Positions 1 to 64,000 of a stretch of 64,000 nucleotides of DNA are shown piece after piece. Positions within the stretch are counted from its first letter, which is position 1. Each line of letters starts with the position of its first letter. The stretch lies in the NCBI GenBank assembly GCA_021825295.1, contig JAKAHV010000002.1, positions 70,189 to 134,188 on the forward strand, given 5' to 3'. Made by a program: the position numbers and the translations under genes. The notes under the pieces were generated by a model that saw nothing but the letters and a program-made list of their open reading frames with translations, did no database searches and was not told the DNA's origin. The stretch is from Nitrospirota bacterium (GTDB taxonomy: Bacteria; Nitrospirota; Thermodesulfovibrionia; Thermodesulfovibrionales; JdFR-88).

Positions 1-1
1 C

Positions 2-64
2 TGGGGGCCGCGGCAGGCCCAGACCCTCATCGAGGAGACGGGCCGAAGCTGGCTTACCGTGTGA
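2..64 (+). CDS. zwf: 3' end of glucose-6-phosphate dehydrogenase (partial, runs off window start)
   Basis: Frame 2 reads WGPRQAQTLIEETGRSWLTV* with TGA at 62-64. The WGP...GR.W tail is typical of the Zwf C-terminus, and pgl and gnd follow directly. Confidence 0.45.
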   Translation, partial: WGPRQAQTLIEETGRSWLTV

Positions 65-94
65 GGGGCGCCTCCCTGCGAAAGGCTGGTTGAA

Positions 95-883
95 ATGGCG
101 AAAAATCCGCAGGTCTTTGTGTTCGGGGAAAAATCAGCCCTGGAGGAATATCTTGCCGGCAGGTGGGTGGAGATAGCCCGGGCTGCCGTGGCTGAAAGGG
201 GTTTTTTTGCCGCGGCGCTCTCCGGGGGCAGGTCGCCTGCGGGGTTTTTCCGGAGGCTGGCCGCCATAAAGGACGCCTCCCTCTGGCGGGACACCCATAT
301 CTTCATGGTGGACGAGCGGATCGTCCCGCATGAGGATGAAGACAGCAACTGGAGAATGATGGATGAGGCGCTCTTCAGGAACGTCCCCCTCCTGCGGGAA
401 AATATCCATCCTGTCCCCACGGACTGCCGTCCCGAAGACTGCGCCCGGAGATACGAAGACGGGCTCAGGGCCTTTTTCAGGATATCCGCTGAAGGCGAAT
501 GGCCGGTCTTCGATCTTGTGCACCTCGGGATTGGAAAAGACGGACATACGGCGTCGCTTTTCCCCGGCTCGCCCGTCCTGAAGGAGAAAAAACACCTGGC
601 TGCAGCCGTTTTCCCCACGGGGCAGGCAGGCGGGGGGCATGACCGCGTGACACTCACATACCCGGTCCTGAATAACGCGAGAAACATCGTATTCCTCGTC
701 ACCGGGCAGGACAAGGCCGAGATCCTCGGGCGCGTGGCCGGAGGGGACCCCGGTCTTCCCGCCTCCGGGATCGGTCCGCGGAAGGGGAGCCTGATCGTTC
801 TTGCCGACAGCGGGGCGGCCTCCAGGCTGAAGCCCGGCTCTTACCTCACCCCCACGCTTTCGGCCCGGGAGAGGGAGGGGTAG
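95..883 (+). CDS. pgl: 6-phosphogluconolactonase
   Basis: 262-aa ORF with SGGRSP, VDERIVP and GIGKDGHTASLFPGSP, the hallmark blocks of the Pgl/DevB family. Confidence 0.85.
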   Translation: MAKNPQVFVFGEKSALEEYLAGRWVEIARAAVAERGFFAAALSGGRSPAGFFRRLAAIKDASLWRDTHIFMVDERIVPHEDEDSNWRMMDEALFRNVPLLRENIHPVPTDCRPEDCARRYEDGLRAFFRISAEGEWPVFDLVHLGIGKDGHTASLFPGSPVLKEKKHLAAAVFPTGQAGGGHDRVTLTYPVLNNARNIVFLVTGQDKAEILGRVAGGDPGLPASGIGPRKGSLIVLADSGAASRLKPGSYLTPTLSAREREG

Positions 884-938
884 CGCCGGGGACTGCAAGG
901 AGACTGAGGGTATGGCGCGGCAACAAAAAATGAAAAGG

Positions 939-1129
939 TTAGAACCTGTCTCAAAATTGATTCTGAAGCGAAAGAGAGAAGAAATCGTGGCAGACAAGGA
1001 AGAAATGTAAATCGCCCGGAGGCGCGGCAGTCCCGCCAAGGCGGGATTGAGGACGATTTCCCCTTGATGACGCCGTATGCCGCGATTTCGGCCTCTTGCA
1101 GCCGGAAGCGATTTTGAGCCAGGTTCTAA
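939..1129. repeat. Repeat family C, long copy (TIR ttagaacctgtctcaaaat / attttgagccaggttctaa)
   Basis: 19-nt terminal inverted repeats read directly. A shorter 63-bp copy lies at 34272-34334. The right end abuts the gnd Shine-Dalgarno. Confidence 0.6.
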
Positions 1130-1147
1130 AAAAGGAGGGCGATACCG

Positions 1148-2056
1148 TTGCAGATAGGAATGATAGGGCTTGGCAGGATGGGCGAGAACATGGCCAGGCG
1201 GCTCCTCAAGGGCCGCCACAAGGTGGTGGTGTACGACCGCGCGGCGGATAAGGTGAAGGAAATGGTCAAATATGGGGCAAAGGGCGCCTCTTCTTTGGAG
1301 GAGATGGTCTCGATGCTCGCCGCGCCCAGGGCCATATGGATAATGGTGCCCGCGGGCAAACCCGTTGACGACACCATTGACGCCCTCAAGGGCCTGCTCC
1401 GGAGGGGCGACCTTATAATCGACGGCGGAAACAGCCATTACAAGGACGACCTGCGGCGCGAAAAGGAACTGAAACCCCTGGGGCTGAACTACATGGACGT
1501 GGGGGTAAGCGGCGGCATCTGGGGCCTCAAGGAGGGCTATTGCCTGATGATAGGCGGGGACAGTAGGCTGTTTCGCCGCCTGGAGCCGGTCCTGAAGACC
1601 CTGGCCCCCAACAGGGAGGGATATATGTACTGCGGGACGGTCTCGGCGGGCCATTTCGTGAAGATGGTCCATAACGGGATCGAATACGGGATGATGGCGG
1701 CATATGGAGAGGGTTTTGCCCTGATAAAGGCGTCCCCGCATTCGGAGGGGCTCGATTTTTCGAGGCTCGCGCGTCTCTGGAACCAGGGCAGCGTAATAAG
1801 GTCCTGGCTGCTGGAGCTGATAGAGGACGCCTTCAGGAAAGACGGCGATCTCTCCGGGCTGGAAGGCTACGTGGAGGACTCCGGGGAGGGCCGGTGGACA
1901 GTCGAGGAGGCGGTTGAGGCGGGCGTGCCGATGCCGGTGATAGCCACATCCCTCTTCCAGAGGTTTGCGTCGAGGGGGCTCGCCGATTTTTCAAACAGGC
2001 TCCAGGCGGCCATGAGACAGGAATTCGGCGGCCACGCGGTAAAAAAGAGAAGGTAG
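1148..2056 (+). CDS. gnd: 6-phosphogluconate dehydrogenase, short (about 300 aa) decarboxylating type
   Basis: TTG start 9 nt after GGAGG. N-terminal Rossmann motif IGMIGLGRMGENMARRL, and VHNGIEYGMMAAYGEG typical of the Gnd/YqeC-like family. Confidence 0.85.
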   Translation: MQIGMIGLGRMGENMARRLLKGRHKVVVYDRAADKVKEMVKYGAKGASSLEEMVSMLAAPRAIWIMVPAGKPVDDTIDALKGLLRRGDLIIDGGNSHYKDDLRREKELKPLGLNYMDVGVSGGIWGLKEGYCLMIGGDSRLFRRLEPVLKTLAPNREGYMYCGTVSAGHFVKMVHNGIEYGMMAAYGEGFALIKASPHSEGLDFSRLARLWNQGSVIRSWLLELIEDAFRKDGDLSGLEGYVEDSGEGRWTVEEAVEAGVPMPVIATSLFQRFASRGLADFSNRLQAAMRQEFGGHAVKKRR

Positions 2057-2075
2057 ATGCAAACGGGGAAGTCAA

Positions 2076-3116
2076 ATGAAGGAGCTTATTGGAAGTTTCG
2101 ATCCCGGCTATTTCGCCTTCGTGATGGCAACCGGCATAGTGTCGATCGGCTGCCATCTGCTTGGAATGGAAGGGATTGCGGGCGTGCTGTTCCTCGCGAA
2201 CAAGGCGGCATGGATAATCATCGTTTTTCTCGCGCTTCTCAGGCTCGTTATTTTCCCATCGAGGCTCGCCGGTGATACGGGGCGCGACCGCGGGCCATCC
2301 CTGTTTACGGTGGTGCCCGGCGCCTGCATCCTGGGTGATCAGTTCGTGTTCATTTCAAATGATTACGGACCGGCCCTGGGGCTGTGGATCGCGGGTCTTG
2401 TCTTCTGGGTCCTTCTCATATACGCCTTTTTCACGGCTGTGGCGGCGGATGGACGGGCAGACCACCCGGTTCACGCGGGGTTCGGCGGAGAGTGGCTCAT
2501 ATTCGTGGTCGGCACCCAGGCGGTGTCGGTCCTGGGCACACGGCTCGCGAAGGGTTTCGCGGACAGCGGCTCCGCGTTCCTCTTTATCTCGCTGTGCATG
2601 TATCTGATAGGGGCGATGCTTTATATCGTCATAATAGGGCTCATATTTTATCGGATGTTCTTTTTTGCCATGCCGCCGGAGAGGCTCTCACCCGCGTACT
2701 GGATAAACATGGGGGCGGCTGCCATAACTACATTGTCCGGGGCGCTGCTATTGCAAAATGCGGGACGGTGGGATTTCCTTTCCGGACTGGCGCCTTTCCT
2801 GCGGGGCTTTACGCTTTTTTTTTGGGCGGCCGCGTCATGGTGGATCCCCCTGCTTGCCGCGCTTAACGCCTGGAAATATTTTTACGCTCGGCAGCCCCTT
2901 TCCTATGATGTAAAGCAGTGGAGCATGGTCTTCCCTCTGGGCATGTACACGGTGTGCACATACAGATTTTCATCCGTCTCCGGGCTGGATTTTCTCGCGC
3001 CCGCCGCCTCCTGGTTCATATATGCGGCCCTTGCCGCCTGGGCGGCCGTCTTCATAGGCATGCTGAAAAGATTGTTGGTGCTGCCGGAAAGGCTTTCGAA
3101 AACCCCTCTTCATTGA
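2076..3116 (+). CDS. TDT (TehA/Mae1-like tellurite-resistance/dicarboxylate) family membrane transporter
   Basis: 346 aa and about 10 hydrophobic segments. The N-terminal FDPGYFAFVMATGIVSIG block resembles the TDT family. Confidence 0.6.
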   Translation: MKELIGSFDPGYFAFVMATGIVSIGCHLLGMEGIAGVLFLANKAAWIIIVFLALLRLVIFPSRLAGDTGRDRGPSLFTVVPGACILGDQFVFISNDYGPALGLWIAGLVFWVLLIYAFFTAVAADGRADHPVHAGFGGEWLIFVVGTQAVSVLGTRLAKGFADSGSAFLFISLCMYLIGAMLYIVIIGLIFYRMFFFAMPPERLSPAYWINMGAAAITTLSGALLLQNAGRWDFLSGLAPFLRGFTLFFWAAASWWIPLLAALNAWKYFYARQPLSYDVKQWSMVFPLGMYTVCTYRFSSVSGLDFLAPAASWFIYAALAAWAAVFIGMLKRLLVLPERLSKTPLH

Positions 3117-3129
3117 GAGGGGGAAAATT

Positions 3130-4284
3130 CTACTTCCTCGCAAGCATGGCATCCCGCTTTTCGGCCATTGCGTGGAGGAGGGCCTGGAAGGACTCCGAGA
3201 ATTTCTCCACCCCTTCGGCTTCGAGCTGGCTTGTGACGCTGTCAATGTCCACGCCTGCGGATTTCAGGTCCATCATGGTCTGCCGGGCCCCGGCCGGGTC
3301 CCCTGGCAGGGCTGTCCTGACTTTCCCATGGTCCCTGAACGCCTCTATCGTCTCCTCCGGCATCGTGTTCACTGAATCCGGGGCGATGAGCTCCTCCACG
3401 TATTTTACGTCGCTGTAGGCGGGGTTTTTGGTGCTTGTGCTTGCCCACAGGATCCTCTGGATCAGAGCCCCTTTTTCCTTAAGTTTCAGGAAACGCCCGC
3501 CTGAAAAGGCATTTTTGTATACATCATAGGCCAGCGCCGCGTTTGCCACCGCGGCTTTTCCTGACAGGGACTCTATCTTTTCTTTCATCCGGGCCGCCGG
3601 GGCCTCTTTGTAGCGGCCGGTGAGGAGCTTGTCCGCGAGGGTGTCCACCCGGCTTACAAAGAAGCTGGCGACCGAGGCCACGCGGTCTATCGGTTTTCCC
3701 GCCTGCAGCCTTTTTTCAAGCCCGGAGATATAGGCGTCTATTACCTCCTTGTAGCGGCTGACGGAGAAAAGCAGGGTCACATTCACATTTATCCCCTCTC
3801 CTATAAGCTCCTCGATTGCGGGCAGCCCCTGCTTCGTTGCCGGCACCTTTACGAAGATATTTCTCTTTCCGGCCCAGGAGAAAAGCCTCCGCGCCTCCTT
3901 GATGGTGGCCCCGGTGTCGTAGGCAAGGTCCGGGGAGACCTCTATGCTCACATAGCCGTCAAGCCCGCCGGTTGCCTCGTAGACGGGATCAAGCATCCCG
4001 GCCGCCTCCTTCACGTCCTCTACCGCCAGCGACAGGAAAATCTCCTTGGGGTCGGATATCTTGTTTTTGAGCAGCCGCTCTATGGGCGGGTCGTAGTCAT
4101 CGCTGCCGGAGATCGCCTTCTCGAAAATGGTCGGGTTGGAAGTGACCCCGGACACGCCGTCATTTTCTATCAGGCGCTTCAGCACGCCGGCCTTCAGCAC
4201 ATGCCTGCTCAGGTAATCGAGCCAGACGCTCTGGCCCGCCTTCTTCAGATCAAGAAGCGGGTTTCCCGTTTTCATTTTTTCCAT
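3130..4284 (-). CDS. tal: Transaldolase (long form)
   Basis: GQSVWLDYLSR...VSGVTSNPTIFEKAI N-terminus and the FVKVPAT block; 384 aa. Confidence 0.9.
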   Translation of the reverse strand: MEKMKTGNPLLDLKKAGQSVWLDYLSRHVLKAGVLKRLIENDGVSGVTSNPTIFEKAISGSDDYDPPIERLLKNKISDPKEIFLSLAVEDVKEAAGMLDPVYEATGGLDGYVSIEVSPDLAYDTGATIKEARRLFSWAGKRNIFVKVPATKQGLPAIEELIGEGINVNVTLLFSVSRYKEVIDAYISGLEKRLQAGKPIDRVASVASFFVSRVDTLADKLLTGRYKEAPAARMKEKIESLSGKAAVANAALAYDVYKNAFSGGRFLKLKEKGALIQRILWASTSTKNPAYSDVKYVEELIAPDSVNTMPEETIEAFRDHGKVRTALPGDPAGARQTMMDLKSAGVDIDSVTSQLEAEGVEKFSESFQALLHAMAEKRDAMLARK

Positions 4285-4344
4285 GCTCGTTCTCGCTCCT
4301 TTTCGAATTGACGATCACATCCCCGGCAGGGGTCCCGGAAATAA

Positions 4345-6429
4345 TCAGGTCCTTGCCTTTCTGCCAAGGAGGGCCCTGGCCTTCTCCAGGATGTTTTCCG
4401 CCGTGAACCCGAAATTCTCCATGTTTACCCGGCCTGGGGACGAGGCGCCGAACCGGTCTATCCCCATGACCGCGCCGTGGCCGACAGCCGGGGGGCCCGC
4501 GTACCTGTACCAGTCGCTTGTGGCGGCGGCTTCAATCGTTATCCTTTCCGTCACATCCGGCGGCAGGACCTCGTTCCGGTAGCTCGCGCTCTGCTCTTCA
4601 AATATCTCACGGCAGGGCATGCTTACCACGCGCGCCTTCACGCCCTCGCGGGTGAGCGTCTCATATGCCTCCAGGGCGGGATGCACCTCGGAGCCGGTCG
4701 CGATGAGGATGATATCCGGTTTCCCGGATGCGAGGCCCGCGAGTATGTAGGCACCCTTGTGGAGTCCGCTCGCGGGGGCGTACTTCCGCCTGTCTATGAT
4801 TGGCAGCTTCTGCCTCGAAAATATGAGCGATACCGGTCCGGCCCTGCGCTCAAGGGCGGCCGCCCACGCCTCCGATGTCTCGTTTGCGTCCGCCGGCCTT
4901 ATGACGGTCATGTTCGGTATCGCGCGCAGGCCGGGCAAATGCTCAATGGGCTGGTGGGTGGGGCCGTCCTCGCCCAGGCCGGCAGAATCATGCGTAAAAA
5001 CGTAGATGACATGGAGCCGCATCATGCAGGCAAGTCTAATCGCGGGCCGCATGTAATCGGAAAATATCAGAAACGTGCTCGCGAAGGGCAGCAGCCCCCC
5101 GTGCAGGGCAAGCCCGCTTGTGATGGCGCACATTGCGTGCTCCCGCACGCCGTAGGCGATGTTCGGGGCGCTGAAATCCCATTTGCCGGTAGAGCCCTGG
5201 ATGGCCTCCGTGCCCGCGTCCGGCGGCTCGAAGGTGCCGCGTCCCGCGAGGGCCGTGTAGGTTGAGGGGTTTAGGTCGCCTGAGCCGCCTATCAGGGAAG
5301 GGACATAATCATAGAGCGCGTTCAAGGTCATTCCGCCGGCCTTGCGGGTGGCCACGGGTTTGTCCCCGGCCTTGAATACCGGCAGCTTTTCCTTCCAGCC
5401 GGCCGCGTATTTTCCCCCCCACATCTGGTCCCACCTGGCCTTGAGGTCCGGATAGGCCTTTGCGTATGCCTCCATCTTCAGGTCCCAGTCTTCCCCGGCC
5501 CTCCGGCCCCGCGGCAGCGCCGCACCGAATATCTTCAGCGCCTCTTCAGGGATGTGGAAGGCGGGTTCCCGGGGCCAGCCCAGGTTCTGTTTTGTGAGCC
5601 TGACTTCTTCCTCTCCAAGCGGCGAGCCGTGGGACTCGAAGGTGTCCTGCTTGTGCGGGCTTCCGTATCCGATATGGGTCCTGACCATTATGAGGGAGGG
5701 CCGCTCCGTCTCCCGCTGCGCGACCTCGATTGCGCTGCCGATGGCCGCGATATCGTTGCCGTCCTCTATCTTCTGCACGTGCCAGCCGAATGCCTCGAAC
5801 CTTTTGGCGGCGTCTTCAGTGAAGGTAAGCTCGGTCGCTCCGGACAGGCTTATATGATTGTTGTCGTAGAGGTATATGAGCTTGCCAAGCTTGAAATGGC
5901 CGGCAAGCGATGCGGCCTCGCTTGATATGCCCTCCATGAGGTCCCCGTCGCTTGCAATAGCGTATGTATAGTGGTTTACTATCTCGTGCCCGGGGCGGTT
6001 GAAATTCGCCTGGAGGAATTTTTCCGCCATCGCCATCCCCACGCCGTCTCCAAAACCCTGCCCCAGAGGGCCGGTTGTGCACTCCACCCCGCGCTCAATA
6101 TCATATTCCGGATGGCCGGGGGTGTGGCTGCCCCACTGCCTGAAATTCTTCAGCTCCTCCATCGGCATGTCGTAGCCCGTCAGGTGGAGCATGGCGTACA
6201 GGAGGGCGGAGCCGTGGCCGGCCGAGAGGATGAAGCGGTCGCGGTCAGGCCATTTCGGGTTGGCGGGGTTGAATTTTAAAAAGCGGGTCCAAAGCACATA
6301 GGCCATCGGCGCGGCCCCCATGGGCATTCCGGGATGGCCGGAATTGGCCTTTTGCACCATGTCCACGGCCAGCATCCTTATTGTATTTATGCAGAGATTG
6401 TCGATATCCAAATGCATTCCTCCTCTCAT
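4345..6429 (-). CDS. tkt: Transketolase
   Basis: [31 protein letters not shown] and the [11 protein letters not shown] ThDP motif; 694 aa. The start may be the second ATG at 6417. Confidence 0.92.
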
Positions 6430-7886
6430 ATTCCCCTTTTTTCATTTTCAACCGTGCCCATGAATTCCTTGTTCCAGTAAGGAGTGGTGAGCCTGCTCAC
6501 CTTTTCGCCGTATTCGGACATCCCTTTGTGGTAATCCGCGTCCCCGAGGGCCTGCTCCGCGTTCGTGTCGAGTGGTTTCGCGCCGAACTGCCTTATGACG
6601 CCCAGCGCCTTGTCGAAGTGGTCCCTTATGATGCAGGGCACGATGAAGTTTTGCACCTTTTCCGCGGGCTGGGCGTAGCCGTAGTCGTTTTGCCATTTGC
6701 GTATGGACTTGAAATAATCGGAAAAAAGCACGTCGTTCAGGGTCTTGCCTGCCCTGTAGAGGTCGTGGATGTTTGATAGGTAATAGGGGAAAAAGGCGCA
6801 GGGGGCCACGTTCCCGTTCCAGTCTATGTAGAAATAGCCGCCCGGTCTGCCCGCGGAGATGCAGCCCAGGGAATAGGGCCCGCCGTTCCAGAAATCGACA
6901 AGAAACAGGTTGGATTCGTGTATCATGCGCTGCTCGTTCTTGAAGAGGGCCAGCCGCTGCTCCGGGGTGATCATGAGGTCCAGGGTGTAGCTCCTGCCTA
7001 TGGGCATGTAATGGAATATCCAGCCGTAAACGGCCCCTTTCCGGCCGAAATAGAGGTCGGAGAATCCGGCGGACATTATGGCGTCCACGTTGAAGCGCGT
7101 GGCGGTTACGCTTACGCCAAACGGCACGCCGGCCTCCTTCAGGTTGTCCATCGCCCGCATTATCCTGCCGAAGACCCCCTTGCCCCGCCGCCCGTCGGTC
7201 TCTTTCTCGAAACCCTCCACCGAGATGGCCGGCGTGATGTTGCCCAGCTCTGCCATCCTCCTTGCCGTCTCCTTGTCTATCAGGGTGCCGTTGGTGTACA
7301 TCATGAAGTAGACGCCGCTGTTTTCCTCCAGGAGGTCGAAAAGCCCTTTGCCGCTGTCCCTGTCGCGGTAGAGCAGGGGTTCGCCGCCCGATATCACGGT
7401 GAAGTGGGACCCCCAAAGCTCTTTTTTCTCCTTGATGATCCTGTCGAGTATGCCGTAGCCCAGGGTCTCCGCGCTGCCCGCGGAGCTTGAGGCATAGCAG
7501 CCGGTGCAAAAGAGGTTGCATTTCCTGGTGGGGCTTATGGTCAGAAACGCCGGGGGGTATATGCCGTATTTTTCATGGAAATGCCGGGTGCGGTCTTCCT
7601 CTCCCAGCAGGATATTGCCTATGAAATTCCTCGTTATCGCCCCGAAGACCCCGGCGGATATGCGTCCGTCCGACAGCGCCGCGTTGACCGTGTGGAGCAG
7701 GTTTCCGAGCATCTTCGCGCGCGCCTTCTGGATGAGGGGCGGCCTGTCGCCGGTGTTTTTAATCACGAAATTCTCATGGAGCCTTTCTTCCGCTTTCTTA
7801 AGCAGAAGCCTCCGGATGACGTCCTGCCTCAGACAGAAATCAAGGACGCCCGGAGACAGGCGCTTCCAGATGAGGTTGAATTTCAT
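6426..7886 (-). CDS. Radical SAM protein with C-terminal Cys-containing (SPASM/twitch-like) extension, function unknown
   Basis: CNLFCTGC (CxxxCxxC) cluster motif, GGEPLL, and a later GCISAGR...[10 protein letters not shown] block. Its stop overlaps the longest tkt start by 4 nt. Confidence 0.75.
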
Positions 7887-8031
7887 GACGTCTCCTTTCG
7901 CTCATGGGGGACTGGAGGTCCGCCGCGCCAGAGACCGCGTGGAACTTTAGAGCTGCGATTGCCTGCGGTTGCAGTGTTTTTTAAATGCTCCCACTTAAAA
8001 TCCGCCTTGTCAACAATGCGCGCCCTACGGC

Positions 8032-8276
8032 AGTGTCTCAGTTTAGCAATGCAGCCGGGCGATGGCGGATTGAGCGACATGGCTTTTTTTCGTAGCCGGT
8101 GCCGGCGAAGCGAAGCGGCAGCATCTCCGGCTGTCTGAGCCGAAGGGGATCAGTCCCGAGGGACCTGTCCCTGAAGGCGAGTTTCGGAGATGCAGCGGAG
8201 CGAGGCCATGCAGCGGCAGAAAAAAAGCCCAAAAAAGCGAAATCGCCACGGTCCGGCAAATCAAACTAAGGCACTG
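8032..8276. repeat. Repeat family A copy 1 (MITE-like, imperfect TIR about AGTGCCTCAGTTTGGCA)
   Basis: Collinear with 43792-44120 apart from an internal module of about 100 nt. The ends agtgtctcagtttagca / caaactaaggcact are inverted. Confidence 0.6.
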
Positions 8277-8295
8277 ATATGTATTGCCGGCGCGT

Positions 8296-9558
8296 TTAGT
8301 CCTGGCCGTGGCACTTGTTGCAGAGGCTCCTCTGGTACGTCCCGTAGAGGGCGGCGATGTCGCGGCCGTAATAGGGGGCGTTGTTGACAAAGACATGGGT
8401 GACCCTGTCGCCTGTGTTGGCCGGATGGGACTGGGCCAGGAACTCCGCCTGGGTGTCCCATCTGGTCATCTCCGGGAAGGCGGAGGCGTGCGCCCTGTGG
8501 CAGCTCAGGCACATGGCGTTTGCGGGGGGGGACGTGGCCGGGCCGGCGGTGCTTGTGTTGCTCAGGACGGCGCCAAGGCCCCGTTCGAACGGGACGAGGG
8601 AGAGATAGGAGTTGTTTGAGTTGCCGCTGAAATCCCCGGATTTGACATAGGAATTGTAATTGTCCGCAATGCCCCTGGCAAACACGGCGGAAATGCCCGC
8701 CGGGTGGCGGTGCAGGGCGGCCGTGCCGTTGGTGGAGTTCAGGAACTTGTCATGGCAGTTGGCGCACCATTCGGACATGCCGTAGCCGTAGTCCGTGTGG
8801 CGCAGGTTGTCGTAGGTCTCCGTAAACGGCGGGGGGACCGAGACGGCCATGGGGGCGTTATAGGCGAAAGTCATGAGGAACTCGTGGTTGCCCGTATAAA
8901 ACCTGTCGCCAAGCAGCCTGTAATTGCCTGCCTGATACCCGCTTGGCACGGCCAGCCCGTATGAGCCGGACTCCACGATCGCCTCCTGGCCCGCCAGGGA
9001 GCCCCCGTTGGCCCGCCCGTGGGGGTCGTGGCAACTGTTGCAGGCAAGCGCGCTGGCTGGATATCTGATCGTGCTGCCGGGCGCCACCGTGAGCGAGGTG
9101 TCGGCGGTAAGCCCGAAGTCCGCGGCGATTATGTTGTGGCCGTGTTCCTGCCCCAGGACCGTGACGGGCTGCAGGGAAACGCCGCCGGCCTGCGGCGTGT
9201 AGGTGACATCCTCGGTGAGCCAGAAGAAATCTCCACCCGGGGTGAATGCGCTGCCGTCGGTGGTCAGCACGGATATGGGGGATTTTGAGTGGCAGTTAAG
9301 ACAGGTGGAGCTGGCATCGGAGCCCTGAAGCAGGTACGTGTTGGCCGCCTGGCCCGCCACGCCCGCCGGCAGGCCGCCGGCAACGGTGGCATTGCTGGCG
9401 CCGGGCGTTACAAAATTGTTGTGCATCGTATGGCAGCCCTCGCAATAGCCGACGCCTCCATTATGGAACGCCGAGGCGGTCTTGCCGCCGGCCGCCGCCA
9501 GGGCATAGATGACCATCACAAGGGCGGCTGCGGTGAATATGGACCTGGGGAATTTCAT
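8296..9558 (-). CDS. Secreted hexahaem c-type cytochrome, OmcS-family paralog 1 (most divergent)
   Basis: Start taken at MKFPRS, with GGAGG 7 nt upstream. Signal peptide, then FHNGGVGYCEGCHTMHN. Six CxxCH motifs: CEGCH, CLNCH, CNSCH, CANCH, CLSCH, CNKCH. C-terminus YQRSLCNKCHGQD. Confidence 0.8.
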   Translation of the reverse strand: MKFPRSIFTAAALVMVIYALAAAGGKTASAFHNGGVGYCEGCHTMHNNFVTPGASNATVAGGLPAGVAGQAANTYLLQGSDASSTCLNCHSKSPISVLTTDGSAFTPGGDFFWLTEDVTYTPQAGGVSLQPVTVLGQEHGHNIIAADFGLTADTSLTVAPGSTIRYPASALACNSCHDPHGRANGGSLAGQEAIVESGSYGLAVPSGYQAGNYRLLGDRFYTGNHEFLMTFAYNAPMAVSVPPPFTETYDNLRHTDYGYGMSEWCANCHDKFLNSTNGTAALHRHPAGISAVFARGIADNYNSYVKSGDFSGNSNNSYLSLVPFERGLGAVLSNTSTAGPATSPPANAMCLSCHRAHASAFPEMTRWDTQAEFLAQSHPANTGDRVTHVFVNNAPYYGRDIAALYGTYQRSLCNKCHGQD

Positions 9559-9732
9559 GGGCCGGCCTCCTGGCCGCATGCGGGGGTTTTTTGTTGGCCG
9601 TCCGGTTTGGATTACGCCTGACTCTGGAGAACCGCGGAGTGCTGCCCTGAACCTGTCAATTACGAACTCTCCGGCGATGCGCCGGCTGATTAAAACCTAT
9701 CAGGAATCCAGTGGGATGTCAATCTTTAAAAC

Positions 9733-9756
9733 AAAAAACCCCTGAAAATTCAAGGG
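9733..9756 (-). terminator. Rho-independent terminator of the csp gene
   Basis: Minus-strand RNA reads cccuug-aauuuu-cagggg followed by UUUUUU, immediately after the csp stop. Confidence 0.6.
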
Positions 9757-9790
9757 CTTTTTGTCTTTTATATACCGGGTTATATCGTGG

Positions 9791-9994
9791 TTATGCTTTT
9801 TTCTCCACGTTCACGGCCCTTGGCCCCTTTGGCCCCTGTTCGACGTCGAAGCTGACCGCCTGGCCTTCGGCAAGTGTCTTGAACCCGTCTGATTTTATTG
9901 CGGAGAAATGGACGAAGACTTCGTTGCCGTCATCCGCGGTGATAAAACCGAACCCCTTCGCTTCGTTGAACCATTTTACTTTGCCTGTCTGCAT
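9791..9994 (-). CDS. cspA: Cold-shock protein (CspA family)
   Basis: 67 aa; [15 protein letters not shown] and VFVHFSAI carry the RNP1/RNP2 motifs. Confidence 0.92.
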
Positions 9995-10110
9995 CTGGTG
10001 AAAAGACCTCCTTGAATTTTTAAAAAAATAACCCTATAGCCTCTCCGGGTAATGCAAAACGTGAATACTTTGCCATGGGTCCGCCCCTAAAGTCAATCTT
10101 TCTGCCAGTT

Positions 10111-10318
10111 GGGCCTGCGTCAGATTTGTGGGGCTGGTATCTGCCTGTTCCTGGAGAGAAGCGAAGAGCGGACGGATACGACGGGCCCCATCATGACAAT
10201 GGCTTGATATTCGCCCTTGGCGGCAATCCCGCCGCAGGGGGCTTACGCCCGGAACCGCGCGCTGAACGGAAGGGGCAGGCAGATGCCACGCCTTGCCCCA
10301 CAAATCTGACGCAGGCCC
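10111..10318 (+). mobile_element. MITE family B copy 1 (24-nt perfect TIR gggcctgcgtcagatttgtggggc)
   Basis: Left end 10111-10134 is the exact reverse complement of right end 10295-10318. A second copy lies at 19781-20016. There is no coding capacity. Confidence 0.75.
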
Positions 10319-10376
10319 CTGCCAGTTTTCTCACCCCTCAATCTTTCCCTATCAGGCGGTCTAAATCCAATTTTAG

Positions 10377-10409
10377 GTGAAATCACGCAAATGCCATGTG
10401 GGATTTCAC
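10377..10409. promoter_or_regulatory. Inverted repeat GTGAAATC-N16-GATTTCAC, candidate enhancer (UAS) for the sigma-54 promoter downstream
   Basis: 8-bp perfect arms. A related AAATCACGCAgAAT..GGGATTTC site sits upstream of the second sigma-54 promoter (12213-12238). Confidence 0.4.
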
Positions 10410-10565
10410 AGAGCAGGGGCGGATAGCGCCAGCGCCTCCCGAATTGGGAAACCCTGGCCAATCACCAGTGCTTTTTAAAAAGTTTGTTGTTTTTAAATGA
10501 TTTTATTTGAGTTTCTATTCAAACAATTAAATATATAGATAATTGCGAATATTTTAAAAAAGCCT

Positions 10566-10581
10566 TGGTATGCAAATTGCT
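10566..10581 (+). promoter_or_regulatory. Sigma-54 (-24/-12) promoter candidate for OmcS-family paralog 2
   Basis: TGGTATGCAAATTGCT has GG-N10-GC spacing exactly as in the TGGCAC-N5-TTGCW consensus. An AT-rich tract with an IHF-like ATTCAAacaaTTA (10517-10529) lies just upstream. Confidence 0.6.
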
Positions 10582-10740
10582 CGTACGCAAGCCAAGAGTG
10601 ATAAGAAGCAAAGGCCCCGGGGCTCAGTTGAGGCAAGGGCCGGAGCTGGACGGGAGGAGGTGGTAGTGCAGGCGAGAGTATTGGGGAGTGCATAGGACTT
10701 GCCGCCATGCCCGGCAAAAATGGTTTTCCGGGTTGGCTGG

Positions 10741-10815
10741 CGGCAAACTGGATCCGGCCGTTATCGCCGGGAGGCGAAAAAGCTGCGAGGGTTTTGGCCC
10801 CGGGCGCGGCTGCCG
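10741..10815 (+). promoter_or_regulatory. Candidate GEMM-I-like (cyclic-dinucleotide) riboswitch fold in the paralog-2 leader
   Basis: Three-way junction drawn by hand. P1 is cggca/tgccg (10741-45/10811-15). GGCAAAC is followed by hairpin tccggc-cgttatc-gccggga, then junction ggCGAAAAAGC, then P3 ctgcg...cgcgg. It resembles the GGCAAAC...GACGCAAAGC consensus as I recall it, with deviations. Confidence 0.3.
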
Positions 10816-10864
10816 GAGAAGTAACCGGACATTAAACAAAGAAGGAAGAATTAGGGGGAAATTG

Positions 10865-12139
10865 ATGAAAGCAGTCAAAGTCGCATTAATCCTTATGGCC
10901 GCCGCCCTTGTCGTCTTCGGGCTTAGCGGCGCGGCCTTCGCCTTCCATGACGGCGGCGTCGCGTACTGCGAGGGCTGTCATACGATGCACAACTCGATGG
11001 GCGGAGTGTCCAACAGCGTAGGCGGCTGGGGCTCACCCGGCGTCACCCACAACCAGTACCTGCTGAAGGGCACGGACCCCAGCTCCACCTGCCTCAACTG
11101 CCACTCCCACAAGGGTGCGAAATACAACATCTTCAGCACGGACGGCAGCTCGTATACTCCCGGCGGTGACTTCTACTGGATCACCCAGACCTATACCTAT
11201 TCGCCCTGGACCGGCAACACCGCCACCTCCCAGGCGCAGAACCACGGCCATGACATAGTTGCGGCCGACTTCAGCCTCAGCACGGATACCATCCTTACGG
11301 CTGCCCCCGGCAACGGCACGCAGCCGGTGTATTACGCCAGCAACCTGGCCTGCAACTCCTGCCACAACCCGCACGGCCGCGTAAACGGCGGTACGAGGAA
11401 CGGCCAGAAGCCTGTCGGGCAGTCCGGCTCTTACGGCTATACCCCGGTAACCGGGACGATAAACGGCAACTACAGGCTCCTCGCGGACACCTACTATCAG
11501 CCTGGCGATCCGTCCGTCTATGATCCGGCCCCGTCCGGCGTCGCGGGTTATCCCCAGGCCTTTACTTACATCGCAAACGCCCCGGTCGCGGTCGCGCCGG
11601 CTACCTTCAGAGAGGTTGAAGGTCTTGGCACGGCTGGCATATCGCACACCGACTACGGCAACGGCATCGCCGAGTGGTGCGCCAACTGCCACCAGGGCTT
11701 CCTGAACAACGACGCAACCGGCACGACCGGCACCCACAGGCACCCGGCAGGCGACAGCGCCACCCTGGGCCCCACGATCGCCGGCTTCTACAACGAGTAC
11801 GTCTCCACCGGCAACATAACCGGCACGTCGGCTAACGCCTTCCTGCCTCTGGTCCCGTTTGAAAGAGGCGCGGGCGCAACCCTGAGCTCGACCAGCACGG
11901 CGGGCCCGGACGGCACCAACGCGGCAGTTATGTGCCTCACCTGCCACAGGGCTCATGCCTCCGCCTTTGACGAGGGCACCAGGTGGGATACTCAGGCAGA
12001 GTTCATCTCCGCCTCGAGCGCTCTTATAGCCACCGCCAAGCCCTGGGTCGCCAACGCCCCGTACTACGGCTGGGACATCGTGGCCAACATGGGCTCGTAT
12101 CAGAGGCAGCTCTGCAACAAGTGCCACATCCAGGACTAA
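10865..12139 (+). CDS. Secreted hexahaem c-type cytochrome, OmcS-family paralog 2
   Basis: The real start is ATG 10865 (MKAVKVALILMAAAL...); the 10688 extension covers the leader. AFA|FHDGGVAYCEGCHTMHN, six CxxCH, C-terminal YQRQLCNKCHIQD. Confidence 0.85.
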   Translation: MKAVKVALILMAAALVVFGLSGAAFAFHDGGVAYCEGCHTMHNSMGGVSNSVGGWGSPGVTHNQYLLKGTDPSSTCLNCHSHKGAKYNIFSTDGSSYTPGGDFYWITQTYTYSPWTGNTATSQAQNHGHDIVAADFSLSTDTILTAAPGNGTQPVYYASNLACNSCHNPHGRVNGGTRNGQKPVGQSGSYGYTPVTGTINGNYRLLADTYYQPGDPSVYDPAPSGVAGYPQAFTYIANAPVAVAPATFREVEGLGTAGISHTDYGNGIAEWCANCHQGFLNNDATGTTGTHRHPAGDSATLGPTIAGFYNEYVSTGNITGTSANAFLPLVPFERGAGATLSSTSTAGPDGTNAAVMCLTCHRAHASAFDEGTRWDTQAEFISASSALIATAKPWVANAPYYGWDIVANMGSYQRQLCNKCHIQD

Positions 12140-12171
12140 TCCTGGCGGCATAGCCTTATACGTGTAGCAGC

Positions 12172-12198
12172 GCGGGGGCGGACACCGTCCGCCCCCGC
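12172..12198 (+). terminator. 12-bp GC stem-loop after paralog 2 (no U-tract)
   Basis: gcgggggcggac-acc-gtccgcccccgc read directly. No T-run follows, so it may be a terminator or an RNA-stabilising hairpin. Confidence 0.4.
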
Positions 12199-12212
12199 AT
12201 CTCCATCTGCGC

Positions 12213-12238
12213 TAAATCACGCAGAATGGGGGATTTCG
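12213..12238. promoter_or_regulatory. Second copy of the AAATCACGCA..GGGATTTC motif, candidate UAS
   Basis: taaatcacgcagaatgggggatttcg lies about 90 nt upstream of the sigma-54 promoter at 12324 and is similar to 10377-10409. Confidence 0.35.
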
Positions 12239-12323
12239 CCTGTAAAAGAGGCTTGTTCGACTTTTTGCCTTTTTGAGGGTTTTTTTGATGTTTTTCCGCC
12301 GGTTATTGTATTATGAATCCTCC

Positions 12324-12339
12324 TGGTATGTTAATTGCT
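12324..12339 (+). promoter_or_regulatory. Sigma-54 promoter candidate for the NHL gene (and possibly paralog 3)
   Basis: TGGTATGTTAATTGCT matches the 10566 site at 13 of 16 positions, with GG-N10-GC spacing. It lies 27 nt before ATG 12366. Confidence 0.6.
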
Positions 12340-12365
12340 CCCAAGCTATAGCGGAGGGCTTGCAA

Positions 12366-13355
12366 ATGGAGGATGGCAAAGTGGGCGAAAAGGCAGAGTA
12401 CGGAAGGAAAAGGTTTACGGCGGCCCTTCCTGTCTTGTTTCTCCTCCTTGCGGTCTTTCCCGGCCCCTCGCGGGCGTACGGCCTGAGGGTCAGCTACCAG
12501 TACAACCTGGCCGACTCCACCGGCGACATACCGTTTAGCTACGGCGCAAAGCTGGCCATAGACAAGTCCAGGGGCGAAGTCTACGTGACCGACTCCATGC
12601 AGGGCGGGGTCACGATTTTTAATACGACCGGAATGAGGGTCTACCGGTTCGGGGACCAGGCCGACCTGGGCTTCATAGAGGACGTCGCCATCGACAGGAA
12701 GGGCGACATCTTCACCCTTTCCTATAACGACACCAGGCAGCTCTTTTTCATCGGCCTCTGCAACTACAGGGGGGAGCTGCAGTCAAAGATTACGGTCAGC
12801 GGCCTTCCGTCAGGCTTTTCCCACTTCAAGCCCGGCCGCATCTTCTACAACAAGGGCATAATTTACCTCGCGGACGACGAGGACATGCTGGTGGCGCTTG
12901 TAAACCTCCAGGGCAAGTGCATCAGGACTTACCAGTTGAACAAAATCCTTAAATTTACGCCCAAGATGATCAGGGACGACAACAGCGCCTTCGGGTTCGC
13001 GATAGACGATGATGGCAACATGTATCTGACCATCCCGACGCTTTTCCGGGCATACCGGATCACGCCGGACGGGAAGGCCGAGACTTTTGGGAGGGGTGGC
13101 AGCGGTCCCGGCAGGTTCGGGGTCGCCGCCGGGATAGCCGTGGACGGCAACGGCTATATCTACGTCTCGGACAGGCTGCGCTGCTGCGTGCTCGTCTTCA
13201 ACAAGGACCTCAACTTCGTGACCGAATTCGGCTACCGGGGCTTCGGGCCGGGCTCTCTCATAGTCCCCAGCGACGTGGTCGCGGGTCCTGACGGGAGGAT
13301 TTACGTCAGCCAGGCAGGCAACCGGGGTGTGAGTGTTTTCAGCGCGGCTTATTAG
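12366..13355 (+). CDS. NHL-repeat beta-propeller protein, secreted
   Basis: Start at MEDGKV after gcggaggg. Signal-like LPVLFLLLAVFPGPSRA. Repeats of the type GPGRFGVAAGIAVDGNGYIYVSDRLRCCVLVF. Confidence 0.75.
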   Translation: MEDGKVGEKAEYGRKRFTAALPVLFLLLAVFPGPSRAYGLRVSYQYNLADSTGDIPFSYGAKLAIDKSRGEVYVTDSMQGGVTIFNTTGMRVYRFGDQADLGFIEDVAIDRKGDIFTLSYNDTRQLFFIGLCNYRGELQSKITVSGLPSGFSHFKPGRIFYNKGIIYLADDEDMLVALVNLQGKCIRTYQLNKILKFTPKMIRDDNSAFGFAIDDDGNMYLTIPTLFRAYRITPDGKAETFGRGGSGPGRFGVAAGIAVDGNGYIYVSDRLRCCVLVFNKDLNFVTEFGYRGFGPGSLIVPSDVVAGPDGRIYVSQAGNRGVSVFSAAY

Positions 13356-13609
13356 AACAGCCGGAAACAGGGAAGGGGGTGATTGCATAAGGGCAGCAAA
13401 AGGGTCTGCCAACCGGCCAAGGGGAAGATTTGCCGGCCGGCGGCAGGCAGGCTCCGGCCCGTCCTGCATCAGGTAGCTTTCCGTACGGGGTTATCCCCTG
13501 GAGCATCCAACGGGGCCCCCTCAAAAGGGGGAGGATGAACGGGGATATGAACGGAAAGGGCCCGGGACGGGACTCGGGAAAAGGGGGAAACCAATAACAA
13601 GGAGGGATC

Positions 13610-14902
13610 ATGAAAGCAACAAGGCTTGCTCTTGTCCTCATGGCCGCGGCCGCGCTCGTCTTCGCGTTTGCCGGCGCGGCATTCGCGTTCCATGACGGCG
13701 GCGTCGCGTTCTGCGAGGGCTGCCACACGATGCATAACTCGCTGGGCGGCGTGTCAAACAGCGTAAGCGGCTGGGGCAGCCCCGGCGTCACCCACAACCA
13801 GTATCTCCTGAAGGGCACGGACCCCAGCTCCACCTGCCTCAACTGCCACTCCCATTCGGGCGCGAGCTATCAGGTTCTGAGCACGGACGGCAGCGCCTAC
13901 ACTCCTGGCGGCGACTTCTACTGGCTCAGCCAGACCTACACCTATTCGCCCTGGTCCGGCAACACTTCGACCTCCCAGGGGCAGAACCACGGCCATACCG
14001 TGGTTGCGGCCGACTTCGCACTGAGCACGAGCACCATACTCACGGTGGCCCCCGGGGCCGGCACTCAGCCGGTGTATTACGCCAGCAACCTGGCCTGCAA
14101 CTCCTGCCACAACCCGCACGGCCGTGTAAACGGCGGCACCAGGAACGGCCAGGCGCCGGTTATGGGCTCCGGCTCTTACGGGAACACGGCTCCCAGCGGC
14201 ACGATACTTGGCAACTACAGGCTCCTCGCGGACACCTACTACGCACCTGGCGACCCGACCGTCTATGATCCGGCCCCGTCCGGTATCGCGGGCTATCCCC
14301 AGGCATTTACTTACATCGCCAACGCCCCCATAGCGGTAGCTCCGAATGTCGGCCACAGTGCCGCATCGATGCATGAGGTTGAGGGCCTGGGCACGACGGG
14401 TATCGAACACACCGACTACGGCTCGGGCGTCGCCGAGTGGTGCGGCAACTGCCACCAGGGTTTCGTGAACAACGCCGCAGACGGGACGAGCACTACCCAC
14501 AGGCACCCGGCCGGGGATACCGCCACTCTGGGCGCCACAATCGCCGGCTTCTATAATGAATATGTCTCGACCGGCAACATACACGGCACCAGCGCGAATG
14601 CCTACCTGCCTCTGGTCCCGTTTGAAAGGGGCGCGGGCGCAACCCTGAGCGCAAGCAGCACGGCGGGCCCGGACGGGGTTAAGTCGGCCGTCATGTGCCT
14701 TAGCTGCCACAGGGCGCACGCCACCGCCTTTGACGAGATGACCAGGTGGGACACCAGCGCCGATTTCATCTCCGCCTCGAGCGCTCTTATAGCCACCGCC
14801 AAGCCCTGGGCCGCCAACGCCCCGTACTACGGCTGGGACATCGTGGCCAATATGGGCTCTTACCAGAGAAGCCTCTGCAACAAGTGCCACATCCAGGATT
14901 AA
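13610..14902 (+). CDS. Secreted hexahaem c-type cytochrome, OmcS-family paralog 3
   Basis: AFA|FHDGGVAFCEGCHTMHN, six CxxCH, YQRSLCNKCHIQD. Long runs are nucleotide-identical to paralog 2. Confidence 0.85.
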   Translation: MKATRLALVLMAAAALVFAFAGAAFAFHDGGVAFCEGCHTMHNSLGGVSNSVSGWGSPGVTHNQYLLKGTDPSSTCLNCHSHSGASYQVLSTDGSAYTPGGDFYWLSQTYTYSPWSGNTSTSQGQNHGHTVVAADFALSTSTILTVAPGAGTQPVYYASNLACNSCHNPHGRVNGGTRNGQAPVMGSGSYGNTAPSGTILGNYRLLADTYYAPGDPTVYDPAPSGIAGYPQAFTYIANAPIAVAPNVGHSAASMHEVEGLGTTGIEHTDYGSGVAEWCGNCHQGFVNNAADGTSTTHRHPAGDTATLGATIAGFYNEYVSTGNIHGTSANAYLPLVPFERGAGATLSASSTAGPDGVKSAVMCLSCHRAHATAFDEMTRWDTSADFISASSALIATAKPWAANAPYYGWDIVANMGSYQRSLCNKCHIQD

Positions 14903-14927
14903 TCACCGTGGCTTAGAGGTATCTATC

Positions 14928-14957
14928 GGGGGCGGGGTTTGTTCCGCCCCCTTTTTT
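14928..14957 (+). terminator. Rho-independent terminator 1 after paralog 3
   Basis: 8-bp stem gggggcgg/ccgccccc followed by TTTTTT. Confidence 0.7.
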
Positions 14958-14963
14958 CCATCA

Positions 14964-14994
14964 GGGGCCGGCTCACCGCCGGCCCCTCTTTTTT
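14964..14994 (+). terminator. Rho-independent terminator 2 after paralog 3 (tandem)
   Basis: 9-bp stem ggggccggc/gccggcccc followed by tcTTTTTT. Confidence 0.7.
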
Positions 14995-15214
14995 GGTGAT
15001 AGGAAATTTTAGAACCTCAAAAATAAAATTTTATTGTTTGCATTTCCCTTTGGAATTTGTTGAAAGGCCGTCATACCGGTCCCGCCGGGGCGGGATATCC
15101 AGTGACTTTGCCGTGGAGCCTTAACGTCACTGGATTCCGGATTACTAAATCTGGAATGACGGCTTAAAATTCAATAGATACCCTGCAACTTGCTGCAGGG
15201 TGATTCATTTCCTC

Positions 15215-15243
15215 TTGGTATCCCGCCCGTTTTTCACTATAAT
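15215..15243 (+). promoter_or_regulatory. Sigma-70-like promoter candidate far upstream of paralog 4
   Basis: TTGGTA-N17-TATAAT read directly. It lies about 445 nt upstream of ATG 15688, with REP-like hairpins in between. A similar TATAATGGA occurs at 17709 upstream of paralog 5. Confidence 0.3.
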
Positions 15244-15687
15244 GGAGTGGATTGCGCATCCCCAAAGTTTGACTTTTTCCCTTTTCGCATGCCCCGGGGG
15301 CATGCCCACAGTGCCTGCTGGTTTATGAATTTCTGTATGTTTTTCAATAGGCTTGAATATGTGATTTTCAGGGAGTTCTAACAGGATGCGGAAAAACTAT
15401 TTTCGAGCCTTTTATCCGTAATTCCCGCGAAGGCGGGAATCCAGGTTTTTCAATGACTTATATTTAAAGTGGATTCCAAGCCGGGGAATGACGAATTTGA
15501 GACTTTTTCAACAGCCTGCTAATCAATCGTCTTCATCGGGGAAAGGAGGTGGCTTAAAAAAGATAAAAAATCGGGGCCCTTTAAAAGTTTCACAGGGAGA
15601 AGCGGGGCCTGCCGGGGGCTTGCTGCCGGCGGGCATGGAGAAACAGCGGGGAAAAGGGCATATATCGATAAGGGAGGGTATTTATTG

Positions 15688-16977
15688 ATGAAAGCTCTGA
15701 AGACCGGACTCGTCCTGCTGGCCGCGGTCTTTCTGGTTGCCGCATTGGGCGGGACTGCCATCGGCTTCCATGACGGCGGCGTGGCCTACTGCGAGGGCTG
15801 CCACACGATGCACAACTCGCTTGGCGGCGTGTCAAACAGCATTCATGGCGCGGGCACCCCCGGCACCGCTTTAAACCAGTATCTTCTCAAGGGTACGGAC
15901 CCAAGCTCCACCTGCCTGAACTGCCACTCGCAGCCGACCGGCAACAACATCCAGGTGCTGAGCCTGGACGGCACCGCCTATACGCCGGGCGGCGACTTCT
16001 ACTGGCTCAAGGAGACCTACACCTATTCTCCATGGGCCGGCGCCACCCTCACCTCAAACGGGCAGAACCACGGCCATACCGTGGTGGCAATCGACTTCTC
16101 CCTCACAACGAGCACCATACTTACCGTGGCCCCGGGGCGGGGCACCCAGCCGGAGTATTATTCCAGCAACCTGGCCTGCAACTCCTGCCATAACCCGCAC
16201 GGCCGGGTCGACGGAGGCACCAGGAGCGGCAAGGTGGGGCCGGTCGCGCAGTCCGGCTCCTACGGCTACGCCCCCATAGCCGGGACCGTAAACGGCAACT
16301 ACAGGCTCCTCGCGGACATCGGCTACGCCCCCGGCGACCCCGCCGTCTTCGGTCCGCAACCCTCCGGCGTGGCAGGCTATCCCCAGGCGTTTACTTACAT
16401 CGCGAACGCCCCGGTGGCGGTCTCGCCTATCAACTTCAAGGAGGTTGAGGGCCTTGGCGCGGCCGGCATAGAGCACGTCGATTACGGGACGGGCGTTGCC
16501 GAGTGGTGCGCCAACTGCCACCAGGGATTTTTGAACGACGCCTCTCCCCACGGCACATCCACCTACCACCGCCATCCGGCCGGCGACACCGCCAGGCTCG
16601 GCGGCCTCGCAGACCTCTATAACTCATACGTCAAATCTGGCGTCTATACCGGCGCGCAGGCGACCTCCTATCTGCCCCTTGTGCCATTTGAAAGGGGGAC
16701 AGCCACAGGGCTGGCCGCCAACAGCCCGGCGGGGCCGCTTGCGGGCGGGGCGGGCAGCGAAGCCGTCATGTGCCTTAGCTGCCACAGGGCGCACGCGAGC
16801 GCATTCGACGAGATGACAAGGTGGGACACGACCGCGGAGTTCATGTCCGCATCGAGCGCGCTGATCGCGACCGCCAGGCCCTGGGCCACCAACGCGCCTT
16901 ATTACGGCTGGGACATAGTGGGCCAGATGGGCTCCTATCAGAGGAACCTCTGCAACAAGTGCCATGTGCAGGATTAA
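15688..16977 (+). CDS. Secreted hexahaem c-type cytochrome, OmcS-family paralog 4
   Basis: ATG 15688, preceded in frame by TTG 15685. AIG|FHDGGVAYCEGCHTMHN, six CxxCH, YQRNLCNKCHVQD. Confidence 0.85.
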   Translation: MKALKTGLVLLAAVFLVAALGGTAIGFHDGGVAYCEGCHTMHNSLGGVSNSIHGAGTPGTALNQYLLKGTDPSSTCLNCHSQPTGNNIQVLSLDGTAYTPGGDFYWLKETYTYSPWAGATLTSNGQNHGHTVVAIDFSLTTSTILTVAPGRGTQPEYYSSNLACNSCHNPHGRVDGGTRSGKVGPVAQSGSYGYAPIAGTVNGNYRLLADIGYAPGDPAVFGPQPSGVAGYPQAFTYIANAPVAVSPINFKEVEGLGAAGIEHVDYGTGVAEWCANCHQGFLNDASPHGTSTYHRHPAGDTARLGGLADLYNSYVKSGVYTGAQATSYLPLVPFERGTATGLAANSPAGPLAGGAGSEAVMCLSCHRAHASAFDEMTRWDTTAEFMSASSALIATARPWATNAPYYGWDIVGQMGSYQRNLCNKCHVQD

Positions 16978-17063
16978 CCCCTCGCTCTTCCGCCGGTGTG
17001 ACCCCTCTCCCACCGGGAGAGGGTTTGGGTGAGGGGGACCAAGCCCCAAGGTGAGAATGAACC

Positions 17064-17108
17064 GGGGCCGGCAATTTTTTATTTTTAGTTGCCGGCCCCC
17101 ATCTTTTG
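17064..17108 (+). terminator. Hairpin terminator after paralog 4
   Basis: 11-bp stem ggggccggcaa/ttgccggcccc with an AT-rich loop, then a weak T-run (atcttttg). Confidence 0.5.
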
Positions 17109-17336
17109 CGCCTCCTTCTGCTCCGATAAATCCGTCATTCCCCGGCTTGACCGGGGAGTTCACGTTCCGCGCCTCCTTCAGTCTCGATTGCATCGTTAGA
17201 GTCACCAAGGCGGCCATAAGTAACGCGGCACAGTTTGTCATCGTCCCGAAAATGCCCCTTCCCCTGCCTTGTGCCTGGTATCCGCCCGGCCCTTTCGTTC
17301 GGCTCGCGCGGTTCCGGACGAGTACAAACGGCGCTG

Positions 17337-17590
17337 GGCAAAAGGCGGATGGGAACATGGCTCGCATCATTCTCGCCGGCCATCCCTGGCCGGCTCCGAG
17401 GCTTTTGCCTATCCGGACGTCCATGTCCGGATTACGGCAAAAAAATCCGCTCCCATGCCCCCATCCGCCTTTTGCCTTACACGCGATTCGCTTATACCCG
17501 GTCGTTGGAGGAGTCGCCGGACGGAAAAAAAGGATTGAGAGATCCCGCCAAGGCGGGACAGCGGCAGAAAAAAAGCAGCAAAAAAAGAAA
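17337..17590. repeat. Repeat family A, internal-module copy (no TIRs)
   Basis: It shares ggcaaaaggcggatgggaacatggctcgcatc...atccgccttttgccttacacgcgattcgcttataccc and gcggcagaaaaaaagc with 43820-44070, and carries an extra insertion in the hairpin. Confidence 0.5.
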
Positions 17591-17970
17591 GATTATAGCG
17601 CACGGGCTTTTCGCCTTAAAGTTGTTCTGATACCCCCAACCATTTATTTATCTTTTACCGCGTATTTTGCCGCACTATCACCCCATGGCATATTGCCTTC
17701 CATTCAGGTATAATGGATAAATTACAATTTTAGGTTGTGAATGCGTGAAAAGGCGCAGGATGTGGAATTGAGGTTCACAAAAGGCTTTTTGTACCGGTAA
17801 GGGGGGTGATTGCAAAAAGGGGAAAAAGGCCAGCCCGCGGGCTTTATCGCCCGGCGGGCAGTCTCCGGCCCGTCTTTGGCGGGAGGCTCAGGAAGATATC
17901 CGGATGCGTGACGGGGCCCGGGGGAAGAAACAATGGGGGAAAATAAATCCTTCAATCAGGGAGGGTATTG

Positions 17971-19260
17971 ATGAAAGCATTGAAGATCTGGCTCATACTC
18001 ATGGCCGCGGCCTTGGCCGTTTTCGCCTTTAACGGCGCGGCCCTTGCGTTCCATGACGGCGGCGTGGCCTACTGCGAGGGCTGCCACACGATGCATAACT
18101 CGGTAGGCGGGGCTGTCGTCAATACACCTGGCGGGGTAAAGGGCACTGTCGGCAACGGCCTCAATGAGTATCTACTGCAGGGCTCGGACCCGAGCTCCAC
18201 CTGCCTCAACTGCCACGCGAAAAATACGATGGGCGCGAACATCCAGGTGCTCAGCTCTGACGGCACCGCCTATACGCCGGGCGGCGACTTTTACTGGGTC
18301 AACAAGACCTACACCTATTCCCCGTGGGCCGGCGCAAACATGACCTCGGAGGGGTATAACCACGGCCACAGCGTCATAGCCTCCGACTTCGGCCTTTCCG
18401 AGGACTCTCACTTCGCGGGCAATGTGGGACCTGGCGGGACCTATCCCGCCTCCAACCTGGCCTGCAACTCCTGCCACAACCCGCACGGCCGCGTCAACGG
18501 GGGCACAAGAAACAGCGAGGGGCCGGTGAAGGCTTCCGGCTCCTACGGCCCGGGTTTCTGCACTCCTGACGCCAGCGGGATATGCGGCAACTACAGGCTC
18601 CTGGCGGACGGCCTCTACAATGCCGGCGACCCCGCTGTCTTCGGAAGCTCCTCAGCGCAGGGTTTCCCGGTGCAAGGCTATCACTACACCGCCAACGCGC
18701 CCGTTGCCGTGGCGCCGCAGGATTTCCGGGAAAAGGAGGACGGCTACGGCACAGGTTCCGGCATCGAGCACGTGGATTACGGCACCGGCATCGCCGAGTG
18801 GTGCGCCAACTGCCACGGCGCTTTCCTGAACAACAGCGGAGGGACGGGCACGGGCTACCACCGCCACCCGGCGGGCGACAGCGCCAAGCTTGGCGGCCTG
18901 GCCAGCCTCTACAACTCATATGTAAAGTCCGGCGACTATGCAGGCGACAGCAGCAAATCCTATCTGCCGCTGGTGCCTTTTGAAAGGGGCGTGGCGACGG
19001 GGCTCGTCGCAAACAGCCCCGCGGGGCCTGACGGCGCAAACGCGGCCGTCATGTGCCTGAGCTGCCACAGGGCGCACGCCTCGGCATTCGACGAGATGAC
19101 CAGGTGGGACACCAGCGCGGAGTTCATGTCCGCCTCTAGCGCGCTTATCGCCACCTCGAAGCCATGGGCCGCCAACGCCCCGTATTACGGCTGGGACATA
19201 GTGGGACAGATGGGCTCCTACCAGAGGAACCTCTGCAACAAGTGCCACGTGCAGGATTAA
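17971..19260 (+). CDS. Secreted hexahaem c-type cytochrome, OmcS-family paralog 5
   Basis: ALA|FHDGGVAYCEGCHTMHN, six CxxCH, YQRNLCNKCHVQD. An extra Cys pair (GFCTPDASGIC) is unique to this copy. Confidence 0.85.
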   Translation: MKALKIWLILMAAALAVFAFNGAALAFHDGGVAYCEGCHTMHNSVGGAVVNTPGGVKGTVGNGLNEYLLQGSDPSSTCLNCHAKNTMGANIQVLSSDGTAYTPGGDFYWVNKTYTYSPWAGANMTSEGYNHGHSVIASDFGLSEDSHFAGNVGPGGTYPASNLACNSCHNPHGRVNGGTRNSEGPVKASGSYGPGFCTPDASGICGNYRLLADGLYNAGDPAVFGSSSAQGFPVQGYHYTANAPVAVAPQDFREKEDGYGTGSGIEHVDYGTGIAEWCANCHGAFLNNSGGTGTGYHRHPAGDSAKLGGLASLYNSYVKSGDYAGDSSKSYLPLVPFERGVATGLVANSPAGPDGANAAVMCLSCHRAHASAFDEMTRWDTSAEFMSASSALIATSKPWAANAPYYGWDIVGQMGSYQRNLCNKCHVQD

Positions 19261-19296
19261 CGTTCGCGGCATAACGCATCTTTAATATGGCACAGG

Positions 19297-19323
19297 GGCG
19301 GGGCTTGCCCCGCCACGGTTTTT
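19297..19323 (+). terminator. Terminator 1 after paralog 5
   Basis: 7-bp stem gggcggg/cccgccc (19297-19314), then acggTTTTT. Confidence 0.5.
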
Positions 19324-19328
19324 ATAAG

Positions 19329-19356
19329 GGGCCGGCATTCGCCGGCCCTTTTGTTT
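19329..19356 (+). terminator. Terminator 2 after paralog 5
   Basis: 8-bp stem gggccggc/gccggccc followed by TTTTgTTT. Confidence 0.65.
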
Positions 19357-19780
19357 CCGGTTGTAAAAAGCCGGAAGAGCCTGTTGAATTTTTATGGCAA
19401 GCTTGAGTAGGCATTGTACCGTTTTCATAAACTGTTTATCTGGACAATGCCACGGCCTGGCGGATTATGATGGGGAACGGCAGTGCTTTTCAAGAAGCCC
19501 TGCCGCCGGCAGGGAAAGGAGTTTTTATGGGGAAGATCAGTCTCGGGCGAGAAATGCAATTAACCGTCATGAACCCGGGTGTCCGATTGAACGCTTTGAA
19601 CAGCCTGGCTAAAAAAGTTGTTATAAAAGCATAGGTTGCGGTTTTCATCTTGAACGGAAAACGCCAAAAAAAGGCAATGGCGCATCCTGCATCCCGCCGG
19701 GATTCAGTGGAAGCTGAATTATGGGCGTATGCGTATTAACCAAACAGGACATTTCTATTTGGCGTTGACATTTGCGATGG

Positions 19781-20016
19781 GGGCCTGCTTCAGATTTGTG
19801 GGGCCCGTATCTGTCTGTTCCCGGAGAAAAACGTATCTGCCTGTTCCTGGAGAGAAGCGAAGAGCGGACGGATACGAAGTGCTGCATCTTGACGACTTTC
19901 CGCCATTCGCCCATAAAGACGAACTAAACAAAGCCGTCCGAGTACGTCCGGAACCGCGCGCTGATCGGAAGGAGCAGGCAGATGCCCCGCCTAGCCCCAC
20001 AAATATGACGCAGGCC
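19781..20016 (+). mobile_element. MITE family B copy 2 (same orientation as copy 1)
   Basis: Ends are gggcctgcttcagatttgtggggc ... gccccacaaatatgacgcaggcc. The interior is collinear with 10111-10318 plus a short internal duplication (gtatctgYctgttccYgga). Confidence 0.7.
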
Positions 20017-20137
20017 TTTTTGTGATGTATGCGATTGACCGGGCGGGACGCCATTTTATATAATTACCAGTTTTCTATGAAGGCGTTTTTTTAAACTTCT
20101 GATTCGCAGGCGGGTTTGTAAGGAGGTTTTCTAATTC

Positions 20138-21544
20138 TTGGGTAAGCTTGCAAAAATCCCGGTCCTCGCGCTCCTGCTGATCTTCGGATGCCAGATAAAA
20201 CCACAACAGCTCCAGCCTGCCCTTGTGCATGAAGGGGAGGTTTATGTCTACATGGAGCCGCTGCCGCTGAAGGCCCAGAGGTTGAGCTTCACCTTCAACG
20301 GCGTCTATTGCATCCGGGCGGACGGCGCCTTGATACCCCTCAGGCTTCACATGGCCGGGTTCGACTCCGTGCTGGCGGGCAGGCAGAGGCTTGTGGCGCG
20401 CGGCATACTTCCGGCCGGTCAATACACCGGGCTTGCCCTTTCCGTGAAGGACGCCCACCTGAGATCGGAGGAAGGCATGCAGTCTTCCCTCCTCGTTCCG
20501 GACAAGCCGGTGAGGCGCGAGCTGCCCTTCACGGTCAGGGAAAGGGGCGGCGTGGTCATCTCCATGACCCTCCGGTACGGCCAGGCGGTCCGGGCGGGGT
20601 TCAATTTCACGCCCGCCTTCGATCTGAAGATACCCGATAAACCCGTCGATGCGCTTTTGGGCTATGTGGTGAATACCGGTTCGAACGACATCACTGTCTT
20701 TAACAAGCTGGCGATGGAGGTGACGGGGGTCATCGTCACCGGGGCGGGCCCGATGGGGATGGCCCTGGACCCGAACCTGAAGAGGGGTTATGTGGCGCTC
20801 TCCCGGGAGGACGCGATCGACGTGATAGACATGACGGAGGGCGCGGTGGTGGGCCGCATACGGCTTAACACGGGGGACAGCCCCAGCCAGGTGGCGCTTA
20901 CGCCGGACGGCGGCGCGCTGCTGTCCGTCAACACCGGCTCCAACACCGTAAGCGTTATAGACCCCGTCTCCTTCGTGGAGCGAAGCCGGATAAAGGTGGG
21001 GATACAGCCCGTCTACATACAGCTTGACCCTTCCGGCAAGAGGGCCTACGTCTTCAACTATTTCTCGAACACCATCTCCATAATAGACCTTACCTCGGGC
21101 TCCGTGGTGGCCACCGTCCCCACGGACCCCGCCCCCATAAGGGGCGCTTTTGACCGCAGCGGCGGCAAGCTTTACATAATTAACGAGAGCACTCCCTATC
21201 TCACGGTCCTGGACACCTCCAGCCTTGCCGTCATAAAGCGGCAGTTCGCCGGGCAGGGCATGAGGGCCATAAAGGTGGACACGAGATCGGACCTCATCTA
21301 CATAGGGAAAATGAACACCCCCCTTCTTGAGGTTTACGACCCGTTTACCTTCATACCGGTCGATTACATAAAAGCCGGTGAGGACCCGGCCTACATGACT
21401 ATAGACAACGACGAGAACAACCTCTGCGTGGTTGACCCCGTCCTGCGGTCGCTCATTTTCATAAGCCTGTCGAGCAGGAAGACCGTCTCCATGATCGACG
21501 TCGGCAGCGGCCCGTACTGGGTGAGCCTCATGGGGGAGAGGTAA
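20138..21544 (+). CDS. Lipoprotein with YVTN-type beta-propeller repeats
   Basis: TTG start after AAGGAGG. Lipobox LLLIFGC. Repeats of about 40 residues such as GYVVNTGSNDITVFN, SVNTGSNTVSVIDP and YVFNYFSNTISIIDL. Confidence 0.7.
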   Translation: MGKLAKIPVLALLLIFGCQIKPQQLQPALVHEGEVYVYMEPLPLKAQRLSFTFNGVYCIRADGALIPLRLHMAGFDSVLAGRQRLVARGILPAGQYTGLALSVKDAHLRSEEGMQSSLLVPDKPVRRELPFTVRERGGVVISMTLRYGQAVRAGFNFTPAFDLKIPDKPVDALLGYVVNTGSNDITVFNKLAMEVTGVIVTGAGPMGMALDPNLKRGYVALSREDAIDVIDMTEGAVVGRIRLNTGDSPSQVALTPDGGALLSVNTGSNTVSVIDPVSFVERSRIKVGIQPVYIQLDPSGKRAYVFNYFSNTISIIDLTSGSVVATVPTDPAPIRGAFDRSGGKLYIINESTPYLTVLDTSSLAVIKRQFAGQGMRAIKVDTRSDLIYIGKMNTPLLEVYDPFTFIPVDYIKAGEDPAYMTIDNDENNLCVVDPVLRSLIFISLSSRKTVSMIDVGSGPYWVSLMGER

Positions 21545-21555
21545 TGTCTTTCTAG

Positions 21556-23874
21556 ATGACTGACGGCCGGATAAAGTTTTTCAATATTCCCCTTTTTTTT
21601 TTAGCCCTCCTGGCGGCGTTTCTGGCGGCGCCCGCGCCTGCCATGGCGGGTGTAAACGCGGGGCTTGAATGGGATTACGGGGTCTTCAACACCAAAACGA
21701 CCGACAAGACGACCAACGAGACCAGCCAGTCCAGGCTCGTTTCCTTCGAGCAGATATACAGGCTGGACCTCTCCAGGAGGATATATCCGCATCTGGAGGT
21801 CCACGGGGGCGGCATATTCGACAGGCTGTCGAGCAAGTCCACCGTTGACGGCACTCCCTCCATCACCTCCACCACCAGGACGCTCAGGCCCTATGCCGGG
21901 GTATCCTTCGGCACCGCGCCCTTCAGCGTGGGCCTGGATTACAGCAGCATCGAAAGGACGACCGGTTTTTCCGGGTCCGCCTCCAGCACGCAGATAAACG
22001 ACAGCTATAACGCCATCTTCGGGTGGAGGCCCGACGGCCTTCCTCCCCTCACCGTCCAGTATTCAAGGGCCCACCAGTATGACGAGCAGCACCTCCTGAA
22101 CGACATAACGAGCGATTCGCTGAGCTGGAGCACTTCATATTCCCCGCTTAAAAACCTGCTGCTTGCATACGAGGGCTCCTGGGACAAGTCCAAAAACAAC
22201 CTCAACGACACGACCTTCACGGACTTGAACAACAGCGGCCGCGTCTCCTACGCCAGGGGGTTCTTCAACAACCGCGTCATGATGAACACGGATTACAACA
22301 CCCACTACGACCAGACGGAGACCGAGGTCACCACCACTTCCAGCGGGCTGGTCTATTTCCAGGTCTTCCCGTTCAACGGGTTCTCCCTTGAGAGTGTAAC
22401 GGCGCCCGCGACGACGGCGTTCCAGCAGAACCCGGACGACATGACGTATCAGGACAAGGCGCTCACGGACGGCGACACCAAGACCAGCGCGGGCATAGAC
22501 GTCGGCTGGGGGAACTATCAGCAGAAGAACAACTCCCTCGCGAACTGGAACATGGGACTGAAATTCCAGGACACGCCCGCCGTCAACGCCCTTTTCGTCT
22601 ATGTCGACAGGGACGTCAGCCAGCTTTTATCCGAGGTCCCGAACCCCTTCAACTGGCAGGTCTGCACTAGCGCGGACAACCAGAACTGGTCGTGCCAGCC
22701 TGTGGTGGCGCTCTACCAGCCCTTCGGCCAGCCGCCAAACCAGAACCCCAGGTTCGAGATAGACCTGCCCGGGGACCTGAATTCGACGTGGGTGAAGGTC
22801 GTGGTAAACCCCCTGAACCCCTCGACCCCGGTGGTCCTTTCGCAGTCGCAGTTTCAGCACATATACGTTACCGAGGTGCAGGCCTTCGAGCGCAAACAGG
22901 CCCGCGAGGTGCAGGGCCAGACGGAGACCGCATCTTCGTCCCAGTACGACCTGAGCCTGCGGGCGTCCCTGCTCAGCCGTCCGCAGCTTTTCTACGACTT
23001 CAACCTGATCTATTCCATCAACTCCGGCTCCGGACAGCCCAGCACCACAAACTACACGATATCAAACGGTTTTACGGTGCTGCACAGGTTCAGCAGCATA
23101 TTGACCGGCACTGCCAGGGTCTCCCGCGACGAGGTCGAAAACGAGGCCGGCACCGGGACATCCTATCTCTACAGCGCGTCTCTGACCGCCGTGCCTGTGC
23201 CCGCCCTGAACGACAACCTGATCTATAGCGGCTCCACTTCCTCCGCCGACGGGATAACCACGACGACAAACGCGGTGTTTCTGAACAATACCGCGGAACT
23301 CTACCAGGGCATAAGCGCGTATGCCAGGGCGGGCGTCAATTTCGGCAGTTCGAGCAACGGCATCGAGAGCACGAGCTACACTTACAATTTCGGCTCGACC
23401 CTCACCCCGTACCGCACCCTTTCCCTGAACATGGACTATTCCGAATCGCACACCTCCGAAAACGGCGTGCCCGTCCTGCCCGGCGTCCAGCCCTCCACGG
23501 TCACTCCGCAGGCGAGCTCGGAATTCCACACGAATACCGCCGACGTGTCGGTCTCGTGGTCGCCGTTCAGCACGCTTTATGCCGTTTTGGCCATCGACTA
23601 CGTCTCCACGGAGCAGACCTCCCGCACGGCCTACAATTACAACGTAAGCTGGTCTCCGTTTCCGTATGGCGCGGTCCAGTTCTCCTTTGCGTACAACGAG
23701 TCCATAGGGACGGGCCCCGACGCGCCCACCTCCAGGACGATAAGCCCCAGCATGAGGTGGAGGATAGCGCAGCGCACGTTCCTGGACGTCTCCTATGCGA
23801 TACTGAAAAGCGAGGACGACCTTGCCGTTTCGAATTCGGACTCTGTCTATGCGACGTTCAAGAAATTCTTCTGA
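21556..23874 (+). CDS. Large outer-membrane beta-barrel protein with an internal discoidin/galactose-binding-like segment
   Basis: Signal peptide ...APAPAMA. Alternating Ser/Thr/Tyr-rich beta-strand pattern and a C-terminal ...YATFKKFF ending in Phe. The central NWNMGLKF...WQVCTSADNQNWS...WVKVVV...IYVTEVQAF resembles an F5/8 type C domain. Confidence 0.55.
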   Translation: MTDGRIKFFNIPLFFLALLAAFLAAPAPAMAGVNAGLEWDYGVFNTKTTDKTTNETSQSRLVSFEQIYRLDLSRRIYPHLEVHGGGIFDRLSSKSTVDGTPSITSTTRTLRPYAGVSFGTAPFSVGLDYSSIERTTGFSGSASSTQINDSYNAIFGWRPDGLPPLTVQYSRAHQYDEQHLLNDITSDSLSWSTSYSPLKNLLLAYEGSWDKSKNNLNDTTFTDLNNSGRVSYARGFFNNRVMMNTDYNTHYDQTETEVTTTSSGLVYFQVFPFNGFSLESVTAPATTAFQQNPDDMTYQDKALTDGDTKTSAGIDVGWGNYQQKNNSLANWNMGLKFQDTPAVNALFVYVDRDVSQLLSEVPNPFNWQVCTSADNQNWSCQPVVALYQPFGQPPNQNPRFEIDLPGDLNSTWVKVVVNPLNPSTPVVLSQSQFQHIYVTEVQAFERKQAREVQGQTETASSSQYDLSLRASLLSRPQLFYDFNLIYSINSGSGQPSTTNYTISNGFTVLHRFSSILTGTARVSRDEVENEAGTGTSYLYSASLTAVPVPALNDNLIYSGSTSSADGITTTTNAVFLNNTAELYQGISAYARAGVNFGSSSNGIESTSYTYNFGSTLTPYRTLSLNMDYSESHTSENGVPVLPGVQPSTVTPQASSEFHTNTADVSVSWSPFSTLYAVLAIDYVSTEQTSRTAYNYNVSWSPFPYGAVQFSFAYNESIGTGPDAPTSRTISPSMRWRIAQRTFLDVSYAILKSEDDLAVSNSDSVYATFKKFF

Positions 23875-23970
23875 CGGATATATGAAAAGACTATGGCGGG
23901 AGGGCGGAAAATATTGACAAACAATAATGGAAACTATCATAATTACCGAACCAAATGTTCGGGAACAATA

Positions 23971-24537
23971 ATGGCTGACCTGAAGCGAATCGTCCTGCTT
24001 GCCGTCGTGCTGGCCCTTGCGGGCTGCGGCGGAAAGGCCGGCGTTTATCACGACAAGAACATGGATTTCGGCTCCATCCGCACCGTGGCCGTGATGCCGT
24101 TTATGAACCTCACTTCGGACGCCGGCGCGGCTGAAAGGGTGAGGGACGTCTTTTCGGACTCGCTTCTTGCCACTGGCGCGGTGTACGTGCTTCCCTCCGG
24201 CGAGGTGGCCCGCGGGCTGGCCAGGGCGGGGGTGAACACGCCTTCCGCGCCCGCCCCGTCCGAGGTCAAGACCTTCTGCAGTTTTGTGAAGGCTGACGCG
24301 GTCATCACCGGGGTCATAAGGGAATACGGGGAGGTCAGAAGCGGCAATACCTCCTCCACCATCATCTCCGTCAGCCTTCAGATGATGGAGGCGCAGAGCG
24401 GCCGGATTGTATGGTCGGCCTCCGCCACTGAAGGCGGCATCACCATCTGGGACCGGCTTTTTGGAGGGGGCGCCGAGCCTATGAACGCCATTACGCAAAA
24501 AGCCGTTGATGAGCTTATCAAGAAGCTTTTCGCGTAG
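23971..24537 (+). CDS. Small lipoprotein (LpoB/DUF799-like, VAVMPFMNLT motif)
   Basis: Start at MADLKRIVLL; lipobox LALAGC. The TVAVMPFxNxT block is typical of that lipoprotein fold. The family call is tentative. Confidence 0.5.
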   Translation: MADLKRIVLLAVVLALAGCGGKAGVYHDKNMDFGSIRTVAVMPFMNLTSDAGAAERVRDVFSDSLLATGAVYVLPSGEVARGLARAGVNTPSAPAPSEVKTFCSFVKADAVITGVIREYGEVRSGNTSSTIISVSLQMMEAQSGRIVWSASATEGGITIWDRLFGGGAEPMNAITQKAVDELIKKLFA

Positions 24538-25654
24538 CTCCTTCCATCTGCTTGTTGCTGCCGTGCTGGTCCTTGCGGGCGTGGTCTGCGGGTGCGCGGG
24601 CCCCGGCGTCAGGACCCCTCCGGTGCCGGGCTCGTACGGCAGGAAGATGACAGTCGTGGTCCTGCCGGTCCAGAACTTGAGCAGGACGGACGCCCCGCTC
24701 AGGGACATCAGGCGTTTGTTCGAGGAGCGGCTGAGCAAGCTTGGCCTGAAGGTCGTTCCGGAAAGTGTCGTGGAGCAGGTGATGGCCAGGCACCGGATGC
24801 GCGACGTCGGGGGGCTGGACGCCGAAATGTCCAGGGCCTTCGGCAAGGAGGCCGGCGCTGGCGCGGTCCTCATTACCGACCTTGAGCTCTACGACCCCTC
24901 CTATCCTCCAAAGCTGGCGCTTACCGTCAGGCTGGTTGCCGCGGGGTCGGACGAGCCTGAAATCCTCTGGATGGACAGCGCCGGACTTTCAGGCAATGAC
25001 AAGCCCGGCCTCCTTTCGCTCGGCATTGTGCGCAATCCCCGCGCGCTGCTGGAAAAGGCGGCCGCCCGCCTCACGGACTCGCTGAGTGACGCGCTTTCCG
25101 GCCGCTGGTCGAAAGCCCCGGGCGTGGTCATGGCGGACAGGTTCAGGCCAGATAGATATTACAAATCACCCCTGCTGGACCCCAGCCGGAGGTACACGGT
25201 CGTGGTGGCCCCGTTCTACAATCTCAGCCACAGGAGCGAGGCGGGCAACATAATGATGCTGCATTTCGTGGAGCAGCTTTGCCGTCACAGGAAGCATTTT
25301 CGCGTGATCGAGCCCGGCCTGATAAGACACGAGTTCCTCAATGAAAGGATAATCATGAACGACGGCATATCCTTCGCCAATGCCGATGCCCTTTTCAGCC
25401 AGTTGCGCGCGGACCTGATTGTCACGGGCAAGGTCCTGGACTACCAGGACTACAAGGGGGCCCAGGGCAATCCCTCGGTCAATTTCGACACCATTGCGAT
25501 CGAAAACAAGAGCCACGAGGTGATCTTTTCCTCCGCCGATTCCGCAACCGGCAACAAGGGCGTTTACTTTTTCGACCGGGGCAGCATAAGCACCGCCCAT
25601 GCAATGGCGTCCGCGATGGCGAGGTCCGTCGTGGAGCTTATGATAAAGGGATGA
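24506..25654 (+). CDS. Lipoprotein with two LpoB/DUF799-like modules
   Basis: Cys-containing signal LAGVVCGC. Two internal copies of the motif: MTVVVLPVQNLS and YTVVVAPFYNLS. It overlaps the preceding gene by 32 nt. Confidence 0.5.
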   Translation: MMSLSRSFSRSSFHLLVAAVLVLAGVVCGCAGPGVRTPPVPGSYGRKMTVVVLPVQNLSRTDAPLRDIRRLFEERLSKLGLKVVPESVVEQVMARHRMRDVGGLDAEMSRAFGKEAGAGAVLITDLELYDPSYPPKLALTVRLVAAGSDEPEILWMDSAGLSGNDKPGLLSLGIVRNPRALLEKAAARLTDSLSDALSGRWSKAPGVVMADRFRPDRYYKSPLLDPSRRYTVVVAPFYNLSHRSEAGNIMMLHFVEQLCRHRKHFRVIEPGLIRHEFLNERIIMNDGISFANADALFSQLRADLIVTGKVLDYQDYKGAQGNPSVNFDTIAIENKSHEVIFSSADSATGNKGVYFFDRGSISTAHAMASAMARSVVELMIKG

Positions 25655-25748
25655 GGGAAAGGGCGTGTATTTCTTTGGAAATCACGGCCTCAATTTTTAA
25701 CTTGAATTTCTTAAAGGGTATATGTTTAAATTTTAGGTCTTTAATATT

Positions 25749-27599
25749 ATGAACTTTAGCTTGGAAACGCATAAGCCTTCAGCAGCCGGTCGTATCTGGA
25801 AGTCAACCTGCCTGGATTTTTCGCCGCGTAAAGCCCTTGTGGCGGTGGTGCGGGCCGCAGCGGCAGCCATGATATCCGCATCTGTTGTCCTCGTCCTTGG
25901 GATGCCGGCCTTCGCATCCGGAGCAACAGCAAAAACCCACAAGCTGCCGGTTATCGGCGGCAAGGATGTGGTTGCCACGGTTGAGGGGGAGCCCATAACG
26001 GTGGATGAGTTCAATCAGGCCATCGGGATGATACACGAGAAGATGACCGGGGAGAAGAAGGCCACCCCCATAGATTACTCCAGGATACTGGACCGCCTGA
26101 TAGCGGTGAAGCTCGTCGGGCTGGAGGCCAGGAACATCGGGCTTGACGACCTGCGGGAAGTCAAGGACTTCATGAAGGCGTACACCACGAAGACGCTCAT
26201 AGTGATGGAGGTGGCGGACCACCTGAAAGACGCGAAGCCGGACCCCGCCCTCGTGCGGAAGATTTACAGGGCCTATGTGAAGCAGTACAAGCTTGAATCC
26301 GTTGACTTCAAGGTCAAGTCCTTCGCGGACGAGGCGAAAAAGAAGATGGCCGCGAAGAAGAATTTTGAGAAGGTCGTCTCCGACGCGATCAAAAAAGGCA
26401 TCGCCCAGGGCGATATAAAGGGCAGCCTCACGAAACCCGAAAAGATGCTGATGCCGGTGGCCGAAGAGGTCAGCCGGATGAAGCCTGGCCAGATAAGCCC
26501 GGTGATACCGGCGGGCGTAAACAATTATGTTATCGTGAAGCTCGTCGGGTTCGCCTATCCCAAAGACCCAGCCGCCATGAAGAGGGCGCAGAGGGACGCC
26601 CTGCAGTACGAGCAGGTGAAGCTCTACGGCGCCTATGTGAGCCAACTGGCGAAGAAACACGTGAAGGTGCATAAAGACGTCATGAAGGCGCTGGACAAGA
26701 TCGATTATGCCTCCAAGAAGTTCGATATGGCCAAATTCATGAAGGACAAGCGCGTCCTGGCGGATGTGGACGGGGCGCGGCCCATCACGGTTGGAGACCT
26801 GGGGGCCGAGATGGACAAGTACTTCTATCACGGCACGGACAAGGTCGCGAACAAGAAGATTCTGCAGATAAAGGACAAGCTCTTCAACGATATGCTGGCC
26901 AAGAGGCTCCTGGTCGAGCAGGCGCGCAAGCATGGCGTGGACAAGGCTGAGAAATACAAGCAGATGGTCGCGGACCGCGAAGCGGGGGTGCTTTTCGAGG
27001 AATTCATGAAGAGGGTTGTCGCGCCGGACGTGAAGGTCGGCCTCGCCGAGCTGAAGACATACTACAAGGGGCACATTGGGGACTTTTCCTCTCCCCGGAT
27101 GGTGAAGGTCAGGAGCATGGCCTTTGCGAAGCGCCAGGACGCCATGACGGCCGCCGCCATGCTCGAGAAGGGCGACAGTTACGGATGGGTAAAGACCAAC
27201 GCCGCCGGCCAGTTGCCGAAGGGGGCGAAGGGGGCGAAGGGGGTGCTTGATTTCGGCGGGGGTCTCATAACATTTTCCAGCATGCCGGAGGGCGCACAGA
27301 AGGCCCTGGCTGACGCGAAGGAAGGCGATAACAGGGTCTTCGCCTATTCCAACCTGTTCTATGTGCTGTTCCTTGAAAAAAATGTTCCTCCCAAGCCGCA
27401 GTCCTTCGACACGGTGAAGGAAGACATTTACAAGAAGGTGTACACGCAGAAATTCAACCAGGCTGCCGATGTCTGGATATCCAAGCTGAAGAAGGCCTAC
27501 AAGGTCCGGATATTTGACGCGTCCCTCAAACTGGACGAGCCGGCGGTGTCCGGGGGCAAGACGGAAACAACCCAAAAGACGGAAACAATCAAAAAGTAA
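25749..27599 (+). CDS. SurA-like periplasmic chaperone / PpiC-type peptidyl-prolyl isomerase
   Basis: Lys-rich helical chaperone regions flank a parvulin-like segment (PRMVKVRSMAFAKRQDAM...GDSYGWV). The true start is probably internal (GTG 25839 or ATG 25869), giving the signal peptide ...VVLVLGMPAFA. Confidence 0.6.
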   Translation: MNFSLETHKPSAAGRIWKSTCLDFSPRKALVAVVRAAAAAMISASVVLVLGMPAFASGATAKTHKLPVIGGKDVVATVEGEPITVDEFNQAIGMIHEKMTGEKKATPIDYSRILDRLIAVKLVGLEARNIGLDDLREVKDFMKAYTTKTLIVMEVADHLKDAKPDPALVRKIYRAYVKQYKLESVDFKVKSFADEAKKKMAAKKNFEKVVSDAIKKGIAQGDIKGSLTKPEKMLMPVAEEVSRMKPGQISPVIPAGVNNYVIVKLVGFAYPKDPAAMKRAQRDALQYEQVKLYGAYVSQLAKKHVKVHKDVMKALDKIDYASKKFDMAKFMKDKRVLADVDGARPITVGDLGAEMDKYFYHGTDKVANKKILQIKDKLFNDMLAKRLLVEQARKHGVDKAEKYKQMVADREAGVLFEEFMKRVVAPDVKVGLAELKTYYKGHIGDFSSPRMVKVRSMAFAKRQDAMTAAAMLEKGDSYGWVKTNAAGQLPKGAKGAKGVLDFGGGLITFSSMPEGAQKALADAKEGDNRVFAYSNLFYVLFLEKNVPPKPQSFDTVKEDIYKKVYTQKFNQAADVWISKLKKAYKVRIFDASLKLDEPAVSGGKTETTQKTETIKK

Positions 27600-27622
27600 A
27601 AACCGAAGGACGAGCGGGTGGT

Positions 27623-29611
27623 ATGTCTACTTTGAAAGCAAAAACCAGGCTGGCGCTGCTAATAACGGTGAGTCTTCTTGTTGCATCCGGGGCGGTCCTG
27701 TTTTTCGCGGCCGGCGGACAGGCCGCGTGGAAATTCAAGCAGCAGGGGTGTCTTGACTGCCATAAGGATTTCGGAAAGAAGTATCTTCCCATGAAGGACC
27801 TTCACCCCGGCGTCAAGGACGACAAGTGCGAGGACTGCCACCTGCGGCACGGCCTTATACCCAAGCTCCTTCTGAAGGACATAGGCAACGACCTGTGCCT
27901 GAAATGCCATGAACCGAAGAGTCTGGGCCTGGACAAGAAACACATCCACTCGGCGCTCACCATGGGGGGCAAATGCACCTCCTGTCACGACCCGCACGGC
28001 TCGGACCACAGCCAGCTTCTGAAGGCGGACGGCAACGGCCTGTGCTACCAGTGCCACAAGAAGGCGGAGTTCGAAAAGAAGGACGTCCATCCGGTGATCG
28101 CGTCCCAGGGTTGCAGCGCCTGCCACCTGCCGCACAGCTCGGACCAGCCTGATTTGCTCAAGGGCGGCGAGTCCAAGCTCTGCGTTTCCTGCCATGACAG
28201 CTCGAAAGGCTCCTTCAGGAAGGAGCACGGCGGCTATCCGGTGGAGAAAAGCTCCTGCACAATGTGCCATAACCCTCACTCCTCGTCCAACCCGGACCTG
28301 CTCAAGACCAGCGTGCATAATCCGGTGGAAAACGCCGAGTGTTCAATGTGCCATGTGCCGGCCGGCTCGGCCAAACCCTTTGATGTGACCAAAAAGGGCA
28401 GCGAGCTTTGCTATCAATGCCACGACAAGCAGCAACTCACGGCCGGAGGCACCGTGGAACACAAGCCGTTCGAGCAGGGAGCATGCCTTTCCTGCCATAA
28501 CCCGCACGCCTCCGAAAACGGCAAGCTCCTGTTAAAAAACGGCAACAGGCTTTGCCTGTCCTGCCACAAATCCATGGCCACGCCGGTATCCGATAACCAT
28601 GCCCCTGTACAGAGCAAGACGGGATGCCTCTCATGCCATCAGCCGCATGCCTCCAAAAACGACAATCTGCTCGTGCAAAAGGGCGAGGCCCTGTGTTATA
28701 GCTGCCATGCCAAGGAAAAGGAGGCGCTGAAGGCCAAATACCAGCACTTCCCTTTCAACTCCGGCATGTGCACGTCCTGCCATGACCCGCACGGCTCGAA
28801 CCTGCCGTACATATTCAAGGGCAGGATGGACGATGTCTGCTATTCGTGCCATACGGACGCCCGGGAGAAATTCGCCAAGAATATCGTCCATCAGCCGGTG
28901 AGCATCGCATCGTGCAATTCCTGCCATTCTCCCCACGGCTCCGACAACAAGGACATACTTAAGGCGGAGGGCTCGAAGCTCTGCGTGCAGTGCCACAGCG
29001 GCTTCATGAAACCAGCCGCCCAGGACGGCTCAACACATCCGCCCTTCAAGGAGGGCATGTGCCTTACGTGCCATGACCCCCACGCGAGCAACCTGACGGG
29101 CATGCTCGTTGAAAGGCAGGACAAGATATGCTTCCAGTGCCATTCGGACATATCGACCGGCATAAGCAACGGGACCAGCGTCCATCAGCCGGTCAAGGAC
29201 GGCCTCTGCACCAAGTGCCACAGTCCTCACAAGTCCAAGCTGCAGAACCTTTTGCTTGCGCAGAGCCCGGACCTCTGCCTGAGCTGCCACAAGGCGATAT
29301 TAGCCAGGATAAAGGGGCCGCATGTCCATCCGCCGGCCACCGGGGACTGCCTGAGGTGCCATAAACCGCATTTCTCGGACAAGCCTTCGCTCGTCGCGGC
29401 CAAATCGCTTCAGGAGCTTTGCGGAAGCTGCCATAACCTCACGGACAACGCCTTTGCCAAGGCGCATATCGGCATAAGCGCCAGCGTTATGGACTGCACG
29501 AGCTGCCACGAGCCTCACGGTTCGAAATCGAAGGACCTCTTCAAGGACGTGGTGCATCCTCCCTTTGAGGGCGGCATGTGCGAGCAGTGCCACATTGTGG
29601 TGAAGAAATGA
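27623..29611 (+). CDS. 26-haem c-type cytochrome (paired-CxxCH repeat architecture)
   Basis: I counted 26 CxxCH motifs in 662 aa. A unit of about 50 aa recurs: H.P(V/F)..G.C..CH.PH.S....LL.......C..CH. N-terminal membrane anchor or signal. Confidence 0.9.
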   Translation: MSTLKAKTRLALLITVSLLVASGAVLFFAAGGQAAWKFKQQGCLDCHKDFGKKYLPMKDLHPGVKDDKCEDCHLRHGLIPKLLLKDIGNDLCLKCHEPKSLGLDKKHIHSALTMGGKCTSCHDPHGSDHSQLLKADGNGLCYQCHKKAEFEKKDVHPVIASQGCSACHLPHSSDQPDLLKGGESKLCVSCHDSSKGSFRKEHGGYPVEKSSCTMCHNPHSSSNPDLLKTSVHNPVENAECSMCHVPAGSAKPFDVTKKGSELCYQCHDKQQLTAGGTVEHKPFEQGACLSCHNPHASENGKLLLKNGNRLCLSCHKSMATPVSDNHAPVQSKTGCLSCHQPHASKNDNLLVQKGEALCYSCHAKEKEALKAKYQHFPFNSGMCTSCHDPHGSNLPYIFKGRMDDVCYSCHTDAREKFAKNIVHQPVSIASCNSCHSPHGSDNKDILKAEGSKLCVQCHSGFMKPAAQDGSTHPPFKEGMCLTCHDPHASNLTGMLVERQDKICFQCHSDISTGISNGTSVHQPVKDGLCTKCHSPHKSKLQNLLLAQSPDLCLSCHKAILARIKGPHVHPPATGDCLRCHKPHFSDKPSLVAAKSLQELCGSCHNLTDNAFAKAHIGISASVMDCTSCHEPHGSKSKDLFKDVVHPPFEGGMCEQCHIVVKK

Positions 29612-30981
29612 AAGGAGAAGGGGCCAAGTTGAGGTTTTTTACCAGATCGCTGTTTGTCCCGCTCATAATGGCACTTTGCCTGGCCGGACTCGGCGCCGTG
29701 GGCTTGATCAGGGCCGCACGGGCCGACGACGCCAGTTATCTTCTAAAACCCGGCGCCAGGGGGAAGGTGTGCCTCACATGCCATGATGATTTTGCCGCCA
29801 AGCTGAAGGACGCCTACGTGCACACGCCCGTCAAGGACGGGGACTGCACCGGATGCCACAGTCCGCATGCCTCCTCCCACGGCAAACTGCTGTCGGCCTC
29901 CACCCGGGGCATCTGCTTTACCTGCCACCCGGATATAGTCCCCCAGAATGCGGTAAGCACGCATCCGGTGGCGGCTGAGGGCCATTGCGTAAAATGCCAC
30001 GACCCCCACGCGTCAAACAACCCGTTTCATCTGCTGAAGTCCGGCAACGAAGTTTGTTTCCAGTGCCACAAAAATATGGAAAAGAGGGTTTCCACGGTCA
30101 AGTTCAAGCACTGGCCGGTCGAAAAGGGCTGCACCAATTGCCACAGCCCTCACGGGTCGGCGGCATCGGACTACCTGCTTGTAAAGAAGGTGCCGGACCT
30201 CTGCCTGGGCTGCCACAAGATAGACAGCCCGGAGATCGCGAAACAGCACAATAACTACCCGGTGCAAAACGCACGCTGCACTACCTGCCATAATCCGCAC
30301 GGCTCGAACACGGCGGGCATCCTCTACGACAACGTCCACCCGCCGATGGCGGCGAGGATGTGCGACCAGTGCCACGAGGGCAATGCCTCGCCGACCCCTC
30401 TGAAGGTGAAGGCCCAGGGGTATAAGCTGTGCGCCAAGTGCCATGCGGACAAGATAAAGGACATACTGGCAAAAAACAGGGTCCACTGGCCCCTGCTGAG
30501 CAAGAAGGGCTGCCTGAACTGCCACAGCCCGCACGCGTCCGTCCAGAAGGATCTGCTGAGGGCCCCGATGATAGAGCTGTGCGGGAAATGCCATTCGGAC
30601 ACAATAGCGCGCCAGGCCAGATCCAAGACCAAACACAAGCCGATCGAAGAGGGGAAATGCACGGCCTGCCACGACCCTCATTCCTCCAATTATGTCTTCC
30701 TCATAAACCAGCCGGCGGCTGGAAACGCGAACCAGCCGGCCGCGGGCAAAAAAGTGCTGGACCAGGCGACCCTGATAGTGGACCTGTGCGGCTCATGCCA
30801 TAATTACCAGATGCATTCCACGCACCCGGTAGGGGCAAAGGTGGTGGACCCCAGAAACAAGAACCTCCGTGTCCAGTGTCTTTCCTGCCACCGCGTCCAC
30901 GGGACCGACAACAAGGACATGCTCCATTTCTGGCCCATAACCGACATGTGCACACAGTGCCATACGGAATACAAGAGGTGA
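29608..30981 (+). CDS. 16-haem c-type cytochrome
   Basis: 16 CxxCH counted. ATG 29608 overlaps the upstream stop (ATGA). Signal peptide ...GLIRAARA. Same paired-CxxCH repeat type. Confidence 0.9.
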   Translation: MKGEGAKLRFFTRSLFVPLIMALCLAGLGAVGLIRAARADDASYLLKPGARGKVCLTCHDDFAAKLKDAYVHTPVKDGDCTGCHSPHASSHGKLLSASTRGICFTCHPDIVPQNAVSTHPVAAEGHCVKCHDPHASNNPFHLLKSGNEVCFQCHKNMEKRVSTVKFKHWPVEKGCTNCHSPHGSAASDYLLVKKVPDLCLGCHKIDSPEIAKQHNNYPVQNARCTTCHNPHGSNTAGILYDNVHPPMAARMCDQCHEGNASPTPLKVKAQGYKLCAKCHADKIKDILAKNRVHWPLLSKKGCLNCHSPHASVQKDLLRAPMIELCGKCHSDTIARQARSKTKHKPIEEGKCTACHDPHSSNYVFLINQPAAGNANQPAAGKKVLDQATLIVDLCGSCHNYQMHSTHPVGAKVVDPRNKNLRVQCLSCHRVHGTDNKDMLHFWPITDMCTQCHTEYKR

Positions 30982-30986
30982 TTAAA

Positions 30987-31913
30987 GTGAAGGGCAAGCT
31001 TAAACCGGCGAGAGCCTTTTTGACTTTGGTTTTTTTGACGTTGCTTGTGTTTTTCCCGGGCAGGTCATTTGCCCTGATGCGCATTAAGCTGCAGCCCCTC
31101 ACGCCGGTGTATGCCGCGCACAATGGCGGCCTGCTTGCGCCGGAGGGAGTGGCCGTCAGCGCCAAATTCCATGAGATAGTGATTTCGGACGCCGGGCATG
31201 CGCGCCTGCTTAAATATACGTTTGCGGACGATAAAGCCACGGGCTGCACGGAAATAAAACTGCCCCAGGTGCCTTATCCCCTGAAGGTCCAGGTGAACTC
31301 GAAGGGGGAGATATTCGTCCTGGACGGCAGGCAGCGCAAGATCGCGCGCCTGGCCCCGGCCGGCACGTTCGAGGGATATGTAGAGCCCGCCGGGATGCCG
31401 GACCCTGATAACTTCGTGCCGAAGAGTTTCAGGATAGGCCCGAATGACGATATCTATGTCCTTGATATCATGGGCGCGCGGGTTGTCGTTCTGGGCCCGG
31501 ATGGGAAGTTCATCAGGCAGATACCCTTCCCGGATGGGACCGGATTCATGACCGATCTTGCAGTGGACGAGTCCGGCCGGATAATCGTTTCGGACGGCCC
31601 GAAGGCCGTTTTGTACGCGGCGCAGGCCAACGCCGCCTCCTTTACCCCCCTTACGGGAAGTCTGCACGAGTACATCGACTTTCCCGCCAACATCACGACC
31701 GATTCAAACGGCATCGTTTACGTCTCCGACCAGAACGGCGGCAGCATCATCCTGATCGGCAAGGATGGCTCCTTCCAGGGACGGCGCCTGGGGCTCGGCT
31801 GGAACAAGGGGCTTCTCTATTTCCCGGGGCAGATCTGCCTGGACGGGGATGGCCACCTGCTCATTGCCGACAGGGAAAACAACCGGATACAGATTTTCAA
31901 GATAGTCGAGTAA
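30987..31913 (+). CDS. NHL-repeat beta-propeller protein, secreted (second copy in island)
   Basis: GTG 30987 lies 6 nt after the previous stop. Signal FLTLLVFFPGRSFA. Terminal repeat GQICLDGDGHLLIADRENNRIQIFK. Confidence 0.7.
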   Translation: MKGKLKPARAFLTLVFLTLLVFFPGRSFALMRIKLQPLTPVYAAHNGGLLAPEGVAVSAKFHEIVISDAGHARLLKYTFADDKATGCTEIKLPQVPYPLKVQVNSKGEIFVLDGRQRKIARLAPAGTFEGYVEPAGMPDPDNFVPKSFRIGPNDDIYVLDIMGARVVVLGPDGKFIRQIPFPDGTGFMTDLAVDESGRIIVSDGPKAVLYAAQANAASFTPLTGSLHEYIDFPANITTDSNGIVYVSDQNGGSIILIGKDGSFQGRRLGLGWNKGLLYFPGQICLDGDGHLLIADRENNRIQIFKIVE

Positions 31914-32019
31914 ATGAAGCGTGTTGCCCGCGGCCGGTTCCGGGGCAGCTCAGGCATGCATGATAAAAATTAAAAATTCCATACATTGGATTTCTGCCTG
32001 AGCGGGGGAAGACCGATTT

Positions 32020-34275
32020 TTGCATATACTCGGCATTTCAGCCTACTACCACGATTCGGCGGCCTGTCTTGTAAAAGACGGGCGGATTGTCGCCGCCGCG
32101 CAGGAAGAACGCTTCACACGTAAAAAGCACGATCATGCATTCCCCGCAAACGCCATAGCCTATTGTCTGCGCGAGGGCGGAATCGGCGCGGACGATCTGG
32201 GGCTTGTGGCATTTTATGACAAGCCGTTCGTCAAATTCGAGCGCATACTAGAGACCTCCCTGGCATTTGCCCCCCGCGGCATAGGGACATTCGTGAAGGC
32301 CATGCCGCTGTGGCTGCGCCAAAAACTCTGGATACCGGACCTGATAGCCGGAAGGCTTGGCTATAAGGGGAAAATGGTCTTCGCGGAGCACCACGAGTCC
32401 CATGCGGCATCCGCCTTCTTCCCGTCGCCTTTTGAGCGGGCGGCGTTTCTTACCATAGACGGCGTGGGCGAATGGGCGACCTCCTCGTGGGGCGTGGGCA
32501 AGGGTAACAGGGTCCGGCTAATGTCGGAAATCATCTTCCCGCACTCCCTGGGGCTCCTATATTCCGCTTTTACCTATTTCACCGGGTTCAAGGTCAATTC
32601 CGGAGAATACAAGCTCATGGGGCTGGCCCCCTACGGACAGCCCAGATATGTCAGGCAGATATACGACCACCTGATCGACTTGAGGGAGGACGGCTCTTTC
32701 AGGATGAACATGGAATATTTCGATTACTGCGCCGGCCTAAGGATGACCAGCCCGGCCTTTGAGCGGCTCTTCGGGGGCCCGCCGCGCAGGCCGGAGGGGC
32801 CGGTAACGGAGAGGGAGATGGACCTGGCCCGCTCCGTCCAGGCGGTCACGGAAGAGGCCGTCCTGAGGATGGCGAGGCACGTGAAGAAGCAGACCGGCGA
32901 AAAATACCTCTGCATGGCTGGCGGTGTGGCCCTGAACTGCGTGGCCAACGCGAAACTTCTGGGCTCCGGCATCTTTGAGGACGTCTGGATACAGCCCGCC
33001 GCCGGAGACGCGGGCGGCGCCGTCGGGGCTGCCATGATAGCGCACCACCATTATCTCGGAAACCCCGCGCCTGAAAAAAAATCCGGCAATGACCTGTTCT
33101 CCGGCGCATATCTTGGCCCCTCCTGGAGCGACGGGGAGATATCCGGTTTTCTCACCGGAAACAAATTGCCCTTCAGACGGCTTGAAAACGGGGAGCTCCT
33201 TGACCGCGTGGCCGGATGGCTCGATGAGGGCAAGGTCATCGGCTGGTTCCAGGGCAGGATGGAGTTCGGGCCGCGGGCCCTCGGAGGCCGCTCGATAATA
33301 GGCGACCCCCGGAGGCCGGATATGCAGAAAAGGATGAACCTGAAGATAAAATTCAGGGAGAGTTTCCGCCCGTTTGCGCCGTCCGTCCTCCTGGAGGAGG
33401 CGCCGGACTGGTTTGAGACCGGCCATGAGAGCCCCTATATGCTGCTTGTGGCCGATGTGAAGGGGGATAAACGCGTCGCTCCCAAGCCCGGCGATGAGGG
33501 GCTCCAGGGGCTTCAGAGGCTTGAGACGCAGAGGTCCGTCATCCCGGCCGTGACGCACGTGGATTTCTCTGCGCGGCTTCAGACCGTAAGCGCCGGCGGC
33601 AACCCCCTCTATTATGCCCTGATAAGGAAATTCCACGAAAAGACGGGCTGCCCGGTAATCGTTAATACCTCCTTTAACGTGAGGGGCGAGCCCATAGTGG
33701 CCTCCCCGCTTGACGCCTACCGCTGCTTCATGCGCACCGGGATGGATGTCCTTGTCATGGGCAACTGCGTGCTTCTGAAGGAGGACCAGCCGGACCAGCC
33801 TGGGCTGGCACAGCCGGGGCCGCATCCCGAAACGAAGGCGCGTGCCGGCTTCATCAATGACATCAGGGAGGATGTCCGGGGGCTGGACTTGTCCGGCAGG
33901 AACCTCAGAAAATTCGGCCTGCAGACAGGCGTCCTGCTGATCGCCCTCGCGGGGTTTTCCGCCTTCAGGGGCAAGACCCACCCCGCGGCCTTTGCCTTTG
34001 CGGCCGGGGGCCTGCTTGCGGCGGCTGGGCTGATAATGCCCGGCGCTCTGAGGCGGATATGCATGGCCTGGATGACTGCCGCCTTCTGTCTGGGCTGGCT
34101 GGTCTCGCGGATCATTCTGACTGGACTCTTTTTCCTCGTGATAACGCCGGCCGGGTTGGTTGCCAGGTTTTTGGGGAAGGATTTCCTGGACATGGATTTT
34201 CGGGGCGCCGGGGCGGATACCTATTGGGTGGCAAAGGAAGTCCGGAAAGACAATTCATACGAAAAGATGTATTAG
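32020..34275 (+). CDS. NodU/CmcH-family carbamoyltransferase fused to an SxtJ-like membrane domain
   Basis: TTG start; MHILGISAYYHDSAACLV...AAQEERFTRKKHD N-terminus. The last 150 aa or so carry 3-4 hydrophobic segments of the kind usually encoded by a separate downstream gene. Confidence 0.8.
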   Translation: MHILGISAYYHDSAACLVKDGRIVAAAQEERFTRKKHDHAFPANAIAYCLREGGIGADDLGLVAFYDKPFVKFERILETSLAFAPRGIGTFVKAMPLWLRQKLWIPDLIAGRLGYKGKMVFAEHHESHAASAFFPSPFERAAFLTIDGVGEWATSSWGVGKGNRVRLMSEIIFPHSLGLLYSAFTYFTGFKVNSGEYKLMGLAPYGQPRYVRQIYDHLIDLREDGSFRMNMEYFDYCAGLRMTSPAFERLFGGPPRRPEGPVTEREMDLARSVQAVTEEAVLRMARHVKKQTGEKYLCMAGGVALNCVANAKLLGSGIFEDVWIQPAAGDAGGAVGAAMIAHHHYLGNPAPEKKSGNDLFSGAYLGPSWSDGEISGFLTGNKLPFRRLENGELLDRVAGWLDEGKVIGWFQGRMEFGPRALGGRSIIGDPRRPDMQKRMNLKIKFRESFRPFAPSVLLEEAPDWFETGHESPYMLLVADVKGDKRVAPKPGDEGLQGLQRLETQRSVIPAVTHVDFSARLQTVSAGGNPLYYALIRKFHEKTGCPVIVNTSFNVRGEPIVASPLDAYRCFMRTGMDVLVMGNCVLLKEDQPDQPGLAQPGPHPETKARAGFINDIREDVRGLDLSGRNLRKFGLQTGVLLIALAGFSAFRGKTHPAAFAFAAGGLLAAAGLIMPGALRRICMAWMTAAFCLGWLVSRIILTGLFFLVITPAGLVARFLGKDFLDMDFRGAGADTYWVAKEVRKDNSYEKMY

Positions 34276-34334
34276 AACCTATCTCAAAATTGATTTCAGC
34301 CTCTTGCAGCCGGAAGCGATTTTGAGATAGGTTC
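34272..34334. repeat. Repeat family C, short hairpin copy
   Basis: ttagaacctatctcaaaat...attttgagataggttc. It covers the carbamoyltransferase stop codon and ends just before the next Shine-Dalgarno. Confidence 0.6.
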
Positions 34335-34350
34335 AAAAGAGGAGGCGTCA

Positions 34351-34509
34351 ATGGGAAAGGCTGCAATCATAGCCCAGTATTTCGAGTTTCTGAGGCACAA
34401 CAAGAAATGGTGGCTTCTGCCGATAGTGCTCTTGCTGGTCCTTCTTGGCGCGCTCATCGTGCTGACGCAGACAAGCGCGCTTGCGCCGTTCATATATACG
34501 CTTTTTTAA
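34351..34509 (+). CDS. DUF5989-family small membrane protein (52 aa; too short for the ORF track)
   Basis: My own translation is MGKAAIIAQYFEFLRHNKKWWLLPIVLLLVLLGALIVLTQTSALAPFIYTLF*. GAGGAGG lies upstream. The APFIYTLF tail and its position after a carbamoyltransferase fit that family. Confidence 0.7.
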   Translation: MGKAAIIAQYFEFLRHNKKWWLLPIVLLLVLLGALIVLTQTSALAPFIYTLF

Positions 34510-34609
34510 AATGAAAAAAACTCCCTGCATCAGTTTATTCCAAGGGGACCAGTCCCAAAGGCACCAGCTCCCCTGCCGGGGGAAAGACCAATGGATAAGG
34601 CAAAAAAGA

Positions 34610-34899
34610 GGCTCTTCAGGGTTTAGTATGGGTGTAAAATAGTTTTTTTTGAGGAAGATGGCAGGGGCACAGGGTTGAGAGGGCGGGGAAGGCTGTTATC
34701 TCCTCTCCCTCGAGGGGAGAGGCAGGGAGAGGGGTGCTTAATAATGAGAGGGTGCTTAATAATGACTGACAGACTGATTGGTTATGCTAAAGAGCTGAGA
34801 ACCCATTCCACGGATGCTGAGCGATTATTATGGCGTCATTTACGGGCAAAGCGTTATCCCTCCCCTCAAGGGAGGGGGAATACCCACAGAAAACCCGGT
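34610..34899 (+). repeat. Repeat family D copy 1 (contains a DUF559-type N-terminal gene remnant)
   Basis: It is the reverse complement of 37934-38195, which I read through base by base. It encodes only [31 protein letters not shown]... followed by GC-rich filler. Confidence 0.7.
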
Positions 34900-34993
34900 A
34901 GAACCCAAAATAAAGAAGGGCGGGCGGGGGGCATCCGCTTTACTTTATTCCGTTTATAATTTATGCTTTATGTTTACAGGAGGTATTTTCCCG

Positions 34994-36436
34994 TTGGAAT
35001 TGCACCAGCTTGGAGTGGAGGAGTTAAAAAACGTCCTGGACAAAGGCGGGGTGTCCCCCGCGGAGGTCCTGGACTCCGTTTTCAAGCGCATAGACGCCAT
35101 CCAGGAAAAGGTGAAGGCCTTTGTCACCCTCACGCGCGAGCAGGCATACGGGATGGCCGCCGCCGCTGGCGCCAGGGGTGCTGGCGCCCTTGCGGGAATC
35201 CCGATTGCGATAAAAGACAACATCTGCACGAAGGGGATCAGGACCACCTGCTCTTCCAGGATGCTTGAGAATTTCGTTCCGCCCTATGAGAGCACGGTCA
35301 CCGGGAGGCTCCTGGAGGCCGGATATGTGCTTGTGGGCAAGACGAACCTGGATGAGTTCGCGATGGGTTCGTCGACGGAGAACTCCGCTTTTTTTACGAC
35401 CAGAAACCCATGGGACCTTGACCGGATACCCGGTGGAAGCAGCGGAGGCTCGGCCGCGGCCGTAAGCGCGGGTATGTGCGCCGCCGCGCTGGGTTCCGAT
35501 ACAGGCGGCTCCATAAGGCAGCCGGCGTCTCTGTGCGGCGTTGTCGGTCTGAAACCCACATACGGCAGGGTATCCAGGCACGGGCTTGTGGCATTCGCCT
35601 CATCCCTGGACCAGATCGGGCCGATCACAAAGACCGTGAAGGATGCGGCCATTCTTCTGAATATAATCGCCGGGCACGATGCCGCCGACTCGACCTCCGC
35701 TCCGATGCCCATACCAGATTTCACCAGACCGGCGGGAATGGACATAAAGGGGTTTAGGGTGGGCATACCAAAGGAATACTTCATACCGGGCATGGACAGG
35801 GAAGTTGAAGCGGCCGTCCTTGCCGCGGTAAAACAGCTTGAGGCCCTGGGGGCCATTCCGGTCGAGGTGAGCCTGCCGCATACGGCCTATGCCATCGCCA
35901 CCTATTACATACTTGCCACCTCGGAGGCTTCCTCCAACCTGGCCAGATACGACGGCGTGAAATACGGGTTCAGGGCCGGTGGGAAGGACCTCCTGGAGAC
36001 ATACATGAACACGAGGGCGCAGGGTTTCGGCCCGGAGGTCAAAAGAAGGATAATGCTTGGCACCTATGCCCTCTCATCGGGTTACTACGAGGCCTATTAC
36101 GGCAGGGCGCAGCAGGTCAGGACCCTGATAAAAAAGGATTTTGAAGAGGCGTTCAAGTCGGTCGACATCATAGCCACGCCGACCTCCCCCACTGCGGCCT
36201 TCAAGGTGGGCGAGAAGGCAGCGGACCCTCTCCAGATGTATCTTTCCGACATATTTACGATCTCGATAAATCTGGCAGGGCTGCCAGGCATCTCGGTGCC
36301 GTGCGGGTTTACCCGCGAGGAACTGCCCATAGGGCTTCAGCTCATAGGGAGGCATTTCGACGAGGAGACAGTCATCCGGGTTGCGCATGCCTATGAGCAG
36401 TCGACTGACTGGCACGGCAGAAGGCCTAAACTTTAG
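34994..36436 (+). CDS. gatA: Glu-tRNA(Gln)/Asp-tRNA(Asn) amidotransferase subunit A
   Basis: TTG 34994, 10 nt after AGGAGG, gives [13 protein letters not shown], a typical GatA N-terminus. Amidase signature [11 protein letters not shown]. The longer ORF starting at 34814 runs into repeat D1. Confidence 0.9.
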
Positions 36437-36472
36437 GCCGGAACTTTAGGAAGGAAATCCCCGGAAAAGGCA

Positions 36473-37915
36473 ATGGGTGAAAGCGACATATACGAAGCGG
36501 TGATCGGTCTTGAAGTCCATGCGCAGCTTCTGACGGACTCCAAGATATTTTGCGGCTGTTCCACGAAGTTCGGCCTGCCGCCAAATTCCCAGACCTGTCC
36601 GGTCTGCACCGGCATGCCGGGCTCTCTGCCCGTGCTGAACCGCAAGGCGTTGGAGTTCACGATAAAAACGGGCCTGGCCATGAATTGCATCATAGCCGGC
36701 TTCAGCCGGTTTGCAAGGAAAAACTACTTCTATCCCGACCTCCCGAAGGGCTATCAGATAAGCCAGTACGAGCTGCCCGTATGCGAGCATGGATACGTGG
36801 AGATAAACGCCGGCGGCAAGGTCAAAAAGATAGGGCTTACCCGCATCCACATCGAGGAAGACGCGGGCAAAAACATACACGAGGGCGGCCCTTACAGCCT
36901 GGTCGATTTGAACCGCGCCGGGGTGCCGCTCATGGAGATAGTCTCGGAGCCCGACATGAGGAGCCCCGAGGAGGCCGGGGCCTACATGCGCAAGCTGAGG
37001 ACGATACTTCGCTATATAGGGGTCTGCGACGGCAACATGGAGCAGGGTTCGCTTCGCTGCGACGCGAACGTCTCGGTGAGGCCGGAAGGTTCAGGCGCGT
37101 TTGGCACAAAGGTGGAGCTGAAGAACATGAACAGTTTCAAGTTCGTCGAAAAGGCGCTCGAATATGAGATCAAAAGACAGATAAGCGCCGTAAAAAAAGG
37201 CGAGCGGATCATCCAGGAGACGAGGCTCTGGGATTCCGCGGCCGGCGTCACCCAGCCCATGCGCACGAAGGAGGAGGCCCACGATTACCGCTATTTCCCG
37301 GAGCCGGACCTGGTCCCCTTCATGCCGGCCGAGGAATGGGTCAGGGAGATTGGGGCCTCGATCCCGGAGCTGCCGGACGCCAGGCGCGCAAGGTTTGTCC
37401 AGGCCTATGGCCTGCCCGAATACGATGCCGACCTGCTTACGTCCGAGCGGCCGCTTGCGGAGTGGTTCGAGGAGGCCGTGAGGCTCGGGGCCCAGCCGAA
37501 GCCGGCAAGCAACTGGATAATGGGCGAGCTGATGAGACTTTTAAATGAGGACGGGATATCCGTGGAGGCATCCCCGCTTGCCCCCGCGGGACTGGTCGAG
37601 CTGCTTTCCCTCATCGATGCTGGCACGATAAGCGGCAAGATCGCCAAGACCGTCTTCGAGGAGATGTACCGGAGCCGGAAGCCCGCATCCGCGATAGTGA
37701 AGGAAAAAGGGCTGCTGCAAATCAGTGACGAGTCGGAGCTTTCATCCCTCATCGATCAGGTCATCGGGGCCAATCCGAATGAGGCCGGCAGATACAGAGG
37801 CGGGGAGGAAAAGCTTTTGGGGTTCTTCGTCGGACAGGTAATGAAGGCCACCAAGGGCAAAGCCAACCCGGGCATGATTAATAAATTACTTAAAGAAAAG
37901 CTCAAAAAAGATTAA
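36473..37915 (+). CDS. gatB: Glu-tRNA(Gln)/Asp-tRNA(Asn) amidotransferase subunit B
   Basis: [29 protein letters not shown]-terminus and a C-terminal GatB/YqeY tail; 480 aa. Confidence 0.92.
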
Positions 37916-37933
37916 ATTTATTTGTTTTTTTGG

Positions 37934-38195
37934 CTACCGGGTTTTCTGTGGGTATTCCCCCTCCCTTGAGGGGAGGGATAACGCTTTGCCCGTAAATGAC
38001 GCACAATAATCGCTCAGCATCCGTGGAATGGGTTCTCAGCTCTTTAGCATAACCAATCAGTCTGTCAGTCTTAAGCACCCTCTCCCTGCCTCTCCCCTCA
38101 AGGGAGAGGAGATAACAGCCTTCCCCGCCCTCTCAACCCTGTGCCCCTGCCATCTTCCTCAGGAAAAATTAACCCATACTAAACCCTGAAGAGCC
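37934..38195 (-). repeat. Repeat family D copy 2 (inverted relative to copy 1)
   Basis: ctaccgggttttctgtgggtattccccctcccttgagggg...gaagagcc is the reverse complement of 34610-34899, with small indels. Confidence 0.7.
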
Positions 38196-38314
38196 GTTTT
38201 TTTAACCCGGGTTTTTTATTTTGGCTTACGCCCGGAACGGCCTGACCGAATGAATAGTCAGGCAGGTAAATGGGCGGCAAGCGGGGTAATTGGTCTCCCT
38301 GGCCGTTATTATAG

Positions 38315-39187
38315 TCAGCCCCTTATTATCCTCATGCTTATGTCCGCCGCCGGGGCGGAGTGCGTTATCGAGCCTGTGGAGATGAGGTCCACGCCGGTTT
38401 CGGCTATCCGGCGGACGTTTTCGAGGGTCACGTTGCCGGAGGCCTCAAGCAGGGCCCTTTTGCCGCAAAGCCTGACGGCCTCTTTCATCTCGGGGATGCC
38501 CATGTTGTCCAGCATGATTACGTCCGCGCCGGCCTCGAGCGCCGCCTTCACCTGGGCCAGGTCCCCGGTTTCGACCTCTATTTTCAGGAGGTGCATGCCC
38601 TGTCTTTTCGCGAGCGCCACGGCTTTTTTTATCTCTCCGACCGCCGCTATATGGTTGTCCTTGATGAGGATGCCGTCGAAAAGACCGAACCGGTGATTGG
38701 TCCCCCCGCCCGCCCGGACCGCGTATTTCTCCATGTAACGCATTCCGGGGGTTGTCTTCCTGGTGTCGCAGAGTTTTGCGTCGAGGCCCTTCAGTGCCTG
38801 TACGAATTTTCCCGTAAGGGTGGCGATGCCGGAGAGGCGCTGCAGCACATTCAGCGAGACCCGCTCGGAGGCAAGCAGTGAGGCCGTCCGGCCCGTTATC
38901 TCCGCAAGGACGGTGTTTTTTTTCGCCCTTGAGCCTTCCCTGACCATGGGCCTGAAAACCGTGCGGTCATCCACAAGCCGGAAGACTAGCCCGGCGAAAG
39001 GCAGGCCGGCGGCGATGAAATCCCCCTTCGCGACGAGTCTGGCGGAGGATTTTTGTCTGTCGTTCAGCAGAAGACGGGAGGTTATATCGCCCTGGGGCCC
39101 GAGGTCCTCCTCCAGCGACATGGCGAGAAACCGCCGAATATGGGCGGGCAGGTGAAAATAAAAATCCGTTTCGCCCGTTTCTTTCAC
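38315..39187 (-). CDS. nadC: Nicotinate-nucleotide pyrophosphorylase (quinolinate phosphoribosyltransferase)
   Basis: ERVSLNVLQRLSGIATLT, DTRKTTPGMRYMEKYAVRAGGGTNHRFGLFDGILIKDNHI. Confidence 0.9.
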   Translation of the reverse strand: MKETGETDFYFHLPAHIRRFLAMSLEEDLGPQGDITSRLLLNDRQKSSARLVAKGDFIAAGLPFAGLVFRLVDDRTVFRPMVREGSRAKKNTVLAEITGRTASLLASERVSLNVLQRLSGIATLTGKFVQALKGLDAKLCDTRKTTPGMRYMEKYAVRAGGGTNHRFGLFDGILIKDNHIAAVGEIKKAVALAKRQGMHLLKIEVETGDLAQVKAALEAGADVIMLDNMGIPEMKEAVRLCGKRALLEASGNVTLENVRRIAETGVDLISTGSITHSAPAADISMRIIRG

Positions 39188-39208
39188 TTCGCTTTCAGGG
39201 CAGCAGCC

Positions 39209-39694
39209 TCAGGAGCGGTTCCTTAAAAGGGAGAGGAACCCGAGCACGCCGCCTATCATCGCTCCAAGGCAAAGGGCGGTCTTGGCGTTAAGAAGCGTTG
39301 TCACACTGCCCTCCACGTTTCCGGCGATGAGCAGCACGGAGGCGCTGTTTTCCATCTTCACCTCCTTCGCGGCCACTATGGCGGCCGCGGCCCTGGTCAT
39401 CACGGCCTGTTCCTTGGCGACGGCAATCGGCGAGAAGGCGAAGTTGAGCTGAGTGTTGTTGCCGACCACAACGCCCGCAAGGGACTGATTGACGCTTACG
39501 TCGCCCCCGCGCAGTATTCCGTTTGCCCCCTGAGTGACATCTATCTTTTCCCCGTCCACGCTGAGCGCCGCCACCTGCTGCATCTGCACGCGGGAGCCCT
39601 CCACGCCGCGCACCGTGGAATTCCTGATGTTGACAAACTCGGCTTCAACAAAGCTAAGGTCCTTGCCCTCCAGAGAAAATGTCTGTTCAGCCAT
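39209..39694 (-). CDS. Hypothetical protein with C-terminal membrane anchor
   Basis: 161 aa. Repetitive beta-rich body (VxGxxV-type) and a hydrophobic tail [18 protein letters not shown]. Its start overlaps the valS stop by 8 nt. No family recognised. Confidence 0.4.
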
Positions 39695-42353
39695 TTTCCA
39701 CCTCCATGCTTTTGAGCCTGTTTATGCTCTCCTCAAGATTCCGCTTTTTGTCCTCCAGCTCCCGGCATTTCGCCTTTTCCTTCGCCACCACGGCCTCCGG
39801 CGCCTTGTTTACAAACTCTTCATCCATAAGCTTTCGAAGGCAGAAGTCCAACTCCTTGCCGGTCCTGCCCAGTTCCCTGCCAAGTCTGTCCAGCTCCGTC
39901 TCGATGTCAAGCAGACCCGCCACGGGCACGTAGACCTCCAGCCCCTGCATTACGTTGACGGCGGCCTTTTTGGGTTTTTGGTCCTCAATCCCCGTTCCGA
40001 TAATTATACTATCCGCGCCCGCAAGGCGCTTTATATAAGGCACATGCCTTTTGAGGGTATCGGCGGCCGCCCCGGAATAGGCGTTCACGATGACGTTCAC
40101 CTTCGCGCCCGGCCGGATGCCCAGCTCCCCCCTTATGTTTCTGACCGCGCTTATGGCGTCGATGACCGGGCCCATCTGCTCCTCCGCCTCAGGGAACCGG
40201 GGCAGGTCTTTGGGATAGGCTGCCGTCATTATGCTCTGCCCCTTTCCCGCGGGGGCAATCGTCTGCCAGAGTTCCTCGGTTACAAAGGGCATGAAGGGGT
40301 GCAGGAGTTTCAGGACCATATCCAGGGTATGCAGCAGGCACCAGCGTATGCCCTTCGCCTGGCCGGCGTCTTCGAGCCCCGTCTTGGCAAGCTCTATGTA
40401 CCAGTCGCAGAATTCATGCCACAGAAACTGGTACAGCCTGTTTGAGGCGTCGTTGAAGCGGTATTCCTCAAGGGCCAGGTTGATTTCCTCCGCGGCCTGG
40501 GAGAGCCTGCTTAATATCCAGCGGCTGGGCAGATCGGAGACGCCGTCTATGGAGCCGGCCGCCTCTTCCTGCGTGTTCATCGATATGAATTTGGAGGCGT
40601 TCCACAGCTTGTTGATGAAGTGCCTGTAGCCCTTGACGCGCTCTTCCGAGAATTTTATGTCCCGGCCCTGCGCGGCAAAGGCCGCAAGCGTAAACCGGAA
40701 GGCGTCCGCGCCATACTTGTCGACGATGGTGAGAGGGTCCACAACGTTGCCCTTGGACTTGCTCATCTTCTGTCCTTCCTGGTCCCGCACGAGCGCGTGG
40801 ATGTAAACGTCCCTGAATGGCACATCCCCCATGAATTTCAGCCCCATCATGATCATGCGGGCGACCCAGAAAAACAGTATATCGAAGGCCGTCACGAGGG
40901 TGCCAGTCGGATAAAAGCTCTTCAGGTCGGGTGTCTCTTCGGGCCACCCGAGCGTGGAGAAGGGCCAGAGCGCGGAGGAAAACCACGTGTCGAGCACGTC
41001 CGGGTCCTGCTCCGGCGCCGCCCCCCCGCACCTGGGGCATGCCTGCGGGGTCACGCGGGCCACTATCACCTGGCCGCATTGCCTGCAATACCACACCGGA
41101 ATCCGATGCCCCCACCATATCTGCCTCGATATGCACCAGTCCTTTATGTTTTCCATCCATGCGAAATAACTGTTGCTCCAGCCCTCGGGGATTATGCGCA
41201 CCCTGCCCTGCCGCACCGCCTCTATGGCCTCGCGCGCAAGGGGCTCTACCCTTACATACCACTGGGGCGTGGAAAGCGGCTCTATGACGGTCTTGCACCT
41301 GTAGCAGTGGCCGATGGAGTGGGTGTATTTTTCCTCCTTTTCCAGCAGGCCGAGGGATTTCAGGTCCTCCACCACCAGCTTTCTGCATTCGTAGCGGTCG
41401 AGCCCGGCGTATCTCGGGCCCGCCTGCGCGGTCATCTTCCCGTCCGCCCCGATCACGCTGACGGACTCCAGGGGCGGGCTCTGCCTTTTGCCTATCTCCT
41501 CGTCGTTAAAATCGTGGGCAGGGGTCACCTTTACAGCGCCGGTGCCAAACTCCATTTCGACAGCCGGGTCCGCCACAACGGGGATTTGCCTGCAGGTAAG
41601 GGGAAGGTCGAGCTTGCGGCCGATCAGTTCATTGTAGCGCCCGTCTGCCGGGTTGACGGCGACGGCCGTATCCCCGAGCATCGTCTCCGGCCTTGTTGTC
41701 GCGACCAGCACATGGCCCTTTCCCCCGGAAAGCGGATATTTTATATAGGTGAGGATGCCTTCCTCCTCTTCATGCTCCACTTCGAGGTCGGACAGCGCGG
41801 TGCGGCAGCGCGGACACCAGTTTATCAGCCTTGCGGAACGGTAAATAAGCCCCTCTTCGTAGAGCTTCACGAAGACGGTCCGTACGGCCTCTGAAAGCCC
41901 GTCATCCAGGGTGAAGCGCTCCCTGGACCAGTCAGCCGACGCCCCCATCACCTTAAGCTGATGGATTATCCTTCCGCCGTATTCACCCTTCCATTTCCAG
42001 ACCCTTTTTATGAACTCCTCCCTGCCAAGCTGGTGGCGGTCTGTTTTCTCCTTCGCCAGCTCCCTCTCCACCACATTCTGCGTCGCTATGCCTGCATGGT
42101 CGGTGCCCGGCAGCCACAGGGCCCTGGCGCCCTGCATCCGCCTCCACCTGACAAGGACGTCCTGAAGGGTCGCGTTGAGCGCATGGCCCATGTGAAGGGA
42201 GCCTGTTACGTTCGGGGGCGGGATGACGATGCAATACGGGCGGCCGGAGGGATTTACCTCCGGTTTAAAAAGACTTTTTTCGAGCCAGAAATCGTACCAT
42301 TTCCGCTCAATAGTCTTTGGATCGTAGCTCTTGCGCTCCGCCTGATCGGACAT
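39687..42353 (-). CDS. valS: Valyl-tRNA synthetase
   Basis: [16 protein letters not shown] (HIGH region), KMSKSKGN, and a C-terminal coiled coil; 888 aa. Confidence 0.95.
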
Positions 42354-42370
42354 AGGGATGTGTCTTTCTT

Positions 42371-43321
42371 TTAAATCCCCTGCTTGATGGATTCTATCTC
42401 TTTTTTAATGATGGATTCGGCAAGCTCCGGCACGGTCTCCCATACTACCCGCTCGATCTCTTTTTTCATGCCGGCGACGGCGGCCGCGGTGGCCTGGGAG
42501 ACAAGCGATTCCAATGCTGCCGGCAGGGTCTCGCCGGCAATTTTCTGCACGGCTTCGTTTATGGCCGGCGCGGCGGCCTCCCGCACAATGACTGTGAGGT
42601 CCAGCTTCTCCATGGACTCCCGGATGGAAGCAGCCACCCGGGCCTCGATTGCCGCCTTTATCTCCTCCGGGCTGATAACCGGGGTCTGCAGTTTCGCAGC
42701 GGCGGCGTCTCCCGCTTCAGCGGGGGCAGCCACGGTGGCGGCGTTCTGGGCAGCCATATCCGCGGAGAAGGCGGTTTCTTCAACAGGCGAAACCACCACT
42801 TCCTTCACGTAATGCTCGGAAACGATTTCCTCCTCCGGATTTTCAAGAAGCTTTTCATCGCCCAATCCGCCGGTAAAATCCGCTTCGCCGGCCGCCTGGG
42901 CAAGTATCTCGCCAAACCCTTCAGCCGCGGTTTCGGCTTCCGCTTCAGCCGGGAGGGCCTTCCGGAGTTTTGAGACGAGGTCGTGTGATTCGAACGGCTT
43001 TATAATGTAATCGTCAGCGCCGGTCTTTTTGATAAGCTCTTCATCCACGGTCTCGAACGCGCCGACCATAAGTATGACCGGTATGGAGTGGGTCGCCGGG
43101 GAGCTCTTGATCGTCTGGCAGAGCTCATAGCCGCCCATCCTGGGCATCTCCACATCCGCAAGCACGATATCGGGCTTGAAGGAAGAAAGCGCCTCCAGCG
43201 CATCTTCCCCGTTGCCCGTGAGTTTCAGCTCGAAACCCTCATCGGCAAGGACAAGCTCGACGACCTTCTGAATGGTTATGCTGTCATCGGCAAGAAGGAG
43301 CTTTTTGCTTTTGTTCCCCAT
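42371..43321 (-). CDS. CheY-like response regulator with Ala/Glu-rich C-terminal extension
   Basis: Receiver motifs LLLADDS...[18 protein letters not shown]...IKPF. The C-terminal 180 aa are low-complexity with no recognised output domain. Confidence 0.75.
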
Positions 43322-43518
43322 AGCGTTCGATTTTATTGTCTGTATTTTAAAAAGTCAAGAAAACCCCGGTATTAAAATCATCCCTTCCCGGCCCTTCCCC
43401 GCACTGGTGGAGAGTTTAATCAAAGGCCGCAAGCTAAATCCCCTCCGTCTCAGGAGGGGATTTGGGAGATGATCCTTTCCTTAAGCCATGCCGAGGACAC
43501 GCCTCAGCGGGAAGGGCT

Positions 43519-43710
43519 TCAGCAGCCGCCAGAGCCGGACGAAGTCATGCCACCGAAGGGGCCAAAACCCCCCGAGCAGGCGAAGCTCGACATCTTCTTC
43601 GTCACCTGGGCGGATTTGCACTTCGGGCAGACGGGCTCCTCACCAGCCTTTATCTTGAGGAAGGTAAACTCGGCTTTGCACTTGTCGCACTTGTATTCGT
43701 AAACGGGCAT
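43519..43710 (-). CDS. FmdB-family zinc-ribbon protein
   Basis: MPVYEYKCDKCKAEF...CPKCKS has the CxxC...CxxC pattern of that family. Gly/Ser-rich tail. Confidence 0.75.
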   Translation of the reverse strand: MPVYEYKCDKCKAEFTFLKIKAGEEPVCPKCKSAQVTKKMSSFACSGGFGPFGGMTSSGSGGC

Positions 43711-43791
43711 TTTCTGCATCCCTCCGGCATAGTTTAAATTTTACGAAACTATTTTAGTTTAGAATAAAAGTCCATCCGGGTCAACGGCGTG

Positions 43792-44120
43792 AGTGCCTCA
43801 GTTTGGCAATGCAGAGCGGGGCAGAAGGCAGATGGGAGCATGGCTCGCATCCGCCTTCTGCCTTACCCGCGATTCGCTTATACCCGTTTGTTTGGAGTCG
43901 CCGGGCGATAAAAAACGGATTGAGCGGCATGGTTTTTTTCATCTTTTCACGCCGATGCCGGCGAAGCGTAGCGGCCGCATCTCCGGCTGTCTAAGCCGAA
44001 GGGGGTTATCCCCGAAGGCGAGTTCCGGAGATGCAGCGGAGCGAGGCCATGCAACGGCAGAAAAAAACCCAAAAAAGCGAAAGGCGTTTTTTATCGCCCG
44101 GCTATGCCAAACTGATGCAT
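43792..44120. repeat. Repeat family A, most complete copy (MITE-like, with nested long-hairpin module)
   Basis: TIRs agtgcctcagtttggca / tgccaaactgatgcat. Internal hairpin ggcagaaggcagatg...catccgccttctgcc. Collinear with 8032-8276 and partly with 17337-17590. Confidence 0.6.
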
Positions 44121-44191
44121 TACTCAACGGCGGGGCTTCGGCGCAGTCGCGATTGACAAAATCTCCCCCGCTCCTTTATCATTTAATTTCG

Positions 44192-45067
44192 ATGTATTTT
44201 CAAGACCTTATATTGAAACTGCACGAGTACTGGTCGAAAAAGGGCTCGGTTATCCTGCAATCCTATGACATGGAGGTCGGGGCCGGGACGTTTCATCCCG
44301 CGACTTTCTTCAAGGTGCTGGGGCCGGAGCCATGGAAGGCGGGGTATGTGCAGCCGTCCAGGAGGCCCACGGACGGGCGTTACGGAGAGAACCCAAACAG
44401 GCTGCAGCACTATTACCAGTACCAGGCCATACTGAAACCCTCCCCTGTGAACTGCCAGGAGCTCTATCTTGAAAGCCTCGTCGGGCTGGGCATCGAGCCC
44501 CTGAGGCATGACATCCGCTTCGTGGAGGACGACTGGGAATCCCCTACCCTGGGCGCATGGGGGCTGGGCTGGGAGGTCTGGCTTGACGGCATGGAGATCA
44601 CCCAGTTCACCTATTTCCAGCAGATAGGCGGCATCGATCTGAAGCCGGTCCCGGTGGAGATCACTTACGGCCTGGAGCGCATAGCGATGTACCTTCAGGA
44701 GGTCGACAGCGTCTACGACCTTGAGTGGACCCGGGGGATAAAATACGGGGACATCCACCATATGTCCGAAGTGGAGTTCTCAAAATTCAATTTCGAGCTG
44801 GCAAACACGGAATTTCTCTTCCGCCAGTTCGATTCCTTCGAGGCCGAATGCATCAGGCTGCAAAAGGAGGGCCTTGTGCTGCCCGCATACGAATACTGTC
44901 TGAAATGCTCCCATACCTTCAACCTGCTTGACGCGAGGGGCGTGCTGTCGGTGACCGAGAGGACCGGCTACATAGCAAGGGTAAGGAACCTGGCCAGGCT
45001 CTGCGCGAGGGGATACCTGAAGCAGCGCGAGGAGATGGGATTTCCGCTTTTGAAGGATGAGGGGTGA
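44192..45067 (+). CDS. glyQ: Glycyl-tRNA synthetase alpha subunit
   Basis: ATG 44192 gives [36 protein letters not shown], the canonical GlyQ N-terminus. The upstream part of the 43793 ORF lies in repeat A. Confidence 0.92.
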
Positions 45068-47115
45068 AAGAGCTTCTCTTTGAGATAGGGGTGGAGGAAA
45101 TCCCCGCAAGATTTCTGCCGGGGGCGATGGAAAATCTGAAGTCCTCCGCCAAAAGGCGCTTCGAGGAAAACGGGCTTTCATTTTCCTCGATCGATGTCTT
45201 TGCCACCCCGAGGCGTCTTGCCCTGATGGTTCAGGGCCTGCCCGAAAGGCAGCCCGACAGGGTCAGGATGGTCTTCGGCCCTCCGAAAAAGATCGCCTTC
45301 GACAGGGATGGAAAGGCGACCAGGGCGCTTACCGGTTTTGCGGATTCGCTGGGCGTAAGGCCGGAGGACCTTGTGGAGAAGGAGAAAAACTCCGGGCTTT
45401 ACATGGCGGCCCTCATCCAGGAGAAAGGCAGCCCGCTGAAGGACGTCCTGCCTGGTATGCTGAAAGAGATACTGCTTTCGCTTGGCTTCCCTAAATCAAT
45501 GAGGTGGGGCGAAGGGAGCCTGAGGTTTGTAAGGCCCGTAAGGTGGCTGACCGCGCTTCTGGGCTCCGAGATACTGGGATTTGAGATTGACGGAATAAAG
45601 AGCGGAAACATAAGCAGGGGCCACAGGTTCCTCTCGTCGGGCGCCTTCCAGTTGAGGGAGGCGAAGTCGTACGAAAGCGTCATGAAATCAAGTTTCGTGA
45701 TAGTAAATCCGGCCGTAAGGCGGGAGATCATCATGGGGGAGCTTGAGCGGCTTGCCGCAACCGCGGGCGGCAGGCCCGTCCTGGACCCCGGCCTCCTGGA
45801 TACGGTCATAAACCTGGTCGAATATCCCGTCGGCATGCTCTGCGAATTCCCGAAAGAGTACCTAGAGCTTCCGGAAGAGCTCCTTGTGACGGTGATGCAG
45901 GACCATCAGAAATATTTCGCCGTGAAGGATGAAAAAGACAGGCTCCTCAATTATTTCATAGTCATCGCCAACACGCTCAGGGAAAACTACTTCATGGTAA
46001 AGGCGGGCTCTGAAAGGGTGATAAGGGCGCGTTTCGAAGACGCAAGGTTCTATTACCATGAGGACCAGAACCGCTCGCTCCGGCAGCGGGTGGATGAGCT
46101 GAGGAAAGTGGCATTCCATGAGCGGCTTGGCAGCCTTGAGGACAAGGTCAGGCGCATGGAAAGCCTTGCCGTCCATATTGCCGGGGCTGTTTGCCCGGGA
46201 TCGGTCGAGCTGGCAAGGCAGGCCGCGCTCATCTCAAAGAGCGACCTGGTTACCGGCGTTGTAAGGGAGTTTCCAGAGCTTCAGGGAATAATGGGCAGAT
46301 ACTACGCCTTAAACGACGGGGAGCCGGAAGAAGTGGCCCAGGCCATCCTGGAGCAATACCTCCCAAGGCACATGGGCGACAGCCTCCCGTCAACGGACAT
46401 AGGCGCGGTCCTGGCGCTGGCGGACAGGCTGGACAATATCGCCTCTTTCTTCCACCTCGGGCTTGCACCGACCGGCTCGGAAGACCCATTCGCCCTGAGG
46501 AGGCAGACCATCGCCTGCGCCCAGATCCTTATTGAGGGGGGCTTCGAACTCGCGATTGAAGAGCTTGCCGGGGTGGCGGTGCGCGGGCTCAAGGCAGCAG
46601 ATGCGCTTAAAACGGAGATAATGCGCTTTTTCGAATCCAGGCTGCCCCAGATATTCGAGGCGAGGGGTTTTGAAAGCGATTTGACGGACTGCCTGCTTCC
46701 CTTGTCATCCGGGTTGCCCCTGAAGTATGTCCTTGAAAGGGGCAACGAATTGAAACGGTTCCGGCAGTCTCCATCCTGGGGCCCCTTTTTGGCCGCCATA
46801 AAAAGGGTAAAAAATATCCTTCCAAAGGACAAAAAGCTGGCGCCTGTCGACAGCGGCCTCTTCAGGGAGCCCGCTGAAAGGGAATTGTTTGAGAAGCTGT
46901 CCGCCCTTGAGGCATCACTTGGCGTCCTTTTGCCGGAACGCAGCTATGAGAAGGCGCTCCGGGGCCTCTCCGGCTTGACCGAAACGGTAAACGCTTTTTT
47001 TGATGCCGTGCTCATAATGGACAAGGACGAACGCATAAGGGAGAACAGGCTCTCTCTTCTTGGCGGCATATGGGGGCTTGCGCGCAAATTCTGCGACTTT
47101 TCAAGGCTCTCCTAG
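45064..47115 (+). CDS. glyS: Glycyl-tRNA synthetase beta subunit
   Basis: [18 protein letters not shown]-terminus; 683 aa; overlaps glyQ by 4 nt. Confidence 0.92.
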
Positions 47116-47138
47116 CGGCTTGATTCGAGAATAATTGT

Positions 47139-47168
47139 TTGACAAGGCCGCGGTTTTTTTGATATAAA
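47139..47168 (+). promoter_or_regulatory. Sigma-70 promoter candidate for tRNA-Asn
   Basis: TTGACA-N18-TATAAA ends 10 nt before the tRNA 5' end. Confidence 0.55.
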
Positions 47169-47178
47169 ATATAGATGT

Positions 47179-47251
47179 TCCTGGGTAGCTCAGCCGGCAG
47201 AGCGGGTGGCTGTTAACCACTTGGTCGGGGGTTCGAGTCCCTCCCCAGGAG
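47179..47251 (+). tRNA. tRNA-Asn (anticodon GTT)
   Basis: Cloverleaf folded by hand: acceptor tcctggg/cccagga, D arm gctc-agccggca-gagc, anticodon arm ggtgg-ctGTTaa-ccact, T arm ggggg-ttcgagt-ccctc, discriminator g. Confidence 0.9.
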
Positions 47252-47272
47252 CTTACAAACCTGAGCAAGAAA

Positions 47273-47551
47273 ATGCCTTTCTATGCGTATATCTTACAAA
47301 GCGAATCCTCGGGCGGTTATTATTGCGGATCAACTTCTGATATAGCCAGAAGGATTCAGCAGCATAACGACTCCAAATATAAGCTCACTTTGACTACGAA
47401 GCGTTTTCCTGGCCCCTGGAAGTTGATCTATTGCGAAGAACATTGCGATAGAAAGTCGGCTATGAAACGTGAAAAATACATCAAAGCAAGAGGTATTAGC
47501 CGTTTCCTGGCTGAATTTCAGCCGGCAGAGTCCCGCCCGAGGCGGGATTAA
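47273..47551 (+). CDS. Small stand-alone GIY-YIG nuclease-domain protein, copy 1
   Basis: FYAYILQSESSGGYYCGSTSDIARRIQQHN...KREKYIK fits the GIY...YIG...R...E pattern of YhbQ-like GIY-YIG proteins of 90-100 aa. The last 17 codons or so are read from tRNA-like DNA. Confidence 0.75.
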   Translation: MPFYAYILQSESSGGYYCGSTSDIARRIQQHNDSKYKLTLTTKRFPGPWKLIYCEEHCDRKSAMKREKYIKARGISRFLAEFQPAESRPRRD

Positions 47552-47586
47552 CCACTTGGTCGGGGGTTCGAGTCCCTCCCCAGGAG
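47505..47586 (+). other. tRNA-Asn-derived tRNA-like element 1 (acceptor and T arms kept, anticodon arm replaced by a GC hairpin)
   Basis: tcctggc...tcagccggcagag-tcccgcc cga ggcggga-tt-aaccacttggtcgggggttcgagtccctccccaggag. 37 nt at the 3' end and 13 nt of the D loop are identical to the tRNA. The D stem is destroyed and there is no anticodon loop. Confidence 0.7.
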
Positions 47587-47607
47587 CTTACAAACCTGAG
47601 CAAGAAA

Positions 47608-47886
47608 ATGCCTTTCTATGCGTATATCTTACAAAGCGAATCCTCGGGCGGTTATTATTGCGGATCAACTTCTGATATAGCCAGAAGGATTCAGCAGCAT
47701 AACGACTCCAAATATAAGCTCACTTTGACTACGAAGCGTTTTCCTGGCCCCTGGAAGTTGATCTATTGCGAAGAACATTGCGATAGAAAGTCGGCTATGA
47801 AACGTGAAAAATACATCAAAGCAAGAGGTATTAGCCGTTTCCTGGCTGAATTTCAGCCGGCAGAGTCCCGCCCGAGGCGGGATTAA
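47608..47886 (+). CDS. Small stand-alone GIY-YIG nuclease-domain protein, copy 2 (identical)
   Basis: Identical 92-aa translation to 47273-47551. Confidence 0.75.
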   Translation: MPFYAYILQSESSGGYYCGSTSDIARRIQQHNDSKYKLTLTTKRFPGPWKLIYCEEHCDRKSAMKREKYIKARGISRFLAEFQPAESRPRRD

Positions 47887-47921
47887 CCACTTGGTCGGGG
47901 GTTCGAGTCCCTCCCCAGGAG
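47840..47921 (+). other. tRNA-Asn-derived tRNA-like element 2
   Basis: Same sequence as 47505-47586, followed by a different flank (gttttcctctc). Confidence 0.7.
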
Positions 47922-47950
47922 TTTTCCTCTCTTGACTTTCAATTTCGGCT

Positions 47951-48171
47951 CTACCGGGTTTTCTGTGGGTATTTCCCCCTCCCTTGAGGGGGGGGGATGA
48001 AGGGGAGGGTGTTCTATGCTTCTGCAGCCGGTTCAGTATGTTGACCGCCGTCCAGCTCGATTACAATCTTCTTTGAGAGGAGATAACAGCCTTCCCCGCC
48101 CTCTCAACCCTGTGCCCCTGCCATCTTCCTCAGGAAAAACTATTTTAACCCATACTAAACCCTGAAGAGCC
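47951..48171 (-). repeat. Repeat family D copy 3 (ends conserved, middle replaced)
   Basis: It shares ctaccgggttttctgtgggtat..ccctcccttgaggg and gagataacagccttccccgccctctcaaccctgtgcccctgccatcttcctcagg...gaagagcc with 37934-38195. Confidence 0.6.
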
Positions 48172-48282
48172 TCAATTTCAATTTCCTGGGTGTCCGGTTT
48201 CGTTTCCTTTTCGCATGTACCCGAAGCGGCAGCCTCTTTTTTGTTATAATCCTCACCTGATGAGAGCGTTTCTGGTGCCGGG

Positions 48283-49011
48283 ATGAGACTTCCACAGCGG
48301 ATGAAATGGTCGCATGTAAGGCGGCTTTACGAGGCGATTGAGCCCCGCCTGAAGGCGTCTCCCGTAAAACTCGAAAAGCCCGACGGCGGCCGGGTCCTCG
48401 TCCTCGCGCCCCATATAGACGATGATGTAATCGGCTGCGGCGGGACACTGGCAAAACATGCCGCCGCCGGGGATGAGGTCATGGCCCTGTACTTCGCCGA
48501 TTGCACGCAACCCCGGATACTGGAAGCAAAAGCCGCGGCCTCCATTATTGGCATCGGCAGGCTCGAGTTTCTGGAATTCGGCTCCAAGCAACTTTACGGC
48601 CGCCGGAGGGAGGCGGCGCAAAAACTGAAGGAAACATTTGAAAAATTCAGGCCGCATACGGTGTATCTGCCCTCCCTGTTTGACCGGCACAACGACCATC
48701 TTGCCGTAAACCACATCCTCTGCGGCCTTTTCGGTGAGACGCGCCTCGACTTTACCGTCTGCTCATATGAGGTCTGGACCCCCCTTGTGCCGAATCTTGT
48801 CGTGGACGTAACCTCCACGATGGACAAAAAAAGAGAGGCCATCTCCAAATACGCCAGCCAGCTTGCCTCCAACGACTGGCTTGACGCGGCTGTCTGCCTT
48901 AACCGCTACCGTGCCGTGGTCTGCGGAGCTGGCCGGTATGCAGAGGTTTTTTTCATGCAATCGATGGAAAAATACTTCGATCTCTGGAGGGATGTTTACC
49001 CCGGTGTCTAG
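48283..49011 (+). CDS. PIG-L/LmbE-family deacetylase
   Basis: VLVLAPHIDDDVIGCGGTLAKH matches the (A)HPDD-x-GxGG signature region. Confidence 0.75.
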   Translation: MRLPQRMKWSHVRRLYEAIEPRLKASPVKLEKPDGGRVLVLAPHIDDDVIGCGGTLAKHAAAGDEVMALYFADCTQPRILEAKAAASIIGIGRLEFLEFGSKQLYGRRREAAQKLKETFEKFRPHTVYLPSLFDRHNDHLAVNHILCGLFGETRLDFTVCSYEVWTPLVPNLVVDVTSTMDKKREAISKYASQLASNDWLDAAVCLNRYRAVVCGAGRYAEVFFMQSMEKYFDLWRDVYPGV

Positions 49012-49027
49012 GAGGCCGCTTACGATA

Positions 49028-50140
49028 ATGAACCTCCTTTCAGGCGGCGGAATGGGCGGAGCCGACATACTCGCCCTGGACATCTCGAAAGCGCTCAAAA
49101 AAAATGGGCATGCGGTCATATTCGGCTGCCCGGGGGACAACGCGCTTGCCCCGGCGGCAGAGGCCGCGGGGCTCAGGCTTTTTATCCTCGACCGCCAGGA
49201 GATCACGGATTTTGACGCCCTGGGCTCTTTCATAAGGTTTTGCCGGGACGAAAAGGTGGACATCATTAACGCCCATCACTCCAGGGGCAGGCATTTTCTG
49301 GCCGCGGCAAGGTATCTGGGGCTGAAATCGAAAACCGTCTTCACGAGGCACTGCCTTTGCGGCGGGCTTCCCCTGCTGGGGCTTTTCTTACACAACTTCG
49401 CGGCCGACTTGAACATAGCGGTCAGCCGGGCCGTAAGGAAAAGCCTCCTTGTTGGCGGCATGCTGCCCGGCAGGGTGAAGACCGTATACGGCGGGATCGA
49501 CATTGAAAGGTTCGAGAACGTCCCTCAGGCCCTGGTTGAAGAGGCCAGGGGGAAATACGCCCGCCCCGGCGTCTTCAATATAGGCATCGTCGGGAGGTTT
49601 CAGGAGGCCTCGCTAAGGACGGACAAGCCCTCAATGAAAAGGCACGAGGTGCTCTTCCGCGCGCTGGCGGGGCTGAAGATGGATTTTAACCTCCTTGTGC
49701 TGGGGCCCTCGGACAGGAGGTCGCTTGAAATAATGATGGATTTGGCCCGATATCACGGCCTCGATGGGGAAAAGATCACGCCATGCGGGTTTCAGGCCGA
49801 CCCCTCCCCTTTCTACAAGCTGATGGACATAAACGTTCTGCCCTCCCCAAGGGAGGGGCTGGGGCTTGCGCTGATAGAGGCTATGGCGGCGGGGGTGCCC
49901 TGCATCGGGGCGGACGGCGGAGGCATCAGGGAGATAATAACCGACGGCAGGGACGGTTTTCTCATAAGGCCGGGCGACAGCCGGCAGTTGGCCGGGAAAA
50001 TCGGGCTCCTCCTGAATGACGCGGGCCTGAGGGCGGCATTCATTGAGGCGGGCAGGAAAAAGGCAAGGGAGCTTTTTGACATCCGCGAGAATGTAGGGCT
50101 CCTTGAAGACGCCTTTTACGGGATCCTGCCGGCCCGCTGA
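49028..50140 (+). CDS. Glycosyltransferase family 4 (GT-B, retaining)
   Basis: Start at MNLLSGGGMGGAD. PSPREGLGLALIEAMAAGVPCIGADGGGIREII carries the E-x7-E region. Confidence 0.75.
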   Translation: MNLLSGGGMGGADILALDISKALKKNGHAVIFGCPGDNALAPAAEAAGLRLFILDRQEITDFDALGSFIRFCRDEKVDIINAHHSRGRHFLAAARYLGLKSKTVFTRHCLCGGLPLLGLFLHNFAADLNIAVSRAVRKSLLVGGMLPGRVKTVYGGIDIERFENVPQALVEEARGKYARPGVFNIGIVGRFQEASLRTDKPSMKRHEVLFRALAGLKMDFNLLVLGPSDRRSLEIMMDLARYHGLDGEKITPCGFQADPSPFYKLMDINVLPSPREGLGLALIEAMAAGVPCIGADGGGIREIITDGRDGFLIRPGDSRQLAGKIGLLLNDAGLRAAFIEAGRKKARELFDIRENVGLLEDAFYGILPAR

Positions 50141-50323
50141 AGCATGGCCGCAGCAGGCAGATGCGCCCCGCATCCCGGCGAGACCTTGTATTGAGATTTT
50201 AAGTTTCAATGCGTTATTCTATCTACAGGGGAAAAATCCGTGTCGTTTCTGGAGCATTCTTATTAATAATTTTGGTTAAGGGTTGATGCGCATTTTTACA
50301 ATGAAAGTGCGAAACGGACCGGC

Positions 50324-51784
50324 ATGGAAATAAAATCGCTGCCACGGAACGAGGACTGGTTCGGAAGGATCTTTGAGGACAACCCGGCGGGCATGATAAT
50401 AGCCGGCCTGGACCTGGGCTATATCAGGGCCAACCCTGCCTTTTGCCGCGCGACCGGGTATGCTGATGAGGACCTCCGCGGCCTGCGCATTACGGACATC
50501 GTCCACTCCGGCGACCGTGAGGCCGCGGCTGATATGCTGGAGCGGCTTCTTAAGGATGAGATATCCTGCGCGCGGCTTGAAAAGCGATACGTGAAAAAAA
50601 ACGGGGGTCTTTTATGGGGCAACACCATGTTTTACCCCGCGCGTGACGCCCTGGGCAAGCAGCTTTACCTGATCGGGATGGTCGAAGACATCACCGAAAG
50701 GAAGCAGGCGGAGGAAGACAGGGCGCTGCTTTCCGCGGCGGTCTCCTCTTCGTCCGACGCCGTGGTCATAGCGGCCACCAGCGGCAAGATACGCTATGTC
50801 AACTGGGCATTCGAAAAGATAACGGGATATCAGAAAAAAGAGGTTTTGGGCGCCAATCTGAAAGACCTGGCAAAAAAAACCGGACAGGCCTGTTGTTTTC
50901 CGGACGCCTTTGATGAGACCGTCAGGACCGGCAATCTCTGGACCGGGACCACCGCCGGCACAAGAAAAGACGGCACGCCTTATACCGTCGAGGATACAAT
51001 CGCCCCCGTCAGAAATCGTGCCGGAAAGGTCGTAAACATGATAGTCATGAAGAGGGACATAACGGAAAAGCTGCGCCTGGAGTCCATTGCCGAGGCGGTC
51101 AACACGATGGACAACATAGGCTACATATTCTCCGGCATAAGGCACGAGATAGGCAACCCGGTAAGCTCCGTGAAAATGGCCCTGAGCGTCCTTCGCAGCA
51201 AACTCGACGACGGCTGCACAAGGGAGCTTATAGACAAATACCTGGACAGGGCCATGGCCGAGCTCTCCAGGATGGAATATCTTCTGAAGGCCATGAAGAG
51301 CTTCAATATATATGAATCTCCCGACATCAGGGACATGGACATGACGGCCTTCACAGACAATCTCGGGAGCCTGCTTGTAGAGGATTTCAAAAAAAAGGGC
51401 ATACAGATCGGGGTCATGGTGCAGCCCGGGGCCGGCTGCGCCCATGCGGACCCGAGGGCGCTCCAGCAGGTCCTGCTGAACATAATCACCAACGCCGCCG
51501 ACGCCCTTGAGGGCAGGCCCGCCCCGAGGATAGACATAAAGGTGATGAAAATGGCCGGCCGGATACTCGTACACGTGGAGGACAACGGGTGCGGGATGCC
51601 GCCGAAGCAGGTCAAGGACGCCTTCAGGCCCTTTTACACCACAAAGCCGAACGGCACCGGGCTGGGGCTCATGCTGGCCAAAAAGATGATCACCAGGATG
51701 AAGGGCACCATCGAGATTTCAAGCGAACAGGGCGTGGGCACCGCCGTGGACATATTCATTCCGGAGGGTACGGATGGAAAATAA
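50324..51784 (+). CDS. PAS-domain sensor histidine kinase
   Basis: Two PAS-like modules, an H-box GIRHEIGNPV, and the ATPase blocks NAADAL, DNGCGM and GTGLGL. Confidence 0.85.
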   Translation: MEIKSLPRNEDWFGRIFEDNPAGMIIAGLDLGYIRANPAFCRATGYADEDLRGLRITDIVHSGDREAAADMLERLLKDEISCARLEKRYVKKNGGLLWGNTMFYPARDALGKQLYLIGMVEDITERKQAEEDRALLSAAVSSSSDAVVIAATSGKIRYVNWAFEKITGYQKKEVLGANLKDLAKKTGQACCFPDAFDETVRTGNLWTGTTAGTRKDGTPYTVEDTIAPVRNRAGKVVNMIVMKRDITEKLRLESIAEAVNTMDNIGYIFSGIRHEIGNPVSSVKMALSVLRSKLDDGCTRELIDKYLDRAMAELSRMEYLLKAMKSFNIYESPDIRDMDMTAFTDNLGSLLVEDFKKKGIQIGVMVQPGAGCAHADPRALQQVLLNIITNAADALEGRPAPRIDIKVMKMAGRILVHVEDNGCGMPPKQVKDAFRPFYTTKPNGTGLGLMLAKKMITRMKGTIEISSEQGVGTAVDIFIPEGTDGK

Positions 51785-53156
51785 ACCGGGTAGAAAAATC
51801 CTGATAATCGATGACGACAAGACCTTCTGCCAGTCCCTCAGGGAGTACCTGGAACAGGACTCCCTCAGCGTCATGGTCGCCAACACGGGGGCCGAGGGGC
51901 TTTCCGCCAGTTCCGCGGGCGATATCGATGTCGTCCTGCTGGACCAGAAACTGCCCGATGTGGAAGGCGATTCGCTCTGCACCTCCCTTCTCAATTACAA
52001 CGAACAGACCAAGATCATTTTCATCACCGCCCATGCCAGCTACGAAGGCGCCGTGAAGGCGATAAAGTCCGGGGCCTTCAACTACCTCACCAAGCCGTTC
52101 GAGCTGGCGGAGCTGGACCACGCGATAGAGCACGCCCTGCGGACAACCGAGCTTGAAAATGTCGAGCAGATACATAAATACCGAAGCGCCAAGGAGAGCG
52201 AAGAGGCGGTGCTCGTAGGCGAAAAGGGCGGCCTCGCCTCGATTTCAAATCTTATCGAATCGGCTGCCTCAACCATGGCCCCGGTGCTTATCACCGGAGA
52301 GACCGGCACAGGCAAAAACGTGATCACCAAGGCCATACATTACAGGAGCCCGCTCAGGCGGGCCCCCTTCATCAGCATAAACTGCGCCGCGCTCCCTGAG
52401 AACCTGATAGAATCGGAGCTCTTCGGCTACCAGAAGGGGGCCTTCACAGGCGCTGTCTCCGCGAAGAAAAGCATTTTCGAGATGGCCGAAGGCGGCACCC
52501 TGCTTCTGGATGAGATCGGGGAGATGCCCCTGCACCTGCAGTCCAAACTGCTGGGGGTCCTCGAGGACCATAAGATACGCCGGCTGGGCAGCGAGCTGAT
52601 AAGGACCGTAAACGTCCGCATAATAGCCGCAACGGGCAAGGACCTGGAAAAGTGCCTCGGCGAGAGTTTCAGGAAAGACCTTTACTTCCGCCTGAGCGTC
52701 ATACGCGTACATGTGCCTCCGCTCAGAGACCGCAAAGAGGACATACCGGCGCTGTTCGATTACTTCCTGTCGAAAATTCCTGGCGGCAGGGAGATGGTCT
52801 TCCCGGAACCGGAACTGAAAAAATGCATCGAGTACCCCTGGCCTGGAAACATTCGCGAGCTTAAAAACATAATCGAACGCTCGGTGATACTCCAGAAAAA
52901 TTCCGGGGTGCTCAGGCCCTCCGAACTCCTGGCCTGTCCGTCCGAATGGGAAGGAGGACAGCCGGCCGCGCCGGGAGATGGCGCAGTGGCCGCCGCCACC
53001 CCCGGGGAGGACCTGCTCAGCCTGGCCGAGGTGGAAAAAAATTATATCAGACACGCCCTTTCCAGACTTTCAGACAACCTGACAAGAACCGCAAAGGCCC
53101 TCGGCATCTCGCTGTCCACCCTTAAGAGAAAAGTGAAAGAATATGGGCTAAAATGA
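51774..53156 (+). CDS. Sigma-54-dependent response regulator (NtrC family)
   Basis: Receiver domain, AAA+ GETGTGKNV, GAFTGA (ESELFGYQKGAFTGA), and a C-terminal Fis-type HTH. It overlaps the kinase gene by 11 nt. Confidence 0.9.
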   Translation: MENKPGRKILIIDDDKTFCQSLREYLEQDSLSVMVANTGAEGLSASSAGDIDVVLLDQKLPDVEGDSLCTSLLNYNEQTKIIFITAHASYEGAVKAIKSGAFNYLTKPFELAELDHAIEHALRTTELENVEQIHKYRSAKESEEAVLVGEKGGLASISNLIESAASTMAPVLITGETGTGKNVITKAIHYRSPLRRAPFISINCAALPENLIESELFGYQKGAFTGAVSAKKSIFEMAEGGTLLLDEIGEMPLHLQSKLLGVLEDHKIRRLGSELIRTVNVRIIAATGKDLEKCLGESFRKDLYFRLSVIRVHVPPLRDRKEDIPALFDYFLSKIPGGREMVFPEPELKKCIEYPWPGNIRELKNIIERSVILQKNSGVLRPSELLACPSEWEGGQPAAPGDGAVAAATPGEDLLSLAEVEKNYIRHALSRLSDNLTRTAKALGISLSTLKRKVKEYGLK

Positions 53157-53162
53157 CCCGCT

Positions 53163-53177
53163 GGTTCAAAATGAACC
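53163..53177. promoter_or_regulatory. Perfect palindrome GGTTCA-AAA-TGAACC, candidate activator site
   Basis: Read directly. It lies about 90 nt upstream of the sigma-54 promoter at 53267. Confidence 0.3.
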
Positions 53178-53266
53178 ATCCAAACAATTCACTCCAAGAT
53201 CGGTCCGCCCTGGCGTAGCCTTTGAAACTCCCCGTTTTTTAAAGTAAAAATTTAAAACCCGCAAGC

Positions 53267-53282
53267 TGGCATCCTATTTGCA
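53267..53282 (+). promoter_or_regulatory. Sigma-54 promoter candidate
   Basis: TGGCATCCTATTTGCA is a near-consensus -24/-12 element with exact spacing, 17 nt before ATG 53299. Confidence 0.7.
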
Positions 53283-53298
53283 CTATTACTGTTAATCC

Positions 53299-53769
53299 AT
53301 GAATGCTACAGACGCCGGCATAAAGAATATATTGTTGGTGGACGACGAAAAGTCGTTTCTGCTGAGTCTTGCGGAAGGGCTGAAGGATTCCGGGGTGGGG
53401 CTCGGAATACTAACGGCTGAAAACGGCAGGCAGGCGCTTGAGGCATTCAGGGCCGGCTCCAGGATAGACCTTCTGGTCACCGATTTAAAAATGCCGGAGA
53501 TGAACGGTTTCGAGTTGCTGGCTTCCGTGGAAAAGGATTTCCCCGGAACCAGGGTCATCGTGCTTACCGCTTTCGTTACGCCGGAGATCGACGAGCAGTT
53601 AAAGGCAATCAGGGATTACGTTTGCATCGAGAAGCCTGTGGAGTTCGATGAATTGAGGCGCAGGATAATGTATGAACTTGGCTTTGTCCCCGGGCAGGGG
53701 GAGATGTTCGGCATTAAAGAAGACTCCGGGCGGTTCGAATTTTTAACTGAAACTTATCTAGCGCCGTAA
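53299..53769 (+). CDS. Single-domain response regulator (CheY-like)
   Basis: ILLVDDE...IDLLVTDLKMPEMNGFELL...IEKP receiver motifs; 156 aa. Confidence 0.8.
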   Translation: MNATDAGIKNILLVDDEKSFLLSLAEGLKDSGVGLGILTAENGRQALEAFRAGSRIDLLVTDLKMPEMNGFELLASVEKDFPGTRVIVLTAFVTPEIDEQLKAIRDYVCIEKPVEFDELRRRIMYELGFVPGQGEMFGIKEDSGRFEFLTETYLAP

Positions 53770-53794
53770 TCGCGGCGAATTCAAGGGGGTTGCA

Positions 53795-54067
53795 ATGAGA
53801 GAAACCTACGAGGGCAATTTGGCTTTGTTGGATGCCGTAAGGCTGCCAAATGACACGATGTACAAGAAGAGCGTGAAGAGCCTCGCTGAGGCCATCATCC
53901 TTCAGTCGATGGAAGACTTCTGGAGCAACGCTTACAGGCAGGAAAGCATCGAGTTCTTCAAGGGTGAGGGCTTCAAGGTCTGTGCGGAGATCGCCGGAAT
54001 GGGGCATGACGAGCAGTCAAAGGTGCTGGAGATGCTGGCGGGCGGCATGAGCGAAGTGTTGCACTGA
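53795..54067 (+). CDS. Hypothetical protein (90 aa)
   Basis: ORF with aaggggg upstream, sandwiched within the sigma-54-driven unit. No family recognised. Confidence 0.4.
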   Translation: MRETYEGNLALLDAVRLPNDTMYKKSVKSLAEAIILQSMEDFWSNAYRQESIEFFKGEGFKVCAEIAGMGHDEQSKVLEMLAGGMSEVLH

Positions 54068-54100
54068 TTCTAAAAATAATAAAGCGGGAGGACTCAAATA

Positions 54101-54307
54101 GTGTTCAAGATGAATTGCTGGGATTACTGGAAATGCTCGCGCGAGCAAAAAAGCGGCTGCCCCGCTTACCCGAACGCCGGAAGGGTCTGTTTCGTCGTCG
54201 AGGGCACGCGGTGCGACGGGTCGATGCAGGGTGCGTATGCCCAGAAGATAAGCGGCTGCAGGGGATGCGAATTCTACAAGGGAATGATAATAACGAAAAG
54301 CCTTTGA
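54101..54307 (+). CDS. Cys-rich small protein, possibly a two-CW-type domain
   Basis: MFKMNCWDYWKCSREQKSGCPAY...CFVVEGTRCDG...CRGCEFY has 7 Cys in 68 aa. The NCW(D/E)xxKC...CPA opening resembles my memory of the two-CW domain. GTG start 9 nt after gggagga. Confidence 0.45.
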   Translation: MFKMNCWDYWKCSREQKSGCPAYPNAGRVCFVVEGTRCDGSMQGAYAQKISGCRGCEFYKGMIITKSL

Positions 54308-54360
54308 CGGCATGAAATCCCTTGTAAACCCCGCGGGACAAAGCGCGGGAGGACAAAAAA

Positions 54361-54386
54361 ACGCCCGAACCGTTGCGGGCGTTTTT
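54361..54386 (+). terminator. Rho-independent (bidirectional-looking) terminator
   Basis: 7-bp stem acgcccg/cgggcgt, flanked by AAAAAAA upstream and TTTTT downstream. Confidence 0.7.
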
Positions 54387-54444
54387 ATTGATATGCCCGC
54401 GGCCAGGGGACTGGGCAATTTCAAATATGTGTGACCAAATTCAC

Positions 54445-54474
54445 TTGACGCAAAAAACGCTTTTTTTGTAGTAT
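54445..54474 (+). promoter_or_regulatory. Sigma-70 promoter candidate
   Basis: TTGACG-N18-TAGTAT lies about 60 nt upstream of ATG 54537. Confidence 0.5.
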
Positions 54475-54536
54475 CTTTGCAAAGCCGTGACGTAATTCGT
54501 GAATATCTCTCCAGTTCCGAAGGAGGCGTATTAAAC

Positions 54537-54926
54537 ATGAGAGTGCCTTTTATGCGTCAGGTTTCATGGTATCTTGTTTTCGCGATGTTCGTTATCGGCA
54601 TAGCTCCCCGGGTGGAGGCCAGCTTTTCTCCTTCCGGACTTGTAGCGCTGCCGCAGTTCGACAGGGCGCAGGACCTTAATAAAATCCAGCAGGCGCTTGA
54701 GGGCAAAATGGTGGCCAGGCGTCTCGCGGACCTCGGCTTTACAAAGGCGGAGATCAACTCCAGGCTCTCTCAGCTCAGCGACGCCCAGTTGCACCAGGTC
54801 GCGCAGAAGCTGGACAAATTAAAGACCGGCGGCGACGGGTTCGAGTTCCTCATTGCCCTGCTGATCGTGGTTGTGCTGGTGATATTGATCCTCCAGATGA
54901 CGGGACACAGGGTAATAGTAAGATAG
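54537..54926 (+). CDS. PA2779-like small secreted/membrane protein
   Basis: Start ATG 54537 after GAAGGAGG. Signal peptide, helical middle (KIQQALEGKMVARRLADLGFTKAEINSRL), and a C-terminal TM. It is followed by a C39-like peptidase, as in the PA2778/PA2779 pairing I recall. Confidence 0.45.
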   Translation: MRVPFMRQVSWYLVFAMFVIGIAPRVEASFSPSGLVALPQFDRAQDLNKIQQALEGKMVARRLADLGFTKAEINSRLSQLSDAQLHQVAQKLDKLKTGGDGFEFLIALLIVVVLVILILQMTGHRVIVR

Positions 54927-55098
54927 CGCGCCGCTTGAAAGCCTTTTGGTCTTGAAAACGCAGATCATTTTCGCTCAAGGTTCAGACAGACGCAGAAGCA
55001 ATCCGGGCGCCTTGCGGCGCCCGTTTATCTTATCGATCACCGCCGCGAGGCGTCCGTTATCGGTAGCCGCCGAGTTTTACCTGGCGGCCCGCGCCTTC

Positions 55099-55737
55099 AT
55101 GCGCCAGGAAGCGATCCGTGCCGCATCGCTCTTCCTGGTGCCGGCCTTGCTCCTGGCCTCCTGCGCCGCAACAGGCCTGAAAGTCCCCGCGCAGAGCGTC
55201 ACGGATGGGGCCCGCGTCCTCGAAAAGGTCCCTTTCTATCCGCAGAAAGAGCACCAGTGCGGCCCCTCATCGCTTGCGGAGGTCCTGAATTACTACGGAG
55301 CAAAAACTGACGCGGCCGCGATTGCCCGCGCCATTTACAGCAGGACTGCCCGGGGGACCCTCGATATGGACATGCCCATTTACGCCGTCAGGGCCGGATT
55401 CAGGGCAAGGCAGTACCGGGGCACGGTGCAGGACATCAGGAAAGAGATAGCCGGCGGGCGGCCCCTTGTTGTATTTGTGGATTACGGGTTCTGGGTTTAC
55501 CAGCGGGGGCATTTCATGGTTGTAGTCGGGTACGACAAGGACGGCGTCATCGTCCATACGGAAGATACCCCCTTCAAACATGTGGACTGGCGTTCATTCC
55601 TGGGCACGTGGAAGAAAACCGGCTACTGGACGCTTCTTATAACTCCGAAGGAGAGCGGATCTAAACTGAATGTGCCCCGGGGGCGGACGGCGGGCCCGGA
55701 TGCCGCCCGGGTCTTTAATGAAGGAGGCGCAAGATGA
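55099..55737 (+). CDS. C39-like (PA2778-type) cysteine peptidase lipoprotein
   Basis: Lipobox LLASC. FYPQKEHQCGPSSLAEVLNYYG carries the catalytic-Cys block typical of papain-like C39 domains, with a later GHFMVVVGYD His block. Confidence 0.6.
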   Translation: MRQEAIRAASLFLVPALLLASCAATGLKVPAQSVTDGARVLEKVPFYPQKEHQCGPSSLAEVLNYYGAKTDAAAIARAIYSRTARGTLDMDMPIYAVRAGFRARQYRGTVQDIRKEIAGGRPLVVFVDYGFWVYQRGHFMVVVGYDKDGVIVHTEDTPFKHVDWRSFLGTWKKTGYWTLLITPKESGSKLNVPRGRTAGPDAARVFNEGGAR

Positions 55738-56234
55738 TCCGGCCCGCAAACAGCTCGCGGGCGGCCAAGGCCGTTTTGGCTGTTGTCGCGCTCGTGCTGC
55801 TTTCCTCATGCGCGTCGCTGCCAAGGATCATAATCCTCCACGACGCGCTGACGCCGGAGGAACATCTGAACCTCGGGGTGGCCTACGAGAAAAAGGGCGA
55901 TCTTGACGCCGCGATGAAGCAGTACAGGGCCGCCTCGAAAAAACTCCCCGTCGCGTATGAGTACATGGGGAACGTTTGCTTCGGGAAGAAGGATTTCAGC
56001 CAGGCGGAAAAATACTACAAAAAGGCCATAGAAAAAGACCCCGGCAACCCCGATGCCTACAACAACCTGGCGTGGCTGTACTACACGGAAAAGATAAAGA
56101 TGGATGACGCGCTGAGGCTGGCCACCACCGCGACCAGCCTGAAGGTTTCAGACCCTTCAAGGGAGGCGCTTTACAGGGACACTCTGAAGAAGATCAGGCA
56201 ATATCTGTCTTCCGCTGGAAACAGCGGCAGATAA
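55734..56234 (+). CDS. TPR-repeat lipoprotein
   Basis: Lipobox LLSSC. TPR-like LNLGVAYEKKGDLDAAMKQYRAA and AEKYYKKAIEKDPGNPDAYNNLAWLY. ATGA overlap with the peptidase gene. Confidence 0.7.
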   Translation: MIRPANSSRAAKAVLAVVALVLLSSCASLPRIIILHDALTPEEHLNLGVAYEKKGDLDAAMKQYRAASKKLPVAYEYMGNVCFGKKDFSQAEKYYKKAIEKDPGNPDAYNNLAWLYYTEKIKMDDALRLATTATSLKVSDPSREALYRDTLKKIRQYLSSAGNSGR

Positions 56235-56328
56235 CGGCTTACTAAAATATACATTAGCAAAGCCACATTCGGCCCATCTGCTGTCCGGCTTGTCCGGAAT
56301 CTTTCTTTGTGGTGTTCTTAGTAAGTTT

Positions 56329-59055
56329 TTACGCCGGTCTTATATAAACCCTCGTATCAATGGCGGCGCATCCCCTGCCCTCATCGAATACGGCAAGCGG
56401 ATTTATCTCCATCTGCTCGATCTCCGGGACCCCCTCGATCAGCACCGAAAAGCGGAGTATCGCCTCGGTGAGCGCCTTTATGTCCCTGGGCGGCCTTCCG
56501 CGCCAACCCTGAAGCAGAGGCAGGCTTTTCAGCCTGGCAAGCATCCTGCCCGGATCCAGGTCGGTAAGCGGATGCAGGGAAAACGAGACGTCCTTCATAA
56601 GCTCCACCTGTATTCCGCCAAGGCCCACCATCACAAGGGGCCCGAATGTGGGGTCCATCGTCATGCCCAGTATCACTTCCTCTCCGCCATGAATCATCGG
56701 CTGAAGGGTCACCCCCTGCATTTCGCCCAGGCGGCCGGCCTCCGAGAGACGCCGCCTCATGAGGATGAAATTTTCCCTCGCCTCTTCCGCGGACCTTAAG
56801 TCGAGGGCGACCCCGCTTACGTCGCTTTTGTGCACGATGGTCGAAGAGCGCAGTTTCAGTGCCACGGGGAAACCGATTTGCTCCGCTTTTTCCGCGGCCT
56901 CCTCCGGGGTAAAGGCTATCCTGGCGCCTGCCGAGGCAATGCCGTAGAAACCCAGGAGCGCTTCGCTTTCTTCCGGCATGAGCCAAAAACCCGTGCCGCG
57001 CGGCCCCCTCGCCTCCGAGGCCTTGACGGCCTGCGAGACATATTTGACCGCCGCCTCTTCATCCATGCCGGCAAGCTTTGGCGGCCTTCCCTCTTCAGTC
57101 TTGCGAAACGCCGCGTACTGGCAGGCGCGCGCCAGCGCTCCGATTGCGTCTTCGGGGAACAGATACAGGGGAACGGATTTTTTCGGGGGGCCGGTCTCAA
57201 GATTCACCGGCGGCCCCTTCATCGTCATGAAGCACGCGACGACCGGTTTGCCGCCGGCATAGCGGCTCATCACTTCCCTCACGGCCGCGGCAACATCCTC
57301 CGGGCGGGTTACAAGAGGGGGTATATAGATCACCAGAAGCGCGTCTATCGCGGGGTCCTCCAGCATCGCCCGCATCGCCTTCAAGTAGGATTCTGCCGGG
57401 GCGCTTGCTATCATATCGACGGGGTTGCCGAGCGCGGCCGCCTCCGGCAGGAATTCCCCCAGACGTTTGAGGGTGGCTTCGGACAGCGGCGGCACCTTGA
57501 GCCCCCACCCGGCAGCCGCATCCGCCGCGAGCACGCCGGGCCCGCCGGCGTTTGTCAGGATGCCTATGTTCGGCCCGCCGGGATATGGCTGGCTGGAGAG
57601 GAATTTAGTGACGTTGAACATCTCCTCGATGGTATCCACGCGTATCACCCCGGCCTGTCTGAACAACGCCTCCACCGCCACTTCGGCGGCCGCAAGGGCG
57701 CCCGTGTGGGAGGTTGCCGCCCTTGCGCCCACCTCGGATTTGCCCCCCTTGACGACCACCACCGGCTTTTTCCTCGAAACGCGCCTCGCGATGCGGCTGA
57801 ACTTCCGCGGGTTGCCCAGCGATTCCATGTAAAGGACGATGATGTCCGTGTTCTCGTCGTCCTCCCAAAACTCCAGAAGGTCGTTGCTGGAGATGTCCAT
57901 GCGGTTGCCGATGCTGACGAAATTGCTTATGCCAAATGACATGCTCCTCGCGTAATCGAGGAGGGCCAGCCCCAGGGCTCCGCTCTGCGACCCTATGCTG
58001 ATTTTCCCGCAAGGCGGGGCGACGGGGGAGAAGGTTGCGTTCAGGCTTGTTCCGGGATTGCAGTTGAGGATGCCCAGGCAGTTTGGCCCTATCACCCTCA
58101 TGCCGTAGGAGAGTACTTTTTCAAGCAGCCTTTTCTCCCTCTGCCTGCCCTCGCCTCCCGCCTCGCCGAAGCCGGCCGAGACGATCACCAGGCCCCATAC
58201 GCCCCTTTGCCCGCATTCCTCGACGATGTCGAGCACAAGCGGGGCCGGCACCACGATCACCGCCAGGTCGATGTCCCCGGGTATTTTCAGCACGGAGGGG
58301 TATGCGAGCACCCCCCCGACGGATGTCGCATTCGGGTTTACGGGATAGACGACGCCCTTAAAACCCCCCAGCAAAAGGTTCCTGAATATCGCGCCCCCCA
58401 CGCTTTCGGGGTTTCTGGAAGCCCCTATGACGGCCACTGTGTGGGGGTAGAGCATCTTGGCCACCCCGGCGGAGCGCGCTATATGCTCCCGGTACGCCTG
58501 CCTCTTTTCGTACTCCTCCTGCCCGCTCAGATCGATGGAGTACTCGTAGGTGCCCTCATCGAAGATTTTTTGGAACTTAAAACCGCTTTCCTCCAGCACC
58601 TCAACCATCCTGGTGTTTTCCGGGATCACGCGGGCCACGAACCGTTTTACGCGGTAGCGCGCCGCAGCGGAGGCAAGCTGCTCCAGAAGCGCGGTGCCGA
58701 TCCCCCGCACCTGGATATTGTCCTCCACCACAAAGGCGACCTCGGCGTTCCTGCCCCCGGTCATCAGAAACCACCTGCCCACGGCCACTATCCGCTCCTG
58801 TTCACGCTCGCCCATCGTTGCCACATAAGCGACCGTCTGAGGAGGCTGCGTCTCCGTGTAATAGGTCAGCTCCGCGTCGGTTATGTGTTTCTTTGTATAC
58901 CCGAAGCGCAGATAGCGGCTCCATTCGCTGAGGCGGTAGAAGAACTCCTCGAGCCTCTTCCTGTCGTCGCGCATTATGGGCCTCACCCGCAGCCTCTGGC
59001 CTGTCCTCAGCACGACGTCCATGACTTCGCTGTTATGGTTGGTAGGGACCGGCAT
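56329..59055 (-). CDS. GNAT acetyltransferase fused to an ADP-forming acyl-CoA synthetase-like protein (Pat-like, GNAT N-terminal)
   Basis: N-terminal GNAT (VRGIGTALLEQL). CoA-binding VAVIGASRNPESVGGAIFRNLL. Succinyl-CoA-synthetase-like and ATP-grasp parts; 908 aa. Confidence 0.8.
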   Translation of the reverse strand: MPVPTNHNSEVMDVVLRTGQRLRVRPIMRDDRKRLEEFFYRLSEWSRYLRFGYTKKHITDAELTYYTETQPPQTVAYVATMGEREQERIVAVGRWFLMTGGRNAEVAFVVEDNIQVRGIGTALLEQLASAAARYRVKRFVARVIPENTRMVEVLEESGFKFQKIFDEGTYEYSIDLSGQEEYEKRQAYREHIARSAGVAKMLYPHTVAVIGASRNPESVGGAIFRNLLLGGFKGVVYPVNPNATSVGGVLAYPSVLKIPGDIDLAVIVVPAPLVLDIVEECGQRGVWGLVIVSAGFGEAGGEGRQREKRLLEKVLSYGMRVIGPNCLGILNCNPGTSLNATFSPVAPPCGKISIGSQSGALGLALLDYARSMSFGISNFVSIGNRMDISSNDLLEFWEDDENTDIIVLYMESLGNPRKFSRIARRVSRKKPVVVVKGGKSEVGARAATSHTGALAAAEVAVEALFRQAGVIRVDTIEEMFNVTKFLSSQPYPGGPNIGILTNAGGPGVLAADAAAGWGLKVPPLSEATLKRLGEFLPEAAALGNPVDMIASAPAESYLKAMRAMLEDPAIDALLVIYIPPLVTRPEDVAAAVREVMSRYAGGKPVVACFMTMKGPPVNLETGPPKKSVPLYLFPEDAIGALARACQYAAFRKTEEGRPPKLAGMDEEAAVKYVSQAVKASEARGPRGTGFWLMPEESEALLGFYGIASAGARIAFTPEEAAEKAEQIGFPVALKLRSSTIVHKSDVSGVALDLRSAEEARENFILMRRRLSEAGRLGEMQGVTLQPMIHGGEEVILGMTMDPTFGPLVMVGLGGIQVELMKDVSFSLHPLTDLDPGRMLARLKSLPLLQGWRGRPPRDIKALTEAILRFSVLIEGVPEIEQMEINPLAVFDEGRGCAAIDTRVYIRPA

Positions 59056-59110
59056 GCGAAACTATCCCCCCCCTTGTGCTTTAAAAATTCTACCAGCTAT
59101 GAGGGAGTTT

Positions 59111-60571
59111 TCAAGAAGTCTCTCCGTCCCGGTCCGCCGGCAGGTCAATCTCGACCAGCAGACCGCCGCCCGGGGCGTTGACGGCCGTCACCTCGCCGCC
59201 ATGCAGGTGGACCGCCCTTTCGGTTATGGCCAGGCCGATGCCGGCCCCGCCGGTCACCCTGTCCCTGGCCTCGGTGACGCGGAAGAAGGGCCGGAAAATC
59301 TCCTTGAGCGCCTCCTCCGGCACGCCAGGCCCGTGGTCGCGGACCCTGATTAGCGCATGCGGCCGCCCGTTTCTCTGGAGCCGCTCCATCGTGATTTCAA
59401 CCTCATCGCCCTCAGGGGTGTAGCGAAGGGCGTTTCTTACCACGTTTTCGATCGCCCTTCGGAGCATCTCCGGAGAGGCAAAAATGTTTATTTGGCCGTC
59501 ATCGCCAGGGAGGAATTTTACGGAGCGGTTCATGCCCCTGGCCTCAAAGTCGGAATCCCCGGCTATTTCATGCACAAGTAACGGCAGGTCGACAAGGGTC
59601 TTTTCCAGCCTTTCCGTCCCGCTTTCAAGCAGCGTAAGGGTTACCAGCTCCGCGATAAGGCGGTTGAGTCTCTCCGCCTCGCGCTCTATCCTGTCCAGCG
59701 GCCCCGCGGCCTCCTCCGGGGAGTTTTTATTTTTTTGTCTTGCAAGTTCCAAAGCCACGCGCAGACGCGCAAGCGGAGAGCGCAGTTCGTGGGATATGTC
59801 CCGGATAAGGCGCTGCTGCGCCCCGACCAGAGACTCTATCCTCTCGGCCATGCCGTCGAAATCCCTGCCCAGGGCGCCGATTTCGTCGCTTCTCCCGCTT
59901 AGACGGCCACCGGCCCTCGCCCTGAGATTCCCGGCGGCAAGCTGATGGGTCGCCTCACGGAGGCGGCGTATGGGAGCGGTCAGCCGCCAGGCAAGTCCAT
60001 AGCAGACGATGCCTCCGATGATAAGCGATACCAGACCCCGGAGGCCGAAGAAAAACCGTAAATAACCTTTCGGGCTGGGCACCCCCCTGAAAGGTATATC
60101 AGGCCACCGGCCGGCGACCGTATAAAGCCGGCCCTGCACGTTGGCTGCCGCCAGCGGCATGACGAGGACATAGCCCTTGCCGTCAATCCTGGAGAGGATA
60201 TTTTTATTTTTGCCCCCTGCCCCGCGGACCTTTGCAGCCATGTCACGAATGACGGGCGGCGGCCCGGGACCACCGGCGGATAATGCATTTCCGTCCGCAA
60301 ATAAAAAGAGGCCAATGCCGGTGGATCTTTCCAATCCGGACGAAAACCTCCGGAGCGCGGGCAGCCCGCCCCGCGCGTATTGCTTAAGCGCCGTTTGCCC
60401 GTAAACGGTGAGGACCTGCCCCAGGACCCTGTCCCGTTCAAGTTCGACCCGGCGAAAATGCCTGGCTATCGGCCCTACCTGCGCGCCAAAGGTGATAATG
60501 ACAAGAGTGACGCTGGTCAGTATCATCGCCAGCCAGAACCAGAGAAATATCTTTATGAAAAGGCTTCGCAT
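59111..60571 (-). CDS. Envelope-type sensor histidine kinase (HAMP-HisKA-HATPase, CpxA/BaeS-like)
   Basis: Two TM segments, a HAMP domain, the H-box RDISHELRSPLARL, and GGAGIGLAI. Confidence 0.85.
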   Translation of the reverse strand: MRSLFIKIFLWFWLAMILTSVTLVIITFGAQVGPIARHFRRVELERDRVLGQVLTVYGQTALKQYARGGLPALRRFSSGLERSTGIGLFLFADGNALSAGGPGPPPVIRDMAAKVRGAGGKNKNILSRIDGKGYVLVMPLAAANVQGRLYTVAGRWPDIPFRGVPSPKGYLRFFFGLRGLVSLIIGGIVCYGLAWRLTAPIRRLREATHQLAAGNLRARAGGRLSGRSDEIGALGRDFDGMAERIESLVGAQQRLIRDISHELRSPLARLRVALELARQKNKNSPEEAAGPLDRIEREAERLNRLIAELVTLTLLESGTERLEKTLVDLPLLVHEIAGDSDFEARGMNRSVKFLPGDDGQINIFASPEMLRRAIENVVRNALRYTPEGDEVEITMERLQRNGRPHALIRVRDHGPGVPEEALKEIFRPFFRVTEARDRVTGGAGIGLAITERAVHLHGGEVTAVNAPGGGLLVEIDLPADRDGETS

Positions 60572-60630
60572 CCGGAACTATTTCCCGGGAGATGAGCTGT
60601 TGCCGCCTGGGGGAAAAAACTCAGCATCGG

Positions 60631-61356
60631 CTATGTCTTGTTTTTGGCCGTCTCCGGTGAAAACGGATAAATATAGCCCGTCCCACGGATTGTCTTTATC
60701 CTGGGGGCCCCGTCTTCGCCGCGCCCAAGCTTTTTCCTGAGGTTGCTGATATGGACATCGATACTGCGGTCGTAAGGCGAGATGCCGTGGCCCAGCACCT
60801 TCCTGGAAAGGTCTTCCCTGCTTACGAGCCGGCCGGCATTTAAAAGCAGTTCCTCCAGGAGGTTGAATTCGATCGCGGTCAGCTCCAGCCTCTCCCCCGC
60901 GCGAACGACCGTCCTGGCCCCGGCATCCAGAACCACGTCTCCAACGCTCAACGGCAGCGGACCGGACGCATCCGGCGCGCCGCTTTCATGCCCCGCGCGG
61001 CGCTTGATGGCGCGGATCCTCGCAACCAGCTCGCGGGGATTGAAGGGTTTCGGCAGATAATCGTCGGCGCCCATCTCAAGCCCAACAATGCGGTCCACAT
61101 CATCGCCGCGGGCCGTAAGCATCAGCACCGGAATCCGGCAGCCGCGCTCCCTTATATGGCGCAGCACTTCAAAACCGCTCGCTCCGGGCAGCATCACATC
61201 GAGCACCGCCAGGGCGTGACCGCCCGAAAGCAGACGCTCCATCGCCTGCAGCCCGTTATGAACCGAATCCACATCGAACCCCTCAGGCCTTAGATAATCC
61301 TTCAGTAGCTCACAGAGTTCCATGTCGTCGTCAATTACGAGTATGCGGTCCATCAT
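60631..61356 (-). CDS. OmpR-family response regulator
   Basis: Receiver ILVIDDD...LDVMLPGASGFEV, plus a winged helix LTAIEFNLLEELL...SIDVHISNLRKKL. Confidence 0.9.
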   Translation of the reverse strand: MMDRILVIDDDMELCELLKDYLRPEGFDVDSVHNGLQAMERLLSGGHALAVLDVMLPGASGFEVLRHIRERGCRIPVLMLTARGDDVDRIVGLEMGADDYLPKPFNPRELVARIRAIKRRAGHESGAPDASGPLPLSVGDVVLDAGARTVVRAGERLELTAIEFNLLEELLLNAGRLVSREDLSRKVLGHGISPYDRSIDVHISNLRKKLGRGEDGAPRIKTIRGTGYIYPFSPETAKNKT

Positions 61357-61607
61357 ATTATTTCTTACCTATTTTACCCGAAATACTTGAAGGAGTTTGT
61401 AAAGAATTGTAAAGAAACCTTCCGCTTTTTTTACAAAACTTTTACTTTTTTAACATCTCTTAACCCATGTTTTGGAAGGCATATTGTATGATAAATAGTG
61501 ATGCAAAAACAAAAATGTGGTTGTGCGCCGAAAGTCTTTCAAATAAAAACTCCATATGCGGGGGCAACACGCGGATGGGATTTTTTTGCAGAAGGAAGAA
61601 CCGTAGA

Positions 61608-62930
61608 ATGAAAATGAAGATTACAAGGGTTTTGTGCTCAATATTCCTTGCCGGTCTGCTCGCGCTTGCGTGGGCATCTGTAGTCCTGGCTGGGATGCCG
61701 GTAAAGAAGGGCTCCGTCCTGACGCTCCAGGATTGTATCGTGATAGCATTGAAGATAAACCCTCAGTTGGCCGCCGCCGGCAACACCCTTCTTGCCGCCC
61801 AAAGCAGGATAGGCGAGGCAAAGTCCGGGTATTATCCCCAGGTAGACTGGCAGACGGACTACACGCATTTTTCATCGACCACGGGCGGGCTTTCTTTTGG
61901 ACAGGGCGCCTTCACGAGGGTGACGACAAGCCAGAATAATTTCCAGTCCGGCCCTGCCCTCACCCAGAACATTTACGATTTCGGCAAGACCAAAAGCCAG
62001 GTGCAGATTGCAACTTACAACAGGGATGCCTCCCGGCAGGATTATGAAAACGTATCGCTTGGGATAGTCCTCAGCGTGAAGACCGCCTATTACGGCGTAC
62101 TTCAGGCGCAGAGGAGCCTGGCGGCCGCGGAAAAGGTGGTGAACCAGGCCCGGGAGCATCTGAAGCAGGCACAGGGTTTTTTCCAGGTCGGGACGGCGCC
62201 AAAGATAGACGTGGTCAATGCAGAGGTAACTTTGAGCAACGCGCAGCTCAGCCTGATACAGGCGCAAAACGCCGTGCAGATAGCCTGGCAGAACCTGAAT
62301 AACGCGATGGGTGTGCCGGATGCCCCCGAATACCGGATCGAGGACAACCTTGCCTACAGGCCGTATCCGATTACATTCGAGGAGGCGCTCAAAAGGGCAT
62401 ATTCGGACAGGGCGGACCTCAGGGCGGCAATGTTCAGGGTGAAATCCTCGGAGCAGTCCTTTAGACTGGCCCAAACCGGCTATTACCCGGCCATATCGGG
62501 AAGCGCCGGATACACCTGGAGCGGCGACAGCCTGCCGCTGGACCATGGCTGGAACGTCGGCGCCACACTCACCGTTCCGATATTCAGCGGCTTTCTCACT
62601 AAAAAACAGGTCGATGAGTCGACCGCGAATTTAAACGTGGCGCGGGCCAACGAGGAGACCCTGAGGCAGCAGATATACCTTCAAAACAGGCAGGCGTATC
62701 TGAACCTGCAGCAGGCCGCCAGCAGCATAGCCACGGCGAAGACCGGCCTGAAGCAGGCGCAGGAAAACCTCGACCTCGCAAACGGCAGGTATGCCGCCGG
62801 GGTCGGCAGCAACATCGAAGTCACCGACGCCCTCACCACTTTCACCAGCGCCCAGACCGCCTACATAAACGCGCTTTACAGCTACAAGACGGCTGAAGCA
62901 AACCTCGAAAACGCAATGGGGGCCAAATAA
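61608..62930 (+). CDS. TolC-family outer-membrane efflux protein
   Basis: Start at MKMKITRVLCSIFLAGLL. Two repeats of the OEP helical pattern (AKSGYYPQVDW..., AQTGYYPAISGSAGY...). Confidence 0.8.
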   Translation: MKMKITRVLCSIFLAGLLALAWASVVLAGMPVKKGSVLTLQDCIVIALKINPQLAAAGNTLLAAQSRIGEAKSGYYPQVDWQTDYTHFSSTTGGLSFGQGAFTRVTTSQNNFQSGPALTQNIYDFGKTKSQVQIATYNRDASRQDYENVSLGIVLSVKTAYYGVLQAQRSLAAAEKVVNQAREHLKQAQGFFQVGTAPKIDVVNAEVTLSNAQLSLIQAQNAVQIAWQNLNNAMGVPDAPEYRIEDNLAYRPYPITFEEALKRAYSDRADLRAAMFRVKSSEQSFRLAQTGYYPAISGSAGYTWSGDSLPLDHGWNVGATLTVPIFSGFLTKKQVDESTANLNVARANEETLRQQIYLQNRQAYLNLQQAASSIATAKTGLKQAQENLDLANGRYAAGVGSNIEVTDALTTFTSAQTAYINALYSYKTAEANLENAMGAK

Positions 62931-62931
62931 A

Positions 62932-64000
62932 ATGACAAAAGGGAAGAAAACGCTCGCCATCTTCGTGGTCCTGGCCCTGGCGGGCGGGGCCCTTGCCTTA
63001 ATTATCCACGACGGGAAAGGCAAGGAGCCAAAGTTCAGGACTGAAACGGCCTCAAAGGGGGTCATCAAATCCACTGTCACCGCGACGGGGACCGTAAACC
63101 CGGTGACGACCGTCCTTGTCGGCACGCAAGTCTCCGGCACCATCAGGAATATATATGCCGATTTCAATTCGGTGGTCAGGAAGGGGCAGTTGCTGGCCCT
63201 CATAGACCCGATGACGTTCGAGGCCCAGCTCAGCGAGGCCAGGGCCAATTATATTTCCGCCAAGGCGGACCAGGACAAGGCCGCCGCCACCCTTGCGGAC
63301 GCCAAAAGGACGATGCTCCGCAACAAGAAGCTGCTTTCGGAAAACCTGATCGCCCAGAGCGACTTCGATACCGCGGAAACAAATTACGAGACCGCGCGGG
63401 CGGCTGTGGAAGCGGCAAAGGGGCAGGTCTCCCAGACCGAGGCGGCGATGAAGTTCGCCCAGACCAATCTCCGGTATACGCGCATTATTTCGCCCGTAAA
63501 CGGCACCGTGGTGGCCAGGAACGTGGATGTCGGCCAAACAGTGGCCGCCAGCTTCCAGACCCCCACGCTCTTTTCCGTCGCGCGGGACCTCAGGAAGATG
63601 CAGATAGACACGAGCGTCGACGAGGCCGACATCGGCAGCGTCAGGAAGGGACAGGCCGTCGAATTCACGGTGGACGCCTACCCTGAGATCACTTTCAGGG
63701 GGAAGGTCTCGCAGGTGAGGATAAACCCGACAATCGTGCAAAACGTCGTCACGTATGACGTTGTCGTCCAGGTGGACAACAACGACCTGAAGCTGAAACC
63801 CGGCATGACCGCGAACGTCACAATTATAACGGCCGTAAAGCGGGACGCGCTCAGGGTGCCAAACGCCGCCCTGAGGTTCAGCATGCCGGAAGCCCTTCAG
63901 CCCGGCCCTCGCAAGGCCGCGAAGAGGTACGGCCCCGGCGTCTGGGTGCTCGAAAATGGAAGGCCCAGGCGCGTGGCCATCAAGACGGGGCTCACGGACG
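62932..64000 (+). CDS. Efflux periplasmic adaptor (HlyD/MacA-like), 3'-truncated by the window end
   Basis: Not in the ORF track because no stop is reached. My translation is MTKGKKTLAIFVVLALAGG...GTVNPVTTVLVGTQVSGTIRNIYADFNSVVRKGQLLALIDP...YTRIISPVNGTVVARNVDVGQTVAA, typical of a membrane-fusion protein. Confidence 0.8.
   Translation, partial: MTKGKKTLAIFVVLALAGGALALIIHDGKGKEPKFRTETASKGVIKSTVTATGTVNPVTTVLVGTQVSGTIRNIYADFNSVVRKGQLLALIDPMTFEAQLSEARANYISAKADQDKAAATLADAKRTMLRNKKLLSENLIAQSDFDTAETNYETARAAVEAAKGQVSQTEAAMKFAQTNLRYTRIISPVNGTVVARNVDVGQTVAASFQTPTLFSVARDLRKMQIDTSVDEADIGSVRKGQAVEFTVDAYPEITFRGKVSQVRINPTIVQNVVTYDVVVQVDNNDLKLKPGMTANVTIITAVKRDALRVPNAALRFSMPEALQPGPRKAAKRYGPGVWVLENGRPRRVAIKTGLTD

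Follow-up and report, generated by a model that had tools for sequence, protein, structure and literature searches.

Do five neighbouring genes for hexahaem cytochromes in an uncultured Nitrospirota bacterium encode nanowire subunits of the OmcS type, and does their tandem arrangement represent a new kind of genetic system? The genes lie in the window, by which we mean the whole analysed stretch of 64,000 nucleotides. It comes from a metagenome-assembled genome (MAG) labelled Nitrospiraceae by NCBI, not from Geobacter, which the initial annotation had tacitly taken as the source, and the bacterium is known from metagenomes alone.

Five OmcS-family cytochromes and their haem ligands

All five open reading frames of about 420-430 aa described in the initial annotation were found intact: P1 (8296..9558, minus strand, 420 aa), transcribed divergently from the other four, and the plus-strand genes P2 (10865..12139, 424 aa), P3 (13610..14902, 430 aa), P4 (15688..16977, 429 aa) and P5 (17971..19260, 429 aa). 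As had been claimed, each encodes exactly six CxxCH motifs at equivalent, aligned positions and a hydrophobic N-terminal signal peptide that ends right before the mature N-terminus F-H-(D/N)-G-G. Cysteines outside the CxxCH motifs are absent from P1-P5, except for one additional pair in P5 (C197/C205). Pairwise amino acid identity is 67-83.5% within P2-P5 and 54-55% between P1 and the others, and the copies differ from one another by 17-39% at the DNA level. The conservation described earlier was somewhat too uniform: nine of the 13 motif blocks said to be common are present in all five copies, while each of the other four is lost from one or two copies through single substitutions. Likewise, the near-invariance ascribed to both terminal thirds holds for the C-terminal ~70 residues, where P2-P5 show 83-95% identity; conservation in the N-terminal part is mixed, with variable segments spread along the protein (P3 residues 46-61, 83-92, 135-154, 191-231, 244-267, 285-295, 320-330 and 348-358).

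The proposed membership in the OmcS family is well supported. P3 residues 27-430 align with residues 1-407 of OmcS in the Protein Data Bank (6ef8_A, E=9e-65), a full-length match, and P1 (41% identity, full length, E=9e-78), P2 (E=2e-87), P4 (E=8e-89) and P5 (E=2e-89) match Geobacter OmcS comparably. When an AF2 model of P3 (pLDDT 60, a low-confidence model) was searched with Foldseek, OmcS (6ef8_A) was the only significant PDB match (E=4e-22, TM 0.63-0.66). In G. sulfurreducens OmcS (GSU2504; PDB 6EF8/6NEF), 12 histidines serve as axial ligands, one of them reaching haem 5 from the adjacent subunit (PMC6584659). Twelve histidines are likewise invariant across 55 family members, namely the six in the CxxCH motifs together with H28, H42, H129, H170, H299 and H370, in agreement with the OmcS ligand set; H42 is the residue aligned with OmcS His16 and is kept in all five copies. 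Each copy keeps the six CxxCH motifs and the six distal histidines that bis-His coordination of a six-haem stack requires. The mature proteins are also similar in length to OmcS (390-404 versus 407 residues), with the same order of haem motifs, the same FHxGG mature N-terminus and end-to-end alignment at 39-42% identity. In contrast to these similarities, identity is just ~40%, several internal segments are of other length, and P1-P5 are more acidic (pI 5.6-5.9 versus 6.6 for OmcS); moreover, the host is a Nitrospirota MAG, in which P1-P5 are known here from their genes.

This family assignment does not extend to individual functions. P1-P5 show 38-42% identity to each of Geobacter OmcS, OmcT and OscC (38% between P5 and OscC) and are about equidistant from the three, none being specifically nearer OmcT or OscC, which precludes a one-to-one transfer of function. 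Because filament formation in G. sulfurreducens is known for OmcS only, and not for OmcT, OscC or OmcJ (PMC12977616), homology does not prove that P1-P5 polymerise.

A probable expanded osc operon

The array is no isolated curiosity: it opens a canonical osc operon, and homologues of OscD, OscE and OscF adjoin it. On the plus strand downstream of P5 lie a YVTN/YncE beta-propeller homologue of OscD (20138..21544; Pfam YNCE; 41.5% identity, E=6e-129, full length), a 772-aa OscE homologue without a Pfam family (21556..23874; 31% identity, E=3e-100, full length), which is proposed to be an outer-membrane secretion component, and an LpoB/GNA1162-like lipoprotein homologous to OscF (23893..24537; Pfam; 56% identity, E=3e-46, over as much of Geobacter OscF as was available). 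P5 is directly upstream of the oscD homologue, the place of oscC in Geobacter. For the plus-strand genes that follow, the assignments draw only on position, domain content and the number of haem motifs. These genes comprise a probable OscG counterpart (24509..25654; 381 aa, no family match), placed by position only, whose homologue occupies the corresponding place in 32 of the fetched loci; a SurA-like peptidyl-prolyl isomerase (25749..27599; Pfam Rotamase_2 and SurA_N), by operon position the probable counterpart of OscH, which has a folding role (PMC13194489); a cytochrome with 26 CxxCH motifs (27623..29611), the counterpart of OscI (GSU2495), a 26-haem protein of ~70 kDa (PMC12977616); and a Pfam-supported cytochrome with 16 CxxCH motifs (29608..30981), from its operon position the probable counterpart of OscJ (GSU2494). 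Within the array itself, an NHL-repeat beta-propeller gene (12366..13355, plus strand; Pfam NHL) encodes an end-to-end homologue of the 315-aa product of the gene that directly precedes omcS in Geobacter (39% identity, E=2e-72), and its homologue was found in 45 of the 79 fetched loci.

The Geobacter osc operon comprises omcS, omcT, oscB, oscC and oscD to oscK (Shen et al. 2025; operon description taken from PMC13194489 and PMC12977616), and already contains three such paralogues in G. sulfurreducens, omcS, omcT and oscC (PMC12977616, PMC13194489). Both loci share tandem OmcS-family genes accompanied by an NHL-repeat gene, followed by the same accessory order of OscD, OscE, OscF, a further gene, a peptidyl-prolyl isomerase, and 26-haem and ~16-haem cytochromes. 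They differ in that the present locus has five subunit-family genes rather than three, one of them divergently oriented, and carries the NHL gene inside the array rather than upstream, whereas a spermine-synthase-domain gene lies between copies in Geobacter and none is found in the present array. Taken as a whole, the array is likely to make up the subunit portion of an enlarged osc (omcS-companion) operon, encoding five secreted OmcS-family hexahaem cytochromes.

The suggestion that a five-copy tandem array has no described parallel did not hold, since multi-copy arrays are common. Among 74 scored loci, 30 have two or three omcS-family copies (two in 27, three in 3), and according to a published survey genomes carry 0-5 omcS-like genes each (PMC12977616). 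A sister MAG representing a separate species (L001) has the same layout and gene order of the array, and in a further Nitrospirota MAG six copies stand in tandem (MFD00008.bin.1.129, locus L056). The latter resembles the window in having its OmcS-family run flanked by an NHL gene on one side and oscD/E/F homologues on the other; its copies, however, share only 41-48% identity with P1-P5 and fall in their own clades, two of them being 99% identical to each other and one appearing frameshifted. The locus is therefore an enlarged version of the known OmcS/osc system, not a new kind.

Given that the source is a MAG, and that the sister MAG (~4x coverage) has a P4 counterpart that is probably broken or mis-joined, the tandem copies might have arisen by mis-assembly, with one or two genes of the bin artificially multiplied. 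The extent of DNA divergence between copies, together with intergenic regions that are unrelated to one another, makes this explanation extremely improbable, as does the recurrence of the exact proteins, in an unchanged gene neighbourhood, on five contigs, one of 215 kb, and of the same gene order in an independent species.

Descent of the copies and the question of gene conversion

In the paralogue tree, P2-P5 and the sister copies form their own group (bootstrap 100) with P1 outside, grouping instead with other Nitrospirota copies (bootstrap 81). Judging from this topology, P1 is the oldest paralogue, P2-P5 are lineage-specific duplications that predate the split from the sister species, and this expansion and the multiplication of omcS, omcT and oscC in Geobacter look independent. 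Between the window and the sister MAG, P1 and its orthologue are 82% identical (dN/dS 0.22) and P2 and its orthologue 88% (dN/dS 0.17); across the intact orthologue pairs, dN/dS ranges over 0.17-0.39, which indicates purifying selection, and each copy therefore looks maintained by selection.

P2 and P3 do share identical DNA runs of more than 40 nt, as first noted: the 45-nt run quoted occurs exactly twice, once in each gene. From such runs it had been argued that the array feeds frequent gene conversion and yields mosaic subunits in the manner of pilin cassettes. Some observations point this way, including a PHI-like permutation test (p=0.017), clustering of site patterns (p=0.046), a lower dS between the P2 and P3 counterparts of the sister MAG (0.32) than between orthologues (0.45-0.52), and the 99% identical pair in L056. 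The recombination signals are marginal, however, and long identical tracts are missing, the longest exact P2/P3 run being 59 nt over a haem motif. At 155 invariant residues, codon identity amounts to 0.69-0.81 for paralogues and 0.75-0.79 for orthologues, consistent with simple duplication; P2 joins its sister-MAG orthologue (bootstrap 94) rather than P3 (6), and 72 of 112 informative sites favour one topology. All five copies are complete, expressible genes, each with signal peptide, ribosome-binding site and terminator, which leaves no silent cassette among them. The likeness to Neisseria-type pilE/pilS is thus limited to several related filament-subunit sequences near each other; the array lacks silent, truncated or promoterless cassettes and recent conversion tracts, and its orthologues stay distinct across species. 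A variation system of this type is accordingly very unlikely.

Transcription signals and candidate roles of the copies

The proposed hairpin or terminator after each plus-strand copy is present in all four cases: a 12-bp GC-rich hairpin after P2 (12172..12198), detected by RNA folding of the 150 nt downstream and without a T-run, two tandem canonical intrinsic terminators after P3 (14928..14987), a pair of GC-rich hairpins after P4 with a T-run behind the second (17003..17100), and two canonical terminator hairpins in tandem after P5 (19297..19351). Upstream elements, all on the plus strand, were called as consensus matches, supported by conservation in one sister genome. A strict sigma-54 pattern matched only twice on both strands of the whole window: a -24/-12 promoter-like element, TGGTATGCAAATTGCT (10566..10581), ~285 nt upstream of P2, and a second, TGGTATGTTAATTGCT (12324..12339), directly upstream of the NHL gene. 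The former recurs at the orthologous position in L001 (7358), where its flanks have diverged, and the latter is kept at the orthologous place (9151). Sigma-70-like promoters precede P4 (TTGGTA-17-TATAAT, 15215..15243, within a 50-nt block 88% conserved in the sister MAG), P5 (ATGGCA-18-TATAAT, 17685..17714, within a ~150-nt stretch aligning to the sister MAG) and the oscD homologue (TTGACC-18-TATAAT, 20035..20064, a strong candidate with 11 of 12 matches). With separate terminators and conserved but differing promoter-like elements, the copies look individually transcribed, as previously predicted.

By analogy with the model proposed for OmcS, P1-P5 would be exported by Sec and loaded with haem in the periplasm, after which the Osc proteins would fold them, polymerise them head-to-tail and pass them through the outer membrane. 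The outcome would be extracellular haem wires transferring electrons to or from minerals or partner cells, with paralogues that may differ mainly in surface loops and regulation. If this is true, the cell has alternative versions of one wire or wire-associated cytochrome for different conditions.

Not every copy need polymerise. One or a few of the five may form the wire, the others being monomeric periplasmic or cell-surface hexahaem cytochromes, like OmcT or OscC, that would feed electrons to it or prime, cap or anchor it. The strong divergence of P1, with its opposite strand and different clade, and the location of P5 at the oscC position favour such specialisation, which we consider possible but on balance doubtful: all five copies keep the full ligand set, the His16 equivalent and the F-H N-terminus, none is specifically nearer OscC or OmcT than OmcS, and the Geobacter triplication appears to be a separate event. 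Since the interface-forming termini are shared, it is also conceivable that paralogues co-polymerise into heteropolymeric wires, or that some act as minor initiating or terminating subunits. Among P2-P5, the sequence hardly varies over the 17 N-terminal residues of the mature protein, at the haem-5 motif and through the C-terminal ~70 residues, and the differences fall in internal segments. We nevertheless regard mixed filaments as unlikely, since the cytochrome nanowire structures known from the literature covered are homopolymers, OmcS itself being called one (PMC11936953), and the separate promoters and terminators speak against co-expression in fixed proportions.

Hexahaem cytochromes of the OmcS family

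The five hexahaem cytochrome ORFs lie exactly where the initial annotation had placed them, with P1 on the minus strand at 8296-9558 (420 aa) and the remaining four on the plus strand, namely P2 at 10865-12139 (424 aa), P3 at 13610-14902 (430 aa), P4 at 15688-16977 (429 aa) and P5 at 17971-19260 (429 aa). The number of CxxCH motifs is exactly six in each, and their order and aligned positions are the same. At the amino-acid level, P2-P5 are 67-83.5% identical to one another, and P1 is 54-55% identical to the rest. The hydrophobic leader of the copies ends in A-x-A (A-I-G in P4) directly before FH(D/N)GG, a sequence that lines up with residue 1 of mature OmcS, the hexahaem nanowire subunit of Geobacter sulfurreducens; on this basis, the copies are predicted to carry a Sec signal peptide whose removal exposes an N-terminal F-H. 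Nine of the 13 motif blocks that had been listed as shared occur in all five copies, while the other four are lost from one or two copies by single substitutions. The earlier description of invariant termini around a variable centre holds for the C-terminal ~70 residues, which are strongly conserved, but variable segments, among them P3 residues 46-61, 135-154, 191-231, 244-267, 320-330 and 348-358, are spread along the whole protein. Cysteines outside CxxCH are limited to a single extra pair in P5, C197 and C205 ('GFCTPDASGIC', window 18559-18585), which lies inside a variable segment, where the two might pair as a surface-loop disulfide.

The assignment of these proteins to OmcS was correct, and their membership of the family is established at the sequence and fold level by a full-length match, conservation of the haem ligands and a sole structural match to OmcS. 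Residues 27-430 of P3 align to residues 1-407 of OmcS (PDB 6EF8, chain 6ef8_A; E=9e-65) with the six haem motifs in register, and P1-P5 share 39-42% identity with a Geobacter OmcS over full coverage (E=9e-78 to 2e-89). The Geobacter paralogues OmcT and OscC match P1-P5 nearly as well as OmcS does. An alignment of 55 diverse family members contains 12 invariant histidines, six of them in CxxCH and the others at H28, H42, H129, H170, H299 and H370 (P3 numbering), all six of which align to histidines in OmcS. Among these, H42 corresponds to OmcS His16, which is reported to be the ligand given to haem 5 of the next subunit (Wang et al. 2019). The axial ligands of OmcS are 12 histidines, 11 from its own chain and one supplied to haem 5 by the neighbouring subunit (PMC6584659). 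An AlphaFold2 model of P3 had OmcS 6ef8_A as its sole significant PDB match (E=4e-22, TM 0.63-0.66); given the low confidence of the model (pLDDT 60, pTM 0.63), this OmcS-like fold is supporting and not decisive. Pfam and NCBIfam contain no OmcS-specific model, and in these collections the copies matched only a generic paired-CXXCH domain and sub-threshold multihaem entries.

The osc operon context and copy number

The array is not free-standing, as P5 is followed by a series of seven osc-like genes. In published descriptions (PMC13194489, PMC12977616), the omcS-companion (osc) operon of G. sulfurreducens comprises omcS, omcT and oscC followed by companion genes, with proposed roles in nanowire morphology for OscD, in secretion for OscE, F and G, and in folding for OscH; it also holds oscI (GSU2495, 26 haems) and oscJ. 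We compared the window by blastp with a Geobacter reference locus (L079) obtained via its OmcS protein. Directly 3' of P5, and in this order, lie a YVTN/YncE propeller homologous to OscD (41.5%, E=6e-129, full length), a 772-aa protein without a Pfam family homologous to OscE (31%, E=3e-100, full length) and an LpoB-like lipoprotein homologous to OscF (56%, E=3e-46). The next four genes encode a 381-aa protein without a family match, a SurA-like PPIase, a 26-CxxCH cytochrome and a 16-CxxCH cytochrome, which take the expected places of OscG, OscH, OscI and OscJ; they are putative counterparts, identified by order, domains and CxxCH counts, as the fetched L079 flank covers the Geobacter genes as far as OscF. 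P2 and P3 are separated by an NHL-repeat gene, a homologue of the gene just upstream of Geobacter omcS (39%, E=2e-72). The locus, from a Nitrospirota MAG, is an osc operon in expanded form; it resembles the Geobacter operon in having OmcS-family genes followed by OscD-E-F homologues in the same order, and differs from it in that the NHL gene lies inside the array. The window was assigned to contig DAIEOX010000042.1 of NCBI assembly GCA_027348725.1, whose proteins carry the NCBI label 'Nitrospiraceae bacterium', and the nearest species-representative genomes are Nitrospirae MAGs. Homologues of NHL, OscD, OscE and OscF occur in 38-45 of the 79 fetched loci, and putative OscG-OscJ counterparts (381-aa protein, PPIase, 26- and 16-haem cytochromes) in 28-32.

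Copy number was scored in 74 loci, taking in as much as 10 kb of flank either side of the matching gene: 41 have one OmcS-family copy, 27 have two and three have three. A locus of another Nitrospirota MAG (MFD00008.bin.1.129, 566-kb contig; L056 5108-14836) carries a tandem run of six such genes, with an NHL gene at one end and oscD/E/F homologues at the other. Two neighbours in this run share 99% identity, a sign of recent duplication or conversion, and one copy (11862-12942) is split into two ORFs, apparently by a frameshift or sequencing error. G. sulfurreducens has three paralogues in the operon and omcJ elsewhere, G. bemidjiensis has omcS in three copies, and Desulfuromonadia genomes contain 0-5 omcS-like genes (PMC12977616); metagenome surveys of iron-rich habitats have already recorded OmcS genes in Thermodesulfovibrionia (PMC8478452). 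Five intact copies are at the high end, without being anything new in kind.

History of the copies

An assembly artefact is a very unlikely explanation for the five copies, because identical proteins with the same neighbouring genes are found on five contigs, one of them 215 kb long, the copies differ by 17-39% at the DNA level with mutually unrelated intergenic regions, and the gene order is repeated in loci L001 and L002 of a sister MAG (DBS2-1.bin159). There the order, with primes marking the counterparts of window genes, is radical SAM gene, P1'(-), P2', NHL', P3' ... P4', P5' and OscD' to OscJ', the same as in the window. The P4 counterpart of the sister MAG (L002 352-1080) shares 84% identity across residues 44-241. 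It has neither the signal peptide nor the haem-1 motif, and it joins '...TYIANA' directly to 'KPWATNAPYYG...', an internal deletion that takes out haems 4 and 5; the defect reflects either decay of this gene in the array or a wrong join of paralogues in an assembly of ~4x coverage.

The history of the paralogues was reconstructed from a bootstrapped NJ tree, together with an unbootstrapped overview tree. P2-P5 group with their sister-MAG counterparts (bootstrap 100), P1 groups with its orthologue (100) and, beyond it, with copies of other Nitrospirota MAGs (81), and the grouping of the P1 clade with P2-P5 has a bootstrap of 15. Geobacter OmcS and OmcT form a group placed elsewhere in the tree (100), and the placement of the sister P5 counterpart is not settled. 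From these groupings, P1 is an old paralogue and P2-P5 are a lineage-specific expansion older than the split from the sister species. As dN/dS between orthologues is 0.17 for P2, 0.22 for P1, 0.30 for P3 and 0.39 for P5, the intact copies are each under purifying selection.

The initial annotation had proposed that the array is a substrate for gene conversion, reminiscent of pilin cassette systems, and this idea found no support. No silent donor cassettes of the truncated, promoterless sort, set next to a single expression locus, were found among P1-P5, and a pilin-type cassette system is not supported, since all five genes are complete, each with start codon, signal peptide, RBS and terminator. 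The 45-nt identical run quoted for P2 and P3 is indeed present in both; the longest exact run in any pair is 59 nt, covering the haem-3 motif, and no window of near-identical codons was detected between copies. In the paralogue tree, P2 pairs with its orthologue (bootstrap 94) and not with P3 (6). Informative sites among P2-P5 back (P2,P3)|(P4,P5) in 72 cases, against 17 and 23 for the alternatives. Two recombination tests did return signals, a spatial clustering of site patterns (p=0.046) and a PHI-like permutation result for P2-P5 (p=0.017), but both are marginal. NG86 dS is lower in conserved than in variable segments in paralogues and not so in orthologues; this segmental evidence was dropped because high residue divergence inflates NG86 dS and a cleaner test at invariant residues showed no excess similarity. 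At the same 155 invariant residues, the fraction of identical codons is 0.75-0.79 between orthologues, 0.69-0.81 among the P2-P5 paralogues and 0.57-0.65 between P1 and the rest, which is what a plain duplication history predicts. Recent or frequent conversion tracts between copies were thus not found by run length, permutations, synonymous identity or orthologue bootstrap. The dS between the sister-MAG counterparts of P2 and P3 (0.32) is lower than that between orthologues (0.45-0.52), and some old or limited homogenisation between copies may have occurred.

Transcription signals, proposed function and neighbouring elements

A strict sigma-54 pattern, TGG[CT]A[CT][GA]N4TTGC[AT], searched on both strands, has only two matches in the 64-kb window, one ~285 nt upstream of P2 and one directly upstream of the NHL gene; the sister contig L001 likewise has only two, at orthologous positions with diverged flanks. 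A loose pattern allowing 2 mismatches was not enriched in its matches (20 versus 30 expected), and such sites are informative only with the stricter pattern plus cross-species conservation. Sigma-70-like promoters were identified upstream of P4 (15215-15243) and of P5 (17685-17714), within blocks conserved in the sister MAG at 88% over 50 nt and ~72% over 150 nt, respectively, and the oscD homologue has a strong sigma-70-like promoter of its own. GC-rich hairpins occur 3' of every plus-strand copy, with tandem canonical terminators after P3 and P5. No riboswitch or other leader RNA was found upstream of any copy at the Rfam gathering threshold across the whole window or at E≤1 in 7800-20400, the sole Rfam match in that search being a cspA-type thermoregulator. 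The promoter-like elements together with the terminators support the copies being separate transcription units, probably differently regulated, in agreement with the earlier impression that they are individually transcribed.

By extension from what has been proposed for OmcS, P1-P5 would be exported by Sec and receive their haems in the periplasm, fold with the assistance of Osc proteins, polymerise head to tail via the donated histidine and cross the outer membrane as haem wires for extracellular electron transfer. The least certain point is the number of copies that polymerise, as in Geobacter OmcS alone among four paralogues is known to do so, and whether the other paralogues form wires is an open question there (PMC12977616). 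It is conceivable, although we consider it rather improbable, that P1-P5 serve as alternative nanowire subunits under separate regulation, sharing a haem core and polymerisation interface and differing in their surface loops; promoter types would then differ between copies, with sigma-54 for P2 and sigma-70-like promoters for P4 and P5. If so, a Nitrospirota bacterium could alter the surface or redox properties of its wires according to electron acceptor, donor or partner, and it would be without precedent for several OmcS-family paralogues of a single cell to make a filament each.

The locus shows no new mechanism and would not greatly surprise a specialist. It could help with the Geobacter question, as it offers five intact paralogues, apparently kept by selection, with their own transcription signals and adjoining assembly genes, in a phylum distant from Geobacter, and so makes a useful natural comparison set. 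Such a set could serve to determine which sequence features decide whether an OmcS-family protein polymerises into a wire, to search for surface-loop variants of a conserved haem wire, and to guide the reading of 'OmcS' matches in metagenome surveys of iron-rich habitats (PMC8478452).

Several further elements were noticed in the window. A repeat of ~210-240 nt with ~45-nt terminal inverted repeats, forming one long hairpin (DNA fold z=-7.8), is present at 10111-10317 and 19781-20016, with a possible remnant at ~17273-17320. Its two copies flank P2-P5 in direct orientation, and compared with the sister MAG, the one upstream of P2 is inserted sequence. A search of the metagenome collection with the exact core of the repeat gave no match; its 23-26-nt terminal motif alone is present in five contigs from JGI metagenomes, in many cases at their ends, as would be expected of the terminus of a multi-copy mobile element, and on these grounds the window copies look like MITE-type derivatives. 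With direct repeats on either side, the 9.5-kb array could be prone to deletion or duplication.

The interval separating the divergent genes P1 and P2 holds a gene for a 67-aa CspE/CspA-like cold-shock protein (9731-10110, minus strand), whose leader scores 76.3 bits against the Rfam cspA thermoregulator, just below the gathering score of 78 (E=4e-18); gene and leader are kept in the sister MAG (80% over 428 nt). Directly downstream of P1 on the same strand, a 486-aa radical SAM/SPASM protein is encoded at 6426-7886; its gene is 88% conserved beside the P1 orthologue in the sister MAG and absent from all other fetched loci. The protein reaches no specific NCBIfam cut-off, its best sub-threshold matches being NirJ2/AhbD-type haem-modifying enzymes and peptide maturases, and a link to P1 maturation is possible. 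A tRNA gene at 47179-47251 is followed by tandem 92-aa ORFs at 47273-47551 and 47608-47886 (region 47179-47886) that have at least their first 25 residues in common, a low GC3 of 0.48 and no NCBIfam match; the pair looks like a small duplicated insertion. Just past the osc-like genes, a plus-strand ORF at 32020-34275 encodes a carbamoyltransferase with NodU/CmcH-type N- and C-terminal domains and a C-terminal SxtJ-like domain.

Follow-up and report, generated by a model that had tools for sequence, protein, structure and literature searches.

Two transcription units of the OmcS array in this Nitrospirota genome are preceded by sigma-54-type promoters, each with a related inverted repeat upstream. 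Judging from the sequence, we consider it fairly probable that these promoters, P1 and P2, are genuine and that both units are activated by enhancer-binding proteins (EBPs) through the conserved dyads. In our best reading of the array, P1 drives the OmcS-type paralog 2, and P2 drives an NHL-repeat gene together with paralog 3. The window analysed is a 64-kb stretch of this genome (64,000 nucleotides).

Two sigma-54-type promoters in the OmcS array

The initial annotation had pointed to two sigma-54-type sites with exact GG-N10-GC spacing, and both are present: P1, TGGTATGCAAATTGCT, at 10566-10581, and P2, TGGTATGTTAATTGCT, at 12324-12339, both on the plus strand. The two 16-mers agree at 14 of 16 positions, not at the 13 first counted, and differ only at positions 8 and 9. 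Compared with TGGCACG-N4-TTGCW, each shows two departures only, C to T at -23 and at -21, both of which are common variants. P1 and P2 are the sole matches in the window to the strict pattern TGGYAYRNNNNTTGCH, where 0.11 matches are expected from shuffles, and none of 100 shuffled windows reached two. A genome-wide sigma-54 matrix scan, as the initial annotation had proposed, was carried out with a matrix based on the published consensus. Each site scored 17.0 bits, and the two ranked 17 and 18 in the 2.9-Mb genome, which has 18 sites of at least 17 bits where shuffles gave 0-6. As an internal validation of the matrix, 12 of 18 EBP genes were found to have a site of at least 13.5 bits within 4 kb. 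The genome encodes RpoN (contig C42 of G000, the genome studied here; 203 bits) and 18 EBPs scoring above 200 bits.

Both promoters are intergenic, lie in the same orientation as their genes and stand at sensible distances from ribosome-binding site and start codon. Transcription from P1 is predicted to start at about 10591-10593, which would give paralog 2 (10865-12139, plus strand) a leader of ~273 nt within 10582-10864 (plus strand). Blocks of this leader are kept in a genome of the same genus, G002, and it has no Rfam match. Paralog 2, the gene of unit 1, encodes an OmcS-type hexahaem cytochrome (E 1e-66 to OmcS 6ef8, with Pfam multihaem matches). It is followed by a 12-bp G+C hairpin (12172-12198, plus strand) that is likely the 3' end or terminator between the units; G002 has a hairpin of different sequence at the equivalent place. 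The start predicted for P2 is at about 12349-12351, and downstream come a ribosome-binding site, GGAGGG (12353-12358), and the ATG at 12366 of the NHL-repeat beta-propeller gene (12366-13355, plus strand; Pfam NHL match), the first gene of unit 2. Paralog 3 (13610-14902, plus strand), also of OmcS type, follows and is probably co-transcribed with the NHL gene. The 254-nt spacer between them contains neither a sigma-54 nor a sigma-70-like site, and two terminator-like hairpins (14928-14951 and 14963-14987) lie 3' of paralog 3.

No sigma-54 site was found before paralogs 1, 3, 4 and 5, before the osc cluster, or before the OmcS homologues of the genome on contigs C39 and C10. The promoters of paralogs 4 and 5 and of the osc cluster are sigma-70-like. 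Upstream of paralog 5, a degenerate relative of the dyad motif had been noted at 17733-17780. The string exists, and has 'caattttaggt' in common with the flank of the dyad before P1, but it does not qualify as an enhancer: no sigma-54 site of at least 7.5 bits lies downstream, and its TGTGAA/TTCACA dyad is not conserved in G002. The string sits downstream of a conserved sigma-70-like -10 box, TATAAT (17709-17714). A riboswitch was also sought in the leaders, and no Rfam match was obtained at the gathering threshold in the window, nor at E up to 5 in 9500-20200.

A shared dyad upstream of both promoters

P1 and P2 are both preceded by the motif AAATCACGCA..GGGATTTC. The dyad before P1, UAS1 (10377-10409; given, like UAS2 and the tracts below, without strand), had been described as an inverted repeat with 8-bp arms, and these arms, GTGAAATC/GATTTCAC, are indeed there. 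In full it is a palindrome, GTGAAATCACGCAA-N5-CATGTGGGATTTCAC, that is GTGAAAT-N19-ATTTCAC, with arms identical in G002. The dyad before P2, UAS2 (12211-12239), reads GCTAAATCACGCAG-A-ATGGGGGATTTCGC; it has the half-site cores of UAS1, a spacer 4 bp shorter (29 nt overall vs 33 nt) and altered outer arms, GCTAAAT / ATTTCGC. The claim of a shared upstream motif holds well: AAATCACGCAR-N-GGGATTTC matches only 10380-10407 and 12214-12237 in the window, with 0.00 matches expected. With N19 spacing, 26 bp separate the centres of the two half-sites, or ~2.5 helical turns, which counts against the EBP reading.

The centre of the dyad lies 174 bp from the -24 GG in the case of UAS1 and P1, and 100 bp from it in the case of UAS2 and P2. 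These distances fit the usual UAS distance of 100-150 bp, over which looping is often helped by IHF (PMC7057263). An AT-rich, IHF-like tract had been reported between UAS1 and P1. Its AT-richness is evident (10470-10565, 81% A+T, with blocks kept in G002), and we presume it to be a bending or looping region. Its likeness to an IHF target is weak, consisting of a single site, ATTCAAACAATTA at 10517-10529, with one mismatch to WATCAANNNNTTR. The interval between UAS2 and P2 contains no WATCAANNNNTTR site. With 112.6 bits, the best IHF-beta-like protein in the genome falls short of the cut-off of 115 bits, and a search of the genome found no clear IHF-alpha. Between UAS2 and P2 lie four T-tracts (T5, T5, T7 and T5; 12262-12295) with centres 8-11 bp apart. 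They are partly kept in G002 and are candidates for intrinsically bent DNA.

Conservation in the family

In G002, both promoters and both UAS are kept as islands of identity in spacers that are otherwise 71-80% identical. P1 reads TGGTATGTAAATTGCT there; UAS2 differs at two spacer bases and one outer-arm base (GCT vs GTT), and its spacer is again 4 bp shorter than that of UAS1. A search of 12 family genomes for exact GTGAAAT-N19-ATTTCAC yielded four copies of the palindrome, where 0.04 copies are expected and a reversed control gave none. There is one copy each in G000, G002, G005 and G009, representing three genera, and every copy is followed, 84-176 bp downstream, by a sigma-54 site that precedes an NHL/OmcS gene. 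Counting the two UAS2 copies, in which the half-sites are separated by N15, we found six dyad instances in the three genera, with distances from dyad centre to GG of 174, 176, 100, 99, 93 and 84 bp. The initial annotation had made its motif depend on occurrence beyond the duplicated regions, and the palindrome with its sigma-54 promoter does precede NHL/OmcS genes in two further genera as well.

Likewise, promoters homologous to P2 precede NHL genes in G002, G005 and G009, and the NHL orthologues of the latter two, 44-52% identical, stand behind the same promoter type. In a fourth genus, g2, two positions of the OmcS array carry homologous promoters of the form GGCA..TAATTGCT, with related half-sites. 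A sigma-54 promoter is found at orthologous intergenic positions in G002, G005, G009, G003, G010 and G011. A metagenome scan for UAS plus promoter returned three unrelated chance matches, none of them with an NHL or OmcS gene, and in the cultured Desulfuromonadia that were sampled (Malonomonas, Geomobilimonas) OmcS homologues have no sigma-54 site directly upstream. Together, the genome rank of the sites, the presence of rpoN and 18 EBPs, the conservation in G002 and the recurrence in two further genera support the EBP control of OmcS-type genes that had been predicted, and it is the pairing of two sigma-54 promoters with a shared upstream inverted repeat that leads us to this prediction.

Candidate activators

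Most strong sigma-54 sites of this genome adjoin an EBP gene. By contrast, across the 12 family genomes none of the EBP matches listed falls inside an OmcS array or next to one. The NtrC-type regulator at 51774-53156, which had been named as a candidate, proved no better than others and has, next to it, a sigma-54 promoter and a target of its own. Instead of a pilin, the pilS-pilR-like pair at 50324-53156 drives a stand-alone receiver gene. We profiled this window EBP and nine orphan or weakly linked EBPs across the 12 genomes. Six of the profiled EBPs occur in OmcS-negative genomes too, and one has a close orthologue in no genome. Only the window EBP and the EBP at C57:38103 track the OmcS arrays, each being concordant in 10 of 12 genomes; both are weak candidates, and their fit is not decisive because it comes mostly from two genera that lack many things. 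The best phyletic fit is that of G000:C57:38103-39452, a REC-AAA-HTH_8 protein encoded inside a polysaccharide-biosynthesis cluster. No UAS-like dyad was found near it, in C57:28000-56000, and none was seen upstream of the window EBP's own promoter.

Other explanations of the conserved elements

The sigma-54 promoters could be real and the dyads could serve some other regulator, such as a repressor, a nucleoid-associated or redox-sensing factor, or a co-regulator working with a sigma-70 promoter that overlaps P2. A sigma-70-like pair, TTGATG-18-TATTAT, does overlap P2 (12285-12314; weak, 9 of 12 matches), and the absence of an adjacent EBP gene among the matches listed, the single dyad seen per promoter and the 4-bp difference between the spacers, which is awkward for one rigid dimer, point the same way. 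However, this pair, roughly kept in G002, is not conserved in G005 and G009, where the -24/-12 element stays, and all six dyads occupy the classical enhancer position, with a sigma-54 site 84-176 bp downstream; no further dyad occurs in 30 Mb. We regard a role of the dyads outside EBP activation as unlikely.

It is more doubtful still that the 16-mers are conserved for another reason, or match by chance, and that the real starts come from sigma-70-type promoters in AT-rich DNA. Such DNA upstream of genes yields sigma-70-like matches, and E. coli is reported to have many non-productive sigma-54 sites (PMC4591121). Our own scan, too, gives about three sites of at least 17 bits per shuffled genome. 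Against this reading, the two sites lie only 1.8 kb apart, each correctly placed before a gene, and both are kept in G002 and homologous across four genera. Furthermore, in 12 family promoters (G038 excluded) substitutions fall at the weakly constrained positions and spare exactly GG, A at -22 and TTGC, which are invariant.

The shared motifs might also be neutral remnants of the tandem duplication behind the paralog array, a reading already disfavoured and in our view very improbable. The array does consist of paralogs, 'caattttaggt' recurs before paralog 5, and a decayed sigma-54-like element is found there. Nevertheless, local alignment of the P1 and P2 regions revealed nothing in common but UAS and promoter, so their likeness is not the leftover of a recent duplication. 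The gene behind P2 encodes an NHL protein and not an OmcS paralog, and the elements are the very islands of identity in G002 that recur in other genera. Finally, we give hardly any credence to the dyads acting as RNA hairpins (terminator, stabiliser or leader element) instead of DNA sites: an RNA fold of UAS1 is possible (-13.2 kcal/mol, z -2.4), and read-through from P1 could carry transcription across UAS2. However, the first promoter of the unit lies downstream of the dyad in the case of UAS1 and of the copies in G005 and G009, UAS2 RNA forms a different hairpin in which the shared arms do not pair with each other, and the outer 7-nt arms are invariant, without covariation.

Proposed control and its meaning

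The sigma-54/EBP mechanism is textbook knowledge: RNA polymerase with sigma-54 binds its promoters but cannot open them alone. Applied to the array, EBP activation would proceed as follows. An AAA+ ATPase EBP would bind the GTGAAAT..ATTTCAC-type dyad, centred ~175 bp (UAS1) or ~100 bp (UAS2) upstream, contact the polymerase by DNA looping over the AT-rich or T-tract DNA, and open the complex at the expense of ATP. A single activator under signal control, whose gene would lie at another place in the genome, would turn on both units together, and since P1 and P2 would require an EBP, both units would be off by default. For paralogs 4 and 5, as for the osc assembly cluster, sigma-70-type promoters would be used instead.

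The classical nifH/NifA, glnAp2/NtrC and Pu/XylR promoters are EBP-dependent and UAS-bearing, with IHF- or bend-assisted looping. P1 and P2 resemble them in the GG-N10-GC core with TGGYAYG and TTGCW, in the dyad ~85-175 bp upstream with AT-rich or T-tract DNA between, and in belonging to a genome with rpoN and many EBPs. Unlike these systems, the array has a single dyad before each promoter, with spacers of two lengths, and shows no cognate EBP gene in its vicinity among the matches listed; its targets are extracellular cytochrome-filament genes. We know of no UAS type that GTGAAAT-N19-ATTTCAC (inner CACGCA) would fit, including those of NifA (TGT-N10-ACA) and NtrC (TGCACC-N5-GGTGCA).

A parallel in function is pilA of Geobacter sulfurreducens; extracellular electron transfer depends on this filament gene, which is controlled by the EBP system PilS/PilR and RpoN. 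The control predicted here likewise concerns an extracellular filament tied to electron transfer, but in Geobacter the EBP gene adjoins its target, and that target is a pilin, not OmcS. The Geobacter omcS and osc genes are subject to a GEMM-Ib cGAMP riboswitch, to GSU1771 and to IHF effects. Our array shares with them the homologous OmcS, NHL and osc companions and a long leader before the OmcS gene; unlike the Geobacter omcS leader, it shows no GEMM-I riboswitch match (Rfam, E up to 5). In a full-text literature search, no paper came up that describes omcS-type genes as having a sigma-54 promoter.

To our knowledge, the timing of cytochrome nanowire building is poorly understood and has been studied almost solely in Geobacter. 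Part of the OmcS array in an uncultured Nitrospirota lineage now appears to be under sigma-54/EBP control, which would keep it tightly off by default and dependent on a signal. On one view, sigma-54 controls the exterior of the cell (PMC3162934), and our findings would extend this governance to cytochrome filaments. The dyad is conserved in the family and very specific, and it therefore offers a concrete handle, as bait for finding the regulator and hence the signal; conditional expression of individual OmcS paralogs may also be predicted from it. More speculatively, and with considerable doubt, GTGAAAT-N19-ATTTCAC might mark out a nanowire regulon, small and dedicated, in this Nitrospirota family. 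A single orphan response-regulator EBP, for which the C57 protein is the best phyletic fit, would run it, and matrix polysaccharide, paralogs 2 and 3 and the NHL helper would be co-induced by an external signal. If true, the cell would have a regulated means of switching the subunit composition of its filaments, with sigma-70 driving paralogs 4 and 5 and the osc machinery. Given the sigma-54-type promoters and their conserved palindromic enhancers, a signal-dependent activator most likely turns on the nanowire genes behind them.

Predicted sigma-54 promoters in the OmcS array

The array resides on contig C17, of which the window spans 70189-134188, in a genome of 2.89 Mb (completeness 91%), and contains the OmcS-type hexahaem cytochrome genes paralog 1 (8296-9579, minus strand), paralog 2 (10865-12139), paralog 3 (13610-14902), paralog 4 (15685-16977) and paralog 5 (17968-19260), together with an NHL beta-propeller gene (12366-13355) and, from 20138, a companion cluster. 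Compared with the filament protein OmcS (6ef8), paralog 2 scores E 1e-66.

The initial annotation had placed sigma-54 promoters before paralog 2 (P1, 10566-10581) and before the NHL gene and paralog 3 (P2, 12324-12339). Both 16-mers lie exactly there, and they share 14 of 16 positions, not the 13 reported. They are the only matches to the strict sigma-54 pattern TGGYAYRNNNNTTGCH in the 64-kb window, where 0.11 are expected; the whole genome holds only 24. The genome-wide scan that had been proposed as a check, with a position weight matrix based on the published consensus, gave P1 and P2 17.0 bits each (ranks 17 and 18), and 18 sites in the genome scored at least 17 bits versus 0-6 in block-shuffled genomes. 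RpoN and 18 full-length enhancer-binding proteins (EBPs) are encoded in the genome, and a site of at least 13.5 bits lies within 4 kb of 12 of the 18 EBP genes, indicating that the matrix performs reasonably on this genome. Across 12 promoters of the family, GG, A at -22 and TTGC are invariant and positions -26, -23, -21, -20 and the spacer vary, as expected if sigma-54 reads these promoters. A low-scoring sigma-70-like pair overlaps P2.

Inside every OmcS-type ORF, the codons of the conserved EWCANCH haem motif read TGGTGCGCCAACTGCC, which mimics GG-N10-GC (e.g. L005 3311 and L006 2511). Loose sigma-54 scans will flag it in OmcS genes of many phyla.

A conserved dyad upstream of the promoters

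Each promoter is preceded by one dyad only, UAS1 (10377-10409) before P1 and UAS2 (12211-12239) before P2. The motif AAATCACGCAR..GGGATTTC has its sole matches here (10380-10407 and 12214-12237; 0.00 expected), and a composite dyad pattern starting with AAATCACGCA finds only UAS1 and UAS2 genome-wide, with 3 looser matches elsewhere. The UAS2 spacer is 4 bp shorter than that of UAS1; in the N19 form of the dyad, half-site centres stand ~2.5 helical turns apart. The observation of two sigma-54 sites with upstream dyads is confirmed.

The orthologous region of G002, a genome of the same genus, retains all four elements: P1 (TGGTATGTAAATTGCT), P2 (TGGTATATTAATTGCA), UAS1 (GTGAAATCACGCAATCGACTTGCGGGATTTCAC) and UAS2 (GTTAAATCACGCAGTATGAGGGATTTCGC). 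They form identity blocks within spacers that are elsewhere 71-80% identical, and in UAS1 the arms are unchanged and the internal spacer has diverged. The spacing between dyad centre and -24 GG is likewise preserved, at 174 bp in the window's genome versus 176 bp in G002 for P1, and 100 versus 99 bp for P2.

The dyad also recurs beyond the window. OmcS homologues occur in 7 of the 11 other family genomes, and the exact form GTGAAAT-N19-ATTTCAC is found four times in the 12 genomes (~30 Mb), where base composition predicts ~0.04 copies and a reversed control pattern has none. These copies are UAS1 of the window's genome, UAS1 of G002, and one each in G005 and G009, which represent two further genera. 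The G005 copy, with perfect 12-bp arms (GGTGAAATTACC / GGTAATTTCACC), stands 93 bp upstream of TGGTATGTTCATTGCT, and the G009 copy 84 bp upstream of AGGCATGTTAATTGCT. Downstream of the promoter, both genomes have an NHL orthologue (44-52% identity) succeeded by OmcS homologues. Thus the ancestral order looks like dyad, sigma-54 promoter, NHL, OmcS, as at P2, and P1 before paralog 2 would be an extra copy, observed within this genus. Two homologous promoters reading GGCA..TAATTGCT are present in a fourth genus (G003, G010, G011), one immediately before the first OmcS gene and the other after the second; their conserved upstream blocks carry related half-sites (CGTGATTT, GTAATTTCAC), and the full dyad is absent. 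The OmcS homologues of G038, which belongs to a different family within the order, and of unrelated metagenome-assembled genomes (L009, L011) likewise have sigma-54-like sites upstream; none was found before those of the cultured Desulfuromonadia sampled. A metagenome scan for dyad plus promoter returned just 3 unrelated chance matches.

An RNA role of the dyads is unlikely: UAS1 precedes the first promoter, as do its counterparts in G005 and G009, UAS2 RNA forms a different hairpin, and the outer arms are invariant, without covariation. A duplication remnant is also unlikely, as a local alignment of the P1 and P2 regions recovers only the UAS. Together the comparisons support the core reading, a putative sigma-54/EBP-type control of the OmcS/NHL units.

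Two further conserved 33-nt sequences fit the dyad pattern with one mismatch, each in two genera: one at G000:C14:3880-3912 and G004:C15:114003-114035, the other (GTGAAATTGAGATTGCGGCGCAGGCAAATTCAC) at G000:C31:5231-5263 and G008:C123/C125. The latter recurs within G008 and might be some repeat element, e.g. a CRISPR repeat.

In the textbook layout, the enhancer lies ~100-150 bp upstream and looping is aided by IHF (PMC7057263). An AT-rich, IHF-like tract had been noted before P1. The 96 bp preceding P1 are 81% A+T and contain one IHF-like site with one mismatch. HU/IHF-family genes are present in the genome, the best IHF-beta-like gene scoring slightly below the curated cut-off, and IHF involvement is a weak inference. 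Before P2, four T-tracts spaced 8-11 bp suggest intrinsic bending.

Likely transcription units of the array

The array likely comprises five units. P1 would drive a ~273-nt leader and paralog 2, which is followed by a 12-bp G+C hairpin (12172-12198); the matching position in G002 also has a hairpin, with another sequence. P2 would drive NHL and paralog 3, followed by two terminator-like hairpins. No sigma-54 site of at least 7.5 bits precedes paralogs 3, 4, 5 or the companion (putative osc) cluster. The remaining units, paralog 4, paralog 5 and the companion cluster, have sigma-70-like promoters at 15215-15243, 17685-17714 and 20035-20064, with 10-11 of 12 matches each; the region has 12 sigma-70-like matches versus 4.0 expected.

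A third motif before paralog 5 (17733-17780) had been taken for a degenerate relative of the motif. It shares 'caattttaggt' with the UAS1 flank. As an enhancer it was rejected: no sigma-54 site follows it, a conserved TATAAT box precedes it, and its TGTGAA/TTCACA dyad is missing in G002. Slightly upstream, TGGCATATTGCC (17686-17697) adjoins this sigma-70-like TATAAT (17709-17714); its G002 counterpart (L057, G002:C74), TGGCATATTAATTTGCA, reads GG-N11-GC, one base too many. The pair looks like a decayed sigma-54 element, suggesting that promoter type changed after duplication.

A purine-rich leader block, GGGGGTGATTGCA(A/T)AAGGG, precedes paralogs 3 (13375-13400) and 5 (17800-17825) and occurs in G002; GGGAGGAGGTGGTAGTGCAGG lies in the paralog-2 leader (10650-10672) and GGGAGGGGGCTCCCAAA downstream of the second promoter in the fourth genus (L048-L050). 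These blocks have no Rfam match and might represent a common leader RNA or a protein-binding element.

Between paralog 1 and UAS1 lies a cold-shock protein gene (9731-10110, minus strand), found at the equivalent place in G002; its 5' leader scores 76.3 bits against the Rfam cspA thermoregulator, slightly below the gathering score of 78. Paralogs 2-5 are flanked by two copies of a ~230-bp element (~10090-10320 and ~19785-20015) with long terminal inverted repeats (gcctgcgtcagatttgtggggc ... gccccacaaatctgacgcaggc), resembling a miniature transposable element (MITE). At the first position G002 has a palindromic element of another kind.

Candidate enhancer-binding proteins

In the window's genome no EBP gene neighbours the array, and among the matches listed for the 12 family genomes none is on an array contig. 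The NtrC-type EBP at 51774-53156, initially put forward as a candidate, is concordant with array presence for 10 of the 12 genomes, but occurs in a complete genome without OmcS. A sigma-54 promoter of its own (TGGCATCCTATTTGCA, 53267-53282, 15.6 bits) drives a stand-alone receiver-domain gene (53299-53769). With the PAS histidine kinase (50324-51784), the stretch 50324-53769 looks like a self-contained sigma-54 module.

Nine EBPs without a strong neighbouring sigma-54 site were compared with two dyad-positive and three OmcS-negative genomes. For six, OmcS-negative genomes carry orthologues; for one, all five genomes lack a close orthologue. A paralogous pair on contig C57 is missing from two of the three OmcS-negative genomes and falls into two orthologue groups in a tree. 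The presence of one group, that of the REC-AAA-HTH_8 protein C57:38103-39452 within a polysaccharide-biosynthesis cluster, matches array presence in 10 of 12 genomes, both mismatches being the two least complete. Two genera with many missing genes largely shape these phyletic patterns, and so the array's EBP is not singled out.

The polysaccharide cluster (G000:C57:35700-52500) encodes a sugar transferase/CapD fusion, RmlC and a NusG-like protein (Pfam) and, read from translations only, a DegT-type aminotransferase, an epimerase and a GGDEF protein. It holds two paralogous REC-AAA-HTH EBPs and sigma-54 sites of 17.8, 14.0 and 13.8 bits, one of which, GGGCATGCTAATTGCT, is identical to a G010 OmcS promoter.

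Relation to known systems

Known control in Geobacter acts through a cGAMP riboswitch and other regulators; an Rfam search found no such riboswitch in the window. Full-text literature searches yielded no paper describing sigma-54 promoters of omcS-type genes. The dyad is not known to match an established enhancer type. The mechanism, EBP-activated sigma-54, is textbook. The novelty would lie in the membership, with OmcS-type nanowire genes and NHL genes being predicted sigma-54/EBP targets in a Nitrospirota family.

Follow-up and report, generated by a model that had tools for sequence, protein, structure and literature searches.

Five neighbouring OmcS-family hexahaem cytochromes of an uncultured Nitrospirota bacterium keep the N-terminal histidine of OmcS, a hallmark of the family that does not predict which copies form wires

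The locus described here raises the question of how much a single conserved histidine can tell about the ability of a multihaem cytochrome to polymerise into wires. In the 64-kb window, i.e. the whole stretch of DNA that was analysed, there are five open reading frames of 424-430 aa with six CxxCH motifs each, one on the minus strand and four on the plus strand, and in all of them a histidine is found three residues past the first motif. In the OmcS filament, His16 of one subunit, which we take to be the bridging residue, ligates haem 5 of the next subunit; this role of His16 was reportedly described by Wang and co-workers in 2019. The five genes and their N-terminal blocks, numbered from the predicted mature residues F1 to H16, are the following:

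8296..9579, minus strand: paralog 1, the divergent copy; 427 aa from the ATG at 9579 (alternative ATG at 9558), 55% identical to paralog 2
9421..9468, minus strand: F1 to H16 block of paralog 1, FHNGGVGYCEGCHTMH, preceded by ...KTASA
10865..12139, plus strand: paralog 2, OmcS-family hexahaem cytochrome that holds the block studied here; 424-aa precursor with six CxxCH motifs, matched to OmcS by phmmer
10943..10990, plus strand: F1 to H16 block of paralog 2, codons 27-42 (F27-H42), FHDGGVAYCEGCHTMH; predicted mature N-terminus
13610..14902, plus strand: paralog 3, 430 aa
13688..13735, plus strand: F1 to H16 block of paralog 3, FHDGGVAFCEGCHTMH, preceded by ...GAAFA
15688..16977, plus strand: paralog 4, 429 aa from the ATG at 15688
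15766..15813, plus strand: F1 to H16 block of paralog 4, FHDGGVAYCEGCHTMH, preceded by ...GTAIG (A-x-G)
17971..19260, plus strand: paralog 5, 429 aa from the ATG at 17971
18049..18096, plus strand: F1 to H16 block of paralog 5, FHDGGVAYCEGCHTMH, preceded by ...GAALA

The window paralogs are 55-83% identical to the copy at 10865. The whole genome encodes eight OmcS-family paralogs, each with exactly six CxxCH motifs; the three that lie outside the window, on other contigs, also have His16. These additional copies are found on contig C39 (L006 1435-2742 and 2825 onward; L007 1492-2904) and on contig C10 (L008 1498-2805, minus strand), and they are nearer to OmcS proper. Two of them show altered ends: in the C10 copy, the FH start is separated by about 17 additional residues from AHA, where the signal peptide is likely cleaved, and the second C39 copy (470 aa) ends in a glycine-rich C-terminal extension instead of the common three-residue tail. 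Such changes at either end could influence head-to-tail contacts.

The position of the histidine was established by comparison with OmcS of Geobacter sulfurreducens (GSU2504; PDB 6EF8, 6NEF). A phmmer search against all PDB sequences aligned residues 27-424 of paralog 2 with residues 1-407 of the OmcS chain (6ef8/6nef, E=1e-66), and this was the sole match. Given that F27 falls on F1 of OmcS, H42 corresponds to OmcS His16; the equivalence to OmcS His16, proposed in the first-pass annotation, is thus supported, and a check for an alignment that would place it elsewhere left the equivalence standing. In the OmcS chain (407 residues, rebuilt from the alignment) the CxxCH histidines are residues 13, 51, 144, 243, 332 and 404. 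Exactly 12 histidines are invariant in OmcS and the eight paralogs of the genome: the six motif histidines plus H2, H16, H110, H147, H257 and H335. It has been reported that the mature OmcS protein comprises residues 26-432 and that all of its 12 axial ligands are histidines (Filman et al., PMC6584659). The subunit itself contributes 11 of these ligands, and the remaining one, on haem 505 (haem 5), belongs to a neighbouring molecule (PMC6584659). The 12 invariant histidines therefore equal in number the 12 axial ligands reported for OmcS, which argues that H16 is an axial ligand. A residue number for the bridging histidine of OmcS was not named in the publications returned by our literature search, which stated that a neighbouring molecule provides one of the ligands of haem 505 (PMC6584659) or described the bridge in general terms. 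In paralog 2, the block carries three predicted axial ligands, H2, H13 (in the haem 1 motif) and H16.

The similarity to OmcS extends over the full length of the proteins and includes the order of the six CxxCH motifs, the 12 histidines with His16 among them, the predicted F1 start after the signal peptide, the three-residue C-terminal tail and the fold. A model of the mature 10865 protein, obtained with AF2 from a 32-sequence alignment as a single haem-free chain, reached a pTM of 0.73 and a moderate mean pLDDT of 66; when compared with the PDB it matched 6ef8_A only (TM 0.72/0.70, E=1e-21), and its N-terminal arm (residues 1-38) had the lowest confidence of the model except for one loop. In contrast, the window paralogs are only about 36-45% identical to OmcS and form a separate, well-supported subfamily, their loops are shorter (e.g. 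the OmcS insertion at about 55-80 is reduced), and their host is a Nitrospirota bacterium; in addition, polymerisation is known for OmcS and putative for the window proteins. The five genes are ordinary additions to a known family, encoded by a Nitrospirota bacterium that is uncultured.

Three further histidines are present in all five window copies; in the 10865 paralog they occupy mature positions 101 (within HGH), 235 (within SHTDYG) and 265 (within HRHPAG). The corresponding OmcS residues are K108, R228 and L255, and two of these histidines form H-x-H pairs with axial ligands; at the position of OmcS K108, 58 of 95 family representatives have a histidine.

After the predicted signal peptide all five window paralogs, the minus-strand copy included, begin with FH(D/N)GGV(A/G)(Y/F)CEGCHTMH, as had been noticed at first sight, and the block differs among them only at positions 3 (D/N), 7 (A/G) and 8 (Y/F). 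F1 lies eight residues before the first haem cysteine and is preceded by AFA, AFA, AIG, ALA or ASA. The AxA cleavage site that had been attributed to every paralog is consequently present in four of them (AFA, AFA, ALA, ASA), and in the 15688 copy it is replaced by A-I-G, an A-x-G site that is still compatible with the -3/-1 rule. Cleavage at F1 is a prediction based on the alignment with the experimentally mature N-terminus of OmcS. At the other end, the chain terminates three residues past the last CxxCH with the pattern x-(K/Q)-D in the five paralogs (IQD, IQD, VQD, VQD, GQD; AKD in OmcS) and in 85 of 96 representatives. The predicted F1 start and the three-residue tail imply that both chain ends are trimmed to a fixed register, which would fit a head-to-tail contact.

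Among the five paralogs 13 of the 16 block positions are invariant, vs 43% of the positions in the complete mature protein (P = 2e-3, binomial), and as the most conserved 16-residue stretch the N-terminal block is tied with the blocks of the haem 2, haem 3 and haem 5 motifs; the last of these, CHRAHASAF(D/P)E(G/M)TRWDT, likewise has 13 of 16 positions invariant. The codons for His16 in the five copies are CAC, CAC, CAT, CAC and CAT, synonymous changes occur inside the block, and the pairwise values are 0.47-1.2 for dS and 0.26-0.39 for dN/dS. From this divergence at synonymous sites, the low dN/dS and the differing His16 codons it follows that the block has been conserved by purifying selection and not by recent copying. 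An origin of the identical block by recent gene conversion was considered, but the synonymous differences within it and the dS values rule this out. The five paralogs are old duplicates under selection, neither fresh copies nor pseudogenes.

The gene neighbourhood was compared with that of omcS in a Geobacteraceae genome (one contig of 3,814,128 bp, G021) in which one encoded protein shows 100% identity to the OmcS chain and which, by this identity, is G. sulfurreducens; in it, omcS is located at 2758654-2759874. The genes of the window that accompany the paralogs are:

12273..13355, plus strand: NHL-repeat beta-propeller gene (Pfam NHL) between paralogs 2 and 3; best match in the reference at 2760207-2761115 (E=9e-69), directly upstream of omcS
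20138..21544, plus strand: 468-aa beta-propeller of the osc-like companion cluster; best match in the reference at 2751276-2752658 (E=7e-115), directly downstream of the omcS paralogs
21556..23874, plus strand: 772-aa protein of the osc-like companion cluster; only match in the reference at 2749113-2751227 (E=2e-95), likewise just downstream of the omcS paralogs
25749..27599, after the companion genes: PPIase/SurA-like prolyl isomerase gene (Pfam)

Thus, the NHL-repeat, beta-propeller and 730/772-aa neighbours are common to both loci; in contrast, three copies are present in the Geobacter locus and five here, beside one companion cluster. Genes for large multihaem cytochromes also follow the beta-propeller and 772-aa genes, and Pfam searches identified in the cluster a YNCE propeller and a Rotamase_2/SurA_N protein. 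For the published osc (omcS companion) operon, the functions summarised in PMC13194489 are folding for OscH, secretion for OscEFG and morphology for OscD, and the predicted companion cluster of the window agrees with this operon; the companion types expected beside omcS, i.e. a beta-propeller, a large channel-like protein and a prolyl isomerase, are all represented next to the array. The beta-propeller and 772-aa genes are single-copy in the genome, and no second companion cluster for the three paralogs outside the window was found in the 91%-complete assembly. On the other side of the array, a radical SAM/SPASM enzyme gene (Pfam; 6426-7886, minus strand) adjoins the minus-strand paralog, upstream of a transketolase gene.

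Regarding the origin of the array, the closest relatives of the paralogs, with 88% and 67% identity, come from "MAG: Nitrospirae bacterium DBS2-1.bin159", and many more matches were obtained in Nitrospirota MAGs. In a tree of 134 rows, a clade of seven (SH-aLRT support 100) is made up of the four plus-strand paralogs, two copies of the sister MAG and a database representative with the same sequence as paralog 4; for the minus-strand paralog 1, a separate ortholog is present in the sister MAG (L009 5204-6367, minus strand). All five belong to a 41-row clade (support 99) that excludes the OmcS, OmcT, OmcJ and OscC copies of Geobacter as well as the other three paralogs of the genome, at a tree distance of about 1.2-1.5 from OmcS proper. 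Other members of this subfamily are two copies from Malonomonas rubra and copies from MAGs that carry the labels Desulfobacterales, Gemmatimonadota and Nitrospirae, and none of its members is among the solved structures. Given that the five are placed in a separate clade, none of them is a simple counterpart of OmcT or OscC; a counterpart of either was sought and ruled out, since no Geobacter copy falls within the clade. Other Nitrospirota also carry OmcS-like genes in tandem, with five copies in MAG MFD00008.bin.1.129 (L015 8400-18044) and three in Nitrospira sp. Ru_enrich_NS (L016 8680-12856), all of which keep FH..C..CHTMH.

Two strong terminator-like GC-rich hairpins with T-runs are present directly 3' of paralog 3 (14928-14987, plus strand), and another terminator-like GC-rich hairpin with a T-run directly 3' of paralog 5 (19297-19314, plus strand), which indicates several transcription units within the array. 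Paralogs 3, 4 and 5 and the companion cluster are spaced by gaps of 0.8-1 kb; together with the hairpins, these gaps suggest that the paralogs are at least partly expressed separately. Paralogs 2 and 3 appear to share one transcription unit that ends at the terminators at 14928-14987. A GEMM-I-like fold had been proposed at 10741-10815, upstream of paralog 2, and was not recovered: when 7800-20500 was searched with Rfam at E <= 0.1, the leaders of the paralogs showed no c-di-GMP/cGAMP (GEMM) or other riboswitch. The sole match was to the cspA thermoregulator (9731-10110, minus strand; 76.3 bits vs a gathering score of 78, E=4e-18), probably because this model spans the cold-shock coding region; a CspA-type cold-shock gene (67 aa; 9791-9994, minus strand) is located between the divergent paralogs 1 and 2.

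The value of His16 as a marker depends on its distribution in the family, for which 659 matches were obtained in a library of 1.8 billion proteins. Among 99 full-length representatives with six or seven haems, a histidine at CxxCH+3 is present in 93, and 83 have FH as far ahead of the first cysteine as in the window paralogs, usually directly after an AxA site. When the ligand histidines were compared in 95 representatives (clustered at 50% and pre-selected for a histidine at position 2, so that His2 is invariant by construction), H16 was present in 92 and the ten other ligand histidines in all 95; H16 is, in consequence, the sole ligand histidine that is ever lost, as would fit a ligand that acts between subunits and is not needed for the monomer to fold. 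All four G. sulfurreducens copies keep FH(S/E)GG(V/A)..CEGCHTMH; relative to OmcS, the adjacent copy, at the OmcT position, is 67% identical, that at the GSU2501/OscC position 54%, and that at the OmcJ position 59%. The first 21 mature residues of OmcS and of the OmcT-position copy are identical. Among these copies only OmcS is known to polymerise, and OmcT, OscC and OmcJ are not known to (PMC12977616); two of the latter are encoded within the omcS operon (PMC13194489). The window copies resemble them in being multiple hexahaem paralogs with the same N-terminal signature; unlike them, they are lineage-specific duplications common to the sister MAG, and none groups with them in the tree.

The proposition of the first-pass annotation that the strict conservation of the histidine in five copies argues for polymerisation of all of them is not supported: the residue marks membership of the family, as indicated by the 93 of 99 representatives and all four G. 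sulfurreducens copies that have it. Being nearly universal, also in copies that are not known as wire formers, His16 does not discriminate these from the others; it is needed for assembly of the OmcS type and does not predict which paralogs form wires. For genome surveys the main value of this locus, as it stands, is therefore one of caution: the histidine of CxxCH-x-x-H is a family hallmark, unusable for calling nanowire formers.

The reading that we prefer, with a probability of roughly 0.6, is that the block is an N-terminal arm conserved among OmcS-family hexahaem cytochromes, that all five paralogs keep the requirements for OmcS-type polymerisation, and that at least one of them is probably a wire subunit of the host Nitrospirota bacterium. 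According to this proposal, a Sec signal peptide would be cleaved and the mature protein would start at Phe1; the arm would then supply three of the twelve axial ligands, His2, His13 (of the first CxxCH) and His16, and the last of these would cross the interface and serve as the remaining axial ligand of haem 5 in the next subunit, as in the solved OmcS filament. All five paralogs keep the set of 12 ligand histidines, the six CxxCH motifs in the OmcS order, the trimmed C-terminus and, as predicted, the OmcS fold; given these features and the position of the array beside the only companion cluster, as judged from the beta-propeller and 772-aa genes, each paralog would have what head-to-tail polymerisation of the OmcS type requires. 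We infer from these comparisons that any of the five may ligate a neighbouring subunit and polymerise. The principle, a histidine of one subunit that coordinates a haem of the next, has been reported for OmcE and archaeal cytochrome nanowires, and the subunit interface of OmcS measures roughly 1,900 A2 (bioRxiv 10.1101/2022.07.17.500359); unlike the window proteins, those cytochromes are tetrahaem, and they are unrelated in sequence and fold and not homologous to them.

It is also conceivable that few or none of the five are wire subunits and that the others are monomeric or transiently associating carriers in the periplasm or on the outer surface, as OmcT, OscC and OmcJ may be, in which the histidine is kept as a ligand in a non-filament state, e.g. 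in dimers, in docking to a wire or in an assembly intermediate. We consider this unlikely, although it carries appreciable weight, given that the histidine occurs in all four G. sulfurreducens copies of which OmcS alone is known to polymerise, and that GSU2501 (OscC) has been tabulated as periplasmic (PMC13194489). A conservation of 93 of 99 is moreover higher than expected if a minority of members formed wires, and the three extra histidines of the window subfamily could be alternative ligands. Nevertheless, His16 lies three residues past the haem 1 ligand, and the order of the haems along the axis follows that of the motifs (PMC6584659), so that haem 5 of the same chain should be out of its reach. 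The fact that it is the only dispensable ligand histidine of the family also fits a role between subunits rather than within a carrier, and the array adjoins the only companion cluster found in the genome; these points speak against the carrier reading.

If more than one paralog polymerises, the subunits might be combined. The donor arm and the acceptor block of haem 5 are nearly identical in all five and, each with 13 of 16 invariant positions, among the most conserved stretches; this similarity and the unit that paralogs 2 and 3 appear to share would be favourable to co-polymerisation into mixed wires. However, OmcS wires have been described as homopolymers (PMC12307469) even though the OmcT-position copy carries the same 21-residue arm, so that an identical arm is no evidence for co-polymerisation, and the gaps of 0.8-1 kb and the separate terminators suggest separate regulation; mixed wires of this kind seem to us very improbable. 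A broader version, which we regard as improbable too but somewhat less so, is that a single assembly cluster builds several OmcS-type wires from five interchangeable subunits, either as condition-specific homopolymers with different surfaces or redox windows or as mixed filaments, with the shared arm and haem 5 pocket as a universal connector. If several paralogs do polymerise, this bacterium would show that several wire subunits can depend on a single assembly cluster, and this would bear on the tuning of long-range electron transfer.

The informative cases in this family are the rare members that have lost His16, which are candidates for non-polymerising or end-piece subunits. Members without His16 that keep the other ligand histidines were observed in a Desulfobacterales MAG (L012 10079-11122), in Malonomonas rubra (L014 10064-11185) and in the representatives P0097, P0107 and P0111; the contexts that replace the usual one are CHVLN, CHVGGH, CHGSL, CHALI and CHAFG. 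The Malonomonas copy is placed in tandem with a normal copy and has, in addition, a C-terminal extension.

Follow-up and report, generated by a model that had tools for sequence, protein, structure and literature searches.

Tandem units pairing a GIY-YIG nuclease gene with a hairpin-bearing tRNA-Asn copy behind a bacterial tRNA-Asn gene

Within the stretch of DNA analysed here (64,000 nucleotides from a Nitrospirota bacterium, hereafter the window), an intact tRNA-Asn(GTT) gene without an encoded CCA lies at 47179..47252 on the plus strand (ARAGORN; Rfam RF00005, 65.1 bits), in the neighbourhood of glyQS, a PIG-L deacetylase gene and a glycosyltransferase gene. It is preceded by a promoter-like TTGACA-N18-TATAAA sequence (47139..47168, plus strand) that was read from the sequence and is kept in the two relatives L083 and L084; it is absent from the consensus-scanner output, the scanner's rule demanding that the second hexamer end in T. 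A perfect tandem repeat (47213..47921, plus strand; period 335, 2.1 copies, 100% matches, 0 indels; Tandem Repeats Finder) begins inside the tRNA gene at the TTAA of the anticodon loop and runs to the end of a third tRNA 3′ part. Between the 3′ end of the tRNA and the first ATG there is a spacer, cttacaaacctgagcaagaa(a) (47253..47272, plus strand, by sequence reading), and because it holds no terminator, transcription from the tRNA promoter probably reads through into the nuclease gene that follows. The spacer is unlike the host trailer: the empty-site relative L084 shows TTTTTTTTCC after its tRNA, which resembles the final trailer of the window.

ORF 1 (47273..47551, plus strand) encodes a 92-residue single-domain GIY-YIG protein of Ssn/UPF0213/Slx1-like type (Pfam E=4.9e-16). 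Its last codons run through a remnant of the tRNA D-arm, cagccggcagag (47519..47530, plus strand; codons QPAE), identical to the host tRNA D-arm at 12/12 positions, and through hairpin 1 (47531..47547; TCCCGCC-CGA-GGCGGGA, a 7-bp stem with a 3-nt loop), which stands in for tRNA positions ~25-34 and presumably serves the nuclease as its cognate site. Next comes the tRNA-Asn 3′ part for the second time (TTAA...CCAGGAGc; 47548..47587, plus strand), contributing with its TAA the stop codon of ORF 1. ORF comparison finds ORF 2 (47608..47886, plus strand) identical to ORF 1, with a second D-arm remnant (47854..47865, plus strand, by sequence reading) and with hairpin 2 (47866..47882), recovered as the same hairpin by a pattern scan of the window; the third copy of the tRNA-Asn 3′ part (47883..47921, plus strand) is followed by the host trailer TTTTCCTC..., as repeat analysis and comparison with L084 indicate. 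Each 335-bp unit regenerates a 39-nt tRNA-Asn 3′ part, and GGTCGGGGGTTCGAGTCCCTCCCCAGGAG is present in three exact copies in the window against 0 expected. The unit encodes the one 92-residue ORF only, there is no tyrosine or serine recombinase or integrase near it, and the GC content of the ORF is 45.5% against 58.1% for the window, a foreign composition. An initial annotation had already described the intact tRNA with its promoter, the perfect 335-bp tandem, the AT-rich composition of the ORF, the lack of an integrase and a regenerated tRNA 3′ end (which it gave as 37 nt), and the present analysis bears these points out.

Relatives of the ORF are widespread, with 155 confirmed by tblastn in species-representative genomes, and we compared the best 80 of these, roughly 5 kb each, from at least 8 phyla. 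A tRNA-Asn(GTT) gene is present in 60 of the best 80 loci; in 48 it lies no more than 200 nt upstream on the same strand, with a typical gap of ~45 nt, and no tRNA of any other type recurs among the 80. The initial annotation proposed looking for such units beside tRNAs elsewhere; they do recur there, in every case with tRNA-Asn(GTT), and the clade adjoins this one gene at the majority of the best 80 related loci. A hairpin is found at the end of the ORF in 59 of the 80, with TTAA next to it in 48 of those 59, and in 16/23 loci the 3′ end of the tRNA marks the limit of the repeat. Related loci also carry ORF-less truncated pseudo-tRNAs with the same hairpins on both sides of the tRNA, the arrays to its left not being predicted by the simple model favoured below, and in other genomes hairpins substitute for stem strands at several loops of pseudo-tRNAs.

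The number of units in the window is taken from a single assembly, a metagenome-assembled genome, and the two units are 100% identical. In other assemblies of the same organism the contig ends inside the first ORF (L082) or diverges directly after the tRNA (L081), and in 23 of the best 80 related loci a contig end is no more than 900 nt away, all of which would fit a tandem created during assembly of a genome with one, or some other number, of units. We regard such an artefact as very unlikely. Short-read assemblers usually collapse tandem repeats rather than invent them, and identical arrays of 2-5 units are seen in independent genomes, with 5 units in L019 (on a 5.0-Mb contig), 4 in L050 and 2 each in L048, L058 and L070, of which L058 is from the isolate Desulfoferrobacter suflitae; units are near-identical within each array. 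Several lineages acquired identical tandem arrays independently of one another, in keeping with the tandem amplification first suggested for this locus, and a wrong copy number in the window would leave both the unit and the family-wide pattern standing.

The Pfam GIY-YIG match spans residues 3-71 of the protein, and residues Y6, Y17, G19, R27, H31 and E67 are invariant across 43 aligned sequences, such that the stand-alone GIY-YIG ORF called initially is intact and not a decayed fragment lacking catalytic residues. In an AlphaFold model (pLDDT 83.9) residues 1-82 are folded and the last 10 are disordered, and neither Pfam nor the model reveals a second or DNA-binding domain. The best PDB matches are 1zg2 (UPF0213) and Slx1 (profile E=1.1e-9; Foldseek E=8.4e-5), to which the protein is about equally near by sequence and fold; its likening to SsnA, discussed below, is made through the published description of that enzyme. 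Profile A1 matches a GIY-YIG protein of Rhizobium that is flanked by consensus-perfect hairpins (probability 96% (96.3%), E=1.9e-9, 42% identity), and its match to UPF0213 is similarly close. The fold match to I-TevI is only marginal (E=0.34), and we rejected membership of the I-TevI type, NCBIfam having returned only the group I intron endonuclease family TIGR01453 at 16.4 bits against a cut-off of 56. The protein resembles domains of the Slx1/UPF0213/Ssn type and not the homing enzymes of the I-TevI/Seg type. Stand-alone Slx1-like/UPF0213 domains (PDB 1zg2 and 1ywl; Dunin-Horkawicz et al. 2006, PMC1564403) represent the minimal form and the best sequence and fold match, but no function, site, or association with a tRNA or hairpin has been described for them. 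An exact look-up of the 92-residue protein returned no record, a protein-alignment scan of viral contigs found no relative, and a plasmid collection yielded distant homologs only (34-40% identity).

The tail of the ORF consists, in order, of 12 nt of host D-arm, a 17-nt hairpin (TCCCGCC-NNN-GGCGGGA) and the TTAA that gives the stop codon, with the hairpin standing in place of the 5′ strand of the anticodon stem and abutting the GTTAA of the anticodon loop. The initial annotation had the ORF end being read out of a degenerate tRNA-Asn copy; the tRNA-like origin of the D-arm segment and of the stop codon holds, but the copy is better described as a host-matched pseudo-tRNA with a covarying hairpin than as a degenerate one. 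Within the ORF, a tRNA origin is clear only for cagccggcagag (47519-47530) and the TTAA; positions 47531-47547 are a non-tRNA hairpin and not decayed tRNA, and an acceptor-stem match, 'ttcctgg', falls on conserved R-F-L codons of the protein and may be due to chance. Both the D-arm and the 3′ part of the tails fit the tRNA of their own host better than those of other hosts (permutation, p<=1e-4 each). Related loci differ in the frame of the tRNA-like sequence that supplies the stop codon, all three being used, and it is therefore a DNA element that is conserved and not a peptide tail.

It is the conserved, covarying hairpin that is the key feature of this tail. Hairpin 1 folds at -15.3 kcal/mol (z -3.7) and belongs to a family of 60 distinct variants with a modal stem of 7 bp and a modal loop of 3 nt, in which 97.8% of cells are paired. 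Double-sided changes number 21, compared with 3.7 in shuffles, and 0/500 shuffles reach 21; moreover, stem pair 6 is A-T in 5/5 members of the protein subclade with a WKxRK motif and in 0/51 of the others. The hairpin is thus under structural selection and co-varies with protein subclade. Its flanks are AG/AA on one side and TT on the other, and the AG...TT combination could lengthen the stem via a G-U pair. When metagenomes were scanned for the hairpin by itself (TCCCGCC-N3-5-GGCGGGATT), 117/120 stretches were terminators or other repeats without the nuclease, and the bare core alone is therefore not diagnostic; only the GAG-hairpin-TTAA context accompanied the nuclease gene, in 3/3 metagenome cases.

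A fold of this kind, in a unit that is probably co-transcribed with the tRNA with no terminator between them, could also act in RNA, hairpin and tRNA-like tail together either serving the 3′ processing or the stability of the nuclease mRNA or acting as a tRNA-like regulatory RNA, and the stability of the whole tail (-39.6 kcal/mol, z -2.3) and the possible G-U extension of the stem speak for it. Such a role nonetheless seems to us extremely improbable: the 5′ acceptor strand is missing from most relatives, the stop codon would be lost to RNase P cleavage, the hairpins recur in the ORF-less truncated pseudo-tRNAs on either side of the tRNA, SsnA does not bind RNA (PMC11893778), and an Rfam search of 46500-48500 at permissive threshold returned the intact tRNA only, with the tail matching no RNA family. 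Two further RNA readings were dropped. A class II-like tRNA fold for the tail was abandoned in view of the acceptor strand absent from most relatives, and a hammerhead-like reading of a recurrent 'GGTTGAGGC..GCCGAAA' module in the tails of other loci was rejected by eye, the core CUGANGA being missing.

Comparison with close relatives reveals the module as an insertion. Two congeners have an empty glyS–tRNA-Asn–PIG-L site (L083, with GlyS 84% identical, and L084, with GlyS 76% identical), a comparison of the kind that the initial annotation had proposed; GCA_027328945.1 and the ERZ27233565 contig represent congeners free of the hairpin. In L033 the two units share 49% identity, unit 1 matches L062 at 85% identity, and each unit has its own hairpin variant; different subclades can adjoin at one tRNA-Asn, and represent independent acquisitions.

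These patterns invite comparison with SegB of the T4 and T6 phages, a GIY-YIG enzyme whose gene likewise adjoins tRNA genes, in a tRNA gene cluster, and where a segment of tRNA plus nuclease is found in tandem. SegB nuclease activity together with recombination functions drives tandem amplification of tRNA-Tyr with segB (Chihara et al., Nat Commun 2026, PMC13096335); the amplification depends on both, and the arrays are unstable. SegB is, however, a phage enzyme with extra domains that cuts double-stranded DNA at many sites with no isotype preference, whereas the protein here is chromosomal, has a bare Slx1/UPF0213/Ssn-type catalytic domain, shows specificity for tRNA-Asn and has a hairpin as its partner. 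One could nevertheless suppose a free-standing homing endonuclease of the SegB type that cuts double-stranded tRNA-Asn at the anticodon region, the hairpin serving merely to destroy the target beside the gene and repair copying the gene into cut alleles. The presence/absence polymorphism (L083 and L084 being empty) and the target-derived repeats flanking the gene are as expected, the palindromic GTTAAC in the anticodon loop lies within the replaced segment, and SegB itself makes cuts within tRNA genes and causes tRNA and segB to be amplified together (PMC13096335). We find this quite unlikely all the same, since the catalytic domain of 82 residues is bare of any DNA-binding domain, UPF0213 and Slx1 rank at the top of the structural matches with I-TevI at the margin, an intact and cleavable tRNA-Asn is always present in cis, the scan of viral contigs found no relatives, and a scar that destroys a target needs no conserved covarying hairpin co-evolving with the protein. 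As applied to the unit by the initial annotation, 'homing-type' therefore denotes an analogy and not membership. None of the findings that the initial annotation named as refuting its reading emerged.

A closer parallel is provided by the Ssn family of GIY-YIG nucleases, which have a single domain, recognise a hairpin when the DNA is single-stranded and make their cut next to it (Chenal et al., Nat Commun 2025, PMC11893778). SsnA of Neisseria meningitidis (NMB0047; 94 residues, single-domain GIY-YIG, catalytic Y6/Y17/E64, CDD cd10448) binds the hairpin CGTCATTCCCGCGMAVGCGGGAATCYRG only as single-stranded DNA and cuts upstream of it, on one strand and at a distance of a few nucleotides; Ssn genes are typically flanked by hairpins resembling this site (NTS), the NTS cluster around surface-protein genes, and an IS-like origin of the hairpin-gene-hairpin unit was already suspected by the authors (PMC11893778). 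The proteins here share the size of ~92-94 residues in a single domain and the catalytic Tyr6, Tyr17 and Glu64/67, and the genes share a short GC-rich hairpin with a conserved stem and a free loop, covariation of protein and hairpin and, to judge by the window, apparently also further hairpins dispersed in the genome; the palindromic core TCCCGC...GCGGGA is identical to that of the NTS. They differ in that the hairpin lies within tRNA-Asn copies, replacing an anticodon-stem strand and abutting GTTAA, that the HGTCWY flank is absent, that the repeats around the gene are direct and not inverted, and that the units form tandem arrays. Neither the Ssn paper (PMC11893778) nor one later preprint citing SsnA mentions tRNA, and we found no paper linking GIY-YIG or Ssn proteins to tRNA-Asn. 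The initial annotation knew of no described mechanism for such a unit; the Ssn family (PMC11893778) and SegB (PMC13096335) do offer a framework.

Hairpins of the form TCCCGC-N3-9-GCGGGA number six in the 64 kb window, compared with 0.10 expected. One at 15417-15444 is a near-perfect Neisseria-type NTS, others have CGTCAT flanks, and they sit between three paralogous multihaem cytochrome genes. A loose scan of the window for CGT[CA]AT...ATCCAG gave 8 hits against 5.3 expected, with no overall enrichment, and the published degenerate consensus for Ssn-related motifs (SRM), HGTCWYN(0-2)YYVSBRHN(0-5)WNVSBRGN(0-2)RNCYNB, matches nowhere in the window and once, by chance, among the 80 loci; as a control, the SRM regular expression recovers an NTS test sequence and 5 sites around the Rhizobium homolog. 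Given these same-kind hairpins elsewhere in the window, the nuclease may work for a system spanning the genome as well as for itself. Taken further, it could be a domesticated host Ssn enzyme acting on chromosome-dispersed hairpins, for example restricting or shaping recombination with incoming single-stranded DNA as in Neisseria, with tRNA-Asn as a tolerated and well-expressed parking spot and the duplication incidental. The excess of hairpins, their NTS-like members and flanks, their position among cytochrome paralogues, which echoes the NTS clusters at surface-protein genes (PMC11893778), and the retention of catalytic residues over deep divergence are all consistent with this. As a full account we think it unlikely, as it leaves unexplained the tRNA-Asn location in many phyla, the hairpin within pseudo-tRNA copies, the absence of the gene from the site in two close relatives, and the foreign composition and stacking of subclades at one tRNA. 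It is compatible with the explanation that we prefer, and the two are not exclusive.

We lean, with somewhat better than even confidence, towards reading the locus as two tandem minimal nuclease-plus-site modules of Ssn type behind tRNA-Asn, each composed of a spacer, the 92-residue gene and a pseudo-tRNA-Asn. By analogy with SsnA and SegB, it is on balance somewhat probable that an Ssn-type nuclease and its cognate hairpin, placed in duplicated tRNA-Asn copies, spread and amplify through homologous recombination that is set off by nicks and takes place between the tRNA-derived repeats. The hairpin would fold once the region becomes single-stranded, during replication, transcription or the entry of transforming DNA, and the nuclease would bind it and nick a few nucleotides to its 5′ side, as SsnA does at the NTS. 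The nick would probably be on the bottom strand, where the flank GGTTAA resembles the CGTCAT flank of the NTS; the predicted bottom-strand cut falls within ...CCAAGTGGTTAA, and a nick at this flank would therefore lie inside the tRNA-derived repeat. Repair of the break, in analogy with SegB, would proceed through homologous recombination between the tRNA-derived direct repeats, and out-of-register repair would gain or lose 335-bp units to give a tandem array. Where the partner in recombination is a naive tRNA-Asn gene, the tRNA sequence, being universally conserved, could provide portable homology arms, and the module would be copied into that gene while an intact tRNA is regenerated. Because GIY-YIG nucleases hydrolyse and cannot join DNA, all steps after the nick would depend on host recombination.

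The modules also differ from other elements that they resemble. Integrase-borne islands and prophages also insert at tRNA genes, carry a direct repeat of the tRNA 3′ part and regenerate an intact tRNA, but here there is no integrase, the unit is only 335 bp, D-arm sequence is kept in the tail, the hairpin substitution sets the repeat boundary, and related loci have partial 5′ copies left of the tRNA. REP/BIME sequences with RAYTs and the IS200/IS605 elements similarly combine a small nuclease gene with short hairpin repeats that are recognised as single-stranded DNA and multiply in the genome; their HUH enzymes, however, form covalent intermediates and can join DNA, in contrast to GIY-YIG enzymes, which perform hydrolysis only, and they have no tRNA-specific home. 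A tentative and bolder possibility, in which we place rather little confidence, is that nuclease and hairpin together constitute an autonomous mobile element of a new kind, without transposase, integrase or reverse transcriptase, that depends for movement and multiplication entirely on nicking single-stranded DNA beside its own hairpin and on being copied by host recombination. On that reading tRNA-Asn would be the landing site, because the GTTAA of its anticodon loop completes the cleavage site, as well as the source of homology arms, and the target would be duplicated so that the host keeps a working tRNA.

What is new here is that a clade probably belonging to a recently described family of single-stranded DNA nucleases is tied to one specific tRNA gene, tRNA-Asn, across many bacterial phyla. 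The first report of Ssn nucleases dates from 2025, and its authors could offer past mobility of the hairpin-gene-hairpin unit as no more than speculation; the present locus, together with its relatives, adds a clade whose address is fixed, empty and filled sites in close relatives, stacked acquisitions, recurrent arrays and a hairpin that switches with subclade. The tRNA-Asn units also flag a source of assembly breaks and pseudo-tRNA arrays in environmental genomes, and they put naturally matched nuclease/hairpin pairs on offer for single-stranded DNA tools. With a 335-bp unit, one 92-residue protein and a defined target, the possible selfishness of Ssn modules and their mode of spread become directly testable.

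The only tRNA gene that ARAGORN and Rfam find in the window is a tRNA-Asn(GTT) on the forward strand (47179-47252), with glyQ and glyS upstream and genes for a PIG-L deacetylase and a glycosyltransferase downstream, and it runs into a forward-strand tandem repeat (47213-47921; period 335, 2.1 copies, 100% identity by Tandem Repeats Finder). These searches uphold the perfect 335-bp tandem of the initial annotation, as they do its AT-rich GIY-YIG genes: the two identical 92-aa ORFs (47273-47551 and 47608-47886, forward strand) match Pfam GIY-YIG at E=4.9e-16 and have a GC content of 45.5%, against 58.1% for the window. The lack of an integrase also agrees with the gene content, none being present around the tRNA-Asn locus in the window. 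A 29-nt T-arm/acceptor segment occurs three times in the window, where none is expected. The possibility that the ORF lacks the GIY-YIG catalytic residues was examined by alignment, in which Y6, Y17 and E67 are invariant, as are G19, R27 and H31. Among solved structures the closest are those of UPF0213 proteins (1zg2, profile E=1.1e-9) and Slx1, with I-TevI and UvrC only marginal matches; no relatives were found in viral contigs.

By its GlyS the window falls in Nitrospirota. The search for relatives with an empty tRNA-Asn site yielded two, L083 (GlyS 84% identical) and L084 (76%), which keep the glyS–tRNA-Asn–PIG-L order and the promoter-like sequence and have no unit. The L084 trailer, TTTTTTTTCC, resembles the final trailer of the window, TTTTCCTC, and the unit has been inserted at this site. 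L083 and L084 also lack a stretch of about 300 nt (47922-48219) that separates the last tail from the conserved region upstream of PIG-L; within it is an inverted repeat of C/G runs (ccccctcccttgagggggggg, about 47974-47996). Two further assemblies of this organism (GlyS 100% identical) end within the first ORF or diverge just past the tRNA, and the copy number in the window is a single-assembly figure. The divergent one, L081 (GCA_027348725.1, 5189-5389), matches the window to the tRNA end save for one T-loop base (A for G), beyond which come CCA, a terminator and then unrelated sequence as far as the contig end; it might represent a variant allele, an assembler's join to a second tRNA-Asn locus, or a different inserted element.

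The end of each ORF had been described as read out of a tRNA-Asn-like sequence. This holds for the 12 nt identical to the host tRNA D-arm (cagccggcagag, 47519-47530, forward strand) and for a TTAA that supplies the TAA stop codon and precedes the remaining 3′ part of the tRNA, but the tail is not simply a decayed tRNA, as between them lies a hairpin, TCCCGCC-CGA-GGCGGGA (47531-47547), 17 nt without a tRNA counterpart that form a 7-bp stem (-15.3 kcal/mol, z=-3.7) and replace tRNA positions ~25-34. Across the related loci the tRNA-like sequence supplies the stop codon at three different sites and in different frames: as the TAG of U8-A9-G10, as that of GGTAGAG, or as the anticodon-loop TAA. What selection maintains is therefore the DNA element, as opposed to the peptide tail. 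The AlphaFold model (overall pLDDT 83.9) shows disorder in the C-terminal 10 residues. The tRNA-derived parts of the tail belong to the host: in 34 loci, D-arm segment and 3′ part alike fit the resident tRNA-Asn better than the tRNA-Asn of other loci (permutation p<=1e-4 each). Of 23 loci, 16 have a repeat that goes no further than the tRNA 3′ end, with the tRNA-to-ORF sequence unlike that behind the last tail.

A protein search recovers ~60%-identical homologs in metagenomes, many with the C-terminus '..AQSVESRxRRD', which is the D-arm and the same hairpin translated, the loop codon varying freely. Scanning one genome per species gave 155 relatives, the best 80 of which we analysed; their hosts include Desulfobacterota, Hydrogenedentota, Acidobacteriota, Zixibacteria, Nitrospirota, Ignavibacteria, Methylomirabilota, Gemmatimonadota and others. 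The unit does recur beside tRNAs elsewhere, since among these 80 loci tRNA-Asn(GTT) is present in 60; in 48 it shares the strand of the ORF and ends within 200 nt upstream of it, and no other tRNA type recurs. The hairpin lies at the ORF end in 59 of the 80, followed by TTAA in 48 of those. Repeats are places where assemblies break, and a contig end falls within 900 nt in 23 of the 80 loci; identical arrays of 2-5 units are nonetheless present in independent genomes, including a 5-Mb contig (L019) and the isolate Desulfoferrobacter suflitae (L058).

Between GAG and TTAA we find 60 distinct inserts, most with a 7-bp stem and a 3-nt loop. In the 46 distinct 17-nt variants pairing is kept in 97.8% of cells, and double-sided changes number 21 against 3.7±1.6 after shuffling, a covariation score reached by none of 500 shuffles; the outer five pairs are nearly invariant in sequence. 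The hairpin is thus under selection as a structure, and its stem is conserved in sequence. Across 138 distinct hairpin instances, TT follows in 78% and AG or AA precedes in 78%. Stem pair 6 is A-T for all five proteins of a subclade whose catalytic Glu is followed by a WKxRK motif, and C-G for all 51 remaining proteins with a clean hairpin. Locus L033 carries a tandem with one unit of each subclade, its own hairpin variant behind each; identity between the two ORFs is 49%, while the first shares 85% with the ORF of L062. This stacking argues for the nuclease and hairpin being a cognate pair, and for separate acquisition of units at one tRNA.

A similar pairing is known in the Ssn family of single-strand DNA nucleases, single-domain GIY-YIG proteins of 94 aa whose catalytic residues are Y6, Y17 and E64. 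They bind one strand of a hairpin repeat, NTS (CGTCATTCCCGCGMAVGCGGGAATCYRG), solely in single-stranded DNA, with cleavage a few nucleotides upstream, and their genes usually have such hairpins on their flanks, an IS-like layout remarked by the authors (Chenal et al. 2025, PMC11893778). The palindrome core TCCCGC...GCGGGA is shared with NTS, and a Rhizobium plasmid homolog, bordered by hairpins in perfect agreement with the published consensus, matches our family profile (96% probability, E=1.9e-9, 42% identity); SsnA of Neisseria itself is compared here by its published description. The hairpins here do not fit the published flank consensus. The bottom strand reads GGTTAA-TCCCGCC..GGCGGGA-C, against CGTCAT-TCCCGCG..GCGGGAAT-C in NTS, and would resemble NTS down to the C behind the palindrome, on which binding by SsnA depends critically. 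The word 'tRNA' is absent from that report (PMC11893778), and neither the literature searched nor a later preprint citing SsnA links GIY-YIG or Ssn proteins to tRNA-Asn. A second precedent, for nuclease-driven amplification of a tRNA with a nuclease gene, is SegB: its nuclease activity and the recombination functions of the phage together drive the amplification, in tandem, of a segment holding tRNA-Tyr and segB (PMC13096335).

The nuclease may also have a genome-wide role, as in Neisseria, which is compatible with a tRNA-nested module and is raised by dispersed hairpins of the same core: the window holds six (0.10 expected), four of them beyond the two unit hairpins, at 1031-1046 and, intergenically among three paralogous multihaem cytochrome genes, at 15080-15095, 15423-15438 and 17543-17558, the second of these three lying in a near-perfect Neisseria-type NTS at 15417-15444. 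The bare core, however, is commonly a terminator in metagenomes, where only the GAG-hairpin-TTAA context goes with the gene (3/3 versus 0/117 stretches). The NTS-like sequence, CGTAATTCCCGCGAAGGCGGGAATCCAG, is one base off the Neisseria consensus, and CGTCAT flanks other window hairpins at 15066, from 15161, from 15493 and at 17133. The cytochromes (13610-19260) are 430-aa, MtrC/MtrF-like proteins with paired CXXCH. Metagenome contigs L088, L118, L132 and L194 hold a separate repeat family of the same core with fixed flanks (AAAACC-TCCCGCC..GGCGGGATT-TTACAAAA), and L115 and L198 hold canonical Ssn-type motifs that share this core (TGTCATCC...GGATGACA).

Related loci show further layouts. A hairpin follows CTGTTAA instead of preceding TTAA (GTGGCTGTTAA-hairpin-TTGG) in L058 (2750-2800), L041, L065, L071, L072 and L075, flanking the palindromic GTTAAC on its opposite side, and hairpins lie on both TTAA sides in the tails of L014, L023, L057 and L078. 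Just before the tail T-loop TTCGAG, a ~22-nt recurrent module (consensus near GGTTGAGGCnnnnGCCGAAA) with a second hairpin behind it is inserted in L002 (2790-2830), L010 (2793-2832), L013, L020, L030, L040 and L077 (2793-2830). L001 (2250-3150) and L044 (2250-2930) show the mirror image: the nuclease unit precedes the intact tRNA-Asn and itself follows a second copy of the tRNA promoter and a 5′ pseudo-tRNA that bears a hairpin, so that the gene would be driven by the promoter copy. ORF-less tandem arrays left of the intact tRNA-Asn (L002, 1830-2380; L041, 1982-2421; L049, 1840-2100; L074, 1780-2180; L077, 2200-2380) have 2-6 units of about 85-100 bp, each a tRNA leader and 5′ part with one or two hairpins for D-stem or anticodon-stem strands, or, in L049, for the entire anticodon arm; the window contains no such array.

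We infer a nick-plus-recombination mechanism, in which the hairpin would fold once the DNA is single-stranded, the nuclease would nick beside it within the tRNA-derived repeat, and units would be gained or lost by recombination between tRNA-derived direct repeats; in a naive genome the module would be copied in by recombination, the conserved tRNA providing homology arms and one intact tRNA being left. It does not explain the hairpins in place of stem strands at the D-loop, variable loop and T-loop of pseudo-tRNAs, nor the ORF-less arrays of 5′ pseudo-copies. It would account for the tRNA-Asn specificity, the host-matched tails, the spacers unlike the host trailer, the arrays and the stacked subclades. 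The earlier interpretation is thus supported in part, its insertion, recurrence and tandem units standing, with an Ssn-like module in place of a decayed tRNA tail: the locus is an Ssn-like pairing of nuclease and hairpin that sits specifically within copies of tRNA-Asn and amplifies along with them by putative biochemical steps.
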